In this document: piece by piece, positions 1-64,000 of the stretch | Layout of the letters: every line of letters begins with the position of its first letter | Numbering within the stretch: position 1 is the stretch's first letter | IMG/VR virus record: IMGVR_UViG_2061766007_000501 | DNA: 64,000 nt | Reading direction: 5' to 3' (one strand) | Source of the DNA: an uncultured virus (IMG/VR IMGVR_UViG_2061766007_000501) | Taxonomy: Duplodnaviria > Heunggongvirae > Uroviricota > Caudoviricetes | Notes under the pieces: model-generated | The model's input: the letters and a program-made list of their open reading frames with translations, nothing else | What the model was told of the DNA's origin: nothing | Databases searched by the model: none | Translations under genes and position numbers: made by a program

Positions 1-2
1 GC

Positions 3-247
3 GGCAGGCGTGATGCACGCACTGGTGCCATCCTCAAGGCTGAGGGGGTGCATGCAGGTGTCAGCGATATGATCCTGTTCGTCCCATCAGGCGGCTATCA
101 TGCGCTTTGCATCGAGATGAAGACAGCTACTGGTTCGCAGAGCAAGCTGCAGAAAGAGTGGCAGGCAGCCGNNNNNNNNNNNNNNNNNNNNNNGATTTCA
201 TTAGTGAGGTCACGGACTACCTGAATATGGGCAATGTAAATTCTTAG
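3..247 (+). CDS. VRR-NUC nuclease, C-terminal part (spans gap)
   Basis: Manual translation GRRDARTGAILKAEGVHAGVSDMILFVPSGGYHALCIEMKTATGSQSKLQKEWQ, a PD-(D/E)xK VRR-NUC pattern; stop TAG at 245-247. Confidence 0.85.
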
Positions 248-251
248 CATC

Positions 252-705
252 ATGGCAGGCAAGAAAAAGATAGGACTGGATTTTTGGTATCATGACACGA
301 ATGCGTTCCAGGATCTGAAGGTGCGTAAGCTCATCAAGCGCAAGGGTGGTGCAGCCTACACGGTATATGTATGCCTGCTATGTGAGATATACCGACATGG
401 CTATTACATCCAATACGATGACGAGCTGCCGTTTTTTATTTGCGAGCAGACTGGTGTTGATGAAGAATACATCAAGGAAGTCGTTAAGACGTGCCTGAAT
501 ATCGGGCTGTTCGACAAGAAGTTGTTCAAGAAGAAGGTACTGTCAAGCCAGCGCATTCAAGAGCACTTTGCAACAGTGAACCGTCAGGCAAAGCGTACTG
601 CTACCATCGACAAGTACCGCATAATTCCTTCCGAAGATAAAGCTATTTCTTCGGAAGATATAACCATTTCTTCGGAAGATATAACCATTTCTTCCAAAAA
701 AAGTG
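252..705 (+). CDS. DUF4373/Lin1244-like phage replication initiator, N-terminal part (cut by gap)
   Basis: GLDFWYHDTNAFQDLKVRKLIKRKGGAAYTVYVCLLCEIY...GLFD...LSSQRIQ pattern. Confidence 0.8.
624..695 (+). repeat. 21-bp tandem repeats (about 3.5 copies), candidate iterons
   Basis: ATTTCTTCGGAAGATATAACC units at 624, 645, 666, 687 (partial), with internal dyad TCTTC-G-GAAGA. Confidence 0.7.
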
Positions 706-739
706 NNNNNNNNNNNNNNNNNNNNNNNNNNNNNNNNNN

Positions 740-863
740 GGTATGCGAACCACTTGACGCAACGCATCTGGATATCGCTCTCCTCGTGCGATGGTCTCTT
801 TCGCTGGCTTATGGCCTTGTCCTTGGCCAACAGCCTCTCATATTTGCTCAATTCTTCTGACAT
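740..863 (-). CDS. VRR-NUC nuclease, N-terminal part (inverted contig)
   Basis: MSEELSKYE...RPSHEESDIQMRCVKWF is a typical VRR-NUC N-terminus and complements 3..247. Confidence 0.65.
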
Positions 864-1300
864 AACTCTATATTTTAGTGAGACATAAATTTCTTTTATA
901 AAGCTGTGCTATTCTCACGAACCGCACAGCAGAGGATTCTTCTTTGTATCAAACATTCGTCTGAAGTAATCAGGTTCGGCTGTTCACGACCTTCACAGGC
1001 CTCACGCCACTAACTAAAAAAATGGTCAAAAATAAGTTAAGTAAATCGTTGGAAGCAGGGGAGTCGAACCCCTTCCGGCTGAGGCTGGAGGTACCTGTCA
1101 TACACGGGCTGTCAACTCCATGCTACCACCATCCTGAGCCATCCTGCCCCAAACCGCAAAACCTTTTAAATTCCTACATCCTACATTACAAAGAAACAAT
1201 ACACGGTTTTCGCAGGCTTCCCTTATTGGCGGGNNNNNNNNNNNNNNNNNNNNNNNNNNNNNNNNNNNNNNCTGGGCTGCTATCGTTATGTTGTTTGAGC

Positions 1301-1477
1301 CTAGGTTATTCGGTGCCTTTCGACAAATCGGTCTATCTCCGATTTCTTGAAGAGATACTTGCGGCCTACCTTGCGGATGTGTACGTGCATATCCCTAACC
1401 ACATGAGCCTTTATCCACTCGTCACTGACACCACCCAGGTATCTGGCAAGCCCTTCATGGTCGAGCCAAGGGCTTTC
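1301..1477 (-). CDS. Excisionase-like HTH_17 protein (5' end in gap; not in ORF track)
   Basis: ESPWLDHEGLARYLGGVSDEWIKAHVVRDMHVHIRKVGRKYLFKKSEIDRFVERHRIT*. Confidence 0.7.
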   Translation of the reverse strand, partial: ESPWLDHEGLARYLGGVSDEWIKAHVVRDMHVHIRKVGRKYLFKKSEIDRFVERHRIT

Positions 1478-1488
1478 CNNNNNNNNNN

Positions 1489-2041
1489 TGAGGAAGGAGG
1501 ATTGTCTTTATCTGGCAATATACAGGATACAAGCCACCCGTCGTACACAATTGCCCCAGGTCAGCCTCAGCAGGGTCAAGGCAGTCCACACACCTACTTT
1601 GCGCTGATAAACGCACTGAAGGGAAATATAGGCATTACAGACGCACAATATGAGGATGACATCATCTGGGAATGTATGCGGCTCACCAACGATGGCAGGA
1701 CTGACAGTGTCGGGATGCCTCTTATCAGGGAATGGCTGGCGCAGCCTGATGATGCCAAGAGGGTGAACAAATTCTCATATCTTGTACAACGGCTGCAAAG
1801 GGCAGAGCAGGACGGATATATCAAGTGCAGGATGTCGCACAACGAATACTTCATGTTCCGATGGCTTCGCCTCAACTTGAAAATGGGCGAATACCGTGAG
1901 GTGGAATCCCTCTGCAAGGATTGTCCGAATAACCAGCTGCTCTGCCAGGACTGCATCAGGGAAATCAAGGCAAGCGGAGGCAAGATAAAGCTGCCGGGCA
2001 AGTTCATCTTGTCACGATTAAAGGAACAATTAACGCAATAA
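1489..2041 (+). CDS. Partial ORF, probably the C-terminal half of the DUF4373 initiator
   Basis: Open frame from the gap to stop 2041; starts EEGGLSLS, linker-like; same strand as 252..705. Confidence 0.5.
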
Positions 2042-2045
2042 GGAT

Positions 2046-2363
2046 ATGGGACGAAAGAAAGCAATATGCAGTATGAACGCCATCCTGCAGGACGATGGAA
2101 AGACGTGCTTTACATTTCGCTGCAATGGCGATGTGGTAGGTATCAACCAGCTCGATGCAGGGCATGCGTCCAAGATGTACCGTGCATTGGGCGAATTGAG
2201 GAGATTGATCTCCAGCTGCTACAATGTCGGATATATTGACAGGCAGGTCAGCGGCAGTGATAATCGCAACATCATTGGCAAGGTGCATAGAATCCTTAAC
2301 CGCTACCCGAATACCCCTACCCTCAACCGCATCAGGATTGAAATTGAAAATGAGGTGAAATGA
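2046..2363 (+). CDS. Hypothetical phage protein
   Basis: 105 aa ORF in a tightly packed operon. Confidence 0.65.
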   Translation: MGRKKAICSMNAILQDDGKTCFTFRCNGDVVGINQLDAGHASKMYRALGELRRLISSCYNVGYIDRQVSGSDNRNIIGKVHRILNRYPNTPTLNRIRIEIENEVK

Positions 2364-2626
2364 GCAGTGGTAAAGACAATCAGGTGTATGTAGTGTATGA
2401 CCAATTCCACTGGCATACTCCAGATCATGTTGAGTATGTCTTTAAAGGATGGGATGTAGCACTTGCTAATTACGCCTTTTTAAAGGAGGCACACCCAGAC
2501 AAGACACTGGGAATGTGCACCAAAGAGGAATTTATTAAAAAACTGAAAATAATAACTAACAGCGAAGCCAAGTGGAGCGAAGCTCAGGACAGCCAAGAAA
2601 GGCAAAGCGTAGCAAAGCACAGCTGA
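2360..2626 (+). CDS. Hypothetical phage protein (3' end runs through the pentamer array)
   Basis: ATGA overlap with upstream gene; 88 aa. Confidence 0.6.
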   Translation: MSSGKDNQVYVVYDQFHWHTPDHVEYVFKGWDVALANYAFLKEAHPDKTLGMCTKEEFIKKLKIITNSEAKWSEAQDSQERQSVAKHS

Positions 2627-2645
2627 GCCAAACAAAGCATAGCAA
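2561..2645 (+). repeat. Phased AGC-NN pentamer array 1 (17 units), candidate guide RNA
   Basis: agcga agcca agtgg agcga agctc aggac agcca agaaa ggcaa agcgt agcaa agcac agctg agcca aacaa agcat agcaa, then T-run. Confidence 0.9.
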
Positions 2646-2669
2646 ACTTTTTAAAAAACAAATGAGATT

Positions 2670-3172
2670 ATGAAGAACATTAAGTTGAAACTGACAAGCA
2701 CATGTCCTTTGATGCTGAACAATGCAAGGACAGTGAACCCATTCGATGAGTACAGTAAGATGTTAAAGCCCTTAACCAGTAAAAGGGTCAAGACAGAGGA
2801 TGATCTTGAGGAGATATCACGTATCAAGTTTATTGCATCCTTCTACTATGAGGACGGTACCTATATCCTGCCTGCCAACAACATCGAGCAGTCTTTCATT
2901 GAGGCTGCACGTGAGCGCAAGCTTGGTAAGAAGTTTGAGAAGAGCTTCCGCATATTCGATGATGCAAAGCTTGATTTCAGGGATAAGCTGATACCACCAG
3001 ATAAACTGTACAACCTTGGTATCTATGTGGACGTTCGTGCCGTTGGCATCAAGAATGTAAAGATTACCACTACCCGTGCCATCATACCTGAATGGAGTGC
3101 CGAATGCACCTGTTGGTTTGACGAAAGCCAGCTTAATGAATCGGAGGTGATGGAGATAGCCGATATAGCAGG
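2670..3172 (+). CDS. RAMP/Cas7-like (Vipr-like) protein, N-terminal part
   Basis: IKLKLTSTCPLMLN first strand, YILPANNIEQSF (cf. RAMP IPGSSLKG), RAIIPEWS; ends GATATAGCAGG at gap, continues at 63894 on -. Confidence 0.7.
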
Positions 3173-3466
3173 NNNNNNNNNNTCCATAGCCTGCCTGTAT
3201 AGCAGGTGATCAATGCCGTAACGAAGCTGCCTACCCAGAGCAGAATGATTACCACCTGCAAGGCTTCTAACATATCACTTTTCAGTTGTGCTTTCATAAT
3301 ACCATTTCGTTTTTAAGTTGTTCTACATTTTTGCTATCCCTGCCACATCGTGGCTCCTTATGATGCTCGACATACAAGCCCAGCTCAAAGCAGTACCTGC
3401 CGTTGATGCCGTTATGCGCCCTTGCACAGCTGGCGCATATTGGATTACACTTGCTCTTTGCCATAG

Positions 3467-3889
3467 TCAACAACCATTAGCACGTTTGACTTCTTCTGCC
3501 AACTCTTCAAGATTGACATCATCACTTTCATCATAGCCGAATGCGTCTGTCAGGGTGTTACACATATCATTGTCGGATATGCAGCCCAGCAATGTATCAG
3601 CCAGCATGACATCCCTCCTGTAGAGTTTGATTATGTGGTTGTTGATGTCAGAGCAATCCTTATCCAGCTCCTTGGTATATTCAAACAATTCCTTGTACCA
3701 GTCCTTTGCCATCCTGCAATCGCCCTGAACTGCCTCCAGCTGCTTCATGAGTTCATCGGCAAGTTCACGGTACTTCTTCATGACCTCCAGCAGGCGTTTG
3801 TCCCTGGCAATGCTTTGCTTCTTGTTGATGACCTGCATTACGCCCAATGCAATCACCGCTACCATCAAGATAATGTCTATCGTTGTCAT
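3467..3889 (-). CDS. Hypothetical protein, N-terminal TM plus coiled coil
   Basis: 140 aa ORF in early operon. Confidence 0.65.
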   Translation of the reverse strand: MTTIDIILMVAVIALGVMQVINKKQSIARDKRLLEVMKKYRELADELMKQLEAVQGDCRMAKDWYKELFEYTKELDKDCSDINNHIIKLYRRDVMLADTLLGCISDNDMCNTLTDAFGYDESDDVNLEELAEEVKRANGC

Positions 3890-4068
3890 ACAAGTGCCTC
3901 ATTATCGGTTAGAAAACTCTCGCAGGCATCATGCATACCCTGCAACTCCATATCCTCTTTGTAATTGTCCTGAGCAATCGCCCAGTTCTTGTAGCTGTTG
4001 GCATGGGCAATGGCAGCCTGATCACCTTTCTCCGTCTGCATGGTATGCAGCAGACGAATCTTTCTCAT
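3886..4068 (-). CDS. Hypothetical protein
   Basis: 60 aa, overlaps next start. Confidence 0.55.
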   Translation of the reverse strand: MRKIRLLHTMQTEKGDQAAIAHANSYKNWAIAQDNYKEDMELQGMHDACESFLTDNEALV

Positions 4069-4209
4069 GTACGCCTCCTCGTACTTNNNNNNNNNNNNNN
4101 NNNNNNNNNNNNNNNNNNNNNNNNNNNNNNNNNNNNNNNNNNNNNNNNNNNNNNNNNNNNNNNNNNNNNNNNNNNNNNNNNNNNNNNNNNNNNNNNNNNN
4201 NNNNNNNNN

Positions 4210-4333
4210 GGCATTTCCTTAGAGATTCCAGCTGCCTCCTAAGTATGCATATCCTCTGGTGCGTCCTGACTGTTGCAATGAGCAGGTATGCACAGCAGAT
4301 CGTCAGCAATATGATGGCAGCCGTTGTCATCAC
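4210..4333 (-). CDS. Hypothetical membrane-anchored protein (partial)
   Basis: Hydrophobic N-terminus; runs into gap. Confidence 0.5.
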
Positions 4334-4530
4334 GCCTTTACCTTCACGATGGCTTCTGCGCCACCGTAGTTCTTCATCGCCTCAGTGCGTATTCTTCCAG
4401 CGAGTTGGCTCTCCGTGTCATATCGCAGGGCACGTCTTACGGTGTACGTGCTAACGCCGAAATGTTTCGCCAGTGAGGTAATCTTACCCAGTGGCACAAT
4501 AATTCTTGGAATTTCCTTTGTTCTTACCAT
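4330..4530 (-). CDS. Cro-like HTH protein
   Basis: LAKHFGVSTYTVRRAL HTH; first gene of the leftward early operon, behind a TATCTTTG promoter. Confidence 0.75.
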   Translation of the reverse strand: MVRTKEIPRIIVPLGKITSLAKHFGVSTYTVRRALRYDTESQLAGRIRTEAMKNYGGAEAIVKVKA

Positions 4531-4604
4531 ATTTATTATTAGTTTTGCAATTCACTCCCTTTGTTGCATACCGCAACATAGGTGAGTAATTAGGTTTACT
4601 GGTG

Positions 4605-4625
4605 CAAAGATAGAACAATTATTCT
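4605..4625 (-). promoter_or_regulatory. Early promoter -7 box with adjacent palindromic operator
   Basis: CAAAGATA (TATCTTTG on -) abutting AGAACAATTATTCT; same layout at 5412-5432. Confidence 0.55.
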
Positions 4626-4831
4626 AACATTACAAGTAAAGTTAAGAATAAANNNNNNNNNNATGCAAAGATATAACAATTATTCTAACATTACAAGTAA
4701 AGTTAAGAATAAATGTTATATTTAGAATGATTATAAATAAAGAAAGGAGGTAAGTTGTTGTAATATATNNNNNNNNNNTGTTCTATTTAGAATGATTATA
4801 AATAAAGAAAGGAGGTAAGTTGTTGTAATAT

Positions 4832-5167
4832 ATGGAGTTAAAGGAATATGTAAAAAAATCTCTATTAGAGATAGCGGAAGGAGTTGATGAAGCTATTAAG
4901 GAATCTGCTGGCAAAGGATATTACATTAGTCCTGCTGACAAGGATACACCTGCAATGGTAAAATTTCGCATATCAGTTGAGGCTTCTGTTAAAGGTGGGT
5001 TAAGTTTAAAGGTGATTGACTCTGGTTTGTCTGAGCATAGCAGTAATACCCTGGAATTTGAAATACCTGTAATATTACCAGTAAGTATTACTGAAGCATA
5101 TAAAAAGAGAGAACTGATTATGAAATGTAAGCCTAAAAGGATTCCTCCTGAACATGAGAATGTTTAG
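4832..5167 (+). CDS. Hypothetical protein (trypco2-like), AT-rich accessory gene
   Basis: MELKEYVKKSLLEIAEGV...VKFRISV...GGLSLKV...LEFEIPV pattern. Confidence 0.55.
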   Translation: MELKEYVKKSLLEIAEGVDEAIKESAGKGYYISPADKDTPAMVKFRISVEASVKGGLSLKVIDSGLSEHSSNTLEFEIPVILPVSITEAYKKRELIMKCKPKRIPPEHENV

Positions 5168-5170
5168 CTT

Positions 5171-5371
5171 CTACTTTCCTTGCTTGGTAATCCATGATGC
5201 TTCGTATGGGACACCTTCTCGTATGTAGTTAAATAATTCGTCAGTTTCTTCGGAAAGTGATTGTGCGTCATGACAACTACCTATTTGAAGCACTTTTTCT
5301 GCGCACCACATACGAAGCAGTTCATCAGGAAGAGCGGATGGGTTTTCACCGAAGTTGATTTGGATGGTCAT
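5171..5371 (-). CDS. Hypothetical protein
   Basis: 66 aa ORF with own -7 box at 5412-5419. Confidence 0.55.
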   Translation of the reverse strand: MTIQINFGENPSALPDELLRMWCAEKVLQIGSCHDAQSLSEETDELFNYIREGVPYEASWITKQGK

Positions 5372-5436
5372 AATAGTATTATTTTTTTAAGTTAAATGAA
5401 TAATGATATTGCAAAGATAGAATAAATATTCTTATT

Positions 5437-5853
5437 ATGGAAATAATAGATAGAATAAAAATGCTTATTGACGAGGTAATGCCAGAAGGTAGTAAAAATG
5501 ACAATTCTTTTGCGAAATCTATTAATATGGAGCAAAAAACTGTCAATAATTATATGAATGGGACAAATAAACCCTCTTTAAAATTCGTTGAGGCTATTTT
5601 AAAGTCATTTCCTAATGTTTCTGCTGAATGGCTAATGCGAGAAGAAGGGGGAATGTTTAAATCGATAAATCAGTCTGTAAATGGTGTTGGCAATAACATT
5701 CAGGCAGGTGGTAACGTGTCTCATGTGTCGGCAATTGGTAGGGGTGATAAAAGCACGGCTGCCCTGATTGCACAATTAAAGGGTGAGGTTGAATATCTTC
5801 GTAGCAAGAACGATCAGCTTCTTGCCATGCTTAGTAATATTCATTTGAACTAA
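5437..5853 (+). CDS. CI-like XRE HTH repressor
   Basis: FAKSINMEQKTVNNYMNGTNKPS...FPNVSAEWLMREEGGM; divergent from cro-like gene. Confidence 0.85.
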   Translation: MEIIDRIKMLIDEVMPEGSKNDNSFAKSINMEQKTVNNYMNGTNKPSLKFVEAILKSFPNVSAEWLMREEGGMFKSINQSVNGVGNNIQAGGNVSHVSAIGRGDKSTAALIAQLKGEVEYLRSKNDQLLAMLSNIHLN

Positions 5854-5884
5854 GCAGAATGTTTTTCTTTTAAATATTATTGGT

Positions 5885-6223
5885 ATGAAAAAAATAGCAT
5901 TGATAATGATGGGTTTCTTTTTAATTGTGTCCTGCGCATCTGAGCAAGGAGAGAAAATTGATATAGCAGGGCGTGTAGTTACCGAAATGACACCTCTTCA
6001 CTCTCATGAGATGACTATACTTGATTATGTCTTCATTGACAGCAATGACGTTTTGCACACAACAAGAAGATGTCATGTGCTTGAAGATGCAAGGACATAT
6101 AGTGGCAGGTACTATAATACCGAATACCTACCCGATATAAAGGTGTATGACGTATGCTCCCAATGTGTGAACTATGAAACCTGGAAAGAACTACGTGCTA
6201 TAGGTGTAGTGGTGGGTGAATGA
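5885..6223 (+). CDS. Lipoprotein in immunity region (possible superinfection exclusion)
   Basis: MKKIALIMMGFFLIVSC lipobox; downstream of repressor. Confidence 0.6.
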   Translation: MKKIALIMMGFFLIVSCASEQGEKIDIAGRVVTEMTPLHSHEMTILDYVFIDSNDVLHTTRRCHVLEDARTYSGRYYNTEYLPDIKVYDVCSQCVNYETWKELRAIGVVVGE

Positions 6224-6516
6224 GTGCGCAATGAATGCGCAAGCGATATAAGAATTAAATAAAATGTTGGTAACTAGGACTATGCGGCAAGCAAAAGACT
6301 GCTTCCCAAGCCGAAGGTCACGGGTTCGAACCCCGCTTGCCGCTCTAACTGATAATCAGGTGTTTAAGTAATTTTAAGTGGTTTATAATAAGGATATAGA
6401 TGAGGTTTGGATGGGTAGAAATGTCCGTTTTTAGCCGTTTTTAGCCGTTTTTGACAGGCATTTGAGTGCGCAATGAGTGCGCAACCTGGAGTTAGTTGGA
6501 TTTTTTGAGTGCGCAA
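6221..6516 (+). other. attP: tRNA core flanked by integrase arm-type repeats
   Basis: TGAGTGCGCAA at 6221, 6232 (1 mismatch), 6463, 6474, 6506; CCGTTTTTAG x3 at 6425-6454; next to integrase. Confidence 0.8.
6301..6345 (+). tRNA. 3' half of tRNA-Gly(CCC), att core (not a full tRNA)
   Basis: GC-TTCCCAA-GCCGA anticodon loop, GGTTCGAACCC T-arm, TTGCCGC-T acceptor; no D-arm. Confidence 0.8.
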
Positions 6517-6591
6517 GCACAGTCTGGATTAGTCTTTTGTATCGGCATTTTGTTTTTAAAAAGAATTATTAAAGAACAAATGTTAGATATT

Positions 6592-7821
6592 ATGAAAAAG
6601 CTAAGTGTTTATGTGGACGGCAGACGCAAGAATGCCAATGGCGAATACACAGTCTATGTTAGGGTGTTCGATGATCGGTTTAAGAAGACGGTGAAGTTCA
6701 GTGCTGGACTCACATCGCCAGTCGTGTTTATGGGGCGTGCGTTTCCTGCAGATGTGCCATCAGCAGACATCCTGACAACGCATCTCAACAGGGTGTACGG
6801 CATCATCCAGCAGCTGGCTCTGCTCAACGATGAGCAGCAGATGGACGAGTTCAAGTCGCAGGTAGACGAGGCTCTTGGGCGAAATCCGAAGAAATCAAAG
6901 CCAAAGTATTTCATCGACTACATCAGGATGTTTGCCTCAGAGAAGACGAACAGGAAGACAAAGTCAATCTATGACCAGACATTCAAGAAGGTAAGGGACT
7001 ATGATGCAAGTGCCACCTTTGACTCAATTGACTACAGATGGCTGCAGGGTTACGAAAAGCGTTACAGCAGGATGACGACCAACGGTAGGGGCATATCGCT
7101 GCGCAGCATCAGGGCTGTGTTCAACTGGGCGATCGTCAACGGATACACCGACAGGTACCCGTTCCGCCAGTTCAAGATTAAAGAGGAACGCACGCGCAAG
7201 CGAAGCCTGACAATCGACCAACTGAGGCTGCTTCGTGACTATCCCGTCCAGGCATGGCAGGAGGAGTACCGCGACATATTCATGCTGCAGTTCTATTTGA
7301 TTGGTATCAACATTTCAGACCTGCTTGAACTGCGTAAGCTGACGGACGGCAGATGTGTCTACCGACGCAAGAAGACTGGCAGGCTGTACGACATTGCAGT
7401 GCCTCCAGAGGCGATGGAGATAATAAACAAGTACAAGGGTGAGAACTACCTGATCAACCCGCTTGACCGATACAAGAACGTGGACAATTACGTTGCTCAT
7501 CTGAACATCGGGTTGAAAAAAATAGGAGCGTGCAGGTGCATAAGGGATACGCATGGGAACACCAGGTATGAGTATGATTCCCTGTTTCCAGAACTGTCAA
7601 CCTATTGGAGCCGTCACACATGGGCAACGATAGCGGCATCGCTTGACATACCGAAGGAGACGATTGGCAAGTCGCTTGGGCATTATGAATGGGACAGCAC
7701 CACCACCGACATCTACATAGCCTTTGACAACCGCAAGATCGATGAGGCGAACAGGCGGGTGATAGACTACCTGAATGAGGACAAGGGATTCGGGTGTAAG
7801 ATAATATCAATGGTACCATAA
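6592..7821 (+). CDS. int: Tyrosine integrase (Bacteroidetes SAM-5 type)
   Basis: Arm-binding N-terminus; YWSRHTWATIA, LGH and TTDIY catalytic motifs; start placed at MKKLSV. Confidence 0.93.
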   Translation: MKKLSVYVDGRRKNANGEYTVYVRVFDDRFKKTVKFSAGLTSPVVFMGRAFPADVPSADILTTHLNRVYGIIQQLALLNDEQQMDEFKSQVDEALGRNPKKSKPKYFIDYIRMFASEKTNRKTKSIYDQTFKKVRDYDASATFDSIDYRWLQGYEKRYSRMTTNGRGISLRSIRAVFNWAIVNGYTDRYPFRQFKIKEERTRKRSLTIDQLRLLRDYPVQAWQEEYRDIFMLQFYLIGINISDLLELRKLTDGRCVYRRKKTGRLYDIAVPPEAMEIINKYKGENYLINPLDRYKNVDNYVAHLNIGLKKIGACRCIRDTHGNTRYEYDSLFPELSTYWSRHTWATIAASLDIPKETIGKSLGHYEWDSTTTDIYIAFDNRKIDEANRRVIDYLNEDKGFGCKIISMVP

Positions 7822-7827
7822 AAAGAA

Positions 7828-7917
7828 AGTGCAGCCTGTCCTCACGGATGGGCTGCACTCAATAGAAAAATATAAAATTATAAACAGTATGCAGTCTATC
7901 TTCACAGACTAGCTGCA
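7828..7917. terminator. Two hairpins between convergent genes
   Basis: AGTGCAGCC..GGCTGCACT and TGCAG..CTGCA stems, GUGA-type loops on - strand. Confidence 0.65.
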
Positions 7918-7968
7918 CCGATGTCACACTTATAATTAAGTATGATTAGCAGAATCGTTTTCATTTAA

Positions 7969-8523
7969 TTAAACAATTTTTCTTTTTCTGTAACTGCGCA
8001 ATGCCTCCACTCGCCTTTTCTCCTGTTCTGGTGTAAGCGTGTGACCTTTCTTGTATTCGCCTTCAGGATGTGCGTGTTCACCTTTTCTAAATGCACCAGG
8101 ATAGCCTTTCTTCTTTGATATGACATGCGCCACCATCCTGTGTTCATCCCATTTCTTTAATAGCCACTCTTTGTCCTTTTCAAGCCCAAGTTCACGTGCC
8201 TTCCTTATAAGAGTCCTTTGTGATACGCCAAGCATTCCAGCAAGCTCTTCATTAATCATTGTCGGAAAATACCTAATGATTTCGTCAAGCATCTGCCTGC
8301 TCCAATATATCCTTAACGAAATCCCTTGCTTTACCATCAATAAACCTGTGTCAGGATTTCTTCTTACTCCGTCAGCAACTTTCTTGTTTTCGTTATACCA
8401 TGTTCTTTTCTGCGCTTTTACACATTCTTTGCAGTAAGAAGAATAAACGCCATTACGGCTTTTGTAAAAGTCACGCAGCCATAGTTTACGCCCACATTTT
8501 GGGCATGCCTTCTTTCTTATCAT
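7969..8523 (-). CDS. Zn-finger/HTH hypothetical protein
   Basis: CPKC...CKEC; NEELAGMLGVSQRTLIRKARELG. Confidence 0.7.
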   Translation of the reverse strand: MIRKKACPKCGRKLWLRDFYKSRNGVYSSYCKECVKAQKRTWYNENKKVADGVRRNPDTGLLMVKQGISLRIYWSRQMLDEIIRYFPTMINEELAGMLGVSQRTLIRKARELGLEKDKEWLLKKWDEHRMVAHVISKKKGYPGAFRKGEHAHPEGEYKKGHTLTPEQEKRRVEALRSYRKRKIV

Positions 8524-8557
8524 AGTTAATTGAAATTTGATTAACAGAAGTGTTCAT

Positions 8558-9152
8558 TTAATTAAACCACCTTATTTCAGGATGTCCACAAAACCCTTTT
8601 TCCCAAATAAACCAAGCGTATGCTGTTGCGCTACTTCCAATACTGTTAAAGTTACCGTTCATGGCGCATTTTAATCTTGATCGGCTGACCCATACCCGTA
8701 TGGGGGGGGGCAGTTTTAAATAATTCAGCACGGCCTTTTCCTTCCAGAAAAGTCAGCTTTAAAAACATAGCAACCTTGTGTCCTTCACTAATTATATTAA
8801 GAGCCTTTTCTACAAACTGCTGCGCAGCCGCATAAGGTGGATTGGTGATGATATCACCAGTCCATTTCTCTGTGTTGAAGTACAAGAAGTCTGCTATCTC
8901 CCCATACCCTCTATCCATCAGGTCACGACTTGTAACTTCGTAACCATGAGCAATGAGTTGTTTGCTGATATGTCCTTCTCCGCACGCAGGTTCTAAAATA
9001 GGGTTGCAGAAAGTTTCCAGCTTGCAAAGCCAGTCAGTTGCTGCTGGTTCTGTAGCATAATAGTCAACATCCCCTCTTTCGTGGTCTGTATGGTTGCTTG
9101 CTCCAATTGTTTTGAATGTTGAGGCAGTGCCTCCTTTCCAATCTTTTGCCAT
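8558..9152 (-). pseudogene. DNA amino-methyltransferase, frameshifted at a C9 tract
   Basis: DYYAT, ILEPACGEG (SAM), IITNPPY (catalytic); C-terminus IRVWVSRSRL...AYAWFIWEKG is in another frame after G9 at 8702-8710. Confidence 0.85.
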
Positions 9153-9214
9153 ATAATTGTTCTAAAAGTCGCTTTTCAGTAACTAAAGTAGTTAATAATA
9201 GTTCAAAGAATATT

Positions 9215-9799
9215 CTAAAGTTCGCTTTTTGGCGTTTTTTGGGACATAACTTCGTCGAATGTTGTGCCGTATTCAAGTTGGAGGATGAGGTCGCACTCCT
9301 GACGTGCCTTGGCAATGTCAAGTGCACCCAGCTTATCACGATGCCGGGTGATGCGCTTTACTATGCAGCCTTCCAGAAAGTCAAGCTTGTTGGCAGTGAT
9401 GTACTCGACTGGCTGGATGGCCTTGTCCTTGTAATGGCTGCCGCCTACCTGGTAGGATAGGGCTGTAAGTTCCTTTGTCTTAACAATAGGGTCAACTGGC
9501 TTCATTGGGTTGCTTGGCTTTAACGGCTCTTCATCCCTATTGCCCCTGTACTTCTTTACATCGTCCTCTGAAAAATAGTCTGTGAGATTAATATTGGCTA
9601 CCTGCTCATCGGTGAGGACTTCAATGTTTACATTATGCACCCTAATACTATCTCCGCATTTGCTATACAATAATTCGTATTCTGGGATAGCAGAATTAAT
9701 GACCATACCAATATGCCCATATAGATTGGTTTTTGCTTCGAAATCGTACACATGCCCAATCTTGACAATATCACCTACATTAGCATTTGTCTTAATCAT
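9215..9799 (-). CDS. DUF3310 domain protein
   Basis: QVGGSHYKDKAIQPVEYI...FLEGCIVKRITR...DIAKA. Confidence 0.8.
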   Translation of the reverse strand: MIKTNANVGDIVKIGHVYDFEAKTNLYGHIGMVINSAIPEYELLYSKCGDSIRVHNVNIEVLTDEQVANINLTDYFSEDDVKKYRGNRDEEPLKPSNPMKPVDPIVKTKELTALSYQVGGSHYKDKAIQPVEYITANKLDFLEGCIVKRITRHRDKLGALDIAKARQECDLILQLEYGTTFDEVMSQKTPKSEL

Positions 9800-9803
9800 A
9801 TTC

Positions 9804-10193
9804 CTATCTTGTATAATGGTTTAACATACGCATGGCCTTGCACCAGCTCTTGTATTCGGTATATTTCATCGTCCGCACATGCTCAGGCATGACCTCTGCA
9901 CCACCGATGCGGCTTGTATAGTAGAAGCATTCTGCAATGGCATTTTGCATCGATGCGTTCTTCTGGATATATCCCTTGCGCTTTAGCGCACGGAAGTTTT
10001 TCCTGTCCATCACCAGCAGCTTGCCATCCATAGATGGCATCACATAGTAGCGGTCACCATCCTTGGCATGTGCTTCGTCTGCCATCATCACTGCCTTGCG
10101 GTAGCGGAGGTAGTCCTTCAGTGCATAGAAGGCGTTGAAATACTTGTCAAACATTCTCTTGGCTGCATTAAGCCATTTCTTTAATTTATTCAT
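9804..10193 (-). CDS. Hypothetical phage protein
   Basis: 129 aa downstream of terminase. Confidence 0.7.
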   Translation of the reverse strand: MNKLKKWLNAAKRMFDKYFNAFYALKDYLRYRKAVMMADEAHAKDGDRYYVMPSMDGKLLVMDRKNFRALKRKGYIQKNASMQNAIAECFYYTSRIGGAEVMPEHVRTMKYTEYKSWCKAMRMLNHYTR

Positions 10194-10271
10194 ATCTCTT
10201 TATGTTTTAGTTAAACAATAATATTCATCAACTTTTAATTTGCCTCTAATTTGTTTCATGACTTTTCATGA

Positions 10272-12416
10272 CTAGCCGATTGTTGCCTCGCTCACAGCCC
10301 TGCGGTTGCGTGCAGTGGTTCGCCTGATGCGAGGCACGATGCGTGGCAGCTCCATTTCCCTGAGTGCTATATGCAGACCGATGGCACGTGTCATCAACAA
10401 ATCATCATGCTCGTCCGTAATGGCACCGAATGCACCGTTCTGCTTGCGCTCATAGCACAGATACTCATGCAGGCACCGCTCGTCACGCTCCACATACAGG
10501 CGTTCACGTATTGCCTCTACAAGGGTAGATATAATCATCGGCTTGGTCAGGACATTCGTATGGAAGCCATACTTGACTGGTGCCTTCTCACGAATCTCCT
10601 CCTCGCTCTGCCTGCGAGCATAGAGGTTGTCGTACACGTCCTTTATCTGGTTGAGTATGAAGCTGGATTGGTCACCGTCCACGTTTCGCTCCCTGTCATG
10701 CGTCTCCAGGGTGTTGCTCTCGATCACCAGCAGGGCATCGTCATAGTACTTGGCAACCTGCGCTGCCTTCCAAGCCAGCAAGTCCATGTCGATATGTCCG
10801 TACCACTGAGCCACCACTGATGGTGCGCCACCATCCATCTGCATCAGGCGGTCAAATACCGTGATGACAGACCAGTCTGCCTTATGGCTGCGTCCACCGA
10901 TATCCACCACGACAAGATAGCGGTTAAGCACCTTCTCGTTTGTGTCGATCTCCGGCTGCTGCCATATCCACAGCAAGCCCTGGTGGTCTTCATTAAAGCG
11001 TATATTGACAAGTGCATCCTTGCCTTTGATGCTGTTGCCGTAGATATCCCCAATATACTTGGGCACCTTGCATGTCGTTCGGAACTTTTCAACCTGGTAT
11101 CGGTCAAATACCATCGTGCCTGAGTGCACGAATGCCTCGATATCGTCCGATGGGTACTCCGATGCCATGTCACCGTGGTTGTGGTACTTGGCACGCTCCA
11201 GTATGTACCACTGTATGGCCTCCAGCGTGGCACCTTTCTGCCACAGCCACCAATAATACTGTCCGGGCTCCTCACGGTCAGACAAGGCATTGCGGTTGTT
11301 GCGGTTGACCCACAACCAGGTGGCAAGTGCATTGTAGTCCTGCACACGGCTGCGGTACTGGTCAATGTCATACCAGGCAATGAACAATGGGTGCATCTGG
11401 CTCTTTCCTTCAATAGATGCCAACCATTCCTTATGGAAGAAGTTGCCAGTGCCGTTGGCTGTGCTTTCATAGACTATCATCGTAAGCGGTTCTAGTAGGA
11501 TACCTGCACATGCTGAGCGCACCATTTGCTCAGGCGTTTTCTTTTCTGTTTTTTTCCACAAGCCCACCTCGCTACAATGTACCAGCGAGTAAGCACCACC
11601 ACGAATACTGTCAGGCCGTTCTGCAGAGCCTATCTTTATCTTGCACCCACGTTGTGGGACACGATGTATATTGCCCGACTTACCAACACCTTCCCATTTC
11701 TTCTCGTTCTCATTGTACGCTTCGCCGATTTCATGTAGATAGGTTACAGGATACTGTGTAATCATCCTGACAAACATATCCTGAATTTCATCTGCTACGG
11801 TGTTTTGTAGTGCTGCAATCAGGCTGTTAAGACCTGGCTTGATTACCAATTGTAGCCATGCCATATAGAGCTGGATGCAGGTGGAGCCACCCCACTGACG
11901 TGCCTTGAGCAGTATCAGACGGATGGGCTTGCCTGCCAGACGCATATCCTCCAGTACTGCAACCAGCCTGCGCTGAGGCCTGTTGAGACGGAACAGTATG
12001 TCCTCGCCACCTTCCTTTGGTGCGATGTAAACGAGCAGCGCAGCCCAGAATGCAAAGTCATGCTCAATCCTGATGCGTACTATCTGCTCGATGACCTTAT
12101 GTGTCTCCTCTTCGGTAGCTTCCACCTGCATCTCACCCTCCAGCCACATGGCGATGGAGCCGCACCTTACAATCTGCCTGATGAGAGGTATCTTGCACAT
12201 GGCAATAGGCAGCCACATTTCCTTCAGGGGGAAGTCCTTGATGCGTACCTTCTTGCGCTTGCCGACCGACCCCTCTCCTGTGATTGGGTTGAATACGGCA
12301 TTGATGGCCTTGTTGCGCCTGTCGTTCTCTGCGAGGATTTTCTGCACCGCTACTGCCTGCTCATGGCTCGTGCGTGGTGTCAGGCTCATGGTCATATTGT
12401 TTGTGCCTGCCATCAT
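10272..12416 (-). CDS. terL: Terminase large subunit
   Basis: LKARQWGGST Walker A, VHCSEVG Walker B, ESTANG, VVVDIGG and HDDLLM nuclease motifs. Confidence 0.93.
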   Translation of the reverse strand: MMAGTNNMTMSLTPRTSHEQAVAVQKILAENDRRNKAINAVFNPITGEGSVGKRKKVRIKDFPLKEMWLPIAMCKIPLIRQIVRCGSIAMWLEGEMQVEATEEETHKVIEQIVRIRIEHDFAFWAALLVYIAPKEGGEDILFRLNRPQRRLVAVLEDMRLAGKPIRLILLKARQWGGSTCIQLYMAWLQLVIKPGLNSLIAALQNTVADEIQDMFVRMITQYPVTYLHEIGEAYNENEKKWEGVGKSGNIHRVPQRGCKIKIGSAERPDSIRGGAYSLVHCSEVGLWKKTEKKTPEQMVRSACAGILLEPLTMIVYESTANGTGNFFHKEWLASIEGKSQMHPLFIAWYDIDQYRSRVQDYNALATWLWVNRNNRNALSDREEPGQYYWWLWQKGATLEAIQWYILERAKYHNHGDMASEYPSDDIEAFVHSGTMVFDRYQVEKFRTTCKVPKYIGDIYGNSIKGKDALVNIRFNEDHQGLLWIWQQPEIDTNEKVLNRYLVVVDIGGRSHKADWSVITVFDRLMQMDGGAPSVVAQWYGHIDMDLLAWKAAQVAKYYDDALLVIESNTLETHDRERNVDGDQSSFILNQIKDVYDNLYARRQSEEEIREKAPVKYGFHTNVLTKPMIISTLVEAIRERLYVERDERCLHEYLCYERKQNGAFGAITDEHDDLLMTRAIGLHIALREMELPRIVPRIRRTTARNRRAVSEATIG

Positions 12417-12934
12417 ATATATATAATAGGTGTGGTGAGCAGGCTGACCAATAGCCCAGCGAGGTAGCAGTAAAGGTGCAATGACGCATTTATGTTTGGC
12501 AGTAGGAAGCCGACACAGATGAATGTGCCGATGGCGATGATGTTAAGCCAACATCTTATTGATGCCAATGATATGATACCCAGCAGTGCGAAGCAGACTC
12601 CAGACAACCCAACGGTTGATTGACTATTGATAATTGACAACTGACAATTAAGCCATGCGGATAAGGTGTCAATAGGGTAGGTGATGGCGATGAGGTATGC
12701 GGCAATCAGCTGCCACAAAGGGATGCGCCTGAAAAAAACGATGGACAGCAGACACCAGCAGTTGAGTGCGCAATGCAGCAGGCTGGCATGGAGGAAAGGA
12801 TATGCCAAACGCTGCCAGAGACCACATCCCCGGCTGATGCCCCAATGCTGTATGTCTATCGGACACATCAGCAGGCAAAGCGTGATGAGTGTCAATACAA
12901 GTGACGCAGCCTGTGTTTTCTCTGAAGGTACCAT
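12413..12934 (-). CDS. Rhomboid intramembrane serine protease
   Basis: FLHASLLHCALN, VGLSG catalytic Ser, LHLYCYLAG catalytic His; multi-TM. Confidence 0.85.
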   Translation of the reverse strand: MVPSEKTQAASLVLTLITLCLLMCPIDIQHWGISRGCGLWQRLAYPFLHASLLHCALNCWCLLSIVFFRRIPLWQLIAAYLIAITYPIDTLSAWLNCQLSIINSQSTVGLSGVCFALLGIISLASIRCWLNIIAIGTFICVGFLLPNINASLHLYCYLAGLLVSLLTTPIIYI

Positions 12935-13368
12935 ATTTTTTTTATTCTGCTAATTATAACTTTGGTGCTTCCTGGGGTCAGGTAAAATTCGGGTGCAGGG
13001 CTCGACACCACCTCTGACACGGCATCCATGCGTGTCATCTTCGGCTTCCTTCCCATCAGCTCTTTCACCCTCCTGTAGATCTCCTTGTACATCTTACGCT
13101 TTAGGGGGTACATGTTGCGTAGTGTGGCGTCATAGGCCTTGGACATCTTGGTGACCACTATCAAAGCCCGTTCTTCTGACACCCAGAACCTCTCAGCCTC
13201 ATGCATCGCAACCATCTTGAACACCTCAGTTTGCTTGGTGGTATAGGCCGTGGTAGCCATCACCTCACGATACACTCTCATGAGGTTATTGTTGCGCTGC
13301 TCTTCGTATTCAAATTTCGACCCTTTGTGTTTACGATGCATGGTATTGAGGGGTTTACGTTTCCGCAA
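12892..13368 (-). CDS. Conserved phage protein, possible DNA-binding regulator
   Basis: Basic helical protein with AERFWVSEERA/APEFYLTP motifs; true start may be MHRKHK. Confidence 0.6.
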   Translation of the reverse strand: MRKRKPLNTMHRKHKGSKFEYEEQRNNNLMRVYREVMATTAYTTKQTEVFKMVAMHEAERFWVSEERALIVVTKMSKAYDATLRNMYPLKRKMYKEIYRRVKELMGRKPKMTRMDAVSEVVSSPAPEFYLTPGSTKVIISRIKKIWYLQRKHRLRHLY

Positions 13369-13452
13369 AATTATTGAACGTGTGTTAATGGATAATATTT
13401 CATGCCCCTCTTTTTATCCTACATTTGTCCACAAACTTTAATTTTTATACAA

Positions 13453-14247
13453 ATGGCGGAAGAAAATAGCGTAAAAACCAAGAGGGATGTGGCGATGGAG
13501 CGCCTTAAGACCCGATATCCCGACCGTGAATTTGCTGATGATGAGGCTGTGTTTGGCCAGATCAACGATGACTATGCCGACTATGACAACCAACTAGCAG
13601 GCTACAAGGAGCGTGAGCAGAAGTTTTCCGACATGTTTACCTCTGACCCACGTTCCGCTCGTTTCCTGACAGATTGGCGCAATGGCGGTGACCCTGTTGT
13701 GATGCTGGTTCGCCAGTTTGGGACAGACATCAAGGAGGCGTTGGAAGACCCTGAGAAGCTGGATGCCATTGCCGAGGCCAACAAGGAGTATGTTGACCGT
13801 GTGGCGGCAAGCAAGGCGCTGGATGATGAGTATAAGGCGAACGTCGAGAAGAGCCTTGCCGACATGGAGACATACCAGGCAGAGAAGCAGCTGGCAGACG
13901 ATAAGATTGACGATGCGTTTGTTTATTTGAAGGAGATTGCCAACAATGTAATCATGGGCAAGTTTACACGTGACATGCTGGATATGGCTTTCAAGGCCAT
14001 CAACCACGATGCCGATGTAGCTACTGCTGCCGAGGATGCCGAGGTGCGTGGGCGCAATGCCAAGATAGAGCAGACGCTGCGCAAGCGTAATGAGGGTGAT
14101 GGTGTGGCTGCCCTGGATGGCAACAACAACGTGCCAAAGGTTAAGCCAAAGAAAGACCTGGGCGCACTTGGCAGATTTGACCCAGACATGCAGGATATCT
14201 GGAGCCGTGGAGGCGAGAACCGTAAAAAGCGTACAGCACTGGACTAA
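13453..14247 (+). CDS. Probable capsid scaffolding protein
   Basis: Acidic, helical, upstream of capsid; start MAEENS after promoter. Confidence 0.6.
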   Translation: MAEENSVKTKRDVAMERLKTRYPDREFADDEAVFGQINDDYADYDNQLAGYKEREQKFSDMFTSDPRSARFLTDWRNGGDPVVMLVRQFGTDIKEALEDPEKLDAIAEANKEYVDRVAASKALDDEYKANVEKSLADMETYQAEKQLADDKIDDAFVYLKEIANNVIMGKFTRDMLDMAFKAINHDADVATAAEDAEVRGRNAKIEQTLRKRNEGDGVAALDGNNNVPKVKPKKDLGALGRFDPDMQDIWSRGGENRKKRTALD

Positions 14248-14259
14248 AATAGACACGGC

Positions 14260-14757
14260 ATGAAGAAATATGTTACCATAAAGCTATACATGAGCGAGCT
14301 CATCTATGATGTGGAGAATAAGACATTCCTCACTGGGAAGGCACGTGGCAACGGTGAGAACTACGAAGAGAGTGCCGACATGCGAGCTAATGACGATGCC
14401 GAGAACCGCAACCAGGTAATGCGTAGTATCGGCAATGCCTTCTCGACATTAAAGACTAAGCTTGGAGAGTATCTGTTTGAAGGAGGCGGCAGTGCCAACA
14501 ATGTGCAGATCAGTGACCAGTCTAATCTGGAAGTGCAACTGAGAATGCCCAGCAACTACAACACCTCTGCCAATGATACCGTAGCTGCAGCCATGCACCA
14601 ATACATCGTAAATCTTGCTATTGCTGAATGGTACACCATTTTTGACAAAGCTGATGCTTCCGACTACTTGGCTATGGCCGCAGGAAACTTGGTATCACTG
14701 AGAGAGGCACTTAATAAGCGTGTGCGTCCTATGCGCAAGCCCGTGTCGAATTTATAA
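14260..14757 (+). CDS. Virion ring/adaptor-like protein (paralog 1)
   Basis: Position; similarity to 16964 and 17967 products. Confidence 0.5.
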   Translation: MKKYVTIKLYMSELIYDVENKTFLTGKARGNGENYEESADMRANDDAENRNQVMRSIGNAFSTLKTKLGEYLFEGGGSANNVQISDQSNLEVQLRMPSNYNTSANDTVAAAMHQYIVNLAIAEWYTIFDKADASDYLAMAAGNLVSLREALNKRVRPMRKPVSNL

Positions 14758-14793
14758 AAAGAATGTTTAACCAATTAAATTTTATAACAAACA

Positions 14794-16449
14794 ATGAAGA
14801 AAATTGATTTTTTAATGAGCCTAGTGCTCACAATTCTGACCGTTCTGACCGGGGCAGGCGCGGATGTGATGATGGCTGCTGCCACCAATCTGCCCGATGC
14901 CGGTAATACTGAAGGCGGCGAGGGTGGCATTGCCACTCCTCCTGAAGGTATCGCTACCGAGACGCAGGGTCGTGCCGATGGTGATCCTGACTTCTACCTG
15001 AAAGACATCGACAAGCGCATCACTAAGATTCGCCCGATGGCTACTCCTATTGACCAGATTTCTCGCTACGCAAAGGCTCAGAAGTCTGACTCATTTGAAG
15101 TTAAGTACTACTCAGTAGGCACACGTCCTATCACATGCAAGACCAATGACGATATCGCTGCTCAGGTCAGCGGTGCTTCTGTGGTACTGCCTGTTGACGA
15201 TGTGAACATGTTCACTTTGGATGATACCATACGTGTGGTTGGCGTTAAGGCTACTTATGATGAAAGGGGTAATGCATACGACCCAGACGATGAACTGACT
15301 CCTGACTTGCAGCTGTGCGTTTGCGGTCGTGACAACGTGACCTCAATGCCTGTTGTTTATGCAGTGAACGGTAACAAGGCTGCTGATGACCAGACCACCT
15401 ATCTGCCTGCCATCGCATCAGGTACTACCCTGGTTCGTATGGGTAAGGCTTGCGGCGAGCTGGATGTCCAGACTGGTCGTTTCAATAACCTCCCAACGGC
15501 TGAGATCCAGTACTGCCAGAATTTTATGATCCAAATCGAGCAGTCAACATTCGATGCTATTGCAGCTAAGGAGGTTGATTGGAACTTCAGCGACCTGGAA
15601 GAGGATGGCATCTACGATATGCGTCTGGCGCAGGAAAATACATACCTGTTCGGTGCAAAGAACAAGATTCAGCATACTAGCAAGGACGGCATGACCACTT
15701 GGTTTACAAAGGGTATCTGGTACATGGCTGGCAAGGACATCGAGGTTGGCGAGTGGGATGCTACCGCCAATGCTGCAGTGATTACAGATGACAACCTTGT
15801 GGATATCTCCAAGGATCTGTTCGTTGGTACTGGCATCGGCAACAAGCGCAAGATTTTGTTCTGCGGTTCTGACATGTTGGCTGCATTCAGCAAGATTAAG
15901 AGCGACAAGTTCCGCCTGAAGGACACCGTGGAGGTGTGGAACCTGAAGTTCAAATCTTGGGAAACCGACTTTGGCGAAATCTTGACCATCCACCACGAAC
16001 TGCTGGATATGAACGGAATGAGCGACTGCGGCTTTGCACTTGACCCAGAGTACCTGTCAAAGAAGACACACGTGTCATGGGGTCGCAATGTGCTTGACCT
16101 GAAGAAGGCAGGCATCCGCAACACCAACGCTGTGGTTCTGCAGGAGGTAAGCTGCTTGTACCTCAGATATGCTAAGGCTCATGCTCGCATGAAGCTGGCC
16201 GCTGCTCCTACCCCATCTATCACCCTTGACAAGGATACTGCTACTGTTGCTGACGGTTCAACCATTACACTGGTAGCTACCACCGTACCTGCTGACGCTG
16301 CTGTTTCTTGGACATCAAGCGATGACACTAAGGCAAGTGTATCTGACGGTGTTGTGACTGGCGAGGCAGCTGGTAGCGCAACCATCACTGCTACTATCAC
16401 AGTTGACGGTGTTGACTATACCGCAACCTGCGCTGTGACCGTATCTTGA
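14794..16449 (+). CDS. Major capsid protein with C-terminal Big_2 Ig domain
   Basis: Size, position, strong codon bias; C-terminal ITLDK...VSWTSSD...ASVSDGVVTG...TCAVTV; terminator follows. Confidence 0.8.
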   Translation: MKKIDFLMSLVLTILTVLTGAGADVMMAAATNLPDAGNTEGGEGGIATPPEGIATETQGRADGDPDFYLKDIDKRITKIRPMATPIDQISRYAKAQKSDSFEVKYYSVGTRPITCKTNDDIAAQVSGASVVLPVDDVNMFTLDDTIRVVGVKATYDERGNAYDPDDELTPDLQLCVCGRDNVTSMPVVYAVNGNKAADDQTTYLPAIASGTTLVRMGKACGELDVQTGRFNNLPTAEIQYCQNFMIQIEQSTFDAIAAKEVDWNFSDLEEDGIYDMRLAQENTYLFGAKNKIQHTSKDGMTTWFTKGIWYMAGKDIEVGEWDATANAAVITDDNLVDISKDLFVGTGIGNKRKILFCGSDMLAAFSKIKSDKFRLKDTVEVWNLKFKSWETDFGEILTIHHELLDMNGMSDCGFALDPEYLSKKTHVSWGRNVLDLKKAGIRNTNAVVLQEVSCLYLRYAKAHARMKLAAAPTPSITLDKDTATVADGSTITLVATTVPADAAVSWTSSDDTKASVSDGVVTGEAAGSATITATITVDGVDYTATCAVTVS

Positions 16450-16486
16450 TATTGGCTCTTTAACCGGAAAATCTCTGATATGACTT

Positions 16487-16538
16487 CCAGCCCCATTGGA
16501 TCGGGCAATGATCCCGTCATGGGGCTGGTTTTTCTTTT
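16487..16538 (+). terminator. Intrinsic terminator
   Basis: CCAGCCCC..GGGGCTGG followed by T-run. Confidence 0.65.
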
Positions 16539-16558
16539 AAAAACACTAGATTGATATT

Positions 16559-16960
16559 ATGAAGTATATTGCAAAGACGCAGCTGGCACTTAACGTTTTG
16601 AGGAACGGCAAGAGTATGCATATAACATTTACACCACAGACTGGTGGTGGGAGCGTGTTTTATACCGATGACCCATCGGTGGCGAAAGCACTTGAGAGCC
16701 ATTATAAATTTGGCAAGCTTTTCAAAAAAGCCGAGGAAAAAGTACAGGCACCGTCTGCCATACCAGTGGCAAAGGCTGCCGAGAAGGCTCCTGCCAAGGC
16801 TGAGGTGAAGAAGGAACGTACCTTGACATTCCCCTGCTATGAGGATGCCAAGGAATATCTGGTGGATACATACGGCATCAGCCGCACAAAGCTGCGCTCG
16901 CAGACTGCTATTGAGGCTGCCGCCAAGGCTAACAATATCAAACTGGTTATTAGTGACTGA
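16559..16960 (+). CDS. Hypothetical phage protein
   Basis: 133 aa with Ala/Lys linker. Confidence 0.7.
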   Translation: MKYIAKTQLALNVLRNGKSMHITFTPQTGGGSVFYTDDPSVAKALESHYKFGKLFKKAEEKVQAPSAIPVAKAAEKAPAKAEVKKERTLTFPCYEDAKEYLVDTYGISRTKLRSQTAIEAAAKANNIKLVISD

Positions 16961-16963
16961 ACA

Positions 16964-17503
16964 ATGGGATGCTGCTGCAGAAATAGGAACAATCCGGATA
17001 ACTGGAAGAAGACTTCCGTGCTGACCATCCTCAGGCCTGAGCTGCTGCAGGACATTGCAGGCATGGGCTATGTGGAGGGTGACATGATCAAGACGGACGA
17101 TGAGCATGACCGTCACCAGGTGCAGGACATTGTTGAAGATGGCAATGTAGAGCGAGTGACCCGTGTTCTCGACTTGACCTTTGCCGAAATCACCGAACTG
17201 ATGTACCCTTACACCAAGCAGCCATCGGCTGACGATGCACGCTTCAATGACATCTACCGTGAAGATGAGGCCTATCGACTGAAGCTGCGTCTGCCTGACG
17301 ATTTTAGCGACTCCACCCTTAAATATATCGAGAAGCTGGCTCATGAGCTGATGACGTGCCGTGTGATGGCAGACTGGTGCAGCATCACCAAGCCATCATC
17401 AGCAGACAACTGGGCTGCCAAGGCCGAAGGGGTCAAGGCAAGCATCAAGAGTGCCTTGCTTAACCGTGGCAACAAGACCAGACGTGGAATGTCACCGTTC
17501 TAA
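16964..17503 (+). CDS. Virion ring/adaptor-like protein (paralog 2)
   Basis: Structural operon; shared motifs. Confidence 0.5.
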   Translation: MGCCCRNRNNPDNWKKTSVLTILRPELLQDIAGMGYVEGDMIKTDDEHDRHQVQDIVEDGNVERVTRVLDLTFAEITELMYPYTKQPSADDARFNDIYREDEAYRLKLRLPDDFSDSTLKYIEKLAHELMTCRVMADWCSITKPSSADNWAAKAEGVKASIKSALLNRGNKTRRGMSPF

Positions 17504-17513
17504 CAATCATCGC

Positions 17514-17960
17514 ATGAACATAGAGGACTACACGGAAGAGGACAGGAGGGAGCTGAAGGTCGTTGACCGATGGGTGATGGCCATACTGGCTGCACTGGTG
17601 CTGCTGATATGCTGCTCTGGCTGCAGGTCGGTGCAGTACGTGCCCGTGGAGACCGTCAAGCATGATAGCATCTACCTCAGCAAGCTGCAGCGTGACAGCA
17701 TCTACCTGAAGGAATACGTCAACGTCTATCAGAAGGCTGACACGGTGTACAAGGAGCGCATCATCACCAAGTACAAGGAGAGGCTATCGACTGACACCCT
17801 CTACATAGAGCGTACGGACACCATCCGTCAGGTCGTTGAGGTGGAAAGACCGCTTACCAGGCACCAGCGTACTATGATTAACTTCGGGTGGTGCTTTGTG
17901 GGTTCGTGGTCGCTTGCCATCCTGCTGTTCATTGCCTATCTCATATTCAAAAGAAAATAA
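17514..17960 (+). CDS. Lipoprotein with C-terminal TM, spanin-like
   Basis: Hydrophobic stretch plus CSGC lipobox, DSIY/DT repeats, C-terminal TM. Confidence 0.6.
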   Translation: MNIEDYTEEDRRELKVVDRWVMAILAALVLLICCSGCRSVQYVPVETVKHDSIYLSKLQRDSIYLKEYVNVYQKADTVYKERIITKYKERLSTDTLYIERTDTIRQVVEVERPLTRHQRTMINFGWCFVGSWSLAILLFIAYLIFKRK

Positions 17961-17966
17961 TAAAGT

Positions 17967-18449
17967 ATGACTACCATAACATTGACAATATCAAAATCTG
18001 AAGTGTACGAAGAGGTGGATAAGACCACATCCTACACGGGCGTAAAGATTGATGAGGCTACGGTGCCTGCGCAGAAGGACGAGGCTGAAGCCGTGTCGGC
18101 TTATAAGCGGATACGTGCCTCTGAGCACGACCAGGCGATGCTAGATCGGTTCTTTGCCGAGGCTGCTAACATGGCCACCAACCGCATGAAGGACTTTATC
18201 ACTTCCGTCCAGATGACAACAGGCTATAACGTGTCGCTTTCCCTATCGTCCAGATGGGACAGCTCACTGCAGCCAAGTATGCAGTCTTCCCTTTACAGCT
18301 ATTTTGTGTCATTCATCCTGGCAAGGTGGTTCAAGCTGGCCAATAAGGATGAGGCCGACACCTATATGGCCGATGCCAATGCCATGCTCGATGATGTTAT
18401 GCGTAAGATATACTACAGGAGCAAGCCTGTAAGGGTTACTCCATCTTAA
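17967..18449 (+). CDS. Virion ring/adaptor-like protein (paralog 3)
   Basis: Directly upstream of portal; shared motifs. Confidence 0.5.
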   Translation: MTTITLTISKSEVYEEVDKTTSYTGVKIDEATVPAQKDEAEAVSAYKRIRASEHDQAMLDRFFAEAANMATNRMKDFITSVQMTTGYNVSLSLSSRWDSSLQPSMQSSLYSYFVSFILARWFKLANKDEADTYMADANAMLDDVMRKIYYRSKPVRVTPS

Positions 18450-18460
18450 CTTGATCGACT

Positions 18461-20425
18461 ATGAAGAAGGACAGAATAAGACCGATGAGCCGGGTTAAGC
18501 CCGATACGATGGAGATGGATTCCTTGAAGGAGTCCAAGAAGCTGGGTGACCGCAGGGCGTTCGAGGTTCTGCTTGCAGCGCAGCTATGCTGGAGCAACAT
18601 GGACAGGTTCCGCAAGGAGCGTGAGCGCAACAAGCGATACGCATACGGTGAGCAATGGAAGGACATTGTGTGTGTGGATGGCGAGAGCATGACCGAGGAG
18701 GAGTACATCATGAAGCAGGGCAGCGTGCCATTGAAGCAGAACCTTATTCGCAGATTGGTGCGTGCAGTCCTGGGTGTCTATCGTGGTCAGGACACCGAGC
18801 CCATCTGCAGGGCACGTGACCGCAACGAGCAGAAGATGGGTGAGACACTCACGACACTGTTGCAGTACAATAACCAGACCAACCGCATGAAGGAGGTCAA
18901 TGCACGCTCGATGGAGGAATACCTCATTTCTGGCTTTATTATGCAGCGCAAGTGGTACGGATGGCGCAATGACCGGCTGGACTGCTGGACGGACTATGTG
19001 CAGCCTAATAATGCCTTTGTGGACAGCAACATGCGTGACTTCCGTGGCTGGGACTGCTCACTCATCGGTGAAGTGCATGACGTATCGTTCAATACAGTAG
19101 TGGGTAAATGGGCGCACAGTGCTGCTGACTACAACAAGCTGGCTCAGATATATGCACCCCAGCGCAGGACGAAGGCCTACATGATGGATCATGCAGAAGA
19201 GTTTGGTTTCTCACGTCTGGAGAACTATGATTTCCTGCTTACGTCCGACCCGACAAGGTGCCGTGTGATTGAGGTGTGGCGGCAGGAGAGTAAGCCACGC
19301 TATCGTTGTCACGACTACAACACAGGCGAGGTGTTCAAGTGCGAGATTCAGGATAAGCCCGTCATGGTGGATGCCGTGAACGCAGACCGTCTGCAGCGAG
19401 GGCTGGAGGCAGGCATGAACCCCGATGACATCCCGATGATAACATCCGAATGGTTTGAGGATAATTATTGGTATTACTATTTCCTTACTCCGTTTGGAGA
19501 TATCCTTGACGAAGGTGAAAGCCCATACGCACACAAGAGCCACCCTTATGTATTCAAGTGCTATCCTTATATTGACGGGGAGATACACAGCTTCGTCAGC
19601 GATGTGATAGACCAGCAGCGATACACCAACCGACTCATCACGATGTACGACTGGATTATGAGGGCATCTGCCAAGGGTGTGCTTCTGGTACCCGAAGACA
19701 GTATTCCTGACGGTATGAGCATTGAGGACTTTGCCGAGGAGTGGCACAGGTTCAACGGTGTGATTGCGTATAAGGCCAAGGCAGGTGTGGCAGCACCACA
19801 GCAGATTGCCAACAATGCCACAAACATTGGTATTGCAGAGCTGCTTAACTTGCAGCTTCAGTTCTTCCAAGACATTTCAGGTGTAAATGGCCCCCTGCAG
19901 GGACAGGCAGACTATTCAGGTCAGAGTAATGCCATGTACCAGCAACAGACAAGCAATGCCATGACCACATTGCTGGATATCACTGAAAGCTTTGAGGGAT
20001 TCTTGACCGATGCTGCGTACAAGGATGCAAAGAACATCCAGCAGTTCTACGATGATCGTATGATTATGAACATTGCTGGTGATACGGCAGGCGATATACA
20101 GGACGTGCACGACAAGCTGCACGACATCGAGTTCGACATGTCAATCATCCAGTCAACCACATCGCCTGTTTACCGTGCTATGGGCAACCAGTTCCTGATG
20201 CAGGTATGGCAGGCAGGACAGATAACGCTGGAGCAGATGTTAGAGAATGGTGACTTCCCGTTTGCCGACAGCCTGCTGCAGAGCATCCGAACGCAGAACG
20301 AGCAGATGGCACAGGGGCAGATGCCGCAGGGCATCGACCCGCAGCTGATGGCTCAGGCGCAGCAGGGTGCCGACATGAATGCAGTCAACAGGGCATATAA
20401 CATGATTAAGGGGACAGTAGCATGA
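18461..20425 (+). CDS. Portal protein (P22-like)
   Basis: 654 aa; YAYGEQW, NLIRRLV, SFVSDVIDQQRYTN, ISGVN; Gln-rich tail. Confidence 0.85.
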   Translation: MKKDRIRPMSRVKPDTMEMDSLKESKKLGDRRAFEVLLAAQLCWSNMDRFRKERERNKRYAYGEQWKDIVCVDGESMTEEEYIMKQGSVPLKQNLIRRLVRAVLGVYRGQDTEPICRARDRNEQKMGETLTTLLQYNNQTNRMKEVNARSMEEYLISGFIMQRKWYGWRNDRLDCWTDYVQPNNAFVDSNMRDFRGWDCSLIGEVHDVSFNTVVGKWAHSAADYNKLAQIYAPQRRTKAYMMDHAEEFGFSRLENYDFLLTSDPTRCRVIEVWRQESKPRYRCHDYNTGEVFKCEIQDKPVMVDAVNADRLQRGLEAGMNPDDIPMITSEWFEDNYWYYYFLTPFGDILDEGESPYAHKSHPYVFKCYPYIDGEIHSFVSDVIDQQRYTNRLITMYDWIMRASAKGVLLVPEDSIPDGMSIEDFAEEWHRFNGVIAYKAKAGVAAPQQIANNATNIGIAELLNLQLQFFQDISGVNGPLQGQADYSGQSNAMYQQQTSNAMTTLLDITESFEGFLTDAAYKDAKNIQQFYDDRMIMNIAGDTAGDIQDVHDKLHDIEFDMSIIQSTTSPVYRAMGNQFLMQVWQAGQITLEQMLENGDFPFADSLLQSIRTQNEQMAQGQMPQGIDPQLMAQAQQGADMNAVNRAYNMIKGTVA

Positions 20426-23112
20426 ATCAAATTAAGGAAATAATATACGATGGTTATACGACCGTGCCATCGGACTATGAGTGTCCCGATGGTGACCTGG
20501 CATTGGCAACTGGCGTGCTGCCTGAGGATGGCACGCTGAAGCCCGTGCTGCCTGCTGCAGTAAGGTTTACGCTGCCCGTGGGCTGCAAGGTAGTGTATAT
20601 CCATGCCACCAGTCAGATGGCTCATTACATCATCAGTTGTTATAGGCGAAATACTCCTCCTGATGACCCAGACTACAAATTCTACTGGATTAACAAGGCA
20701 GATGCGGATAGTGCAACAGAGCCGATTTTAATAGGTGACCTTTCAGAGATTCCAGGAGAGGCCTATCTGAGCTACAACACCATCAATGCCGTTGGCAATA
20801 CGCTGATGATAATGGATTTCCACGGCATCAACTATTATCTGTGGAACGGAACAGTTTACAAGTACCTGGGCAATCACATCCCGGAACTGCCGATTCGCTT
20901 TGGCCTGAACTGCGATATGGAGAAAAGCATGGTGTATTCAAGGGTATTTGCAGACGTTGTGCCTGTGCAGGAAGCGGAAGAGGGATTGACCAACGACAAT
21001 AAGGATACGTTTACAACCGAGATACTTGGCAAGGTCAACAAGTTCATACGTGAGCAGGCAAACAGGACAGGTAAGTTCATGTATCCTTTTCTGGTCAGGT
21101 ATGCCTATCGCATGTATGACCAGCAGCTCACCATGCACTCCGCTCCGATACTCATGGTTGCCTCTTCTGACGTTTCACCCATAGTACCGGCTCTTAACAT
21201 TGTCAAGGTGGACGGTATGGTTATGATGCTGGAATATCAGGTTGCGGCAGTTCTCAGCCAGCTGAAATTCCAAGTGATGGACGGTTCGGATATTACGGAG
21301 CTGGAGAAATGGGGGGATATCATCAAGAGCGTTGACATATTTATATCGGCACCTATATACACCTATAACCAGAGTGGTTATGTCGAAAAGATGTATGTGG
21401 ATTACCACAATACGTACACGGACAGCTTCAGCGTTGGAGAATATATGGGCAACAATGAATTTACTAGAAGGTTTGCCGGGATGATGTATGAGGCCAAGTA
21501 TGAGACCACATTGGATGATGTAGTTCCAATCCCTAAGTTCAGTGCGGAAGCCGTAAAGGGTAAGATACGTGACTGCCATGACTTCTACCTGCTGACATCA
21601 GTGAAAGTAGATAACCTTGATACCAACTGGAATACGATATCCGTAGAAGAGGATTATCTTGATTCACTCCAGACACGTGAGGTGATGACGGATGATTATG
21701 ACAGCCATGACAACCTGATACCCGATTATTCGTACAACTACAATTCCAGACTCAATATAGCCAATATCACCAAGGAACTTTTCAGGGGTTTTGAACCCGG
21801 AGCAATGATGGGCTATACTTATAAAGAAAATTACACGTCAAACTGGGTGTCCTATGTTCACATCAAGCAAGATTACAAGGAAATCGTTGTGCGGAGTGAC
21901 AGTTCAGTTCTTTTGGCAGACAATCCTGTTCTGATGCTCTACTATCCCAATCCCAATGCGTATAAAATTACATTGTATAACGGCATAACACGCAAGGAAT
22001 ATCCGTTAGAAGCGCATGACTTTTTGAACGGAGCCTTCTACTTCCAGGGTTGGGATTATGGTGGCACGACTGTTTACGACTCTCCTGCGGTAACTTCAGA
22101 CAAAACGGTGAACATGCCCAACAAGATTTACACCTCAGAAGTCAACAATCCGTTCCTTTTCCTTTCTTCTGGCGTGAATACGGTAGGTATAGGGGAGATT
22201 AAAGGAATGGCTTCAGCAGTTCGTCCTTTGTCCGAAGGGCAGTTTGGCGATTTCCCGATGTATGCCTTTTCAACAGAGGGTGTTTGGGCATTAAAGGCAA
22301 AGCCGGATGGTACGTTCGTCACGTCACAACCAGTGACCCGTGACGTAATAATTAACCCTGAAAGCCTTACGCAGCTTGACTCTGCCGTGCTGTTTAGCAC
22401 AGAGAGGGGTATCATGCTGATATCGGGCAGCAACAGCAAGTGCATCAGTGACAACCTGCAGACCGACCAGACGTTTGAGATAAATATGTTGCCGCCTGTG
22501 GCAGGGCAGGGTGAGACGAACAAGATACTGGCTTTGGCAGGATTGAGTGCCGATGAGACAACCATACTGCCGTTCAAGGAGTTTTTGCAGACCTGCCGGA
22601 TGCTCTACGACTACACGGGTCAGCGAATCATAGTCTATCACCCCGACCAGCGATATGCCTATGTGTATTCGCTAAAGACAAACAAGTGGGGCATGGCACC
22701 CTCCAACATTCAGAGCGGATTTAATTCCTATCCTGAGGCATTGGTCAATTCAAGCGGTGACGATGAGGTGGTGGTTGAGGACTGGAGCAATCCCGATGAG
22801 GCTGCCGAGTCAAACGGGCTGATAGTGACCAGACCGCTGAAGCTTGACCATCCGAACGACATGAAGACCATCCGCACCATCGTGCAGCGAGGCAAGTTCG
22901 CCAAGGGGAATGTCAAGCAGATCCTGTGGGGAAGCCGTGACCTCATGCACTGGTATCTTGTAGGGAGCAGCGTTGACCACTACCTGCGTGGCATCAGCGG
23001 TACGCCATACAAGTACTTTAGGTTGGGCTTGCCTGTAAGCCTACCTGACGGGGAAAGCCTATATGGGTGTACGGTGATGTACGAAGTCAAGGAAACGAAC
23101 AAGCTAAGATGA
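20422..23112 (+). CDS. Tail nozzle/stabilization protein
   Basis: 896 aa beta-rich; NKIYTSEVNNPF, LSEGQFGDFPMYAFSTEGVWAL. Confidence 0.7.
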   Translation: MNQIKEIIYDGYTTVPSDYECPDGDLALATGVLPEDGTLKPVLPAAVRFTLPVGCKVVYIHATSQMAHYIISCYRRNTPPDDPDYKFYWINKADADSATEPILIGDLSEIPGEAYLSYNTINAVGNTLMIMDFHGINYYLWNGTVYKYLGNHIPELPIRFGLNCDMEKSMVYSRVFADVVPVQEAEEGLTNDNKDTFTTEILGKVNKFIREQANRTGKFMYPFLVRYAYRMYDQQLTMHSAPILMVASSDVSPIVPALNIVKVDGMVMMLEYQVAAVLSQLKFQVMDGSDITELEKWGDIIKSVDIFISAPIYTYNQSGYVEKMYVDYHNTYTDSFSVGEYMGNNEFTRRFAGMMYEAKYETTLDDVVPIPKFSAEAVKGKIRDCHDFYLLTSVKVDNLDTNWNTISVEEDYLDSLQTREVMTDDYDSHDNLIPDYSYNYNSRLNIANITKELFRGFEPGAMMGYTYKENYTSNWVSYVHIKQDYKEIVVRSDSSVLLADNPVLMLYYPNPNAYKITLYNGITRKEYPLEAHDFLNGAFYFQGWDYGGTTVYDSPAVTSDKTVNMPNKIYTSEVNNPFLFLSSGVNTVGIGEIKGMASAVRPLSEGQFGDFPMYAFSTEGVWALKAKPDGTFVTSQPVTRDVIINPESLTQLDSAVLFSTERGIMLISGSNSKCISDNLQTDQTFEINMLPPVAGQGETNKILALAGLSADETTILPFKEFLQTCRMLYDYTGQRIIVYHPDQRYAYVYSLKTNKWGMAPSNIQSGFNSYPEALVNSSGDDEVVVEDWSNPDEAAESNGLIVTRPLKLDHPNDMKTIRTIVQRGKFAKGNVKQILWGSRDLMHWYLVGSSVDHYLRGISGTPYKYFRLGLPVSLPDGESLYGCTVMYEVKETNKLR

Positions 23113-23241
23113 CAATTTCTTCTTCATAATTCTCTAACTGATGTTTTTGTTTTTTCCATTTGAAAAGGGTGCCTGGCTTCACAGCTGGACACCCTTTGTC
23201 GTTGATAATATAAAAAAACGAAATCCCATGAAAAACACTTG

Positions 23242-23988
23242 TCAAGTCTCTAACATCTGCTGTGCCGTTGCCAGCAGATGGCTGGCAGCTTCGCTCTGTG
23301 CCAGTGTCAGTGCAGTCAGGTAGGCTGCATAGTACACTACAGGGTCGTGCAGCAGCTGTGGTATGTCAATCACATATTCCGTGGTGGTGTTAGGTGCTGT
23401 GCCTGTTACCTCCGTTCTTATGACGGGCAGCGGCATATACCTGGCCATGTCCACCGTTGCACTGTCATCCACCACCTGCTGCTGGTCATTGGTGGTTGTT
23501 GTATGCCTGCTGGAGAAAAACTCCAGGCGCAACCCTTCGTCATCGCCAGTGATGGCTACCACGGGCTGGTGCTGGTTACCCCTAAGTCCCGCAAACGGAC
23601 TGAATTGCACCTGATACTGTGGGTCAATCTCAGTTATGTGGGTATATGCGGCATGATCCCAATCACTCATCTTGTAGCTCATGAAGCGCAGGAAGTCGTT
23701 GGGCAGCCTGACTGAGCCGCCTACACAGGTACCTGTGCCGTACCAAGTGATGGTATCGCCTGCCGTGTCAGGTGGTGATGGAGGCGTGAAGAATGCCTTG
23801 CCACTGCCCAGCATTCGCATCGGTGCCAGCTGTATGATGATGCGTGCCGCAATGGGTATGCGGCTCTCGATGATTTCTTCTACCGTGAGGGTGTCGATAT
23901 CCTCGTCCGTGATAAGCTGCGTGCTAACGTGGTTTTCATCCAATGCCTTGCGGATGTCAACCTTTAGATCAGAAATGTTGTAATCCAT
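23242..23988 (-). CDS. Probable head-tail adaptor protein
   Basis: 248 aa; LPNDFLRF, IDIPQLLHDPVVYYAA. Confidence 0.55.
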   Translation of the reverse strand: MDYNISDLKVDIRKALDENHVSTQLITDEDIDTLTVEEIIESRIPIAARIIIQLAPMRMLGSGKAFFTPPSPPDTAGDTITWYGTGTCVGGSVRLPNDFLRFMSYKMSDWDHAAYTHITEIDPQYQVQFSPFAGLRGNQHQPVVAITGDDEGLRLEFFSSRHTTTTNDQQQVVDDSATVDMARYMPLPVIRTEVTGTAPNTTTEYVIDIPQLLHDPVVYYAAYLTALTLAQSEAASHLLATAQQMLET

Positions 23989-23991
23989 ATC

Positions 23992-24282
23992 TTATTTCTC
24001 CTTTGGTTTGGAAAGTTCGATTAATGCGTCTTCAATGGTCTTTGTCTTCTCGTCTGCTTCGGTGAAGGCAACTGCCTGCATCTTTGGCATGACATACTGC
24101 ATCATCTTCTCAGCGATGTAAAGCCTGTCCTTGGGAGTCACGTCTGACGAATAGAAGTCTTCCCTCAGCTGACCAGACTCCTGGTAATCTGCCAGCAGCT
24201 CTGCAATGGCCGCCTTGGTGATGGATGACACCTTGTTGGGCGTGCCAGCAACCCTGCCTCCGTATTTCTTTCCTTTCGGCAT
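23992..24282 (-). CDS. Terminase small subunit-like protein
   Basis: KKYGGRVAGTPNK motif, YVMPKMQAV. Confidence 0.65.
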   Translation of the reverse strand: MPKGKKYGGRVAGTPNKVSSITKAAIAELLADYQESGQLREDFYSSDVTPKDRLYIAEKMMQYVMPKMQAVAFTEADEKTKTIEDALIELSKPKEK

Positions 24283-24293
24283 AAATCATTAAT

Positions 24294-24359
24294 GTTAATG
24301 GATAATGTTACAGGGCAAAGATAAGGTCTTACTTTTGCGAGAAAAGATTATCCATTAAC
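24294..24359. promoter_or_regulatory. Divergent pair of phage late promoters
   Basis: GTTAATGGATAA on each strand, each 24 nt from a TAnnTTTG box. Confidence 0.75.
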
Positions 24360-24375
24360 TAAAAAAGAATAAGAT

Positions 24376-25029
24376 ATGGCAATACCAGCAGCAGTGCCTA
24401 TTATAGCAGGAGGAGTTAAGTTACTTGGAAGCTTGTTCGGTGGTTCAAAGGCCAGTCAGGCAATGAAGAACTATCGCAACAACATCAATAACCAACTCAC
24501 GGAAAACCAGAATTGGTATGACCGGAGATATAACGAGGATTTCACACAACGTGCGGATGCCCAGCGTATGCTTACCATGACGGAAGACGCAATCAGGAAA
24601 CGCAACAAAGCGGCCGCAGGTACCCAGGCAGTGATGGGTGGCAACGAGGCGAGCGTAGCTGCAGCCAAGGAAGCCAATAATCAGGCAACATCGGATGTGG
24701 CGGCACGTATCGTGGCAGCCGGAGAGCAGCGTAAAGACCAGATAGAAAGCCAGTATAAGCAGACAAAGCAGAATCTGCAAAACCAACTGAACAACCTGGA
24801 GTACCAAAAGGCTATGAACACGGCACAGGCTATTCAGGGTGTTGGCAATGCGGCTGGCGATATCATCGGTGCATTTGGTGGAAGCAGTGATTACGGTAAT
24901 GACATCTGGAGTAGGGGCGGTTATAAGAAATACGTACCAGGTGAAATGCCGTGGGCTGATGCAAGTATGTCCTCTAAAGACCTTAAAGACGATATGGCTC
25001 GCATCCGCAATAATGCGTTTAAACTATAA
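24376..25029 (+). CDS. Ejection/pilot protein
   Basis: Gly/Ala hydrophobic ends, Gln/Asn coiled coil. Confidence 0.65.
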   Translation: MAIPAAVPIIAGGVKLLGSLFGGSKASQAMKNYRNNINNQLTENQNWYDRRYNEDFTQRADAQRMLTMTEDAIRKRNKAAAGTQAVMGGNEASVAAAKEANNQATSDVAARIVAAGEQRKDQIESQYKQTKQNLQNQLNNLEYQKAMNTAQAIQGVGNAAGDIIGAFGGSSDYGNDIWSRGGYKKYVPGEMPWADASMSSKDLKDDMARIRNNAFKL

Positions 25030-25231
25030 TGATTTTTTTCCTTGTGACATATTCATTTTTTTTAGTTTTTTAATTCTATAATAGCGAAGGTGGATTTAAC
25101 ATAGTATTAGTTTAAGGTTATTCATTTGGCTGGTGATGCTGCGAAGCATTGTCAGCCTTTCTTTTATGGATTAACGGATAATGCTGATGTGATGAGGCTG
25201 ACTTTACCTTTGCAGGAAAAACCATAGGACT

Positions 25232-26878
25232 ATGCAGATATTTGACAAAAAAACCATTGAATACCTGATGAAGCTGTTCAAGGGCGTGATATTCACCCCT
25301 GACGGTAACCTGGACGTGGAGCATGAAGGGGCTGACCCTTCCCATGTGCGTGTGAAGAACGATGTAGGCCAGCTCGACCTGCTGGTGGATGAAATCGGTG
25401 ACCGAGGATTGTACGACACCACCGAATACGAGACGGGATGGCTCATCAAGACGGATGGCCTTGACACCTATATGAACAAGGGTGACGTGAAGGCCGCAAA
25501 CAGCATAGAGGCTGGCGTGCATATCTCTGCAGTCGGTGACATTACGGCTGGCAGGGATGCAAGCGTTGGCCAAGACCTAACGGTCACAAGGGACATATCG
25601 GCAGGCAGGAACATAACGGCTACTGGTAACGTGGGTGCAGATCAGGATGTGGCGGTAGGAAGGAACGTATCCGCAACAGGCAATGTGTCTGCAGGGTTGG
25701 ATGTGTCTGCCACAAGAAACATATCTGCCACGGGCAACAATAGTGCCATTACATCTGGAGGCACCATCACGGCAGCTGGGGATATATCGTCATCAGGTGG
25801 AGATATTACAGCATACGGAGATGTGACTGCAGGAGGTGATGTTAAAGCTACAGGAGACTTGTTAGGAGTTAACATATCTGCAACGGGAAATATAGAGGCA
25901 GATGGTAACGTGTCAGTAGATGGCACTATTACGGCTGGCGGGAATATTACAGGAGCGGGTTTTGTTGTTCCTGGCGTAACAAGCCCAAGTACCAAGTTTC
26001 TTTTGGCTGACGGTGGTGTGGACAGCTATGGTAGGGGATGGTACATGAAGAGAGGCAGTGCTTATACGAGCAATTTGCAATCAGCGAGTGCTTCGTGTTG
26101 GTTGAAAGTTGCTTCAACTACAATAAATGGGACAATCACTAATGACGCAGCTGTTACATTCTTTGTAGGTGAGTATTATCTGCGTCATGGTAGCGGAATA
26201 CTAAAAGTGTCTTGCAGAAAGGATAGTGGAGCTTCTGTGATTAGCTCAGTGAAGACAAAGGCAGTATGGATTTGTCGAGATAGAGATGTTATTCCAGAAA
26301 ACTATGTAGTTACTGGTAAGGTAGTATCAAGCACACAAACAATTTTTAATGTTTATTGCAAATTATCAGGTCAATATAAAGTTCAACGATTTTCAATGTT
26401 GGATGAAGGAGGTTGGAATGCAAAAGCAAACTTATGGACTCTTTATAATTCAAAACCTCCAGTAGATAATATTTATTGTTTTTCTGATATTCCTTCAGAT
26501 GAAACTGCAATTCCGTCAGTAGATGAATCCTATGCTGCAACAGCTGGTGCCGTGGCGAGTCCTTCTGATGAAAGACTAAAAGATGTGAAGAGTAATGTAA
26601 AACTTGCAATCGAAGACATTGCAAATGCACCGTCTGTGTTATTCAAGTGGAAAGACAGGGAAGATGATAAGACTTATCTTGGCAGCATAGCCCAGTACTG
26701 GCAGAATATAGCACCGTGGGTTGTCAGTGAGGATAATGACGGGATGCTGTCACTCAACTATCCTGTACTGGCATTGGCCGCAGGGATACAGTGTGCAAGG
26801 GAAGTGGTGGATCTGAGCAAGGAGGTAGCCGAACTGAAGGAGCAGATAGCGGAGTTGCGGAAGCTTGTTAATGGATAA
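25232..26878 (+). CDS. Tail fiber with C-terminal intramolecular chaperone (peptidase S74)
   Basis: 6-residue beta-helix repeats (xSATGN), SDERLKD cleavage motif, C-terminal coiled coil. Confidence 0.85.
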   Translation: MQIFDKKTIEYLMKLFKGVIFTPDGNLDVEHEGADPSHVRVKNDVGQLDLLVDEIGDRGLYDTTEYETGWLIKTDGLDTYMNKGDVKAANSIEAGVHISAVGDITAGRDASVGQDLTVTRDISAGRNITATGNVGADQDVAVGRNVSATGNVSAGLDVSATRNISATGNNSAITSGGTITAAGDISSSGGDITAYGDVTAGGDVKATGDLLGVNISATGNIEADGNVSVDGTITAGGNITGAGFVVPGVTSPSTKFLLADGGVDSYGRGWYMKRGSAYTSNLQSASASCWLKVASTTINGTITNDAAVTFFVGEYYLRHGSGILKVSCRKDSGASVISSVKTKAVWICRDRDVIPENYVVTGKVVSSTQTIFNVYCKLSGQYKVQRFSMLDEGGWNAKANLWTLYNSKPPVDNIYCFSDIPSDETAIPSVDESYAATAGAVASPSDERLKDVKSNVKLAIEDIANAPSVLFKWKDREDDKTYLGSIAQYWQNIAPWVVSEDNDGMLSLNYPVLALAAGIQCAREVVDLSKEVAELKEQIAELRKLVNG

Positions 26879-26941
26879 TGCTTTGCAGTTTCAGGCACTT
26901 GTTATCTTTGGGCAATTATAACCAATAAATAAATCGAAAAA

Positions 26942-28276
26942 ATGACGTATGACAATTGGCAAGAGGCTGTAGCTGCCGAGGAGTCCAGGGCGATTGCAGC
27001 GGAGAACACCATCCAGACTAACCTCACGAACGAGGCTAACCGGGCATATGCTAAGGAGGATGAGCTGACGGAGGCGTTGGAACAACTGACGGAGACTGCC
27101 AGCAGTGAATTTAGTGATGTCAACCAGCGCATCACCAACGAGACAGGTCGTGCTGAGGCTGAGGAGGCGAGGATTGAAAGACGTGTTGACATCAACAAAT
27201 TCGGCTTCAATGTCACCGACATAATGCACCTGCAGACACCGATTGTGCTGGAGGAGGCAGTCACATACGTGCCTATGGAGGAGCGCAAGCCAGGCATGAA
27301 GATTACTTTCTGGACGAATGGCGGCTGGCAGACATGGCAGTTCTACCATTCGCTGGATGTGCGTTACTGGGCATTGCCTGAGTATTGGGAGCAGGAAGAG
27401 GGCATAACAACCAAGATACAGGATGATGCGGTGACCACACCGAAGATCAAGAACGGTGCAGTGACCAACGGGAAGATAGCTGACGGTGCGGTGAGTACGG
27501 ACAAGCTTGCCAACGGTGCGGTGACCACAAAGAAGGTGTCCAACGAGTTTGTGCGATACATCAAGGACGACATCCAGAACCAGATCGATGCCATCCAAAA
27601 AGGCGGCTGGGCAATCAGCAACGAGTTCGGCAATGACACGCATATCGGTATCTCGCAGAAGACTCTTACCGATGCCATCAACAAGTTGTGGGCAAAGCTA
27701 GAAGACATTACTGGCGAGGCGTTGCAGGGCATCAACATGGTTGTGACACCCGACTACTTTATATCTGAGGATGGTGCTACTGTACATATTACTGCCAATA
27801 CAGTTGAAACCAATGGCATATTTGAAAGCATTGCCTTCTATGCCAACGGTGTCAAGATCGCAAAGGCAAAGAATGTTGACTACTTTGAGTTTGAACATCA
27901 CATTGACGAGACAACGGTAATTGAATGTGTGGCAAAAATCATGGGTGTTGAATACACTCGTCAGCACATTGTGACACACTACAACAGCTTCTGGTTGGGT
28001 GCTGGTGCAACATACAATGACATTATGAATGTGAGCCATGTGATTCCAATTACCAATGGCATGCGTGGTGCTTACGATGTCAGCGTTGCCGCAGGTCAGC
28101 ATATCATTGTTATTGTAGGTGCTTCTTTGGCTGAAGGTTTCCTGCGTGCTGATATGAATGGCTTTGAGATACCATTTACTGAAACATCCATTGTCAAGGA
28201 CAATGTTACATACAGGGTGTTTACATCAGTGAACACATATAACGCTGGTACTTATAATATTGATATAAACGGATAG
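26942..28276 (+). CDS. Tail fiber/structural protein
   Basis: E..RA..AE coiled coil, IADGAVTT-type 10-aa repeats, ISQKTLT. Confidence 0.7.
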
Positions 28277-28280
28277 GAAT

Positions 28281-31200
28281 ATGGGATATAAAGATGTAAA
28301 TGTAAATGTCGGTGGTAATAACAATAACTATCCACAGACATATAAGACAGTGATTTTAAAGCCAAACATCCCGTTGGGTGACCAGCTTACAGAAGAGAAT
28401 ACCATCTATGTGGTCAAATGGGACTTTGAGATAGGTATGAATAAGATTTATGGTTCTTTTGATTTCTCTTCGGGAGGTACAATGGTGATAGATGGTGTTA
28501 CCTATTACTGGTCTATCCTTGTTTCTGGCAAAGATGGTAATACCTTCAATCTTTGTGACAATACGGTTTTCTTCTGCCAGATGCACAGTGATGTGCTTAT
28601 TCCAGAAAGGAGCATGACATTGAACAAGGACGAAGCCATCAGGATAGCATCACCTCTGAACACATATCATGAAAAGGCGTATTATACGGAGGGAAATGTT
28701 GTTATAATTCCAGACAACTGCATACTCAGGTTTGAAGGGGGTAGTATCAGCAACGGTATGCTGGTTGGCAATGACACCATACTCGTCTATATTGAAGAGG
28801 ACAAGAGTCTGCACAACATAGAATATATGGGGACATTCAGGCATGTGGCTGGCATAAGCAAACCTTCTATACTCGATGGTGTTTTTGAAAACAATATAAT
28901 TAACAATCCGTTTTTTCTGTCATCCGAGTATTGGGAAACCACCAATTGCACAATAGACAACAAACTCATTATAAATGGAGAAGGGGAAGCAACTGGAATT
29001 AATGCAGGTGCTTCAAGCTATGCAAGCCAAGTGCATCCTCTGTTTTCAAAACACAGATATCTTGTAGCCTGCTATGCGAGGGTAACTGAAGTGCATCATG
29101 CCATAAAGGCAAACAGTACATCTTTTTATGGAAGATACGGAATAGGATTTAGAGTAAAAGATGACACTCCTGTAGCAAATAAGGGAATATATACGCTTAA
29201 CTTGGATTTTATTGGTAACAGGGAGAAGAGTGATTTTATTCCAATTATATATATATTGGATGTTTATAATGATGCCAATCCTACTATAAGTTTTGGTGAA
29301 ATATATACTGGAAACGGCTATATTAAGGGGGAGATACTCCATGCTGGACTATATGATATAACAGGTCTTAATAGTGGGGTACCTAATTACAAGGATTTCT
29401 ATTTCGCTTACAAGGATTATGTTGAAAAGAGACTGAACTACAAGAGTTCTTATCAGGAACTAAAGTATCCTGACAGTATGACTGACTTAGCGTTCATCGA
29501 AGAAATGAATGCTAAGGCTAAGTACATGTATATGAACAATACGACATTTGGCACTACTAGTGGTATTTTTGCACAAAGAGATGCTTATAATGACAATACT
29601 ACTTATATGACTGTACTTCAGCCAAGTAGTGTAGAAACAGGCAAAATGATAGTTCCAGGTGACGGAAGAATTGCTGATAATGCTGCAACGAATGTGTATA
29701 CCTATAACAATATCACATCCAAAAATCTTTATTTTGTTAAAAATTTGAGGATACAAACTCCAAATGTCGTTGTTTATGTCTATTTTTATAAAGACAACGG
29801 CACTAAATTTGTTTATGAAAGCTACAAGAATAAAGCTTTATATGAAAGGGTATTTGGAGAAAAAACGAGGATGTATAAGGATATAACTACATATAGCAAA
29901 AATGCATATGAATATAAGAACAACACAGAGAATGTGTATAGTGGGACACATGACAATAAAAATATAAGCTATGATGTAGACCTTTCCGAAATGATAAATG
30001 TGCCAGATGGGGTTACTCAAATCAAGTTAATGTCTGACAACGGTTCAAGTGCTCCAGGTATTCTATATACACCTCAGTTGGTGTGTTTGTCCGAGGCTCC
30101 AATAAATAATAGCAGTATAGCCATTGATGCGGGTTACTATGATTACCTGGCTTTCAGAATTAAGGATACCATTACTACAGCAAAAGACATTTGCATATTA
30201 AACGGCATCGCAATAACTGACAGAAAACTACAGGAGATATGGAATAATCAAAGGTCAGACTTGACAATGTATGCTGAAGGTGAGATTTCAGAATCATTGA
30301 CTGGAGTGCAGATGTCAAGAACAGACAGTGATTTTAACAATAAATTCTTTAGGATTTACGGTAAAGGAGGGTCTTATCGCTCCTTAACATTAAATCGAAA
30401 CACTCCTAATGAAAGAAGTGTTACCCGTGATATAGCATTTGGGTCATGTGTAAAGGATAGGAGTACAGACAGATGGTTCGCCATCAGTTTGGCAAGATTC
30501 GATTATAGAAGGGCTGCAAGTACTCCAGAAGAACAAGATCTTATAAAGGGGCATTCATTACCTAATTATAATGATGTTACTGCTCTTCCTTCTGACGAAG
30601 GATTAAACAATGCTCTTCAGGCAGCAGATCCAACTTTGTATGCAGCCATTCAAACTGCTGCACAAAATAACGATTTTGTAACTGTAAGTGACGAGGTGCT
30701 TCAGCTTTATTATCCTGAAATATTTGATAGAAAAGTATTAAACAATTCTAATAATAATACCTATGAAGCCCTTATTAACTGGTACAAGGAAGACTACATA
30801 GCAGTAATAGCAAAGAACAATACAACTGCAGAGACAGATGTATTACCAAGAACTGGATATAAGGGAATTACCTATAGGGTTGACAATTGGGACAGTACAG
30901 AGTATAATCTTTCCTATTACAGTGAATACATTTGGAATGGGAAGGAATATATATTGCAATCTGTAGAGCAATATACTTGGAGCAAAGGCTCTGGGTATGT
31001 TTCTGTTGTTGCAACTGTTGAAACACAAAGTATCGAGGATGTTCTTCCTGCAGTAGGAGATACTTCAAAGCATTATCACATAAGTAATTGGGATGGAGTA
31101 CGATATAATGAGAATAAATATGCTGAGTATGATTGGAGAGAATATGCTGATCCAAGCAATAACAGATATGTAAGAACAAATATAACAAAACTTGGTAAGG

Positions 31201-31640
31201 ATTATTCCAACTTCAATCCAGACACAGACTTGGATTGGGACTGCTGTGCTGTATGTGAGGTGTATCCAGATATGCCTTTTGTATACAATGAAGTAGGAGG
31301 AACTAATTTACGATCTGGCACTTATGGTATATATGAGTCAACCTTGATAAAGAAATATTCAAAAGTCAGGGGTAAAAACATCAATATGGCTATACATCCA
31401 ATGAGTATAACTAAGACAATGACTATTCTGACGGCTATGCAGTACATGAATCTGTCTGACTACATAGAATATAAGGAAGGCAATTATGTGTCTGGCAGTG
31501 GCTATTTCTTCAATTATGGTGAATATTACACATTAAGAGATTGTATAATATACTTACTTGCTGCATCAGACAACCCTATTGCAACTAATATAGCCAACCA
31601 GGTTGGTCAGAAGATTCTTGAAGCAAGATATGGTAAATAA
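28281..31640 (+). CDS. Tail spike-like protein with permuted PBP/peptidase S11 motifs
   Basis: IPDNCILRFEGGSISNG head motif; FIEEMNAKAK, TTAKD, GKGGS, SITK, SDN. Confidence 0.65.
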   Translation: MGYKDVNVNVGGNNNNYPQTYKTVILKPNIPLGDQLTEENTIYVVKWDFEIGMNKIYGSFDFSSGGTMVIDGVTYYWSILVSGKDGNTFNLCDNTVFFCQMHSDVLIPERSMTLNKDEAIRIASPLNTYHEKAYYTEGNVVIIPDNCILRFEGGSISNGMLVGNDTILVYIEEDKSLHNIEYMGTFRHVAGISKPSILDGVFENNIINNPFFLSSEYWETTNCTIDNKLIINGEGEATGINAGASSYASQVHPLFSKHRYLVACYARVTEVHHAIKANSTSFYGRYGIGFRVKDDTPVANKGIYTLNLDFIGNREKSDFIPIIYILDVYNDANPTISFGEIYTGNGYIKGEILHAGLYDITGLNSGVPNYKDFYFAYKDYVEKRLNYKSSYQELKYPDSMTDLAFIEEMNAKAKYMYMNNTTFGTTSGIFAQRDAYNDNTTYMTVLQPSSVETGKMIVPGDGRIADNAATNVYTYNNITSKNLYFVKNLRIQTPNVVVYVYFYKDNGTKFVYESYKNKALYERVFGEKTRMYKDITTYSKNAYEYKNNTENVYSGTHDNKNISYDVDLSEMINVPDGVTQIKLMSDNGSSAPGILYTPQLVCLSEAPINNSSIAIDAGYYDYLAFRIKDTITTAKDICILNGIAITDRKLQEIWNNQRSDLTMYAEGEISESLTGVQMSRTDSDFNNKFFRIYGKGGSYRSLTLNRNTPNERSVTRDIAFGSCVKDRSTDRWFAISLARFDYRRAASTPEEQDLIKGHSLPNYNDVTALPSDEGLNNALQAADPTLYAAIQTAAQNNDFVTVSDEVLQLYYPEIFDRKVLNNSNNNTYEALINWYKEDYIAVIAKNNTTAETDVLPRTGYKGITYRVDNWDSTEYNLSYYSEYIWNGKEYILQSVEQYTWSKGSGYVSVVATVETQSIEDVLPAVGDTSKHYHISNWDGVRYNENKYAEYDWREYADPSNNRYVRTNITKLGKDYSNFNPDTDLDWDCCAVCEVYPDMPFVYNEVGGTNLRSGTYGIYESTLIKKYSKVRGKNINMAIHPMSITKTMTILTAMQYMNLSDYIEYKEGNYVSGSGYFFNYGEYYTLRDCIIYLLAASDNPIATNIANQVGQKILEARYGK

Positions 31641-31660
31641 TAATTAAAAACAACAAAGAT

Positions 31661-31841
31661 ATGAAGAATATAATGACATTCGTGATACTGGCTATAGCCT
31701 TCATAGGCTTGGTAGGTGGCATTGGATATACAATAATATGGCGGTGCCTATCCCATTGCCGTAGGTGTGGCAGTGCTTGGGTACCTTGCCTATACACAGG
31801 CTAAGGAGATGTTTAAGAGTTTGTTTAATGATAAAGATTAA
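31661..31841 (+). pseudogene. Small 2-TM membrane protein with apparent 1-nt frameshift
   Basis: MKNIMTFVILAIAFIGLVGGIGYTI, then second TM YGGAYPIAVGVAVLGYLAY in another frame near 31735. Confidence 0.45.
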
Positions 31842-31844
31842 GAT

Positions 31845-34070
31845 ATGGCAACAAATGAACATATAATTAAGGCACCTGGCATGTTTAAGAACCTTGCCGT
31901 TGGTGGACATTTGACAACTGCTGACCAAGTTCTAGATGATGCTATCGGTAAGGAACAGTCTCAGATTAATGCTGAGACTGCTACTGCTCTTGACAATAGA
32001 TACACTAAAGACGAAACATATTCAAAGGAGCAGCTGAACAATCTTATCACTACTCCTGAACAACAATATGTGACAGTTGAAGATTATGCTTCTTTACCTG
32101 AAACAGGAGCCGCTGATACTGTGTATAGAGTGGCTAATTACGATGGTATTGAGGTTGTGTCTAATAAGTACGCAGAGTATGCATGGGATGGAAGTGCATA
32201 TCAATTGCTTGCTGTCAAAGAATATGGCATAGACGAAAAGGCACTCATCGACAGCATTGACAATGTTGCTAATTTTAGCAATGTGTCTTTGTCTTTAAGG
32301 CTGACTTTTACTACTGGTAAAGGAATAAATTCTTCTGGTGAAATATTCAACAAAACTGAAAGGATAGCCACAGAAGGGTTTATGGATATTAGCTATATTA
32401 ATAGACACAACAATACACCTTTATATGATATAGAGAATGAGGAGCAGATAGCTTATAATATAGAACCTGGGTATAGGCTATTTGTCTGCTATTATAATTC
32501 TGCTGTTGAAAATGATTTTGCAGGAAATGAGGGCTGGCTTACTGGTAGTGGGGTACTTACTCCACAAGGTGATTTTATGAGAGTTTGTTATGCCACTGTA
32601 GAGGATGCTTCTACTATGACTATTGAACAAGCTGACAACATACAAATCAATTACAAAGGATCATTAATGTCTATTGTAGAAAAAATAAACAAACTTGGAC
32701 TGATTTATAAAGGTTTGGCAAGCAATACAGACTTTAATGAAAATACTGAGATTGGGTTATATGTCGTAAATTCAAATCATCGTAATATACCACATAACCC
32801 TTTAAATAGTGCAGGAGGAGCTCTTATTGTTATACCTTCGGGTCATTACTCTGAATCAGGTATTTATCTTATACCTCGTCTAAACCAAATATGTGTTTCT
32901 TTCGATACATGGAAGGTCTATAAAAGAAGTGTAAGTGGTGCATTGACCAAAACATTTAGTGAATGGGAAGAAATGCTTGATTACTCACAGATATATAGTA
33001 ATATAGACGGTGTAAAAGAGTCTTTGGAAAGTGTCTTTAAAAACACAACTATTAATTTTAACAGTACTTTCATTAAAGGAAGACTGCAATCAGATGGTAA
33101 ATATAACACTGATAACCAAGCCAGGATTACAAGTGATTTCAAATGGCTTTTAAATGTTGCACATTTACATTACGATATTCAAGATGGATACAGGCTCTAT
33201 GGTGCATTCTATGTGAATGAGAGCGAAGATACATTCATATCCAATTTTGGGTGGTTAGAGGGAGAAGGCGATGTCGATGTTCCTGTAAGTGCTAATTATT
33301 TTAGGGTTTGCTATGCTTCTTTGGCCGATGAACAAGAATTAGAGCTTTCTGATGCTGATAAAATTGATATTACCATAACACCAAAACCTATAGTTAATCA
33401 ATTTGCTTCAATAGTTGATAAGACCAATTGGCTTGCTGTCGGAGATTCTATTACTTTTGGTGTGTATTCTTACTTGAATAATGGAGAGCCGACAAGTTCT
33501 GTAACAAGTGATAGTTGGGTAAATCTACTTGCTAATTCTTTGTCTTATGATATAAAGGTTATGGCATCCAGAGGCATGGGATATAGTGTCACAGGTCAAG
33601 ACCCTGATGATAGCTCACTCCCAAGAATTACATTGGACGAACTTCTTACAAGAATAGAGGCATTGACGGATAATTTCAACTTCATTACACTTGCCTTTGG
33701 CATAAACGACTATGCATCAAACACTACGATAAATAACATGCTTGCAGGGCTTGACGATGCCATAGCAAGACTGCAAACTAAGTGGAAAAATGCAAGATTG
33801 GTGGTCATCACACCTTTTAATTCTTGTAGGGCAGGCGATGCTAGTACAAATTATGCTTATGGATATGCCACTTATGGCAAAACTTTGAAGCAGGTGGCAG
33901 ATAAAATTAAGGAGCGTTGTGAATTATATGGTGTTGAATGTTTATATGCTACTAACGGTTTTCTGTTCAATAATTATAATATTAACGAACTTCAACCAGA
34001 TAAAACGCATCCTTCTTTGAACGCTCATAGGCTTATTGCTAAGACAATGGCGAATAAATTGTTATATTAA
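31845..34070 (+). CDS. Tail-associated SGNH/GDSL esterase
   Basis: GDSI, FGIND, DKTHP blocks; duplicated internal domain (GYRL..GWL.G..RVCYA). Confidence 0.85.
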   Translation: MATNEHIIKAPGMFKNLAVGGHLTTADQVLDDAIGKEQSQINAETATALDNRYTKDETYSKEQLNNLITTPEQQYVTVEDYASLPETGAADTVYRVANYDGIEVVSNKYAEYAWDGSAYQLLAVKEYGIDEKALIDSIDNVANFSNVSLSLRLTFTTGKGINSSGEIFNKTERIATEGFMDISYINRHNNTPLYDIENEEQIAYNIEPGYRLFVCYYNSAVENDFAGNEGWLTGSGVLTPQGDFMRVCYATVEDASTMTIEQADNIQINYKGSLMSIVEKINKLGLIYKGLASNTDFNENTEIGLYVVNSNHRNIPHNPLNSAGGALIVIPSGHYSESGIYLIPRLNQICVSFDTWKVYKRSVSGALTKTFSEWEEMLDYSQIYSNIDGVKESLESVFKNTTINFNSTFIKGRLQSDGKYNTDNQARITSDFKWLLNVAHLHYDIQDGYRLYGAFYVNESEDTFISNFGWLEGEGDVDVPVSANYFRVCYASLADEQELELSDADKIDITITPKPIVNQFASIVDKTNWLAVGDSITFGVYSYLNNGEPTSSVTSDSWVNLLANSLSYDIKVMASRGMGYSVTGQDPDDSSLPRITLDELLTRIEALTDNFNFITLAFGINDYASNTTINNMLAGLDDAIARLQTKWKNARLVVITPFNSCRAGDASTNYAYGYATYGKTLKQVADKIKERCELYGVECLYATNGFLFNNYNINELQPDKTHPSLNAHRLIAKTMANKLLY

Positions 34071-34235
34071 TAATAGCTACAATTAATACGCAAATAGTTT
34101 TTTCATATAGGCATAATTAGAGTGGAACCCACTGGCTTGCGATGAGTCGGTGGGTTGTTCGTTAGTGTTAATGGATAATGTGGTGTGTTGAGGCGGTCAG
34201 TATATCTTTGGCGGTAAAACTAAAACTATTTCAAT

Positions 34236-35420
34236 ATGGCTAGTACATTCGATAGAATTTATGCAGGCAGGCCGAAGCAGGGTGCAGTGTTGAACAGCAC
34301 GACTGATCAGGATGCTGCCGCCAACCGTGCTGCACAGGCAGCCGCTGCAATGTCACCCGAAACGCAGGCTGCAGCACCACAACCTCTCTCTTCACAGGCA
34401 ACCAAGAATGCCTGGAACTATGTGGGTGCGCAGATGGAAGCAGCACAGCCAAGGGTGCAGTCGCAGCCCACTGAGACGCAGCAGCCGTTGAGCTACGCCG
34501 ACATGTTCGTGCGCATGAACCCTTACCGCCAGCCTACCCAGGAGCAGCTGGAGCAGGAGCGCAAAAGGTACAGGCGCAATGCGGTGTTTGCCGCCATTAG
34601 TGACGGGCTTAGTGCCTTGTCAAACCTCTACTACACCACCAAGGGCGCACCCAATGCCTACACGGGTGGCTCTACACTGACAGGCAAGATGTATGAGCGT
34701 CAGAAGGAGCTGCAGAAGGAGCGTCAGGCCAATCAGGAGAAATGGCTGAACGGATACCTGCGTGCGCTGGAGATGGATAGGACAAAGGATGCTGCCGAGA
34801 GGAATTGGCAATTACAGTTGAAACAGCTTGCAAGACAAGAGGCTGCTGACAAGCGTGCTGAAGAAAAGAATAATCTTGACATGCAGCTTTTGCAGGGAAA
34901 GATATCTGAACAAGAATGGAAAACCAGGACGGCAGAGGTTAATGCACGATATGCGGATGATCTTGCAAAAGAAAAATATAATTCTCAAAAAGCTCTAACA
35001 AGCCAGCGCAATGCAAGTGCTGCGGCTGCTTATGCAAGGGCAAACGGTGGTAGCGGAGGAAGTGGGGCAAGGAATGTGCAGCCATATAACGTGGGTGGTG
35101 AACGTTTCTATTTGCCAAGCACTTTCTGGAACAACAACGGACAGATATCATCACTTTACAACAGGCTCCCTGAAAACGTAAGAGACGAAGCCGAAGGCAA
35201 CTATTCTCCTACGGGAAGAAGGATTAAGGGTAAAAAACTGACCAACCAGCAGAAAGCCCAGGTTATCATGGATAATGCCACTCCAGAGATAAAGAACATA
35301 CTTAGGGAATACTCAAAAGACTTTGGCTATCCCGTCCAACAGCAGCCTGGAGCATCTGCCCCTTGGGTTGGCGTTCAGCAAAACAACAATAGCAATGCAC
35401 CTTGGGTGACTAATCAATAA
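34236..35420 (+). CDS. Ejection (internal virion) protein
   Basis: AAISDGLSALSNL amphipathic segment, coiled coil; precedes giant gene. Confidence 0.65.
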   Translation: MASTFDRIYAGRPKQGAVLNSTTDQDAAANRAAQAAAAMSPETQAAAPQPLSSQATKNAWNYVGAQMEAAQPRVQSQPTETQQPLSYADMFVRMNPYRQPTQEQLEQERKRYRRNAVFAAISDGLSALSNLYYTTKGAPNAYTGGSTLTGKMYERQKELQKERQANQEKWLNGYLRALEMDRTKDAAERNWQLQLKQLARQEAADKRAEEKNNLDMQLLQGKISEQEWKTRTAEVNARYADDLAKEKYNSQKALTSQRNASAAAAYARANGGSGGSGARNVQPYNVGGERFYLPSTFWNNNGQISSLYNRLPENVRDEAEGNYSPTGRRIKGKKLTNQQKAQVIMDNATPEIKNILREYSKDFGYPVQQQPGASAPWVGVQQNNNSNAPWVTNQ

Positions 35421-35425
35421 AGAAT

Positions 35426-38400
35426 ATGCCAGTAAACGATAACTTAAAATGGGTCTATAACCAACTGACCCAAAAGGGTGCCAATATGGGTACCATTGAA
35501 GATTTCGAGAAAGCGATGGGTGATGAGGCTAATCGCAAGTGGGCTTATGACTATGCAGGGAAACAAGGCATTAACCTTGGGTCAATGGATGATTTTACAA
35601 AAGCGATTGTCTCTGCTCCTGTGCAACAACAATATCCGCAAGAGGTCATCGATGCATATAACGATCCAAATGATGCTGCACCTAACTTTAAGGACATTGC
35701 GCAAATAAATAAAGAATACCAGCAGAGAAATGCGGCAAAAGCAAATAATGACACTTTGCCTCCGATGGCACCATCTGTAGAGCAAGACACACTTATGACT
35801 GGCAGCATCTGGGGGCAGCCTACGCAGCAGCAGGCACAGAAAGCTGACTCTGATAACACTCAGGTGCCGATGAGGCCTGCCAATGAATTGCCATTCAATG
35901 GTGTTTCCATAGAAGAAATGCGCAGGGCTCAGCAACAGCCCGAAGGGTATGAGCTAGAGCAAGGTGTTGGTGGCAGACCTTGGACTATGCAGCAAGAAGC
36001 AGCATGGTCATCACTCACACCATCTGCACGTAGGGCAGCCATTGGTGATGAAAAGCTAGCTAACCAGTTTGAGGAATACCTGAAAAACCAGCAGCGTGAC
36101 GAATTGCGTTCCAAGAATAGATATCAAGTAGAGTCACTTTCACAGGAGCTTGATAGCTTAATGAATGAACGTGCTAAAGCTTTCGACAAAGAGCATACTC
36201 CTATGGAGCAAGCCATGTATGCTTCAATGACCGAAGGTAGGTCGTTGCTTGACACTGACAAAGAGTATCAGACACTCTCTGCTGCAAAGAGGTCGCTTAA
36301 TGATGCGCAGAAAATCATTGATGAGGCTGACATTGCCATGAAAGAAGGACGGTACGATGAATGGTACAAACAGCTTGGCCAGTTCTTCCAGGGGGCAGTC
36401 AGAGGTTTTAAGAACGGAGCATTTGATATCCGTACATGGGATTTCGGTGGCACTGACATTTCCGATGGCAGTGCGTTACTGACAGCCTTGAACAAGGCAG
36501 ACAAGGGTGAAAAGCTTACCCGTAGCCAGCAGGCTTTGTTGGATGCCAAAGCCATTGAAATGGCTACTCAGGCATACTTTGGCTCTGAGCTTGGACGAGG
36601 GTATAAAGCAGGATTGGTGACAGCAGAAAGTTTGCCGTTCATGGTCGAGATGATGATTAACCCTGCATCCACTACTGGTAGTGCTGCCGCAAACAAGATG
36701 GCAAGATATGTCGTTAAGAGATTTGGGCAAGAAGCCATGAAGAAAGCGGGCGGAAAAGCTGCTAAAATAGGAGCAAGAGTGCTGGGTGATGTTGTTGGTG
36801 CAGCTACCATGTCAGCAACTACGGGTGCAGGTGGTGTAGCTGCAGATGCGCTCAAAAGACAAGCTGGAGATATACAATTTGATACTGACGAAGAGGGTAG
36901 AAGTGTATTTGCAGGACATGAGAACGCTGATGATTTTGCAACAGCATTAAGAAAATCATTCCTCGCAAGAACAATTGAGAACTATTCCGAAATGGTGGGT
37001 GAATACTTCTCGCCTCTATTTGGCGCAGCTGGCAAGGGTTTGAGAACTGGTCTTAACAAAGTAGGACTTGGCAAAGTCAACGACTTTATCGACAACGTTA
37101 GCATGAGTGATATTGGTCAGCTTGTGGCCGACTTTGAAAAGAATGCCAAGTGGAATGGTACATTTGGTGAATTTGCAGAAGAAATGGTCGGTGGTGCAAT
37201 GAACGCTTTGCTGGTTGGTGACCAATCCTTCAATCCAAAAGATGAGAATTATGTGTTCGATAAAGACCAAATGATTGACACATTCCTGGGTGTAGGTCTG
37301 ATGAGTGGCTTCTTCTCGGCAGTACAGACAACAGGCTACAGGACACCTAAGTATCGTGCAAGACAAAACATGAACCGTAGCGAAAAAGAGGCTGATGCGC
37401 AATTCTCAAACATTAACAAATATCAGTGGGACGTCATAAAGGCTGGCATTAGGTCTGATGATGAGGATGCGCAGAAGCAAGCCATGCAAGCTATTATGAC
37501 TGACACCTCTTTGTCTGACCAGCAAAAGGCTTCGTTCATGGAGTATGTCAAGAATGTGCAGATGTATAAAGGTGCCATGATGGGTGATAATAAGCGTAAG
37601 GAAGAAGGCGCAGATACACCAGAGCAACTTGATGCTGAAAGTAATTACGATGCGGGCTATGAAGCCAGCGATGAGCAGAAGAATGAGCTGAAGAACCAGT
37701 ATGAGGCATTGCGTGCAGAGGTGCTTGAACGCTTTACATTTGATAAGGACTATGAACCAGAAGTAGTGTTGGATTCGTGGACTGATAATCCAGTAGGTAT
37801 GCTCATGGCGGTCAAGAACGCTGGATCATCTGAAGAGTCTATTCAACTTCTGACTGACTACATTAACGCCAAAGCTGCATACGATGGAATGATTAACCGT
37901 GTGCAGGATGATATAGACAGCGAGATTGCCGCTTCTGACGCACAGGTAGATTCGCAAGTCAACGTTAAATCCGGCATGGTGCAGCCTGCAGTTACAAAAC
38001 AAGGTAGCGAGGTGTATGTGATGGATGGCAATGTAGTGATGCGTGAAGATGGCAGTGGCATTGACTTGGATAATTCTTCACGTGACGTTATCATCAAAGA
38101 CAAGCAGACTGGCAAATTGGCCTTTGTTCCAGTGGAAGATCTTGATTCGATTGACTATCCCATCAATCCAGAACAGCTGAAAGCCTTCAATGCTAAGGCT
38201 ATCCGACAGGCAAAAGCTCAGGAGCAGGCCGACCTGATTGATGGAAAGCTGGCATTTGCCGAAGGCGATACATACCAGGCAATGGGCGAGGATGGCACTC
38301 CAGTGGAAGTGACTGTTATCAGTGACAATGGCGATGGTACTGTGAATGTGGGCATCAATGGCGAAGCATCTGCCGACCCAATGGGTAAGGACGCACTGCA

Positions 38401-41400
38401 ACAGATGGTTGATAGATACAAGCTGCAGCAGGCACAGGCAGCCAATGCAGAGCGCAGGGCTGACCAGGCTGCAAGTCAACAAGAGGCAGCTCCAGCTCAA
38501 CCTGCCAACAATGGACGTACCTACCAATTGAATGAGCAGGTGCCAGTAACCCTACCTAACGGCACTTCTGGAATTGCGTTTGTGCAGGGCGAACCTGATG
38601 CAGACGGTAATTACGAGGTTGAGCTGACTGATGAGGCTGGCAATTCTTTGGGTGTTCGCTTGATGAGCCAACAAGAGCTGAATGCAATGGAGGTTGTGCC
38701 ACAAAGTGAAACAACACAAGCAACGGTTAATGCACCTGCAACGGCATCGAGCCAGGTAGTAGATAACCAAGAGCCAGGTAGTAGCCAACCTGCAGTCAGC
38801 AACAACCAAGCTAACATTGAGACGGAAGCCATGCCGATGATAGGCGAGGGCGATGAGGCTGTGCCCGATTATGGAAAGGTGAGTCCTGAGCGTACCCATA
38901 AGTATATCTATACCGAGACAGGCCTTAATGAGAAGCAGGCTGACCAGCTTGTGGGTGTGATGAAGAAGGAAGCCGAGAAAGCCTTGAAGCAAGCGCAGAA
39001 GAATGAGCCTCAGTTTGGTGACAAGGGTATTGGCACCAATATCAACAAGTTCAACAAAGCGCATGAAGAGTGGGGCAAGAAGGTGGCAGACGCACAACGG
39101 CAGGTGGAGTACTGGAATGCTGTTGAGCAGGAGCAGGCATCGGTGGTCAGCCAGCGTGAGCAGGCTGCCAAGGAAGCTGCCGAGCTTGAAAAACTAATGA
39201 ATATGACCGAGGCAGAGCGTATAATGCAGAACAATCTTGCACGGATGGAGCCCAGAAACCTGAACGAATTGGCGGCACAAATGATTGGTACAGGTTCCAT
39301 CAAGCTTATTCGTGGTTCATTTAAAGAAGAAACTGGCTACAAGACTGGTGAAGCAAGAAAACTTTTGCGTATCTTTGCAGCAAAGGAGGATGGTGGTGTA
39401 AGTGTGGATAAGGCTGGCGAGCTGGTAGAAGATATGGCAAGAGCCCTGCATATCCCATTTGACGAAACCGATGCCAACGCAGGGCGTAATGCTGTGATTA
39501 GTGTGCTTGGTGATGTTCGTACATGGGGTGATTTGTTCCACTATATTGCCAAGGCACGCCAAGCTGAAATGGATAAGGCGAATGCCGATCAGGAGCGATA
39601 TGAGGCACAGCAGCGTGATGATTGGGCGCAGGAACACTTCAATATGAGCTATGATGACTACATGGCGTGGGAGAATGACTACCTGCCAACAATAGCCGAA
39701 GAATATGCTCTTACACCTGACGAAGTTTACGAAGATATTAGTAATGACATAAATAAAGAAAACAATGAACGAGTTACAACAGAAACGAGCTCTGGAGTTG
39801 AAGCAGGCAGTGCAGTTCTGCAAGGATCACAACCTGCTGATGAAGGGCGAACTGGAGAAGCTGGCCAACAAGGAAACAGTGAAGGAAATGACATTGCGCT
39901 GCGTGGCGAGAATGAGAATGTACCTGAAGACGCATCCGGAAGCGAAGTAGGCGGTCTGACGGATAACCAAGGGAACTTAATAGATGAGAACGGTAATCTG
40001 ATACTTGACGAGGTAGCAAGTGTTGATGATTTAACAGATGAAGATTTTATATCTCCATCCCGTAGTGTCATGCTCCCTGTTATCCCTGAGCGAGTTGACA
40101 ATGCTATCGGTGGTGGTGGCAAGCGTGTCATCATCAAGAAAAACATTTTTATCAAAAACAGAAACACACACAAAGACCTTACGCCAAAAGATAGTAGGAG
40201 AATACTTATAGAAGCGATTTATAAAAACAACGGGCATGGGCAGACTCAGCCAGTTACAAAGCCCAACTATTGGGTAGTTCTTAGGACATCCGATCCAAAT
40301 AGAATTGTAGTTCTTGAAGTATCAAATAAAAAAGAAAATATTGAGGTAATAGGGTGGCATTACACGGATGCAAAAGGGTTGGAGAAGCTGAAGAAACAAG
40401 CCGAACGTGAGGACGGGCAGCTCCTCATACAGACTTCAGATGAAGCGGCGGCAGCCCTTTCCACTCTTCCGTCCGATGTTTCTGCAAGCAAAGATACAAC
40501 ATCTACTGCAAATAACCAAGAAAAAGAGCAAGAAAATTTGCAGCAGCAGATAGAAAATGCCCGTCAGGAGGTTGATGCAAACCCGACTGATGCACAAAAG
40601 GAGGCTGGTAACTACAAAAAAGGTCACATCAAGCTGGATGGCTATGACATCAGCATCGAAAATCCGAAGGGCAGCACCCGTAGTGGTACAGACGCAAGCG
40701 GTAAGCCGTGGTCTGTTACCATGAACAACGACTATGGCTACATCCGCATGACAGAGGGCGTAGATGGTGACCATATTGACGTATTCCTTTCCGACAATCC
40801 AAGTGAAGGCAATGTATATGTGATTGACCAGGTGAAGCCTGATGGCACATTCGATGAACACAAGGTGATGTATGGCTTCAACAGTGAAGAAGAGGCAAAG
40901 CAGGATTACTTTGCCAACTATTCCCCTGGGTGGAAAGGCTTAGGCACCATCACGGGCGTAAGCAAGGATGAGTTTAAGAAGTGGGTGGAAAGCAGCCATC
41001 GCAAGACCAAGCCGTTTGCAGAATATAAGAGCGTGGAGCCATTGGAGCAGTCAAACCAAAAAGTAAGTGCTGCAGAGTCTAAGCCAGCAAAGAAAGTAAC
41101 AGTAACCAATACAAAAAAGATTGATGACTTTGGTGAGAAGATTGGCGGTGCAAGGAAAGACGTTGCACGTGACCGCATCCGTACCACTCGCAGTATGACA
41201 GGTAAGGACTTGAAGTCGTTGAAAAAAGGCCCCGATGATATCCTTTCGGGAGCTAATATTCTACGTCTCTACAAAGAAGGGCAGATGGATGAGGCTACGG
41301 CAAGAAGCTTCCTGGCATTCAACAATGCCGTAAAATCTGCAAAAGACAGCGTGTTTGCCGGTGTCATAGCCCTAAGAAAGTATCGTGATGCTGCAGTAGC

Positions 41401-44400
41401 ATGGGAAGAAGGTAAGCCTGTTAAGTTTGAGGTAACGGATGCTGACCTGGAAGAGTACAAGGCTGGTTTCTCTATTCCTATATCAGATGAAAAAGCGAAG
41501 GAGGATCTTGATTATAGGATTACAGAGCCGTTCAATGCCTATATGTCAACCTATGAGGCCATCAATTATCCAGCTGTAGAGCGAAGGCTTGCCCAACGTG
41601 TAATTGTAGATCATAGTAAAGGGAAACATGCACATTTGTATGGTAGGCCGTATTGGTACAAGAGTAGTTTCCATGCTAACAGTGGCTGGCCTTTCTCCAC
41701 TATGAGTGATGCCGTGAGAAAGATGGAGAGTGAAAACCCTGTCGTGGAAAAGAAAGACAAGAAGTCTGCTAAGGGTGAAGGAGCAGAACATGGCCTGCGT
41801 GTTGTGGAAGACGGTTATCGTTATTATATCAAGAGCCGTAACATTCCTGGCACAATCTATTTGTCGCAAGGCTTCTTAAGGAAGAAGGATGCAGAAGCAT
41901 ACCTGAATGACAATCTTGAAAAACTGATTGAAAAAGAAACTAACATGGTTGACGCTTTGATGGGCAGCAACATCGGCATGGCTGAGCGTGAGGGCGTGGA
42001 CTACCGTAACGGCAAGGATGTGACACCAGACGATTTCCTCAACGAGTTCGGTTTCCGTGGCGTTGAGTTCGGCAACTGGGTGCCTCAGGCTGAACGCCAG
42101 ATGTATCTGAACAAGACATACGATGCCATCAAGGACTTCTGTGCCATCGTGGGCATCAGCCCTAAAGCTTTCTCTTTGGGTGGACGCTTGGGATTAGCGT
42201 TTGGCGCAAGAGGGCATAGCCGTGCAATGGCTCACTATGAGCCGGCAAAGGAAGTGATTAACCTCACCCGAATGAGTGGTGTAGGCTCACTTGCACACGA
42301 ATGGTTCCATGCGCTTGACAATTACCTGGCTAAGCAGAAGACGGGTAACATCAGCGACATGGCTTCTGTTACAAACGATACAGTACGTGAGGAAGTCGGT
42401 GACGTATGGAAGGAAATGCGTACTGCCATGAAGCAGCTTGATTATCACAGGCGTTCTACCCGTGCAGGCGAATACTGGGGGAGAACGGAGGAAGAATTTG
42501 CACGTCTCTTTGAGAATTACATCTACAACAAGCTGGCAGAGAAGCAGGCAAAATCACCTGTGCTTGTACGTCAGGACATATTGCTTGATTATATCGATGG
42601 CGTTGAACGCAACTCATGGCCTTATCCTTCTGCAGCCGAGAATGAGCAGATGAAACCTCTGTTTGACAAGCTGTTTGACACCATTCAGGAAAAGACAGAC
42701 GGGAACGGCAAGGCTGTGTTGTTCCATAAAATGCCAAACTCTTTCTTGGAGAAGGAGGCTGATGCAAAAGAGACAGGGCTCCGTAATGCCCTGACAGACC
42801 TTATGAAGCAGGCTGGTGTTGAGGTTATCACTGATGTTGAAGAGGGGCAGCGTGTATTGGATGAGGCTGGGGATAAGGCAAAAAAGGTGGCAATTGTGCA
42901 AAACATCGAAAACGGTATAAATGCTCTTCAAAGAATAGCGGCAGGAGAAGAAAGGGTGCCTGCTGCCATGACACGAAATGATTTGTCACAATATGGAGGT
43001 GATAATAATATTACTTTCTATTATGGTAAAACAGGCAATCCTAAAAAAGACTACAAAAAGGGTTATGGAGTATCACATATTGGGGGCAAACACGGTGCAG
43101 AGACGTTATTAAAATTGCTTAATGTGATTGCTACTGGTAAGATAGATCGTTATGTTTCTGGCAACAAGACCATTGTCCTTACTGATGGAGAATATGAGGT
43201 GTTGTTGGCACTCACAAGATTTGGAAATAAAGAAACATGGTTGTTCAACGGATGGAGAAAAGATGAAAAAACTGGTGCTGACGGCGAGGTTAGTACTCAC
43301 TCCGACGCTACGCAAGCCAACCCTACATTTAGTCGTGAAGACTTGGGAGCAGTTCTTTCTGATGCAAATATACAAAGTTTAATCGAATCTGCAAAAGAAA
43401 AAGAAGAAAAAATTAACAAGCAGAAGATAGAAGCTCCTATTTTCTACTTCCGAACCCCTGACGGACAGGCTTACGGCTACACGCTGAACGGCAAGATTTA
43501 CATAGACCCACGCATTGCCACTGCCGAGACACCTATCCATGAATATGCCCATCTGTGGGCAGAGGCTTTGCGTGCTGCCAACCAGAAGGAGTGGGAGAAT
43601 GTGGTAAGCCTTATGAAGGGGACACCAGTATGGGATGAGGTGAAGCAGACCTACCCTGAACTGACTAACGACAATGACATTGCCGAGGAGGTGTTGGCTC
43701 AATACAGCGGACGTAAGGGTGCCGAACGTCTGCGCAAGGCTCAGGATGAGGCTATGAAGAAGGCAGGTACTGACGTTTTTGCCCGGGCTGAGGCTATATC
43801 TGCCTTTGATAGTGTAAGACGTGCCTTGAGCCGCTTCTGGCAAGCCGTTGCAGACTTCCTGCACATCCACTATACCAGTGCAGAGGAAGTGGCAGACCGT
43901 GTGCTGTATGACCTACTGCAGGGTACCAATCCACTGAACACGTCAAAGGTTAATGCGCAAAGTGAGGTGCGTCCACAGAAAGCAGGAGAGCCAGCATTAC
44001 AACTAAGTCTATCTGACATGACAGATGATGAGCTGCTGGAAAATGCGATGAGGAATGGCCTGAACACTCCTGGAGATACATTTGGCAACGAGTATGACAG
44101 AAGGCATGAAGATGAGTATGCCGACTTCTACAACCAGATGGAGCAGGAGTTGAAAGACAATCCAATCAGCAGGGAGGAAGTTGAGGCTAGGATGGCCGAC
44201 CTGATGAAAAGGTGGGAGAGAGGTGCCTATATGACACCTGAAAGAACGGCAATTCAGGCGCAACTGATGGCTCTTGACGATTACCAGGCTGACATGGCTG
44301 ATGCGGAGGTGGATGCCGAAGTGCCAGAAGATTTCACTCCTGGCGTACAACCAAAACAAGAGAATGACAATGCCACTACTTATGTGACCACCAAGGGCAA

Positions 44401-47400
44401 GAAGGTGGAATATAAGCAGCTGAGCCTTGACTTTACCGAGCAGGAAGATGAGGCTGAGACAAAGCCTGCCGTTGAAACAAAGCAGCAGGAGAAGCCAGTT
44501 GGTAAAGACCTGACACAAGTAAGGCTGCGTGAACTCCAAGAAGGTGAGGTGTGCTATGCAGAGCGTAGGTTTACCGAGGATAAGAGTTTTGTATTGACGG
44601 GTGGTAATAATAAGATTGAAACAGTGGCAGATGTGGCATACATCTTCCGCTGCCTGCAAGACAAGGCTATTGAGCACGCCTTTATGGTGTTTGTTAAGAA
44701 CGGAGAACCTACCATTGTGCACGTAGGTATGGGCACTATCAATCAGACAAATGTTGACTTTGCTCCATTAGCAGCCCTTGCCGAAGATATGCAACCTGAC
44801 GAAATCTACTTTGTGCATAACCATCCAAGTGGTAACTTGCAGCCATCCAAGGCCGACATGTCACTGGTAAGCGGATTTAGGAAAGCTATCAAATCTGACA
44901 TACCGTTAACCAACCTTATCATCGATACATACAAGCACCAGTATCGTGTGTTTGCCGGTAATTCCTCGTACATTGATGAGGGTGAGGTAAGGAATGACAA
45001 TGGTGAAAACCGTCAACTTCCATTGTTTGCATTTGATGAGCGTGTATTCCATGATAATTTCCTGCCAAGAAAAATCAGTAGTTCGGCAGATGTATTCATC
45101 ACTGCATCACTGCTTCGATTGGGCGATAACAAAAAGATTGGATATGTTGTCATGGATCAGGCGGCAACTGTGATGGGTAATCTTTACTTGCCCGTTAGCA
45201 ATGTTAGGGATATCACAGAAGACATGATGAGAGACATGATAAAGAACATCATGCTAATGAACGGTACCCAAATAGCATTGCATGGTACGGCCAAGTTTAT
45301 AAATAGGGAAGTCACGCAGTTTACCAAAGCATTCAATACCTTGTCTAAAGGAGAGGTGAGGGTAACTGATGTGATAGCCATGAATGGAGCCGATGGCGAC
45401 TACCAAGGTTATTACAGTGCGCATGACAATGATGTAATGGAGCCTAATTCTGTTTATGGAACCGTTAATGAGCCTGGAGGAACAATAACCTACAATGAGG
45501 TACGTGACGATGGCAATGTGCCGCAAAAAACAGGGAAAGGCTACAAAGTGTTTGTTTTGAAAGACGGTAAGCTCTATCCTCCAATGGTGGCTAATCCTAA
45601 TGGTGCAGCTACACCAGTGGGTGTGTGGCTGGAAGCCCATGCAGCACCTGTGGCTGGCACCAGTAAGACTGGCAGACCACAAGTAAAAGCAGGTGGCAAA
45701 GGCACTCAGGGTGGTAGTGGTACGTCGGCGTATCGTCCAGGATGGCATTTAGGCGAGATACCATACGCAAAGCAGTTCAACCGTGTAGATGAGAATGGCA
45801 ATAAAAACCTGTTCCCTGCCAATTTCGTGTGGGCAGAAGTGGAATATGCCAACGATGTGGACTATCAGGAAGAAGCACGCAAAGAGGGTACCAATGCCAA
45901 CGGCAAGTATCAGCACTCGTTGGCCGGCCTGAAGCGTGTGCCTGAGAATGGCAGTTATCGTTATCGTACTAACCCTGACCCAACAACCGATGAATGGATC
46001 ATAACAGGTGCCATGAAGGTAAACCGCATACTTACTCCAAGCGAAGTGGATGAAATGGTAAGGGCTGCAGGACGTGAGCCACAGAAACGTCAGGAAGGTG
46101 CAGTTACTGATGAGCAGGTTGGAGAGCTGAATGAAAATCTGTTTGGTATTCCACAAAGGCGAGCTGGCGAAGATTTGTTTGCCTTTGCTGAGCGTGTGGC
46201 AAATGGTTATGACAAGAGACGCAGTGAAGCGGCTTCCAATGTAGCACGGGATAGTGGTAAAGAGGAAATACCTTTGTCCCATGATGAGGCTGTGGCACAG
46301 GCTAAACAGTATGAACAAGAACATAAGGGTGCTGCTCGTACAATCGTGTTGGATAAGTCAGGTGACATGGTTCAGCAGCTGGTTGATGCAGGTGTCAGCC
46401 GTGATGTTGCCCAGGAATGGGTTGATGAAGGTGATAGTGATGCGGCATACAACGAATTTCACGATATTGTAATAATATTTAATCCACGTGTTGGAAAAGA
46501 CACTCTAAATGGCTATCTTTGCCATGAGAATGCACATAGATACCTCGACTCTTTGCCAGCAGATGAGCGTGCAAGGTTAGTTGATATGGTATATAGAAGA
46601 TTGTCTAATGCCAACAAAAAGCTAAAAGAGATAGCAGATTATGTGCATGAGGCTTATGCTGACAGGAGTGATGAAGAGCAGAAGGAAGAGTTTGTTTGCC
46701 ACTTCCTGCAACGTGCAGCCATGACTAAGAAGATGACGCTCGGAGAGAATGTTGAGTATGTTATCGAGCATTTTGACAAGTATGGCGAGCTAAATATATT
46801 ACGTGACATTATAACTTTTATTGATAATGGAAGACAAGAAGAAACAGGAAACGGACAACTTTCTGGCCGACAGCGGGGACGGATGGAAGATGAAATGCGG
46901 ACACCCGACTTCGAAAAAGAAAAAAGAAAAAAAGACATCGTAAGCAACCCATCGGGTGTTAACATCACCATGCGTGACAAAGCTGCTGCCCGTGCTGCAT
47001 ACGAAAAAGAGGTTAGCAGTGCATCATATCAGGCACGTGAGGCTTTGCAGGATAGTATGCGAGGCCTGCACGCATTGTATAAAGCTGTGCTTGGTAAGGC
47101 GTTTACCAAAATTGAAGATGTTCCGGGCTTTGAGAATGCTTATACGGCAGAGAACCGTTTGAGCAGCGAAAGTTCCGGGCAGCAGGAAGAGTATGGTGTT
47201 AAATTCATGGTGCCCCTGCTGGATGCGGTCAGCAGGCTGACTGGCAATGATAAGGATGGGGAAAATATGAACAAGCTTACCGACTACATGATGGCTAAAC
47301 ACGGGTTGGAGCGAAACCGTGTGTTGGCGGCACGTGACGCTAGGCGAGTGAGTGATGACTGGCTTCGTGATGCCTTGCAAAATCTAAACGGCAACCTGAA

Positions 47401-50143
47401 GCGTGATTTGGCAAACCTAAAAGGCAGGCTGACTCGCAATGAAATCAACCAGGCACAGTTTGACACGATGAAGGTTGCATTGGAAAATAAAGCTGCAAAG
47501 GAAAAGGTTGCCTATGAGCAGGAAGCGGAGAGAATGCGCCAAGCTGCCGAGGCGGAAAATAGGCAAAGAGATTATGCTGGTCTGACATCCCTGACAGGTG
47601 TAGAACCTAATGACGTGGCAGGCGCTGAGGCTGAGGCAAAGCGGATGGTTGAAGAATACGAGCGTGAGCATAAGCCAGAGGATATCAAAGACCTATGGGA
47701 TAAAGTACGTGCCGCAACACGCAATACATTGGAGAAAATCTACAAGAGCGGTTTGTTGAGTAATGATGCGTATCAGAATACACTGAAAATGTTTGAGTAT
47801 TACATCCCACTACGTGGCTTTGATGAAGAAACAAGTGATAAGGTGTATGATTACCTCTATGACAATGACGGTCCCCTTAAAGGCAGGATATTACAATCCG
47901 CAGGAGGAAGACGCAGTAAGGCAGATAACCCGTTTGCATATATATCTCAGATGGCTGACAGAGGCATCATGGAGGGTAACCGCAACCGCATGAAGCAAAC
48001 CTTCTTGAACTTTGTGCTGAACCACCCTACCGACCTGGTGAGCGTGAGCGATATGTGGGTTGAGTATAATTCTCTGGCCAATGAAGGAAAAGGTGGATGG
48101 GTAGCCATATTTCCTGATATTGACCCAAAAGACACGCCAGAGGAAGTGCAACAGAAAATTGAGGATTTTGAAAAGCGTATGAAGGAACTGCACGACCAGC
48201 AGCCTGACAAATACAAGCGTATAAAAGAGGAACCCAATATCCCATACCGTGTGCTGAACAACAACCTGCGTGAGCATCAGGTAATAGTGAAGCGAAATGG
48301 CGTACCTACTGTGCTTACCATCAATGGCAACCCACGTGCGGCACAGGCGTTGAATGGCATGACTAATCCCGATACTCGCCTTAGCAAGCTGATGCAGGCC
48401 ATCAACGAGTGGTTAACACAAATGTTGCGCTTTATGAGCAACGTCTATACCACATTGTCCCCAGATTTTGTGCTCAGTAACTTCCTGCGTGACTTTGGCT
48501 ATACAGTTATCATGTCTGGCATGAAGGAGAATGCTAACTACTTGAAAGCATTTGAAAAGAACAGGCTCCGCTTTAACCCCATCACCATGCACAGGCTGTT
48601 TAAGAAGTTCCAAAATGGCACATTGGATGAAAACGATCCGATAGAAAAGATGTTCCATCAGTTTATGGTTAACGGTGGTGAGACTGGCTACACCAACGTT
48701 CTGGATATTCAGGGACACAAGAAGAAGATAGAGAATATATTGCGTAGAAATAATGGCAATACAGCCAAAAAAGCCTGGGATTTGCTGGCAGAGAATTATG
48801 ACCTGCTGAACAGGAGCGTGGAAAATGTGGCTCGCTTCGCTGCGTTTGTGACAAGTAGGGAAATGGGTGGAAGTGTTGAAAGGAGCATTTGGGATGCCAA
48901 GGAGATATCGGTCAACTTCAACAAGAAGGGCAGTGCCGACAGGTTCTTTAACAGCACAAGTACCACATGGCAGGGTAACGTCGCCGGCGGCATAGGTGCA
49001 ATAGGCAGGCTCACACAGGTATTCTTCAATGCTGCCGTGCAGGCACTCACTAATTTCTTAAGGGCATACAGTTATAACCCAAAGAAAATGACGGGAGCCA
49101 TAAGCGGTATTGCTCTTGTTGGCCTGCTGCAGCCAATCTTAGCAGAACTGCTCAGTGGCAATGATGACGACGACGGAGATTACTATGACCTGCCTGAATA
49201 TTTAAGACGTACCCATCTCTGTTTCCGTATTCCTGGCACAAAGAACTGGGTAACCATACCGATGACGCAGGAGCTGCGTGCCATCTTCGGATTTGGTGAA
49301 ATGGTATCAGGTATCATCACTGGCAAGGAGCCGCAGAATCCTGCAGATTTTACGATGAAAACCATTGAACTGGTCAGCCAGTCACTTCCTGTTGACATGT
49401 TTGAAGGTGCCGGAGGACTTAGTAAGTTTGTACCCTCACAGGTACAGCCAGCCTATGAGATATGGGTGAACAAGGATTGGACAGGACTACCAATCTACCG
49501 TCAAGATGTTTATCCTGGTGACGAGAACAAGCCTGAATGGACAATGGTATATAAGAGTACGGACAAGCATCTTGTCGAGGCCTCCAGATTACTGAGCCAC
49601 CTTTCAGGGGGTAAGGGAGAATACAAGCGAGGCTTTATCGAGATAAACCCTGCATGGGTGGAGCATTTGGGCGAAGGCTATCTTGGCGGTATATGGAATA
49701 CTTTCATAAAAAACAAGAAAACCATTGAAACTATCTTTGGACAAAGGGAGTTTGAGCCGAGAAATATGATGCTTTTGAACCGTGTGCTGTATCGCAGTGA
49801 TGAACGTTCACAGGGTAGAAAGACACAGGAACTGTTCTATAAATACAAGGAAGAAGCCGAAAAGACGAAAGCAGAGGTGAAAGGATACCAGAAGGAACTG
49901 GAAAAGAATGGGGACGTATTCGATGAGGCTGCAATGATTGACTACCTGAATTTCTCTGATGAGTATGGTCGCTATCAGATTTACGAAAAGTACCGTCCTG
50001 AGATAAATGCAGCCAAGAGGGGAAAGAAAGTTGCCATCAATGAAGAGGACAAGGTGAACGAAGAGTTCTATGAAAATGAGGAAAAACGCCTCATGAAAGA
50101 GATGGTTGACGAGATGGAACAGTTCAACAAGGAACGCAAATAG
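35426..50143 (+). CDS. Giant polyvalent ejection protein (PBECR-like x2, InPase, LPD5/LPD1, HExxH peptidases, RadC/JAB, LPD38-like)
   Basis: 4905 aa; EAGNYKKGH..GVDGDHIDVF..FDEHKVM; DFGEKIGGARKD; GVEFGNW..AHEWFHALD; HEYAH; HNHPSG; HENAH. Confidence 0.88.
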   Translation: MPVNDNLKWVYNQLTQKGANMGTIEDFEKAMGDEANRKWAYDYAGKQGINLGSMDDFTKAIVSAPVQQQYPQEVIDAYNDPNDAAPNFKDIAQINKEYQQRNAAKANNDTLPPMAPSVEQDTLMTGSIWGQPTQQQAQKADSDNTQVPMRPANELPFNGVSIEEMRRAQQQPEGYELEQGVGGRPWTMQQEAAWSSLTPSARRAAIGDEKLANQFEEYLKNQQRDELRSKNRYQVESLSQELDSLMNERAKAFDKEHTPMEQAMYASMTEGRSLLDTDKEYQTLSAAKRSLNDAQKIIDEADIAMKEGRYDEWYKQLGQFFQGAVRGFKNGAFDIRTWDFGGTDISDGSALLTALNKADKGEKLTRSQQALLDAKAIEMATQAYFGSELGRGYKAGLVTAESLPFMVEMMINPASTTGSAAANKMARYVVKRFGQEAMKKAGGKAAKIGARVLGDVVGAATMSATTGAGGVAADALKRQAGDIQFDTDEEGRSVFAGHENADDFATALRKSFLARTIENYSEMVGEYFSPLFGAAGKGLRTGLNKVGLGKVNDFIDNVSMSDIGQLVADFEKNAKWNGTFGEFAEEMVGGAMNALLVGDQSFNPKDENYVFDKDQMIDTFLGVGLMSGFFSAVQTTGYRTPKYRARQNMNRSEKEADAQFSNINKYQWDVIKAGIRSDDEDAQKQAMQAIMTDTSLSDQQKASFMEYVKNVQMYKGAMMGDNKRKEEGADTPEQLDAESNYDAGYEASDEQKNELKNQYEALRAEVLERFTFDKDYEPEVVLDSWTDNPVGMLMAVKNAGSSEESIQLLTDYINAKAAYDGMINRVQDDIDSEIAASDAQVDSQVNVKSGMVQPAVTKQGSEVYVMDGNVVMREDGSGIDLDNSSRDVIIKDKQTGKLAFVPVEDLDSIDYPINPEQLKAFNAKAIRQAKAQEQADLIDGKLAFAEGDTYQAMGEDGTPVEVTVISDNGDGTVNVGINGEASADPMGKDALQQMVDRYKLQQAQAANAERRADQAASQQEAAPAQPANNGRTYQLNEQVPVTLPNGTSGIAFVQGEPDADGNYEVELTDEAGNSLGVRLMSQQELNAMEVVPQSETTQATVNAPATASSQVVDNQEPGSSQPAVSNNQANIETEAMPMIGEGDEAVPDYGKVSPERTHKYIYTETGLNEKQADQLVGVMKKEAEKALKQAQKNEPQFGDKGIGTNINKFNKAHEEWGKKVADAQRQVEYWNAVEQEQASVVSQREQAAKEAAELEKLMNMTEAERIMQNNLARMEPRNLNELAAQMIGTGSIKLIRGSFKEETGYKTGEARKLLRIFAAKEDGGVSVDKAGELVEDMARALHIPFDETDANAGRNAVISVLGDVRTWGDLFHYIAKARQAEMDKANADQERYEAQQRDDWAQEHFNMSYDDYMAWENDYLPTIAEEYALTPDEVYEDISNDINKENNERVTTETSSGVEAGSAVLQGSQPADEGRTGEAGQQGNSEGNDIALRGENENVPEDASGSEVGGLTDNQGNLIDENGNLILDEVASVDDLTDEDFISPSRSVMLPVIPERVDNAIGGGGKRVIIKKNIFIKNRNTHKDLTPKDSRRILIEAIYKNNGHGQTQPVTKPNYWVVLRTSDPNRIVVLEVSNKKENIEVIGWHYTDAKGLEKLKKQAEREDGQLLIQTSDEAAAALSTLPSDVSASKDTTSTANNQEKEQENLQQQIENARQEVDANPTDAQKEAGNYKKGHIKLDGYDISIENPKGSTRSGTDASGKPWSVTMNNDYGYIRMTEGVDGDHIDVFLSDNPSEGNVYVIDQVKPDGTFDEHKVMYGFNSEEEAKQDYFANYSPGWKGLGTITGVSKDEFKKWVESSHRKTKPFAEYKSVEPLEQSNQKVSAAESKPAKKVTVTNTKKIDDFGEKIGGARKDVARDRIRTTRSMTGKDLKSLKKGPDDILSGANILRLYKEGQMDEATARSFLAFNNAVKSAKDSVFAGVIALRKYRDAAVAWEEGKPVKFEVTDADLEEYKAGFSIPISDEKAKEDLDYRITEPFNAYMSTYEAINYPAVERRLAQRVIVDHSKGKHAHLYGRPYWYKSSFHANSGWPFSTMSDAVRKMESENPVVEKKDKKSAKGEGAEHGLRVVEDGYRYYIKSRNIPGTIYLSQGFLRKKDAEAYLNDNLEKLIEKETNMVDALMGSNIGMAEREGVDYRNGKDVTPDDFLNEFGFRGVEFGNWVPQAERQMYLNKTYDAIKDFCAIVGISPKAFSLGGRLGLAFGARGHSRAMAHYEPAKEVINLTRMSGVGSLAHEWFHALDNYLAKQKTGNISDMASVTNDTVREEVGDVWKEMRTAMKQLDYHRRSTRAGEYWGRTEEEFARLFENYIYNKLAEKQAKSPVLVRQDILLDYIDGVERNSWPYPSAAENEQMKPLFDKLFDTIQEKTDGNGKAVLFHKMPNSFLEKEADAKETGLRNALTDLMKQAGVEVITDVEEGQRVLDEAGDKAKKVAIVQNIENGINALQRIAAGEERVPAAMTRNDLSQYGGDNNITFYYGKTGNPKKDYKKGYGVSHIGGKHGAETLLKLLNVIATGKIDRYVSGNKTIVLTDGEYEVLLALTRFGNKETWLFNGWRKDEKTGADGEVSTHSDATQANPTFSREDLGAVLSDANIQSLIESAKEKEEKINKQKIEAPIFYFRTPDGQAYGYTLNGKIYIDPRIATAETPIHEYAHLWAEALRAANQKEWENVVSLMKGTPVWDEVKQTYPELTNDNDIAEEVLAQYSGRKGAERLRKAQDEAMKKAGTDVFARAEAISAFDSVRRALSRFWQAVADFLHIHYTSAEEVADRVLYDLLQGTNPLNTSKVNAQSEVRPQKAGEPALQLSLSDMTDDELLENAMRNGLNTPGDTFGNEYDRRHEDEYADFYNQMEQELKDNPISREEVEARMADLMKRWERGAYMTPERTAIQAQLMALDDYQADMADAEVDAEVPEDFTPGVQPKQENDNATTYVTTKGKKVEYKQLSLDFTEQEDEAETKPAVETKQQEKPVGKDLTQVRLRELQEGEVCYAERRFTEDKSFVLTGGNNKIETVADVAYIFRCLQDKAIEHAFMVFVKNGEPTIVHVGMGTINQTNVDFAPLAALAEDMQPDEIYFVHNHPSGNLQPSKADMSLVSGFRKAIKSDIPLTNLIIDTYKHQYRVFAGNSSYIDEGEVRNDNGENRQLPLFAFDERVFHDNFLPRKISSSADVFITASLLRLGDNKKIGYVVMDQAATVMGNLYLPVSNVRDITEDMMRDMIKNIMLMNGTQIALHGTAKFINREVTQFTKAFNTLSKGEVRVTDVIAMNGADGDYQGYYSAHDNDVMEPNSVYGTVNEPGGTITYNEVRDDGNVPQKTGKGYKVFVLKDGKLYPPMVANPNGAATPVGVWLEAHAAPVAGTSKTGRPQVKAGGKGTQGGSGTSAYRPGWHLGEIPYAKQFNRVDENGNKNLFPANFVWAEVEYANDVDYQEEARKEGTNANGKYQHSLAGLKRVPENGSYRYRTNPDPTTDEWIITGAMKVNRILTPSEVDEMVRAAGREPQKRQEGAVTDEQVGELNENLFGIPQRRAGEDLFAFAERVANGYDKRRSEAASNVARDSGKEEIPLSHDEAVAQAKQYEQEHKGAARTIVLDKSGDMVQQLVDAGVSRDVAQEWVDEGDSDAAYNEFHDIVIIFNPRVGKDTLNGYLCHENAHRYLDSLPADERARLVDMVYRRLSNANKKLKEIADYVHEAYADRSDEEQKEEFVCHFLQRAAMTKKMTLGENVEYVIEHFDKYGELNILRDIITFIDNGRQEETGNGQLSGRQRGRMEDEMRTPDFEKEKRKKDIVSNPSGVNITMRDKAAARAAYEKEVSSASYQAREALQDSMRGLHALYKAVLGKAFTKIEDVPGFENAYTAENRLSSESSGQQEEYGVKFMVPLLDAVSRLTGNDKDGENMNKLTDYMMAKHGLERNRVLAARDARRVSDDWLRDALQNLNGNLKRDLANLKGRLTRNEINQAQFDTMKVALENKAAKEKVAYEQEAERMRQAAEAENRQRDYAGLTSLTGVEPNDVAGAEAEAKRMVEEYEREHKPEDIKDLWDKVRAATRNTLEKIYKSGLLSNDAYQNTLKMFEYYIPLRGFDEETSDKVYDYLYDNDGPLKGRILQSAGGRRSKADNPFAYISQMADRGIMEGNRNRMKQTFLNFVLNHPTDLVSVSDMWVEYNSLANEGKGGWVAIFPDIDPKDTPEEVQQKIEDFEKRMKELHDQQPDKYKRIKEEPNIPYRVLNNNLREHQVIVKRNGVPTVLTINGNPRAAQALNGMTNPDTRLSKLMQAINEWLTQMLRFMSNVYTTLSPDFVLSNFLRDFGYTVIMSGMKENANYLKAFEKNRLRFNPITMHRLFKKFQNGTLDENDPIEKMFHQFMVNGGETGYTNVLDIQGHKKKIENILRRNNGNTAKKAWDLLAENYDLLNRSVENVARFAAFVTSREMGGSVERSIWDAKEISVNFNKKGSADRFFNSTSTTWQGNVAGGIGAIGRLTQVFFNAAVQALTNFLRAYSYNPKKMTGAISGIALVGLLQPILAELLSGNDDDDGDYYDLPEYLRRTHLCFRIPGTKNWVTIPMTQELRAIFGFGEMVSGIITGKEPQNPADFTMKTIELVSQSLPVDMFEGAGGLSKFVPSQVQPAYEIWVNKDWTGLPIYRQDVYPGDENKPEWTMVYKSTDKHLVEASRLLSHLSGGKGEYKRGFIEINPAWVEHLGEGYLGGIWNTFIKNKKTIETIFGQREFEPRNMMLLNRVLYRSDERSQGRKTQELFYKYKEEAEKTKAEVKGYQKELEKNGDVFDEAAMIDYLNFSDEYGRYQIYEKYRPEINAAKRGKKVAINEEDKVNEEFYENEEKRLMKEMVDEMEQFNKERK

Positions 50144-50176
50144 TTAAAATAAGTTCTAGCCATGATTAGTTTTCGT

Positions 50177-50216
50177 GCAGGGGTTGTGTCGTGATTTGGC
50201 GCAGCCCCTGATTTAT
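50177..50216 (+). terminator. Intrinsic terminator
   Basis: CAGGGGTTGTGTC..GGCGCAGCCCCTG plus T-rich tail; near copy at 53228-53269. Confidence 0.65.
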
Positions 50217-50417
50217 TGCCATCAGACATCCGCTTCAATAGTTAAATAAATATAAAGCAGGGTATAGGCAAGGTGCGTGCCTATTTTGGGCTCTGAAAAT
50301 AAATCGTGAAAACTCTTGTAAGTGAAATATTTTTCCGTACCTTTGCCGTGCTTTGCAAAGCTACACGTGTATAGAGAGAGACAACAGATTGTTTAACTAA
50401 TTCAAAATTTGAGAGAG

Positions 50418-50960
50418 ATGAGTTTGATGTTTAAGAAAGTGAGCTCGACACTGAAATTCGACAAGCAGAACCCCAAGACAGTGTTCCGACTGCAGACGGT
50501 GCGCCAGTCGAAGGTGACGAGCGAGCAGCTAATTAATGACGTTCACCGTGCATCTGGCGTAAACAAGGCGCAGACGCAGGCGGTGATTGAGGGTCTGATG
50601 GACAGCCTCTGCCATTTCATGGACTTGGGTCACACGGTGCAGATGGGTGGCTTTGGCACATTCCGGCCATACTTCCGAACCAAGGCACAGGACAGCCTTG
50701 ACAAGGTGGGTGCAGACAATGTGGTGAGCTGCAAAATACAGTTCTATCCTGGCAGGCAACTGAGGACGGTGATGAAGAACATTTTGCTGGAGGACAGTGA
50801 GCCTGGTCCCGACAATGACGAGATGATAGCAGTGGCTACCGCAAGCGGTGTAATTCCCGTCAGTGGTAACCAGCCTTCAGGAGGTGGCAGCACACCTGGT
50901 GGCGGTGGCAACACAGGTGGTGATGGCGGCGGAAACGGTGACGACGACCTGGACATCTGA
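50418..50960 (+). CDS. HU-like DNA-binding protein (Bacteroidetes HU-HIG type)
   Basis: LGHTVQMGGFGTFRP, KIQFYPG, Gly-rich tail. Confidence 0.88.
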   Translation: MSLMFKKVSSTLKFDKQNPKTVFRLQTVRQSKVTSEQLINDVHRASGVNKAQTQAVIEGLMDSLCHFMDLGHTVQMGGFGTFRPYFRTKAQDSLDKVGADNVVSCKIQFYPGRQLRTVMKNILLEDSEPGPDNDEMIAVATASGVIPVSGNQPSGGGSTPGGGGNTGGDGGGNGDDDLDI

Positions 50961-51163
50961 AAGCCTTGATGAGGCTGTGTGATAGGCGAGGGGGCTGTAC
51001 CTTTTTGGTACAACCCCCTTCTCCTTTCAGCACACCGCTTGCCTCGTGTGAGTCATGCAGCGTGAGTGCAGGGAGGTGCGCCCGATGCCTCACTATACTT
51101 GTCGGGCATGATGTCTGATGCCTCCCTGCCTCTGCATTTGGTGAGACTCTATCTTATGCTATT

Positions 51164-52030
51164 TTACGTTATTGCATAATCTGCACTGGTTATCGCCTTG
51201 ATGGCCTTGCGTGGGTTCCACTGGTTTTCCATCAGAGCAACGATGAAACGTTTCCCCTTCTCTCTCCAAACCGTATATTGGTTGGTGTTTATGGAGCCAT
51301 CGCTACGGGTGAAGGTCTGCGTCCTGACGGAGTGCAGTCCCCAGCTCGTGTATGGCGAACGGAGCATCCACATACCGCTCTGACGGTAGATGATGCCTGC
51401 ATCCTTTAACTTCTGGGTAAGCATGTGCACCTCCAGTCCTACCGACTTGGCGATCTGTGTAGTGGTCATGGTGTTCTGGCTCTGCATGGTCATGTCGTAG
51501 TAGTTCACCTTGGGAGCCTGCTTCTTCAGCTCCTCATCCTGCAGCTCTATCACGGCATCCTTCTGCTCTATGGCCACCTGCTGACTCATGTTGTCAGCCT
51601 CCAGGCTCCTGATGCGTTCCTGCTGCCTTTCGATGGTCTTCTGTCCAATCTGCAGGGCACGTGCCATGATTTCCTCATCGGTCATCTGCCCGGTAGTGGC
51701 AATATAGCCGCCAGTCTTGCGGATGGAGGGAAGAACTTCTGATGTCACCCACTTGCGGAAAGGCTTGGCTTGCTCGCTGTCAGAACGGATGATTACGTCA
51801 TATAGTCCACTTTCGGTGACAAATATCACTTGTTGTGTGCGTCCAAGGCTGTCGATGGTGTCCACCAGATGGACATCATCTTCCTCCAGTCTGTTTTTCA
51901 CGTTTCTGGCGTTGGTTATCCCGACAGCCTTACATACATCACTAAGGCAGAACATGGGATTTTCTGCCGTTCCTGCAGTCCTAATCTCTCCAAACTGCTC
52001 ACTTTTGAAAATCTGAATCGTATTATTCAT
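51164..52030 (-). CDS. Bro-N plus ANT/KilAC antirepressor
   Basis: FGEIRT..PMFCLSDVC..FRKWVTSEVLPSIRKTGGY; APKVNYYD..TTTQIAK. Confidence 0.92.
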   Translation of the reverse strand: MNNTIQIFKSEQFGEIRTAGTAENPMFCLSDVCKAVGITNARNVKNRLEEDDVHLVDTIDSLGRTQQVIFVTESGLYDVIIRSDSEQAKPFRKWVTSEVLPSIRKTGGYIATTGQMTDEEIMARALQIGQKTIERQQERIRSLEADNMSQQVAIEQKDAVIELQDEELKKQAPKVNYYDMTMQSQNTMTTTQIAKSVGLEVHMLTQKLKDAGIIYRQSGMWMLRSPYTSWGLHSVRTQTFTRSDGSINTNQYTVWREKGKRFIVALMENQWNPRKAIKAITSADYAIT

Positions 52031-52059
52031 ATAACACTATAAAATTTGATGGTTCATAA

Positions 52060-52356
52060 TTATACTGCCACATCCTCCCTGGATTCCACAAACCTCCAAA
52101 GATACTCGATGAACACAGGAAGCATCCCGATATTATCGGCAACACCCTTGGCATCGATGCCGGACTTAGACCAACCTGCCTGAATAGCATAGTCGATAAC
52201 AAGATTGGTGATTTCTTTAAGAAAATCCTCTGGGGTGGTGTAAGCCTCAAAGAACTCCAATAACAGAGATGCATTGTACGTGGATTTCGCTCCACAGGGC
52301 GTGATCAGGACACTACTGTTCTTCGTACCCATCTCAATTTCATTACTCATTGCCAT
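52060..52356 (-). CDS. Hypothetical protein upstream of antirepressor
   Basis: 98 aa ORF between leader and Bro gene. Confidence 0.6.
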   Translation of the reverse strand: MAMSNEIEMGTKNSSVLITPCGAKSTYNASLLLEFFEAYTTPEDFLKEITNLVIDYAIQAGWSKSGIDAKGVADNIGMLPVFIEYLWRFVESREDVAV

Positions 52357-52391
52357 TTCACTAATGAAATTAAGTTAAACATTAAGTATAT

Positions 52392-52602
52392 AAAAAGATG
52401 CCGCCAGAGCATCCACTTCGCGGCAACGAGTACTCAGGGTTAAAAACGCAAGAGCAGTGAAGGATGTCTGGCGGCAAGTATTCTGCATACTATGCCACAC
52501 TAAGGCACAAAAAAATATGCCTTGCAGATTTACTTAACCCTCGATGTCTGATACAAAGACGAATCGTTAGCCTCGTTGCCATTGAAGCTTTGTGCAAAGA
52601 TA
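52392..52602 (-). ncRNA. Structured leader/attenuator RNA of the antirepressor operon
   Basis: TATCTTTG promoter, terminator-like stem TGCCGCCAGA/TCTGGCGGCA, two long-range complementary pairs. Confidence 0.55.
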
Positions 52603-52672
52603 AAAAGTAATTAACTAATATGCAAGAAAAACGCAAAAAATTATCAAGAAAAATTGGATACCTATTATATAA

Positions 52673-53134
52673 TTAGATTTTGTTCAGGTGCCAATTAGTC
52701 TTACTCTTGAACCAAACGGCGTATTTCTTTTGCTCATATCTTGTAAAAATCCATGCTATGCCAAAAATACCTACTGGCCATAAAACAAAAGCTATCCAAC
52801 TATCAAGAATAATAAGAATTACAATACATAAAATTGACCAAAGTGTGGAAGCTGCCTTTATATAAATCTTGTTTTTATGCTGGACGCGTAGAAACTCATT
52901 GAGTTTTTCATATCCTCCATTATCAGCAAGTTCCTTTCCCCGAGGTTCAACATACCAAACCTTGCCTTCTTTTGTCCATTTGCTATCGATAAACCTATCA
53001 TAAGCCAATACATCAAGTGCGTCCCTATCATGCCAATCAACATCAGTATCTCTAGTTACGCCATTCTTGATCATTTGTTTTAGCAGCCTATCAGCTTCAA
53101 ACTCTACATATAAATATTCGAACCTGTTTTTCAT
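52673..53134 (-). CDS. AT-rich 2-TM membrane protein (moron)
   Basis: Own -7 box near 53173; two C-terminal TMs. Confidence 0.65.
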   Translation of the reverse strand: MKNRFEYLYVEFEADRLLKQMIKNGVTRDTDVDWHDRDALDVLAYDRFIDSKWTKEGKVWYVEPRGKELADNGGYEKLNEFLRVQHKNKIYIKAASTLWSILCIVILIILDSWIAFVLWPVGIFGIAWIFTRYEQKKYAVWFKSKTNWHLNKI

Positions 53135-53374
53135 GATACATAACTTTAATATGTTTTACATAAACATGCTGGCAAAGATATACTAAATACTCAGAATAAA
53201 CAAGAGCTTCCTGTGTATAATTCCGTGCAGGGGTTGTGTCAGGATATGGCGCAGCTCCTGCTTTTTTTTGTTAACGGATAAAGCGATGAGGCTGTAAGGA
53301 GCAACTAACTTTGTCGTGGTGATATCCTGTATGTGTTTCGCAGGGTATTGCTGCAATAATCCTGGGAATGGGGT

Positions 53375-53522
53375 AAAAAAGAGAGCCCCTGGCCAGTCGA
53401 TTAAAAATGTCTCACTAAATTTAAACGAATATCCTTGGTAGGAAAAGATGGCCAGGGGCTCAGTAAGCCGCTACTTTTCCTGTCAAGGGTAATTGTTTTA
53501 TTAGTGAGACACTGCAAAGATA
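53375..53522 (-). ncRNA. Candidate small RNA
   Basis: -7 box at 53515-53522, 13-bp stem GAGCCCCTGGCCA plus U-run, no ORF. Confidence 0.5.
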
Positions 53523-53534
53523 CACATTATTTTT

Positions 53535-53768
53535 ATGAAAGCAATAGAAGTGGTCAGAATTATGGCCATCGGTATGAAAATTCTGTCAGAAGCTGACATT
53601 AAAACGAATGATTACCGCTACATCCAGCTGTATGATGAGTATCTGAAACTCAGGCGTGAGGGTAATAAATACGACTATGTTATTACCGTTCTTTCTGAGC
53701 GGTACAAGTTGAGCCAAAGCACCGTCAGCAGGCTGATACGCAGGCTTGGCAAGGCTGTCAAAACGTGA
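53535..53768 (+). CDS. Mor-like small HTH protein
   Basis: LSERYKLSQSTVSRLIRRL. Confidence 0.7.
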   Translation: MKAIEVVRIMAIGMKILSEADIKTNDYRYIQLYDEYLKLRREGNKYDYVITVLSERYKLSQSTVSRLIRRLGKAVKT

Positions 53769-53887
53769 CATAACGAATGACCCTAATCATTTCTTAACGT
53801 ATATATTAAGCCGTAACTTTGGGCTATGGTTATTGCGCAATGCCATTAATGTAATCAAAAAGTTAAACCAATTAAAAATTACAACGT

Positions 53888-54844
53888 ATGGCAACAGAAG
53901 TTATTTCTATTCCCGAAAATGGAGCAGGCGGCAGCAACACCGTACCTGCATGGTATCCTGCCATGATGAACGGAGGCCTGGGCGGTGGTCTTGGCCTTGG
54001 CGGTTGGGGTGGCGGCATCCTGGGTTTCCTCATTGGATTGATGTTTGGTAACAACGGCTTTGGCGGTGGCTTGTTTGGCGGTGGCTATCGTAACAATGCA
54101 GCAGGCACTGCCTATCTTGGCAACATGATCAGCAACGACAATGGACGTGATTTGCTGATGCAGGCAATCAACAATAGCGGGGAGCGCAGCACGCAAGCTG
54201 TGCAGCAGCTCTCAACCATGATTGGTCAGGACTTCAATCTGGTGAACGGTGCCGTGCAGAACCTGCAGACTGCCTTGAACCAGGTGGCGAATGCGCAAGG
54301 CATCAATGCTCTGCAGGTCATCAACGCCATCCAGGCAGGCAACGCAAGCCTGGCAAGCCAGTTTGCTCAGTGCTGCTGCGAGAACCGTCTAGGCATGTGT
54401 CAGCAGACCAATGCCATCAACCAGGGCTTTGCCGGCGTACAGCAGAGCATAGCAGCCAAGAGTGCAGCAGACCAGTTATCAACTTGCCAGCAGACATACG
54501 CTCTGACCGACACCATGAACCGCAACTATCTTGCTCTTGACAACAAGATCGATGCGATGGAGTCAAGCCGCAAAGACCGTGAGTTGGCAGCCAAGGATGC
54601 GGAAATCGCAACTCTGAAATCACAGAACTTCACGGCAGGCATCGTGCAGCAGGCAGTGGCTCCTATCAACGCACAGCTGGCTGGCCTTGCCAAGGAGGTG
54701 GATGACATCAAGTGCAAGCAGCCTTCAACGGTAAGCGTGCAGTATCCCAACCTTGTGGCTATGAACGCTACCCCTTATGTAAGCGGTGGCTTCTATCCCA
54801 ACGGCAACGGCTTCAGTGGCTGGGGTGGTAACGTGGTGTTCTGA
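53888..54844 (+). CDS. Gly-rich, CCC-motif coiled-coil phage protein
   Basis: GLGGGLGLGGWGG TM-like stretch, AQCCCENR. Confidence 0.8.
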   Translation: MATEVISIPENGAGGSNTVPAWYPAMMNGGLGGGLGLGGWGGGILGFLIGLMFGNNGFGGGLFGGGYRNNAAGTAYLGNMISNDNGRDLLMQAINNSGERSTQAVQQLSTMIGQDFNLVNGAVQNLQTALNQVANAQGINALQVINAIQAGNASLASQFAQCCCENRLGMCQQTNAINQGFAGVQQSIAAKSAADQLSTCQQTYALTDTMNRNYLALDNKIDAMESSRKDRELAAKDAEIATLKSQNFTAGIVQQAVAPINAQLAGLAKEVDDIKCKQPSTVSVQYPNLVAMNATPYVSGGFYPNGNGFSGWGGNVVF

Positions 54845-54850
54845 TAAAGC

Positions 54851-55207
54851 ATGAGGAGGACGGATATGGGATGCTTTAGCATAACTACCAATGCAGGTGG
54901 AGTGCCTTACCTGACCACGACAAACATCACCGTGTCTGCCACGGCTGTTGACTTTGCCCTGGGATGGATGCGCAGGCAACTGCCACCTGTGGGCTACCTG
55001 ACAATCAGGATAGCCAACGAGATACCTACCGGCACTACTGCCACATTACCCATTACCATCACGCTGAATGGCGTTACACGTGCATTGACATTGTATGACG
55101 GGACAGCCGTTACCGTAGCCGACCTGATAGGCGGTACTGGAGTGATAACAGTGTTCAATGACCGTTTCAACGGCATTCTTCAGCTGATGTCACAGGGTGT
55201 GGCATAA
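54851..55207 (+). CDS. Hypothetical beta-rich protein
   Basis: Co-operonic ORF. Confidence 0.7.
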   Translation: MRRTDMGCFSITTNAGGVPYLTTTNITVSATAVDFALGWMRRQLPPVGYLTIRIANEIPTGTTATLPITITLNGVTRALTLYDGTAVTVADLIGGTGVITVFNDRFNGILQLMSQGVA

Positions 55208-55243
55208 TGCAGTTTATTATACAATCATTAAAAACTAAAGCTT

Positions 55244-55756
55244 ATGTTTTCAACGTTACAAAAAGGCACACTGATTTACGTGCTTGACAGACGGGGTGAT
55301 GACCCTGTGCTAAAGCAGGGATTGCTGGCTGAGGATGCCATGAAATTGGCACCCAACCTTACACAACCCCTGCAGATGGGCATGATGCCAGAGCAGCTTG
55401 TAAAGCTGACGATGGAATCCGCTAACGGTGACAAGATGGAGCTGACAAGTCTCCCTGGTAGCCAGAACACATTTACATATCCAGATGGTAAGATTACGGT
55501 GACAGAAAGCCATGATGCTATACAGGGCATTATCAGTGGCTTGAAACGCCAAAGTGACGAAGTGGTGAACGGATACGATAGGCACCTGCATCTGAGTGAT
55601 GTCTATAAGAACATGCTCATGGACTTGAACCCCGAATATCGCAAGAATGAGGAGCGTGACCGTGAGATGGAGTCACTGAAAAGTGATGTGAACGAAATGA
55701 AGGGCATGATGAAGCAGTTGCTTGCTATGAACGGTGGAAGCGTAGGTGGTAAATAA
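55244..55756 (+). CDS. Hypothetical protein
   Basis: 170 aa, C-terminal coiled coil. Confidence 0.75.
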   Translation: MFSTLQKGTLIYVLDRRGDDPVLKQGLLAEDAMKLAPNLTQPLQMGMMPEQLVKLTMESANGDKMELTSLPGSQNTFTYPDGKITVTESHDAIQGIISGLKRQSDEVVNGYDRHLHLSDVYKNMLMDLNPEYRKNEERDREMESLKSDVNEMKGMMKQLLAMNGGSVGGK

Positions 55757-55768
55757 AGAACAAGCAAT

Positions 55769-56083
55769 ATGGCAAGATATTTGATTATATCGTCTGACAA
55801 CGAAGACCAGAAGATCAAGGATGCGCTGGCGAGTATAGGCGCAGAAGAAGCTGGGATGCGCAGCGGGATGCGCAGCGGCTATCGCCGTGACAGCAGGGGC
55901 TATCCTATGGATGTGACCAATCTGCGCAGCGGGATGCGTGGCAACTATCACGACAACCAGCAGGAGATTGATGCTTTGGAGGAGCAGATTCAGGAACTGA
56001 AGATGCGTAAGAAGCAACTGGAACATTCGGAAGAGGGTATGCGCCAGATGGGTGGTGCATACGGCCCCTATCCACAGTGGTAA
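55769..56083 (+). CDS. Hypothetical protein with GMRS repeats
   Basis: 104 aa, operon spacing. Confidence 0.65.
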   Translation: MARYLIISSDNEDQKIKDALASIGAEEAGMRSGMRSGYRRDSRGYPMDVTNLRSGMRGNYHDNQQEIDALEEQIQELKMRKKQLEHSEEGMRQMGGAYGPYPQW

Positions 56084-56166
56084 TTGTGAAGTGGGTTTGC
56101 GGTGGAGATATCTTCATCGCAAACCATTTCCAGTATTTAACTTGAAAAATAGAAAGGAGTGCCGAT

Positions 56167-56589
56167 ATGTGTATGTGTAATGTGATAACTAGATTCCCTG
56201 CTGACATGCTTTCGTATATCAATGCCTATGGCTTGCACTTCAACAAGCCGCTTTGCGAATTTGCCGTAAAGAACATGCGTAAGAAGGACGTTAGCGGCAA
56301 GCCGATTGAGATAACTCCCGTCACCCGTGAGCAGTTGAGCATCATGATGAAAGAGGCTGGCTTTGCTCTTAACGACAAGAACGTTGTGTGGGATGGCGTG
56401 TATCTGGCCAATATGTGCCTTGCGGACTATATGGGTGGAGCCATTGCGGACAACCGTCACCTGGCGATGTTTGTCAAGCAGACACTGGATGACCCTGATG
56501 GCTGTGAGGGGCAGACATTCAACCGCTGGTATGCAGACATGTGTTTGGCTGGCAAGCAGCAGTATATTGACTGGGAAGAGATGATTTGA
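56167..56589 (+). CDS. Hypothetical conserved phage protein
   Basis: YGLHFNKPLCEFAV..ANMCLADY..DDPDG. Confidence 0.75.
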   Translation: MCMCNVITRFPADMLSYINAYGLHFNKPLCEFAVKNMRKKDVSGKPIEITPVTREQLSIMMKEAGFALNDKNVVWDGVYLANMCLADYMGGAIADNRHLAMFVKQTLDDPDGCEGQTFNRWYADMCLAGKQQYIDWEEMI

Positions 56590-56590
56590 A

Positions 56591-56962
56591 ATGCGTAGGC
56601 AGGACTTCACCATAACAGATACAGGATGGTGGATAACCGTATTCCACGGTGCCACACCTGACAAGCTTGGTGAGGTGGCTGCCTCGCTGATTGATGCTGG
56701 CGAAGGTACCAGAAAAACCGCTGAGGCTATATGGGTGCTGCAAAAGCCTAACACAGGCTACACCTATACAAACTTCGATAACAAGAGGGGGGTGTCCGTT
56801 ATCGGCAGGGCAACATCTGACAGGCAATACGCAAATACGTTCACCCATGAGCTAAAGCATATAGTGGAACACCTATCAACCTATTATGGAGTTGACCCGA
56901 AGAGCGAGCAAGCAGGCTATCTGCAAGGATATATAGGTGCAAGGATGCTGACTTTTTATTAA
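56591..56962 (+). CDS. HExxH-motif protein
   Basis: NTFTHELKH..E..YLQGYI. Confidence 0.7.
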   Translation: MRRQDFTITDTGWWITVFHGATPDKLGEVAASLIDAGEGTRKTAEAIWVLQKPNTGYTYTNFDNKRGVSVIGRATSDRQYANTFTHELKHIVEHLSTYYGVDPKSEQAGYLQGYIGARMLTFY

Positions 56963-57070
56963 ATCATAAATGAAGAGGAAAAATAAAAACATAGTATTGA
57001 TGAGCGATGAGGCTCTTTCTGTATTGTTATGCAATATGGACGGATGCACCGATTATGTGTTCAACAAGTT

Positions 57071-57502
57071 TCAATGTATTTCCAGGGTAACGGTCTCGCC
57101 ACGTTTGATGGCTGCCTCAATCATGCCGTTGAGACGATAGGTGTAGAGCTTGCTGGCCGTGATGGACTGACCACTATGCCATTGCCCGTACATGATACAT
57201 CCTTCGGTGTCCTTGTCGCTATTGCCTGGGTGGAAGCGTATGCCTGAGTAACCTGGCACATTCTCAACCAGAGGCAAGTCCTTTCTGAACTTTTTTGACC
57301 AAGTAAAAACAACATTGTAGGTGCCAGTGGGTATGGCTGTGGCACCCTTGACTTTGATGGCCATGATTTCCTTCAAGGGCATGTCTTGACGTAATCCCCT
57401 GTCCCTGTCTTCCAAGGAATAGCCAAAGAAACTACCATTGACATATACCTCACTGATGGTACAATTGTCTAATTTGTTGAGGCGCAGGATAATAATTTTC
57501 AT
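57071..57502 (-). CDS. DUF5675 family endolysin candidate
   Basis: TAIPTGTY, GIRFHPGNSDKDTEGCI. Confidence 0.8.
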   Translation of the reverse strand: MKIIILRLNKLDNCTISEVYVNGSFFGYSLEDRDRGLRQDMPLKEIMAIKVKGATAIPTGTYNVVFTWSKKFRKDLPLVENVPGYSGIRFHPGNSDKDTEGCIMYGQWHSGQSITASKLYTYRLNGMIEAAIKRGETVTLEIH

Positions 57503-57503
57503 G

Positions 57504-57827
57504 TTACAGGTATTGTGTCCACGTATAATGCCTGCGTGCATCAATGTAGGCAAGATTGTACATATTGTAGTAGGCTTCCTTCTCTAAAGAAATATTGTAG
57601 TAAGCTTGCCTGGCATTGCCGCACTGGATAAGACGGACAAGCCATTCGATGGCGTACCAGAGATAGAAGAAGATGTAAAGCATTTCCATTGCCTGACGCT
57701 GGTGGATGCTCTCATGGTTGATAGAGTATGCCGTTAGCCTTGCTCCTTTGCGTATAAAGAGTATGCCCAGCAGGTACATACACGCAAAGCCTTTGAATGG
57801 AATGTATTTGTTGACAAATTGGATCAT
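57504..57827 (-). CDS. HExxH membrane protein in lysis cassette
   Basis: NHESIHQRQ..FYLWY..ISLEKEAY. Confidence 0.7.
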   Translation of the reverse strand: MIQFVNKYIPFKGFACMYLLGILFIRKGARLTAYSINHESIHQRQAMEMLYIFFYLWYAIEWLVRLIQCGNARQAYYNISLEKEAYYNMYNLAYIDARRHYTWTQYL

Positions 57828-58090
57828 GGCTGCTGTGGTTGCCGTGAACGTCTTAGCTCGTTCTCATATTCACGTTTCAGTTCCTGTTTGAACTCCGTCA
57901 GGTCGTGTTTGAAATAGCTGGCTATGCCGAAGATGGCAAGCCCTGAGCCGAATGCCTCACCTACGTATGTCAGCACTCCTGCCCCGATGGTGTAGGTGAG
58001 GATGAAACTTACGAATGCCAGTATGATGGCACTGGCTATCATAACCACGGCTGTGCTGTATTGGATGACTTCTTTAGTATGCGCTTTCAT
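57824..58090 (-). CDS. Holin candidate
   Basis: 88 aa, 2 TMs, charged C-terminus, heads lysis cassette. Confidence 0.65.
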   Translation of the reverse strand: MKAHTKEVIQYSTAVVMIASAIILAFVSFILTYTIGAGVLTYVGEAFGSGLAIFGIASYFKHDLTEFKQELKREYENELRRSRQPQQP

Positions 58091-58170
58091 TGTAAATTGT
58101 TTTTATTGCCACAAATCTGTTGTAAAGGTAGCGATGATATTGCTGAGGCTGTTGTTATCCATTAACCAAG

Positions 58171-58209
58171 AAAAAAAACTGCCATCTATCCTCACGGACT
58201 GATGGCAGC
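58171..58209 (-). terminator. Terminator of early operon
   Basis: CTGCCATC..GATGGCAG stem, GUGA loop, U9 on -. Confidence 0.75.
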
Positions 58210-58258
58210 AAGGCTTAAATGATCAAAAAAAAAGAATGTGTATTGCTGTAGGTTGAGG

Positions 58259-58663
58259 CTACCGTTTTGGCGGCAGCATGAGCCAGGCTGTTCGCCCATC
58301 GGGCAGTTCGTGGGGTATCACGCGCAACCGGATGGGTTCGTTGGGTAGCATCATGTCATAGAGTATGCGACTGACGGTTGGCACCAATGTCTCGAAGCCC
58401 ACGCAACGATGCTTGGTGTTGTACATGATTTCTGCAACAGGCGTATGGCTGTCCTTCGGCAAGGGTGGGTTCAACTCAAAGCCATATATGTCACCACAGA
58501 CTGAATTAGCCACAAAAAACACTATCACCTTAGCCTCTTTACCTTGCATCACACCCAACTTTGCAAAGAGTTTCTTTGACAGTGTGATACTGGTGTCATT
58601 GGGGTCTAAGTCCGCATACAGACCCCTGTACTTGAATCGATGGATTAATTCTTTAATGTTCAT
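58259..58663 (-). CDS. Hypothetical protein
   Basis: Start reassigned to MNIKEL to avoid overlap. Confidence 0.65.
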   Translation of the reverse strand: MNIKELIHRFKYRGLYADLDPNDTSITLSKKLFAKLGVMQGKEAKVIVFFVANSVCGDIYGFELNPPLPKDSHTPVAEIMYNTKHRCVGFETLVPTVSRILYDMMLPNEPIRLRVIPHELPDGRTAWLMLPPKR

Positions 58664-58676
58664 ATTATATCCTCCT

Positions 58677-58925
58677 TCATTTAGCAACGCTGATATCAGG
58701 GTAGCGGCACACATATTTCTTCCTGCTGCGGAAGCTGATTGTCTCGACATGCAGGAAGCTGGCAGTTGTCTCGATGCTGAGGCGATGCTGCTCTGCCTGC
58801 TCACGGCTATTGAAGATAAAATTACAGAGCTCGCAGCGGTTGGTGCCACGGCTGTTGACTATGTTGGCATAGTACTTATCGCCTAATACAAAGGCGATGA
58901 TCTTAGTGATTAATGACTGTTTCAT
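58677..58925 (-). CDS. Hypothetical protein
   Basis: 82 aa in operon. Confidence 0.65.
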   Translation of the reverse strand: MKQSLITKIIAFVLGDKYYANIVNSRGTNRCELCNFIFNSREQAEQHRLSIETTASFLHVETISFRSRKKYVCRYPDISVAK

Positions 58926-59593
58926 TTTTCTTTATCGTTTATTAGTTCGTTATCAAAAAGGGGTAGGGGCTGCACCTGGGCAAAAGGATTTGCATCAAGC
59001 TGCTCCAGTATTTCCACCAGCGGTCTCACTTCACCCATAAACTTAAGTCGGTTATTGAGCAGTTGTACGCACGTTGTGCGGTCACGGTGGATAAGGTTGC
59101 CAATGGTGAGGAAATCCAGCTTTGCCGTGCTCCAGAGGTAAATCAGTACGGCAAGCCTGCGGTTACACGTGTATCTGTCACGCCTGCGACCTGACAGATC
59201 ACCGACCGTTGTCTTTAACGCCTTAGCAGCAACTGCCAGCCAGCTGACATAGGGATTTTGCAGGGGTAGGTTGTACTTGGCGAAACATTCAAACCTGATG
59301 TCCTTCTCTGTTGCCAGTGCCACCTGCAGCTCATACCTGCATCCATGTGACTTTTCCCATCCATTGAGGAAATAGATGATGTCACACCCCAACAGATGAG
59401 GCAGATCCTGGCGCATGTACTGGCCGTGACTGCTTCCTTCAGGCAGTTGCAATGAGCAGGGGTTATAAACATCATAGCCTTCAGCCTCCAGCTGCCTTTG
59501 CACGGCACAGAAGCGTTGCCACACTTCACGATAGGGGAGCCCCGTCATGGCTCCAGACATGTACACTTTGTTGTGTTTAAGTTCTTTTTTCAT
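58922..59593 (-). CDS. DUF4406 domain protein with C-terminal HTH-like part
   Basis: VYMSGAMTG..YNP..CDIIYFLNGWEKSHGCRYE. Confidence 0.85.
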   Translation of the reverse strand: MKKELKHNKVYMSGAMTGLPYREVWQRFCAVQRQLEAEGYDVYNPCSLQLPEGSSHGQYMRQDLPHLLGCDIIYFLNGWEKSHGCRYELQVALATEKDIRFECFAKYNLPLQNPYVSWLAVAAKALKTTVGDLSGRRRDRYTCNRRLAVLIYLWSTAKLDFLTIGNLIHRDRTTCVQLLNNRLKFMGEVRPLVEILEQLDANPFAQVQPLPLFDNELINDKEK

Positions 59594-59798
59594 GGTCTAA
59601 ATAAAAGTTTTTCATTATATTCTCTTTCAGTTCCAGGTTATTCCTGGATTTATTAAATATGGCTTGCAACTCTGCAACAGCCTGCATATAGCCCTGTGTA
59701 TAAACATTGGCAGATGTTGTGCCTGGCTCAATGTTGGCAGCCCAGTAAGCCGCCAAAGCCTTCTTCTTGATTCTTTGTTCGACTAACACCTCTCTCAT
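59577..59798 (-). CDS. Hypothetical protein
   Basis: Start reassigned to MREVL. Confidence 0.55.
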   Translation of the reverse strand: MREVLVEQRIKKKALAAYWAANIEPGTTSANVYTQGYMQAVAELQAIFNKSRNNLELKENIMKNFYLDHEKRT

Positions 59799-59799
59799 G

Positions 59800-60204
59800 T
59801 CAGCACCCCCTCGCGTATGTATTGGATTTCTTCGCAGCTTTTCGCCCAGCCTTCTTTCTATGTGGATGTTCTTTCTTATAGTCAGCAAGCAGTTCACTCG
59901 CTTTCACTCCTTCCTTGATGCGTTTAAGGAACTCGTCCCTTCCAAGCCAACGATAGACTGGAACAAGCTGCATGAGGCACAGGTCGGCAGGTTCGCCAGC
60001 AGGGATAGCTTTTTCCCTGCCAAGTCTATTCGCTTCAAAAGAACACTCAAATAAGTCCTTGCCCTCCTTGTTGACAATCATATACACATTACCGCCAACA
60101 CTAATCTGCCCATAGTATCGAGCAAGTGATAACGGGCTGTCAACCCAATACTCCTCTGCCATCACAAGCGGATGGATGCTGTCAATGTCTTTCTTGTTGT
60201 TCAT
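59800..60204 (-). CDS. Hypothetical protein
   Basis: 134 aa in operon. Confidence 0.7.
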   Translation of the reverse strand: MNNKKDIDSIHPLVMAEEYWVDSPLSLARYYGQISVGGNVYMIVNKEGKDLFECSFEANRLGREKAIPAGEPADLCLMQLVPVYRWLGRDEFLKRIKEGVKASELLADYKKEHPHRKKAGRKAAKKSNTYARGC

Positions 60205-60207
60205 TGT

Positions 60208-60654
60208 TCACCTCCTATTATATCTGAATTTTGTAAAGTGAATTATCGCCAATGGTGTGGTCAAATCATAACTATGGAACCAGGAACACCAGTCAGTTAG
60301 AGACAGTCCATCATTCCTCGCCAAGTCCTTTGTGCTTATCATTTCGCCATCGACAAATGGGCAAGTTAAATCTTTGCCTCCAAAATAAAGTTTCTGTAAC
60401 CCTATTCCATCTTTAGATGTCAACCTCGTCAATTCGACCTGCTTGCTACGGTATGGCTTACCTGTCCATTGTCTTACACTTAGACAAGCATTGCCAGCTT
60501 CAATTTCATCAAATCGTCTCCTCCATAGGTCATAATTGGCTCTGATGGTATGCAGCTTTCCTTCAAATAGTGATTCCGCAAATCCCGTTGGTTCTCCTGC
60601 CATTGGGTGTAATACAGGAAAAACTCTCGACAATGTTATAACATAGATTTTCAT
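60208..60654 (-). CDS. ASCH/PUA-like hypothetical protein
   Basis: GKLHTIR..LARNDGL..WF motifs. Confidence 0.55.
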   Translation of the reverse strand: MKIYVITLSRVFPVLHPMAGEPTGFAESLFEGKLHTIRANYDLWRRRFDEIEAGNACLSVRQWTGKPYRSKQVELTRLTSKDGIGLQKLYFGGKDLTCPFVDGEMISTKDLARNDGLSLTDWCSWFHSYDLTTPLAIIHFTKFRYNRR

Positions 60655-60917
60655 TGTTTACCTCCTTTCACAACTTCCATTATCCTAACCTCAGCCAATG
60701 CCTCCAAGAACTTCTCCTTTGTCTTATACACCTTGCCGTTAATCATATAGTGACGGTAGGATTTTCTTCTTCTGTTAGGTTCCCCGTCCTTGTAAGGAAC
60801 ATGGTCGCAGAAGCCGAACCTCTTATCTTCGCTGATATAGGTGGTACAATGCTCATCTTCCATGCTTAGATGGCTGACGAAATAAAAGGGAATTTTTTCT
60901 AATTCTTCAATTGTCAT
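60651..60917 (-). CDS. Hypothetical protein
   Basis: Start MTIEEL overlaps upstream stop. Confidence 0.6.
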   Translation of the reverse strand: MTIEELEKIPFYFVSHLSMEDEHCTTYISEDKRFGFCDHVPYKDGEPNRRRKSYRHYMINGKVYKTKEKFLEALAEVRIMEVVKGGKQ

Positions 60918-61111
60918 TGTTCGCCTCCTTTCCCCCAAACTTCTTCATACAAACTCGGATTTCCCCTCTCTTGCCATCCATCACAACACCCATTGGGAAT
61001 TGTCTCGTCTGGCAGTTCATGCTGGCATTCCTCGTATAGTTCACAATTCTCGCAACAAGGCACTGTTTTTCCTTCAAATAATTGCTCATAAAGTGATATT
61101 GTCATAATCAT
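60914..61111 (-). CDS. Small Cys-rich protein
   Basis: CCENC..C..CCDGW. Confidence 0.55.
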   Translation of the reverse strand: MIMTISLYEQLFEGKTVPCCENCELYEECQHELPDETIPNGCCDGWQERGNPSLYEEVWGKGGEQ

Positions 61112-61116
61112 TCCTC

Positions 61117-61506
61117 CTATATTAAGTTTTCCAACACATACTTCAATGCTGCTTCAACAGCTTCTTCATAAGTAGCATAATCGCTATCCTCGTTATAATC
61201 TGTATTATCAGAGATGATTTCAAAAGAATAGTGTTTTTCTTTTTTACCAAATTCTATTGATATGTAAGATAGAAAGATGTTAGCATCAATACCTTTCTCT
61301 CTCAGCCAAGCTATTGCCATCTGATGAGTCGGGGCAACTATACGATTATAAAGATACTCATGACTTGATAGTGTTTCATTAGTCGCCTTCCATTGGTTTC
61401 TTCGTATCTCACCATTGGGGTCATATACTTGATAAGTACAACAATCAAAACCTTTTTCCTTGAGTAGCTTTGCTACTTCATAGGAGCAATACGCTTCTTG
61501 TATCAT
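61117..61506 (-). CDS. Conserved Bacteroidales phage hypothetical protein
   Basis: AKLLKEKGF..APT..WLREK..TYEEA. Confidence 0.75.
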   Translation of the reverse strand: MIQEAYCSYEVAKLLKEKGFDCCTYQVYDPNGEIRRNQWKATNETLSSHEYLYNRIVAPTHQMAIAWLREKGIDANIFLSYISIEFGKKEKHYSFEIISDNTDYNEDSDYATYEEAVEAALKYVLENLI

Positions 61507-61537
61507 AATTATTTCTCCTTATATTTACTCTGACTTC

Positions 61538-61771
61538 TTACTTTATTTCATATATGCTCTTTTTAACTATATAGCCTTTCTTCCTAAAATTTTTCATTAT
61601 TCTACATAGTGTGCGATAAGAAATATTTGTATTATTTGATATTTCTTCCATTGTGTCATTGCATCCTCCATCTTCTTGCATGCGCTTTGCAATATATGCA
61701 TAAAGAATAAGTTCATTGCCAGTAAAACCCTTTTCTAAATATTCATCTTTAATTTCAATATTCATATTCAT
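61538..61771 (-). CDS. Small winged-HTH protein
   Basis: ELILYAYI..TMEEISNNTNISYRTL..KKGYI. Confidence 0.65.
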   Translation of the reverse strand: MNMNIEIKDEYLEKGFTGNELILYAYIAKRMQEDGGCNDTMEEISNNTNISYRTLCRIMKNFRKKGYIVKKSIYEIK

Positions 61772-61989
61772 TCCTCCTTTCTATACTTATCAGCTGCTTT
61801 TTTTGCTTGATATTTTGTAATAACAAGCATGTCCTTATCATCTTCCCATAATAGCTTTGCAGTATCTACCATAGCCTTTTCCAAACAGTCAGCACAATAT
61901 GGATAGGATGGTATATCTGGGTCAATAATAGGATAGAAAGCAACAGCTTGCTTACCACAAACACAACACTTGCAATCTTTAGCATCCAT
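61768..61989 (-). CDS. Small Zn-finger protein
   Basis: CCVCGK..YCADC. Confidence 0.6.
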   Translation of the reverse strand: MDAKDCKCCVCGKQAVAFYPIIDPDIPSYPYCADCLEKAMVDTAKLLWEDDKDMLVITKYQAKKAADKYRKEE

Positions 61990-61991
61990 AA

Positions 61992-62243
61992 TTATTCCTC
62001 CATTGCTTTTCTAAAATCTCTAACTAACACTTCTGTAGGCTTTGCATAACTATCATTTTTTAATAACCACTCACAAGCCTTCTCAATAGTTTCTTCCTTT
62101 GCAATCTCCACAGCCATCAATGCTTGTTCTGGTGTAAGCCATTCATGGTAGGAAATTACCGTCTTGCCATATCTATCCTCTACAGAACATAGTTCATTAC
62201 TACACTTCCTTGTACTGTCTTGTATAAACTTTTCGGCTTTCAT
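61992..62243 (-). CDS. Hypothetical protein
   Basis: IEKACEWL motif. Confidence 0.65.
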   Translation of the reverse strand: MKAEKFIQDSTRKCSNELCSVEDRYGKTVISYHEWLTPEQALMAVEIAKEETIEKACEWLLKNDSYAKPTEVLVRDFRKAMEE

Positions 62244-62246
62244 ATC

Positions 62247-62564
62247 CTATAACTTGTTATATCTATTAATTCTGCACGATTCACGCATTTCCGCAACACG
62301 CCTTACGCAATATTCATTCCGTAAGGTGTGCAATCTTTTCTTGGCATCCTTAAGTCGGAACTCCACCACATCGCCCTTGTCGGTAAAGTTCCGCAGCCCG
62401 ATAATGTACACACCATCCCATTTCCTTTCGGCTATCAACTGCGGTTCAATCTTAGGCAGTTCAGCCTTCTTTTTTATGCAGTATGCACGGTGTGCCTCCG
62501 TCTTCAGTTTTTTCAGTAATTTCGTTTTCATATTCAATTGGCTCAAAGTTATCACAAGATTCAC
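62247..62564 (-). CDS. Hypothetical protein
   Basis: Probable start MKTKLLKK. Confidence 0.55.
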   Translation of the reverse strand: MNLVITLSQLNMKTKLLKKLKTEAHRAYCIKKKAELPKIEPQLIAERKWDGVYIIGLRNFTDKGDVVEFRLKDAKKRLHTLRNEYCVRRVAEMRESCRINRYNKL

Positions 62565-62639
62565 ACTCGCTTGTCACACCCTCCCATTCAACGCACAGCT
62601 CATAGAGTGCGCACATAATACACATGTGTTTCATTATCG

Positions 62640-63554
62640 TTATTTTTTTGATATGTCTTTATCCAGCTTATCAAGCATTGCTTCCTGCTTCTGACGTTCC
62701 AGCTCTGCAATGGCATTCTCTTTTAATTCGTTGAGATCGCTGACCGCATTTACGAACTCGCCTTTGGTGCGAAAAATCTCCTTGAAGTCGGTGATGGCAG
62801 ATGAGGCTGCGTCAAAGACAAGGGCTGGATGTGTCCACTTGTTCTGCAGCTGACGGATGCCAAGCGCAATATTCTCCTCGTCATACGTACTCAGCTTATG
62901 GCTGCTGATGCCTGGTTCCAGCGTGACAAGAGCCTTGTTCCAGAGGTCTGCTATATCTCGTATGAGGAACCCACGGAACAGGCTCTTCAGGATGTCCTTA
63001 GATACTCCCGTCTCTTTCACGCACTGCTTGATTGCCTCCTGCCAAATGTCGCATGACAGCTCCAGGCAGGTCATGGCAGCCATGCAGTATGATAGTGGCT
63101 CTGCATGCTCCTCCTTCTCGCCATTATGCAAAAACGACAGGCGGTACTTGTTGGCAAGGCTACCGATGAGGGGTTTGCTGTCCATATAGACTGGCGAACC
63201 CAAGCCCTGCCACATTTCGAAGAACTGGCGGTCAGTGATATCACCGTAAAAGCTCCTGACGTGCTCATCCATATCGGCAAGGTGGAAAAACCTTTTCTGC
63301 CTAGCATAGAGCAGGTTGTTTTCGTAAGTCCTCCATTTATCGAACACCTTACGGAACAGGCTACCGGCACGGCCTATGTAGCCCGGATAAGCTTTGATTC
63401 TATCGTGTGCGTCAACCATCACCAGGTATGTGGCATTGTTGGCCACGCCAGTTGATGTCTTAACGACTGATGAGGCCACTGCAATAGCCCTCACGAACTC
63501 ATCATTGGTGTACCCTTTCGGGTTTGTTATCGGATTATATCTTATTGTTCTCAT
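62640..63554 (-). CDS. Hypothetical helical protein
   Basis: 304 aa ORF. Confidence 0.75.
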   Translation of the reverse strand: MRTIRYNPITNPKGYTNDEFVRAIAVASSVVKTSTGVANNATYLVMVDAHDRIKAYPGYIGRAGSLFRKVFDKWRTYENNLLYARQKRFFHLADMDEHVRSFYGDITDRQFFEMWQGLGSPVYMDSKPLIGSLANKYRLSFLHNGEKEEHAEPLSYCMAAMTCLELSCDIWQEAIKQCVKETGVSKDILKSLFRGFLIRDIADLWNKALVTLEPGISSHKLSTYDEENIALGIRQLQNKWTHPALVFDAASSAITDFKEIFRTKGEFVNAVSDLNELKENAIAELERQKQEAMLDKLDKDISKK

Positions 63555-63720
63555 TTATTCACTGTTTATGAATTATCCTACTGAGCCCTGGCAAGGACTG
63601 GCAATGTCCATGAAAGCGGTATGGAGGGTGTGCAAGCAATACGCAGATAAGCCTGAGCGAACTTTCTTTGTCACGCTCCCTTACCAAATTATATGACCTC
63701 CTGTAATTATCCATAAAAAA

Positions 63721-63814
63721 ACTACGCTTTGCTTTGCTTCGCTTTGCCCNNNNNNNNNNTACTTAGCTCCGCAAGGCTGGGCTTTGATTAGCTTGGCTGG
63801 GCTATGCTTTCGCT
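63721..63814 (-). repeat. Phased AGC-NN pentamer array 2 (interrupted by gap), candidate guide RNA
   Basis: On -: agcgaa agcat agccc agcca agcta atcaa agccc agcct tgcgg agcta agta [N10] g ggcaa agcga agcaa agcaa agcgt agt, then T-run. Confidence 0.88.
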
Positions 63815-63816
63815 AT

Positions 63817-63894
63817 TTATTTCACTTTCTTTACGTCAAATCTTCCATATCTACGCCTGTATGTGCCAACACCGTACCTCATACCTGCTATATC
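63817..63894 (-). CDS. C-terminus of the RAMP/Cas7-like protein (Gly-rich loop)
   Basis: DIAGMRYGVGTYRRRYGRFDVKKVK*; first 11 nt GATATAGCAGG identical to 3162-3172. Confidence 0.85.
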   Translation of the reverse strand, partial: DIAGMRYGVGTYRRRYGRFDVKKVK

Positions 63895-63904
63895 NNNNNN
63901 NNNN

Positions 63905-64000
63905 TAAGCCCTGGCAATGCCCATGAAAGCGGTATGGAGGGTGTGCAAGCGATACGCAGATAAACCTGAGCGAACTTTCTTTGTCACGCTCCCTTACCAA
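63905..64000. repeat. Variant copy of 63582-63687
   Basis: Near-identical, with a few substitutions and a short indel. Confidence 0.8.

Follow-up and report, generated by a model that had tools for sequence, protein, structure and literature searches.

The locus lies in an uncultured Caudoviricetes virus (IMG/VR record IMGVR_UViG_2061766007_000501), within a window of 64,000 nucleotides, the whole stretch of DNA analysed, which is a scaffold of 11 pieces with runs of N between them. Its central gene, vipr, is cut by a scaffold gap, and the two parts were found near opposite ends of the window on opposite strands (Table 1). Pieces 1489-3172 (+) and 63760-63894 (−) overlap by 11 nucleotides, the sole end-to-end overlap longer than 7 nucleotides among the N-separated pieces, and both gene parts match the database protein P0001 (189 aa), the N-terminal part at 160 of 167 residues (96%) and the C-terminal part, compared by eye, at 24 of the 25 last residues. 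Because of this overlap and the P0001 match, we joined the two halves, which upholds the claim of a preliminary description of this DNA that rejoining yields a protein of about 189 aa, and which gives the true order as array, vipr, array(s), and then the early phage genes on the large piece. The same array-gene layout is present in contigs from two other studies (X3, 2214-3172, with 37 differences, and X4, 2498-2756, with 5). The short scaffold pieces (window 1-4778 and 63760-64000) are out of order and orientation, and one small nuclease-like ORF appears to run on from 740-860 (−) into 1-171 (+). The window may therefore amount to almost an entire phage genome in which the early region is shuffled.

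Table 1. Features of the vipr locus and landmarks of the surrounding phage genome.
Feature	Position	Strand	Basis or remark
vipr, codons 1-167, cut by scaffold gap	2670-3172	+	phrog_4652 match, E 1.3e-29; profile and model of the family
vipr, C-terminal 25 codons, G-loop and stop	63817-63894	−	11-nt overlap with the end of the first piece
Upstream vrRNA-type array (putative), 17 AGY/NN pentamers, 12 exact AGC	2561-2645	+	Phased-array scan, shuffles
T-run closing the upstream array, putative 3′ end	2648-2652	+	Same ending in L036
88-aa ORF upstream of vipr	2360-2626	+	Last 22 codons (66 nt) inside the array, 13 units overlapped
Downstream array, first part: one unit, 1-nt shift, 9 complete units, then N gap	63760-63814	−	Phased scan
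Downstream array, final 6 units, ended by a run of 7 T	63715-63749	−	Phased scan
Non-vap1-like phage gene (304 aa), downstream of the arrays	62640-63554	−	Homologues in 4 related loci, kilobases from vipr
Repressor	5437-5853	+	Marks temperate phage
Integrase	6496-7821	+	Marks temperate phage
Terminase-like	10272-12416
Portal	18461-20425

A scan of 23 selected ORFs found integrase, repressor, anti-repressor, portal, terminase-like, head, and tail genes, and the integrase, repressor, and virion genes together identify a temperate phage. The vipr gene sits just downstream of the replication initiator gene. The sequencing runs that best cover the window DNA are labeled bovine gut; no RNA run was listed among those containing it, which has no bearing on expression. 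As the closest named genomes with Vipr homologues are those of Bacteroides, Duncaniella, Porphyromonadaceae, Prevotella, and Bacteroidales, a Bacteroidales host is probable. We detected no CRISPR-like repeat (22-mers), no PADLOC match, and no Rfam family in the window, in keeping with the earlier statement that it has neither a CRISPR array nor cas1/cas2. Elsewhere in the window, 35426-50143 encodes a virion-type protein of 4905 aa whose family matches are to DarB-like antirestriction and endolysin-like proteins.

The array upstream of vipr runs in one unbroken 5-nt register. Its scaffold triplet is AGC in 12 of the 17 units and AGT, AGG, AGA, GGC, or AAC in the other five, and the variable dinucleotides (NN) read GA CA GG GA TC AC CA AA AA GT AA AC TG CA AA AT AA. 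When all 64 triplets were scanned in five phases on both strands, this array had the top score in the window, and none of 20,000 base shuffles of its 85 nucleotides reached the 12 in-phase AGC observed, the maximum being 6. The array ends 24 nucleotides before the vipr ATG at 2670. The register, the unit counts, the NN list, the T-run, and the spacing given in the preliminary description were all reproduced. No hairpin terminator or structured tail was found after the upstream array (fold z = 0.44; 0 terminator-like sites), and a scan built without Bacteroidota promoter models returned no sigma-70 promoter or terminator at 2300-2800. Of the 111 loci with enough upstream flank, 3 have an array at the corresponding site before vipr: L036 (81% protein identity), L027, and L033. 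The 88-aa ORF that reads into the window array, which the preliminary description does not mention, had no family match and was not found beside other vipr genes.

The only other region above threshold in the phased scan, 63719-63808 (−), belongs to a second AGC array 3′ of the gene (63719-63814), which the preliminary description does not list. It is interrupted by an N gap (63750-63759), and its last part may belong to the same vrRNA as the first part or to a second one; L036 and L037 have two downstream arrays each, both closed by a T-run. A stretch of about 100 nucleotides immediately following the last array occurs in two copies that differ at several places (63590-63700 and 63905-64000). 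No stable fold was found for it (z 0.54), nor any Rfam family at 63500-64000, and we therefore claim no ribozyme; it is probably an assembly bubble between strains, although it may also be a second repeat unit with more guides.

Downstream of the arrays, related loci differ in gene content. A vap1-like profile, which picks up the Felixounavirus gene that follows vipr (E 3e-20), also found one (phrog_5926) in 37 of the 115 AGY-clade loci described below, and an unrelated ORF of about 62 aa follows in 61 of the 115. The profile found no vap1-like gene in the 64-kb window (N gaps aside), L036, or L037, and none of these three carries the 62-aa ORF after its arrays. The gene had been called solo, a term that fits the subclade of the window and fails for the wider clade. 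The conserved, basic 62-aa ORF, seen in loci among L007-L025 and L061-L115 and never together with a vap1-like gene (0 loci with both), is a candidate new accessory protein on sequence grounds.

We compared the protein with known families by profile and by structure prediction, using P0001 (96% identical) and its alignment in place of the joined window sequence. A profile of 74 homologues matched the Vipr of SUSP1 (PDB 36PP) over residues 1-187 with an E value of 8.7e-37, the next match being at E 0.9. The AlphaFold model of P0001 had a pLDDT of 93, and its best Foldseek matches, in a library older than the Vipr entry, were Csm/Cmr RAMP subunits (E about 2e-5, TM 0.41-0.59). These results support a Csm3/Cas7-like RAMP with a predicted RRM core, thumb, and G-loop, the fold proposed earlier, and one homologous to characterized Viprs; the resemblance to VIPR suggested earlier has the profile match to SUSP1 Vipr and the VIPR papers behind it. 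On this homology and this model we therefore assigned the locus to the VIPR systems. The family match of the window protein is phrog_4652, annotated as of unknown function; Pfam and PADLOC gave no match to it, and a single-protein scan of viral contigs gave no locus.

Three locus scans yielded 115 loci with homologues, a partly redundant set in which some contigs occur in two collections. AGY-NN arrays lie near the gene in 112 of them, which answers the earlier proposal to survey homologous loci for 5-nt periodic flanks. Two of the three array-less loci have less than 30 nt of flank, and the third encodes a distant His/Asp-type protein. Over the arrays, the unit consists of A (0.86), G (0.87), C or T (0.91; C 0.43, T 0.48), and two variable bases. 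AGC as a variant scaffold triplet was thus borne out, with AGY as the consensus. In one rumen group, as many as ten guides follow each other in staggered runs, parted by a constant leader and a 1-nt shift; the human-gut groups have two to four guides each with constant tails, and the group of the window (with L036 and L037; 81% identical) has short arrays ending in T-runs.

For the code test, the concatenated NN of 356 unique guides (292 families) were searched against 1.57 Mb with the arrays masked; this set consists of the 115 loci together with the window, searched on both strands, and is therefore a small database made of vipr flanks. With one base skipped after each dinucleotide (skip-1), 20 of the 356 guides, from 14 families, had a match at E<0.01, and the other 336 had no target in that set. 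The controls at the same threshold gave 1 match for skip-0, none for skip-2 and skip-3, 1, 0, 1, 0, and 1 for five unit shuffles, and none for reversed order. At an identity of at least 90%, skip-1 gave 12 matches versus 0 in every control, and the best skip-1 match was 31/32. The non-contiguous code put forward earlier therefore holds at clade level as a 1-skip rule, while its variants with skips of 0, 2, or 3 do not.

Ten of the 14 guide families match non-vipr sequence and four match vipr. Of the 13 non-vipr targets examined, 3 are without a convincing ORF; the other 10 fall within long ORFs, read on either strand, whose third codon position coincides with the skipped base. In the significant vipr targets, the skipped base is at codon position 3 in 7 of 7. 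The annotated targets include tape-measure and exonuclease genes. Matches to both the sense and the antisense strand of genes point to DNA rather than RNA as the target, which favors one side of the DNA-or-RNA alternative left earlier, and the suggestion that competing phages are targeted agrees with the matches of relatives' guides to genes of rival phages. No further non-vipr target came from a second set, made up of 40 pieces from 16 virus records together with the window: its six matches were all to vipr, and skip-2 gave 2. In the human-gut phages L046-L058, guides match the tape-measure genes of phages closely related to their carriers at up to 31/32, which suggests competition among sibling phages.

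Seven vipr-directed guides match the vipr of other phages at 86-96% and their own vipr at 68-72%, at sites in the 3′ part of the gene and in frame. The commonest anti-vipr family matches 60-61 of the 115 vipr genes at 85% or more and each carrier's own gene at 68-72%, the low match to the own gene being due to amino-acid changes at the target site. The targets of the clade's guides are rival phage genes, including the vipr of other phages and not their own. In L007, L017, L025, L063, L069, L092, and L115, the first guide detected downstream of vipr is the one directed against vipr, and the phage's own Vipr is substituted at the targeted codons. As far as the text of 10.64898/2026.10.15.759431 describes them, the vipr-targeting vrRNAs reported there are alike in being aimed at a rival vipr, in their wobble alignment, in lying near the 3′ end in several cases, and in their lower self-match. 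That text places vipr-targeting guides on VIPR-null Enterobacteriaceae phages and reports self-avoidance for vrRNA-targeting guides, whereas the anti-vipr guides found here are carried by VIPR-positive phages, and at the target site the vipr of the carrier encodes different amino acids.

The AGY scaffold coincides with changes at the residues that read its first base. In SUSP1 Vipr, H17 and D177 read G1, R138 and W178 read G2, and the Y3 pocket includes R179, according to the text of bioRxiv 720927. R138, W178, and R179 align with R136 (74/74), Y/F176 (73/74), and R177 (74/74) of the family, and both G1-reading positions are changed, with Asn17 in 69 of the 74 and Thr175 in all 74. His paired with Asp or Glu is found at seven GGY phage loci, and Asn paired with Thr at 110 AGY loci. 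In a wider test, viral contigs were scanned for Thr-type and Asp-type G-loops; 120 of the 123 loci among the matches listed (80 loci for the Asp-type counts) held a Vipr, and these formed 96 clusters at 80% identity. Among the matches listed, His/Asp goes with GGY in 60 of 60 clusters and Asn/Thr with AGY in 5 of 6, the sixth being without a call; two of these five had already been found in the earlier scans. Proteins with Thr but not Asn keep GGY (Gln/Thr in 6 of 8 clusters, His/Thr in 3 of 3), so Thr175 alone was rejected as a predictor of AGY; Asn17 alone was likewise rejected, since the Asn/Asp clusters gave GGY in three cases, relaxed NGC in two, and no call in one. AGY without the Asn17 and Thr175 pair occurred in none of these 96 clusters among the matches listed, AGY itself making up 5 of the 96. 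In a tree of 59 rows, a single branch (SH-aLRT 96) contains all 13 AGY proteins; it takes in a Bacteroidota group as well as one that includes an alphaproteobacterial locus. The link between residues and scaffold is therefore one evolutionary event, a hypothesis for mutagenesis and no proof.

Asparagine commonly reads adenine. From the alignment, we infer that a G-to-A change at scaffold position 1 may have been accommodated by His-to-Asn and Asp-to-Thr changes at the G1-reading residues. It is conceivable, at somewhat less than an even chance, that the AGY clade is an orthogonal VIPR channel, in which His17Asn and Asp177Thr re-specify the first base and AGY guides are loaded that GGY-type Viprs cannot load. 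If so, these phages would be insulated from GGY decoy guides, two repressors would be independently programmable in one cell, the window copy would represent the most minimal version (one 189-aa protein and a predicted unstructured RNA of about 90 nt), and the arms race of guide versus vipr would be recorded as amino-acid changes in the effector. SUSP1 guide mutants described in the text of bioRxiv 720920 include a GGY-to-AGY change (Fig. S12B), and perturbation of GGY in general abolished silencing there.

We consider it unlikely that these VIPRs have no more than a loosened position-1 pocket (NGY, as in the published YNNNG class), with A predominating through mutational AT bias and no specificity for AGY. 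Position 1 is G in 7% and T in 6% of the units (A 51, T 19, G 10 in L026), the Asn/Asp proteins of phiHSIC and Vibrio phage 1.266.O go with relaxed NGC units, and the methods text of the discovery paper lists the non-GGY motifs YNNNG, NNNGG, and NNNNG (720920). Against this, A accounts for 86% over all arrays and still for 29 of 35 units in L033 (Reyranellaceae) and 32 of 36 in L027, where the flanks are G+C-rich by eye, and position 3 is often C, contrary to an AT bias. The two phages with an Asn17/Asp Vipr and a relaxed NGC scaffold, Listonella phiHSIC (L122) and Vibrio phage 1.266.O (L183), are cultured, and their Viprs are a possible intermediate state that is experimentally accessible.

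The window locus itself is very probably a phage VIPR of the AGY-scaffold, Asn/Thr-pocket clade in a minimal form without vap. VIPR was described in 2026 (bioRxiv 10.64898/2026.04.26.720920 and.720927), and the text of these papers reports for SUSP1 a filament with one protomer per unit (cryo-EM), an R-loop triplex, and transcriptional repression. By homology, the arrays on either side of vipr would give rise to short guide RNAs ending at the T-runs, and the 189-aa Vipr RAMP would polymerize on the RNA with one subunit per pentamer, burying AGY and presenting NN. The NN pairs would read double-stranded DNA two bases on, one skipped, the skipped base usually being the codon wobble base, as computed for the guides of relatives. 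The target gene would be repressed on binding and left uncut, as expected of a locus without a nuclease neighbor. Targets would lie in phages or prophages that compete for the same host, their vipr genes among them, and the window locus would silence competing phages without a Vap; SUSP1, according to the text of 759431, required vap1 against its satellite.

The window's two guides had no natural target in any search, including the 1.57-Mb and second target sets. Exact 1-skip patterns (three patterns of 18-20 specified bases) gave 0 matches in IMG/VR, and searches allowing up to 3 mismatches gave 0 in 5 genomes, 0 in 401 genomes, and 0 in 27 virus records. One further search at up to 3 mismatches returned 1 in 401, a 21/24 match in AT-rich sequence, which we rejected because the flanking units do not extend it and about 2 such matches were estimated by chance. 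Units 10-16 of the upstream guide match the phage's own replication initiator (456-503, near 483) at 13/14 in codon frame; self-targeting was rejected (E about 0.8, whole guide 22/32), and 30 initiator loci of relatives gave nothing better than 13/14.

These searches bear on the possibility that the clade is active and the window copy is a decayed or incomplete VIPR, which has lost its accessory gene and whose guides are now without targets. We regard this as improbable. Alongside the negative target searches, the lack of a vap1-like gene in the 64 kb, the 5 degenerate units among the 17 upstream, and the upstream ORF that reads into the array would fit decay. The 189-aa frame, however, is open and keeps the invariant residues of the family; the same layout without vap recurs in L036 and L037, whose NN strings are different, and the contigs from the two other studies cover the same layout. 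Moreover, some VIPR types have a single vrRNA, and the text of bioRxiv 720920 names six vap genes for seven types. It is hardly credible that the array has nothing to do with RNA guiding and is instead a microsatellite, a DNA iteron bound by protein, or a coding repeat within the 88-aa ORF: that ORF does overlap 13 units, but a 5-nt period is incompatible with a codon repeat, the upstream ORF of L036, unlike that of the window, terminates at the first array unit, arrays accompany vipr in 112 of 115 loci, and targets were found by the 1-skip reading only, so that the code test largely refutes it.

We compared this very probable VIPR with the type II systems of SUSP1 and P. fulva as described in the text of 720920 and 720927 (PDB 36PP). 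Like them, it is phage-encoded and centers on a RAMP of about 190 aa that is homologous over its full length. Further likenesses to SUSP1 are the pentamer arrays flanking vipr, with one upstream and more downstream, a DNA code with a 1-nt, wobble-aligned skip and competing-phage targets (here for the guides of relatives), and the absence of cas1/cas2 or a CRISPR array from what was seen. It differs from SUSP1 in its scaffold (AGY, not GGY), in Asn17/Thr175 in place of His17/Asp177, in lacking vap1 in the window copy, and in its probable Bacteroidales host. Whereas SUSP1 guides carry a structured invariant 3′ tail, the window arrays are closed immediately by a T-run and show neither a structured or pseudoknot tail nor excess folding. 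The RRM fold, thumb, and G-loop predicted for the protein recall the Csm3/Cmr4/Cas7 RAMPs of Class 1 CRISPR; unlike those systems, the window has no cas operon, CRISPR-like repeat, or PADLOC match, and the guide code is non-contiguous.

VIPR itself, the skip rule, wobble alignment, the structure, anti-vipr guides, and non-GGY motifs are already in print in the text of these papers. COMPASS (10.64898/2026.10.21.760802) gives the cores GAC, CAC, WGT, and TGH in its text; WGT overlaps AGT-rich members of our clade, and AGY-NN fits inside the published YNNNG. The text of the four VIPR papers does not name AGY as a natural motif, the logo figures S17 (720920) and S10 (COMPASS) lying outside the text search: AGY occurs once in the text of 720920, as the engineered SUSP1 mutant, is absent from the COMPASS main text, and has 0 occurrences in the text of 720927 and 759431. 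The passages of 720920 and COMPASS on non-GGY motifs contain neither a target test nor a residue link. The AGY clade may already be inside the data sets of these two papers. NR contains the clade member P0055, and the clade is therefore probably inside the published 2,664-protein set, with a logo that may be in Fig. S17 of 720920.

The present analysis extends the skip code, so far tested on GGY guides, to another scaffold triplet by independent target analysis, and points to two residues whose exchange could test how the scaffold is recognized by Vipr. The AGY clade also offers a candidate orthogonal, accessory-free programmable repressor whose probable Bacteroidales hosts are a gut lineage of interest for genetic tools, and its anti-vipr guides, together with self-avoidance, make coevolution of phage versus phage directly readable. 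One surveyed locus, L029, is labeled Candidatus Bathyarchaeota and has the same protein end and arrays as the Bacteroidales locus L035; it is probably a binning error rather than an archaeal VIPR.

Follow-up and report, generated by a model that had tools for sequence, protein, structure and literature searches.

Results

A vipr gene split by the scaffold lies between two pentamer arrays

The DNA analysed here, a stretch of 64,000 nucleotides from an uncultured virus that we refer to as the window, contains a gene in two pieces, together with two arrays of pentamers, each unit made of an AGY triplet and a variable dinucleotide (AGY/NN) (Table 1). The two pieces are one gene, vipr, and their separation is a scaffolding artefact, because they form one chain in the related protein P0001 and are joined by the contigs of two studies. 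The whole protein measures 189 amino acids, 182 of which are identical in P0001 (96%). Loose contig ends at 63894 in runs X1 and X2 continue into the reverse complement of 3132-3161, and a contig of run X3 does the same with a few changes; X1 and X2 are one sample, possibly the window's own, X3 comes from another study, and the label of each run is bovine gut metagenome. The link between the array contig and the gene, on which the earlier note had made its reading depend, therefore holds.

Table 1. Coordinates of the vipr gene, the two arrays and the associated assembly features in the window
Feature	Position	Strand	Description	Remarks
First array	2561..2650	+	17 AGY/NN units and a T-run; upstream vrRNA candidate	Just before ATG 2670
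vipr, 5′ part	2670..3172	+	About 167 codons from the ATG; stops at scaffold gap (3173)	
T7 run	63715..63721	-	Closes the second array; without hairpin tail	Fold z 0.29; no terminator-like site
Second array, 3′ half	63719..63749	-	5 units and a final AGT; NN differences in second haplotype	
Scaffold gap	63750..63759	.	True length 45 nt, register preserved	Contigs of other runs
Second array, 5′ half	63760..63814	-	One off-register unit and 9.5 AGY/NN units; predicted match to HTH_17 gene	
vipr, 3′ end	63817..63894	-	Glycine-rich loop and stop codon	78 bases; overlaps 3162-3172 by 11 nt
Assembly duplicate	63905..64000	+	Second-haplotype copy of ~63592-63686	Contigs of other runs

VIPR is a CRISPR-related RNA-guided gene silencer described in 2026 (10.64898/2026.04.26.720920, 10.64898/2026.04.26.720927). 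A profile of 76 relatives of the window's protein aligned with the Vipr of phage SUSP1 (PDB 36PP) along its entire length (positions 1-187; E=1.1e-36 against 0.93 for the next hit), and the listed fold matches of the predicted P0001 model (pLDDT 93), drawn from a library older than the Vipr structure entry, were CRISPR Csm/Cmr effector chains. Pfam gave no family for the Vipr parts, and PHROG 4652 is unnamed. The protein is a stand-alone RAMP homologue with a thumb and a glycine-rich loop, and residues K33, R39, R136, Y176 and R177 are conserved in it. Single-protein locus searches of viral and genome contigs found nothing; the loci of relatives were instead recovered with an alignment query. 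The vipr family was found in only 2 of the 401 Prevotella-genus genomes searched, so the search gave no close relative in which the gap is closed.

Integrase, repressor and anti-repressor families are encoded in the window, which places the locus in a phage or prophage, and relatives of the vipr locus sit in Bacteroidales genomes; from both we infer a temperate phage of a Bacteroidales-type host. Just before the integrase gene, a tRNA-like 3′ fragment (6284-6345), in which ARAGORN calls no tRNA, is possibly the attachment site. Elsewhere in the window, a 21-nt tandem repeat (624-694, 3.4 copies) within a probable replication gene runs into a gap. One related locus labelled as archaeal (L033) hardly differs from the locus in a Bacteroidales bin (L039), probably because of a binning error.

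The second array follows the stop codon of vipr

On the minus strand, the TAA of vipr (63819-63817) is followed by AT and by AGC-GA-A, a single 6-nt off-register unit. Nine in-register units come next, with the NN string AT CC CA TA AA CC CT GG TA and the triplets AGC (seven times), ATC and TGC; then AGT-A, the N gap (63759-63750), a G and five units with NN AA GA AA AA GT, until a last AGT runs into 7 T at 63721-63715. The NN string, the 2-nt offset after TAA and the T-run given in the earlier note were all right for this strand. Its constant AGC was right in so far as a fixed part exists, but this is really AGY with some degeneracy; likewise, its description of the region as non-coding applies to the array 3′ of the stop, whereas 63817-63894 is coding.

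The second array is confirmed as real and not a chance occurrence. Its halves scored 16.6 and 10.3 with an AGY/NN caller and the first array 27.5, whereas 100 shuffled windows yielded 0.02 arrays scoring at least 9 per window, with a maximum of 10.9. These two were the only AGY/NN arrays in the whole window, where no Rfam family, tRNA or CRISPR array family was detected. The ten-N gap measures 45 nt in the contigs of two of the four runs compared (X2, and X3 from another study), a length that keeps the 5-nt register and gives the tract room for ~25 units. The end of the array folds no better than shuffled sequences (z 0.29) and shows no terminator-like site on the minus strand, while a tail may lie within the 45 gap bases.

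Variation falls on the dinucleotides

A second haplotype differs from the window in the last units of the array at 4 of 8 NN letters versus 0 of 14 triplet letters (p=0.01). Similarly, across 13 near-identical array pairs of relatives, a comparison independent of the caller's bias towards AGY, 21 of 31 differences fall at NN (p=0.002) and 6 at Y3. The concentration of variants at NN that the earlier note had proposed to look for is thus present in both sets. Population variation or greater length had been suggested there as the cause of the assembly break, and both were seen: strain variation together with the greater length of the array explains the break, and the second haplotype, for which there is a loose contig end of 255 nt, explains the duplicate at the end of the window.

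In all 36 related loci tested, AGY/NN arrays adjoin vipr (151 arrays, 142 distinct), a count from which L029, L031 and L038 were left out on account of their differing triplets. Entropy by unit position was 0.78, 0.56, 1.38, 1.91 and 1.94 bits in the related loci, the first three values being partly built into the caller. The comparison with related phages, also proposed at the outset, bore out the layout: an array-gene-array order with T-run ends is common to the window, L001 and L002 (81% protein identity), the upstream arrays of the latter two having NN letters different from those of the window.

The clade lacks the canonical GGY triplet and the residues that read its first G

According to the solved Vipr structures (10.64898/2026.04.26.720920, 10.64898/2026.04.26.720927), the G1 readers are His17 and Asp177 (Asp175 in Pseudomonas fulva), those of G2 are Arg138 and Trp178 (Arg136 and Tyr176), and that of Y3 is Arg179 (Arg177). 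In the window's Vipr, position 17 is Asn and position 175 is Thr, while the G2 and Y3 readers are kept. In line with this, the canonical GGY triplet of type II VIPR is replaced by AGY, and A occupies position 1 in 86% of 1667 units, as counted with a caller that favours AGY. The Asn/Thr pair occurs in 36 of 47 loci; with a caller that ignores position 1, arrays were called in 34 of them, and in 33 the commonest letter at that position was A. His with Asp or Glu occurs in 8 of the 47, and G was commonest in all 6 with called arrays. In the mixed cases, L029 (His/Thr) and L046 (Asn/Asp), the preference for G is lost. Other triplets were also noticed, namely GAY in L031 (Gln17, Ser174), NGC in L046 (Listonella phage phiHSIC) and W-GT in L029, and in each of these three loci the G-reading residues are changed.

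In the tree, to which a long-branch warning applies, the Asn/Thr loci fall on a single branch, and the pattern therefore amounts to about one change plus two exceptions rather than 36 events. We infer that the change of both G1-reading residues is what makes the clade read A in place of G at position 1. A possible partial exception is found in a Prevotella-genus genome (L049:1600-1820), where a truncated vipr 3′ end with Thr in the loop is followed by an array with a tail, possibly a solo guide, that mixes GGY and AGY.

A change of GGY to AGY was tested in SUSP1, and perturbing GGY is said to abolish silencing (10.64898/2026.04.26.720920); orthogonality of the AGY Vipr to the SUSP1 Vipr is therefore a prediction. 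Nothing was found in the literature, as far as its text goes, on AGY arrays, such a residue rule or the targets described below, and published figures or data files may cover the clade.

Guides of the clade match DNA with a one-nucleotide skip

A set of 102 guides of the clade was compared with 0.84 Mb of retrieved DNA in which arrays had been masked. Best local matches of at least 85% numbered 6 at a skip of one nucleotide, versus 2, 0 and 2 at skips of 0, 2 and 3; matches of 100% at skip 3 were unmasked self matches and disappeared after masking. Six candidate guide-target pairs, the best picked out of 104, were each tested against 300 shuffles, and four beat all of them: guide L010:2128-2192 against the vipr gene of a related phage (L011:6475; 19/20, one-nucleotide skip), L035:3431-3500 against the vrRNA hairpin tail of L034 (minus strand, 5530; 20/22), L030:6942-7016 against the conserved end of an element integrase (L305:12098; 21/24) and L030:7869-7953 against a gene in L036 (24/28). 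The three coding matches among these skip codon position 3, whereas in the remaining, weaker pair of candidates, for which 1 and 2 of 300 shuffles did as well, the skip falls on codon positions 2 and 1. The one-nucleotide-skip code therefore holds for the clade, and is suggestive for the window's guide. The target classes of the four strong matches resemble those that published text reports for SUSP1-family guides.

The 5′ guide has a predicted target in integrative elements

With at most two mismatches in 19 letters, the 5′ half of the second array had matches at 49 places in 41 of 401 genomes from the family to which the Prevotella bin G001 belongs, versus 5 places for the reversed pattern. 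Forty-five of the 49 places share one motif, I-P-H-Y-K-P-x-G-K by eye, which lies inside a small ORF in 28 of 30 fetched loci; the three ORFs tested are HTH_17. Their neighbours include AAA_25, Toprim primase, tyrosine integrase, relaxase and TraG, and we take the gene to be excisionase-like and its surroundings to be an integrative mobilisable or conjugative element. In a set of 101 genomes, the true pattern matched 13 versus 1-4 for seven control patterns. Further, the off-register first unit, absent from the query, also fits at 9 of 28 sites, where the best match thereby reaches 19/21 letters. Read in frame, the match leaves out the third codon position. The two mismatches are shared by all best HTH_17 sites, and one of them falls on the codon of a lysine that hardly varies within the family.

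An order-wide search found sites in 3 of 381 genomes; one of these sites (L318) had the same score (19/21) and was rejected as chance, being antisense to a housekeeping gene with the skip off codon position 3. Among the 401 Prevotella-genus genomes, no site with one mismatch or none was present. Viral contigs gave 0 matches in a scan for the exact target; a further scan gave at least 120, the best among the matches listed reaching 20/21 (P ~0.15 by our own estimate, i.e., chance level), another gave 79 without convincing extension and another 2, which lay outside the listed ORFs in one case and antisense to an ORF in the other, and outside HTH_17 genes in both. Three related phage records other than L001 and L002 contained no match, and no self-target was present in the window (best 14/20 letters scored). 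For the first array, no target was found in the searches made; its scan of viral contigs gave 15 matches, none extending and the best at 23/34. The related guide of L001 fits the HTH_17 sites at 12-14 of 20 letters.

We consider it reasonably probable that the target of the 5′ guide is the excisionase-like HTH_17 gene carried by resident integrative elements, and go no further because the sites represent a single gene family and a chance site scores equally well. As the HTH_17 copies belong to one family they are not independent, and the seven controls bound the target weakly. Since ~25 units can fit into the second tract, and the 3′ part agrees with the predicted target in register at 0-3 of 10 letters, this tract probably holds two guides. 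The earlier note had interpreted it as one further, independent guide; family membership and target matches support a guide, and the probable number of two is a refinement.

Accessory genes and RNA tails differ among relatives

Neither of the two features that accompany type II VIPR, a vap1 gene beside vipr and a structured, invariant 3′ tail, was found at the locus. A vap1-like profile and a profile of the 62-aa ORF of L010-L028 had no match in the window, L001 or L002, while the vap profile matches 17 of 39 related loci. Hairpin tails are kept with vap1 in L003-L009 and L029-L039, and L010-L028 have staggered, tail-less arrays. In the latter group, a conserved basic ORF of ~62 aa follows the last of the staggered arrays, which comprise up to eight guides, and it may be a distinct accessory gene. 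The downstream guides of L003-L009, L029, L030, L032-L035 and L039 close with hairpin tails that have a GGTTCGANTCC loop and resemble a tRNA T-arm. In L001, the 5′ end of the second downstream array appears degenerate.

Discussion

The best overall explanation, with a probability of about 0.9 on sequence evidence, is that the arrays are putative guide RNAs (vrRNAs) of an AGY-type VIPR in a temperate phage of a Bacteroidales-type host. The second array would encode one or two vrRNAs, presumably co-transcribed with vipr, and the RNA would be coated by Vipr subunits, one per pentamer, each burying an AGY triplet whose A would be read by the changed G1-reading residues. The NN pairs would recognise double-stranded DNA two bases at once, skipping every third, and binding would block transcription, both as shown in print for SUSP1; the 5′ guide would in this way silence the HTH_17 gene.

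The locus very probably belongs to VIPR, and it is not a canonical type II member. As in the type II systems of Escherichia phage SUSP1 and a P. fulva prophage (PDB 36PP), as far as their published text describes them, it has a homologous ~190-aa RAMP protein, one array 5′ of the gene and further array(s) 3′ of it, 5-nt units with a fixed triplet and NN, G2, Y3 and the DNA-contacting residues, and, in its clade, one-nucleotide-skip matches. Unlike them, it has AGY for GGY and Asn17/Thr175 for His17/Asp175-177, its arrays end in a T-run, neither vap1 nor a structured 3′ tail was found, and the host is of Bacteroidales type. Non-coding arrays with a fixed triplet beside the gene are within the known range: the methods of 10.64898/2026.04.26.720920 list the non-canonical repeats YNNNG, NNNGG and NNNNG, and 10.64898/2026.10.21.760802 gives 21 repeat clusters such as GAC/NN, CAC/NN, WGT/NN and TGH/NN. 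AGY/NN is a case of YNNNG, and a non-GGY triplet is therefore not new. The text of those sources names no AGY arrays, gives no residue explanation and no targets, although figures S17 and S10 may include the clade. CRISPR class 1 RAMPs (Csm3/Cas7) share the fold and the filament on a guide RNA; unlike in those systems, no CRISPR array family is present in the window and pairing is gapped, not contiguous.

Three other explanations were weighed. The guide may be a VIPR guide with another true target, e.g., a rival rumen phage outside the collections searched, the HTH_17 match being chance: chance 19/21 sites arise about once per 400 genomes (L318), about nine target scans were made, and the TA unit is common to the L001/L002 guide yet mismatched to the lysine codon of the HTH_17 family. 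This reading is conceivable but rather doubtful, given that the match is in frame with codon position 3 skipped and extends into the unit left out of the query, that control patterns give no family-wide match and that the same element class is matched by other clade guides (the integrase in L305).

That the locus is a decaying relic, with accessory gene and tail lost and arrays that guide nothing, is quite improbable. Neither accessory-gene profile matched the window, L001 or L002, the second-array tail has no fold and an array of L001 looks degenerate; as no vap gene and no tail were found, function could be reduced. Against this, vipr is intact and kept at 76-96% identity among relatives, triplets are kept while NN changes, L001 and L002 show the same layout, and vipr plus vrRNA of SUSP1 silences without vap1 (10.64898/2026.04.26.720920). 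A microsatellite or an assembly artefact might have been suspected from a scaffold broken and duplicated at the array, from the A-rich 3′ units and from the 5-nt repeat called by Tandem Repeats Finder at 63726-63747. It is refuted by the NN entropy of ~1.9 bits and the contigs of two studies that span the array, in agreement with the earlier note's judgement that this is not a simple microsatellite; the arrays adjoining vipr in 36 of 36 relatives likewise speak against it.

Returning to the VIPR reading, the locus represents a known system in variant form, to which it adds two testable points, the residue rule and the element target; the published text does not describe excisionase-like or integrase genes of integrative elements as a target class for VIPR. 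It is tentative, though not far-fetched, that the locus belongs to a minimal branch that has a single gene and lacks both accessory gene and RNA tail, in which two residues changed GGY to AGY and made the protein orthogonal to the SUSP1 Vipr, and with which Bacteroidales phages silence the excisionase-like and integrase genes that integrative mobilisable or conjugative elements carry. It would be the smallest VIPR layout if tail and accessory gene are dispensable. The rule for positions 17 and 175, if true, would provide a further programmable binder without cross-loading of SUSP1 guides. As vehicles of gene transfer, the integrative elements of gut Bacteroidales are of major importance, and the predicted target, if true, would point to a conflict between phages and these elements.
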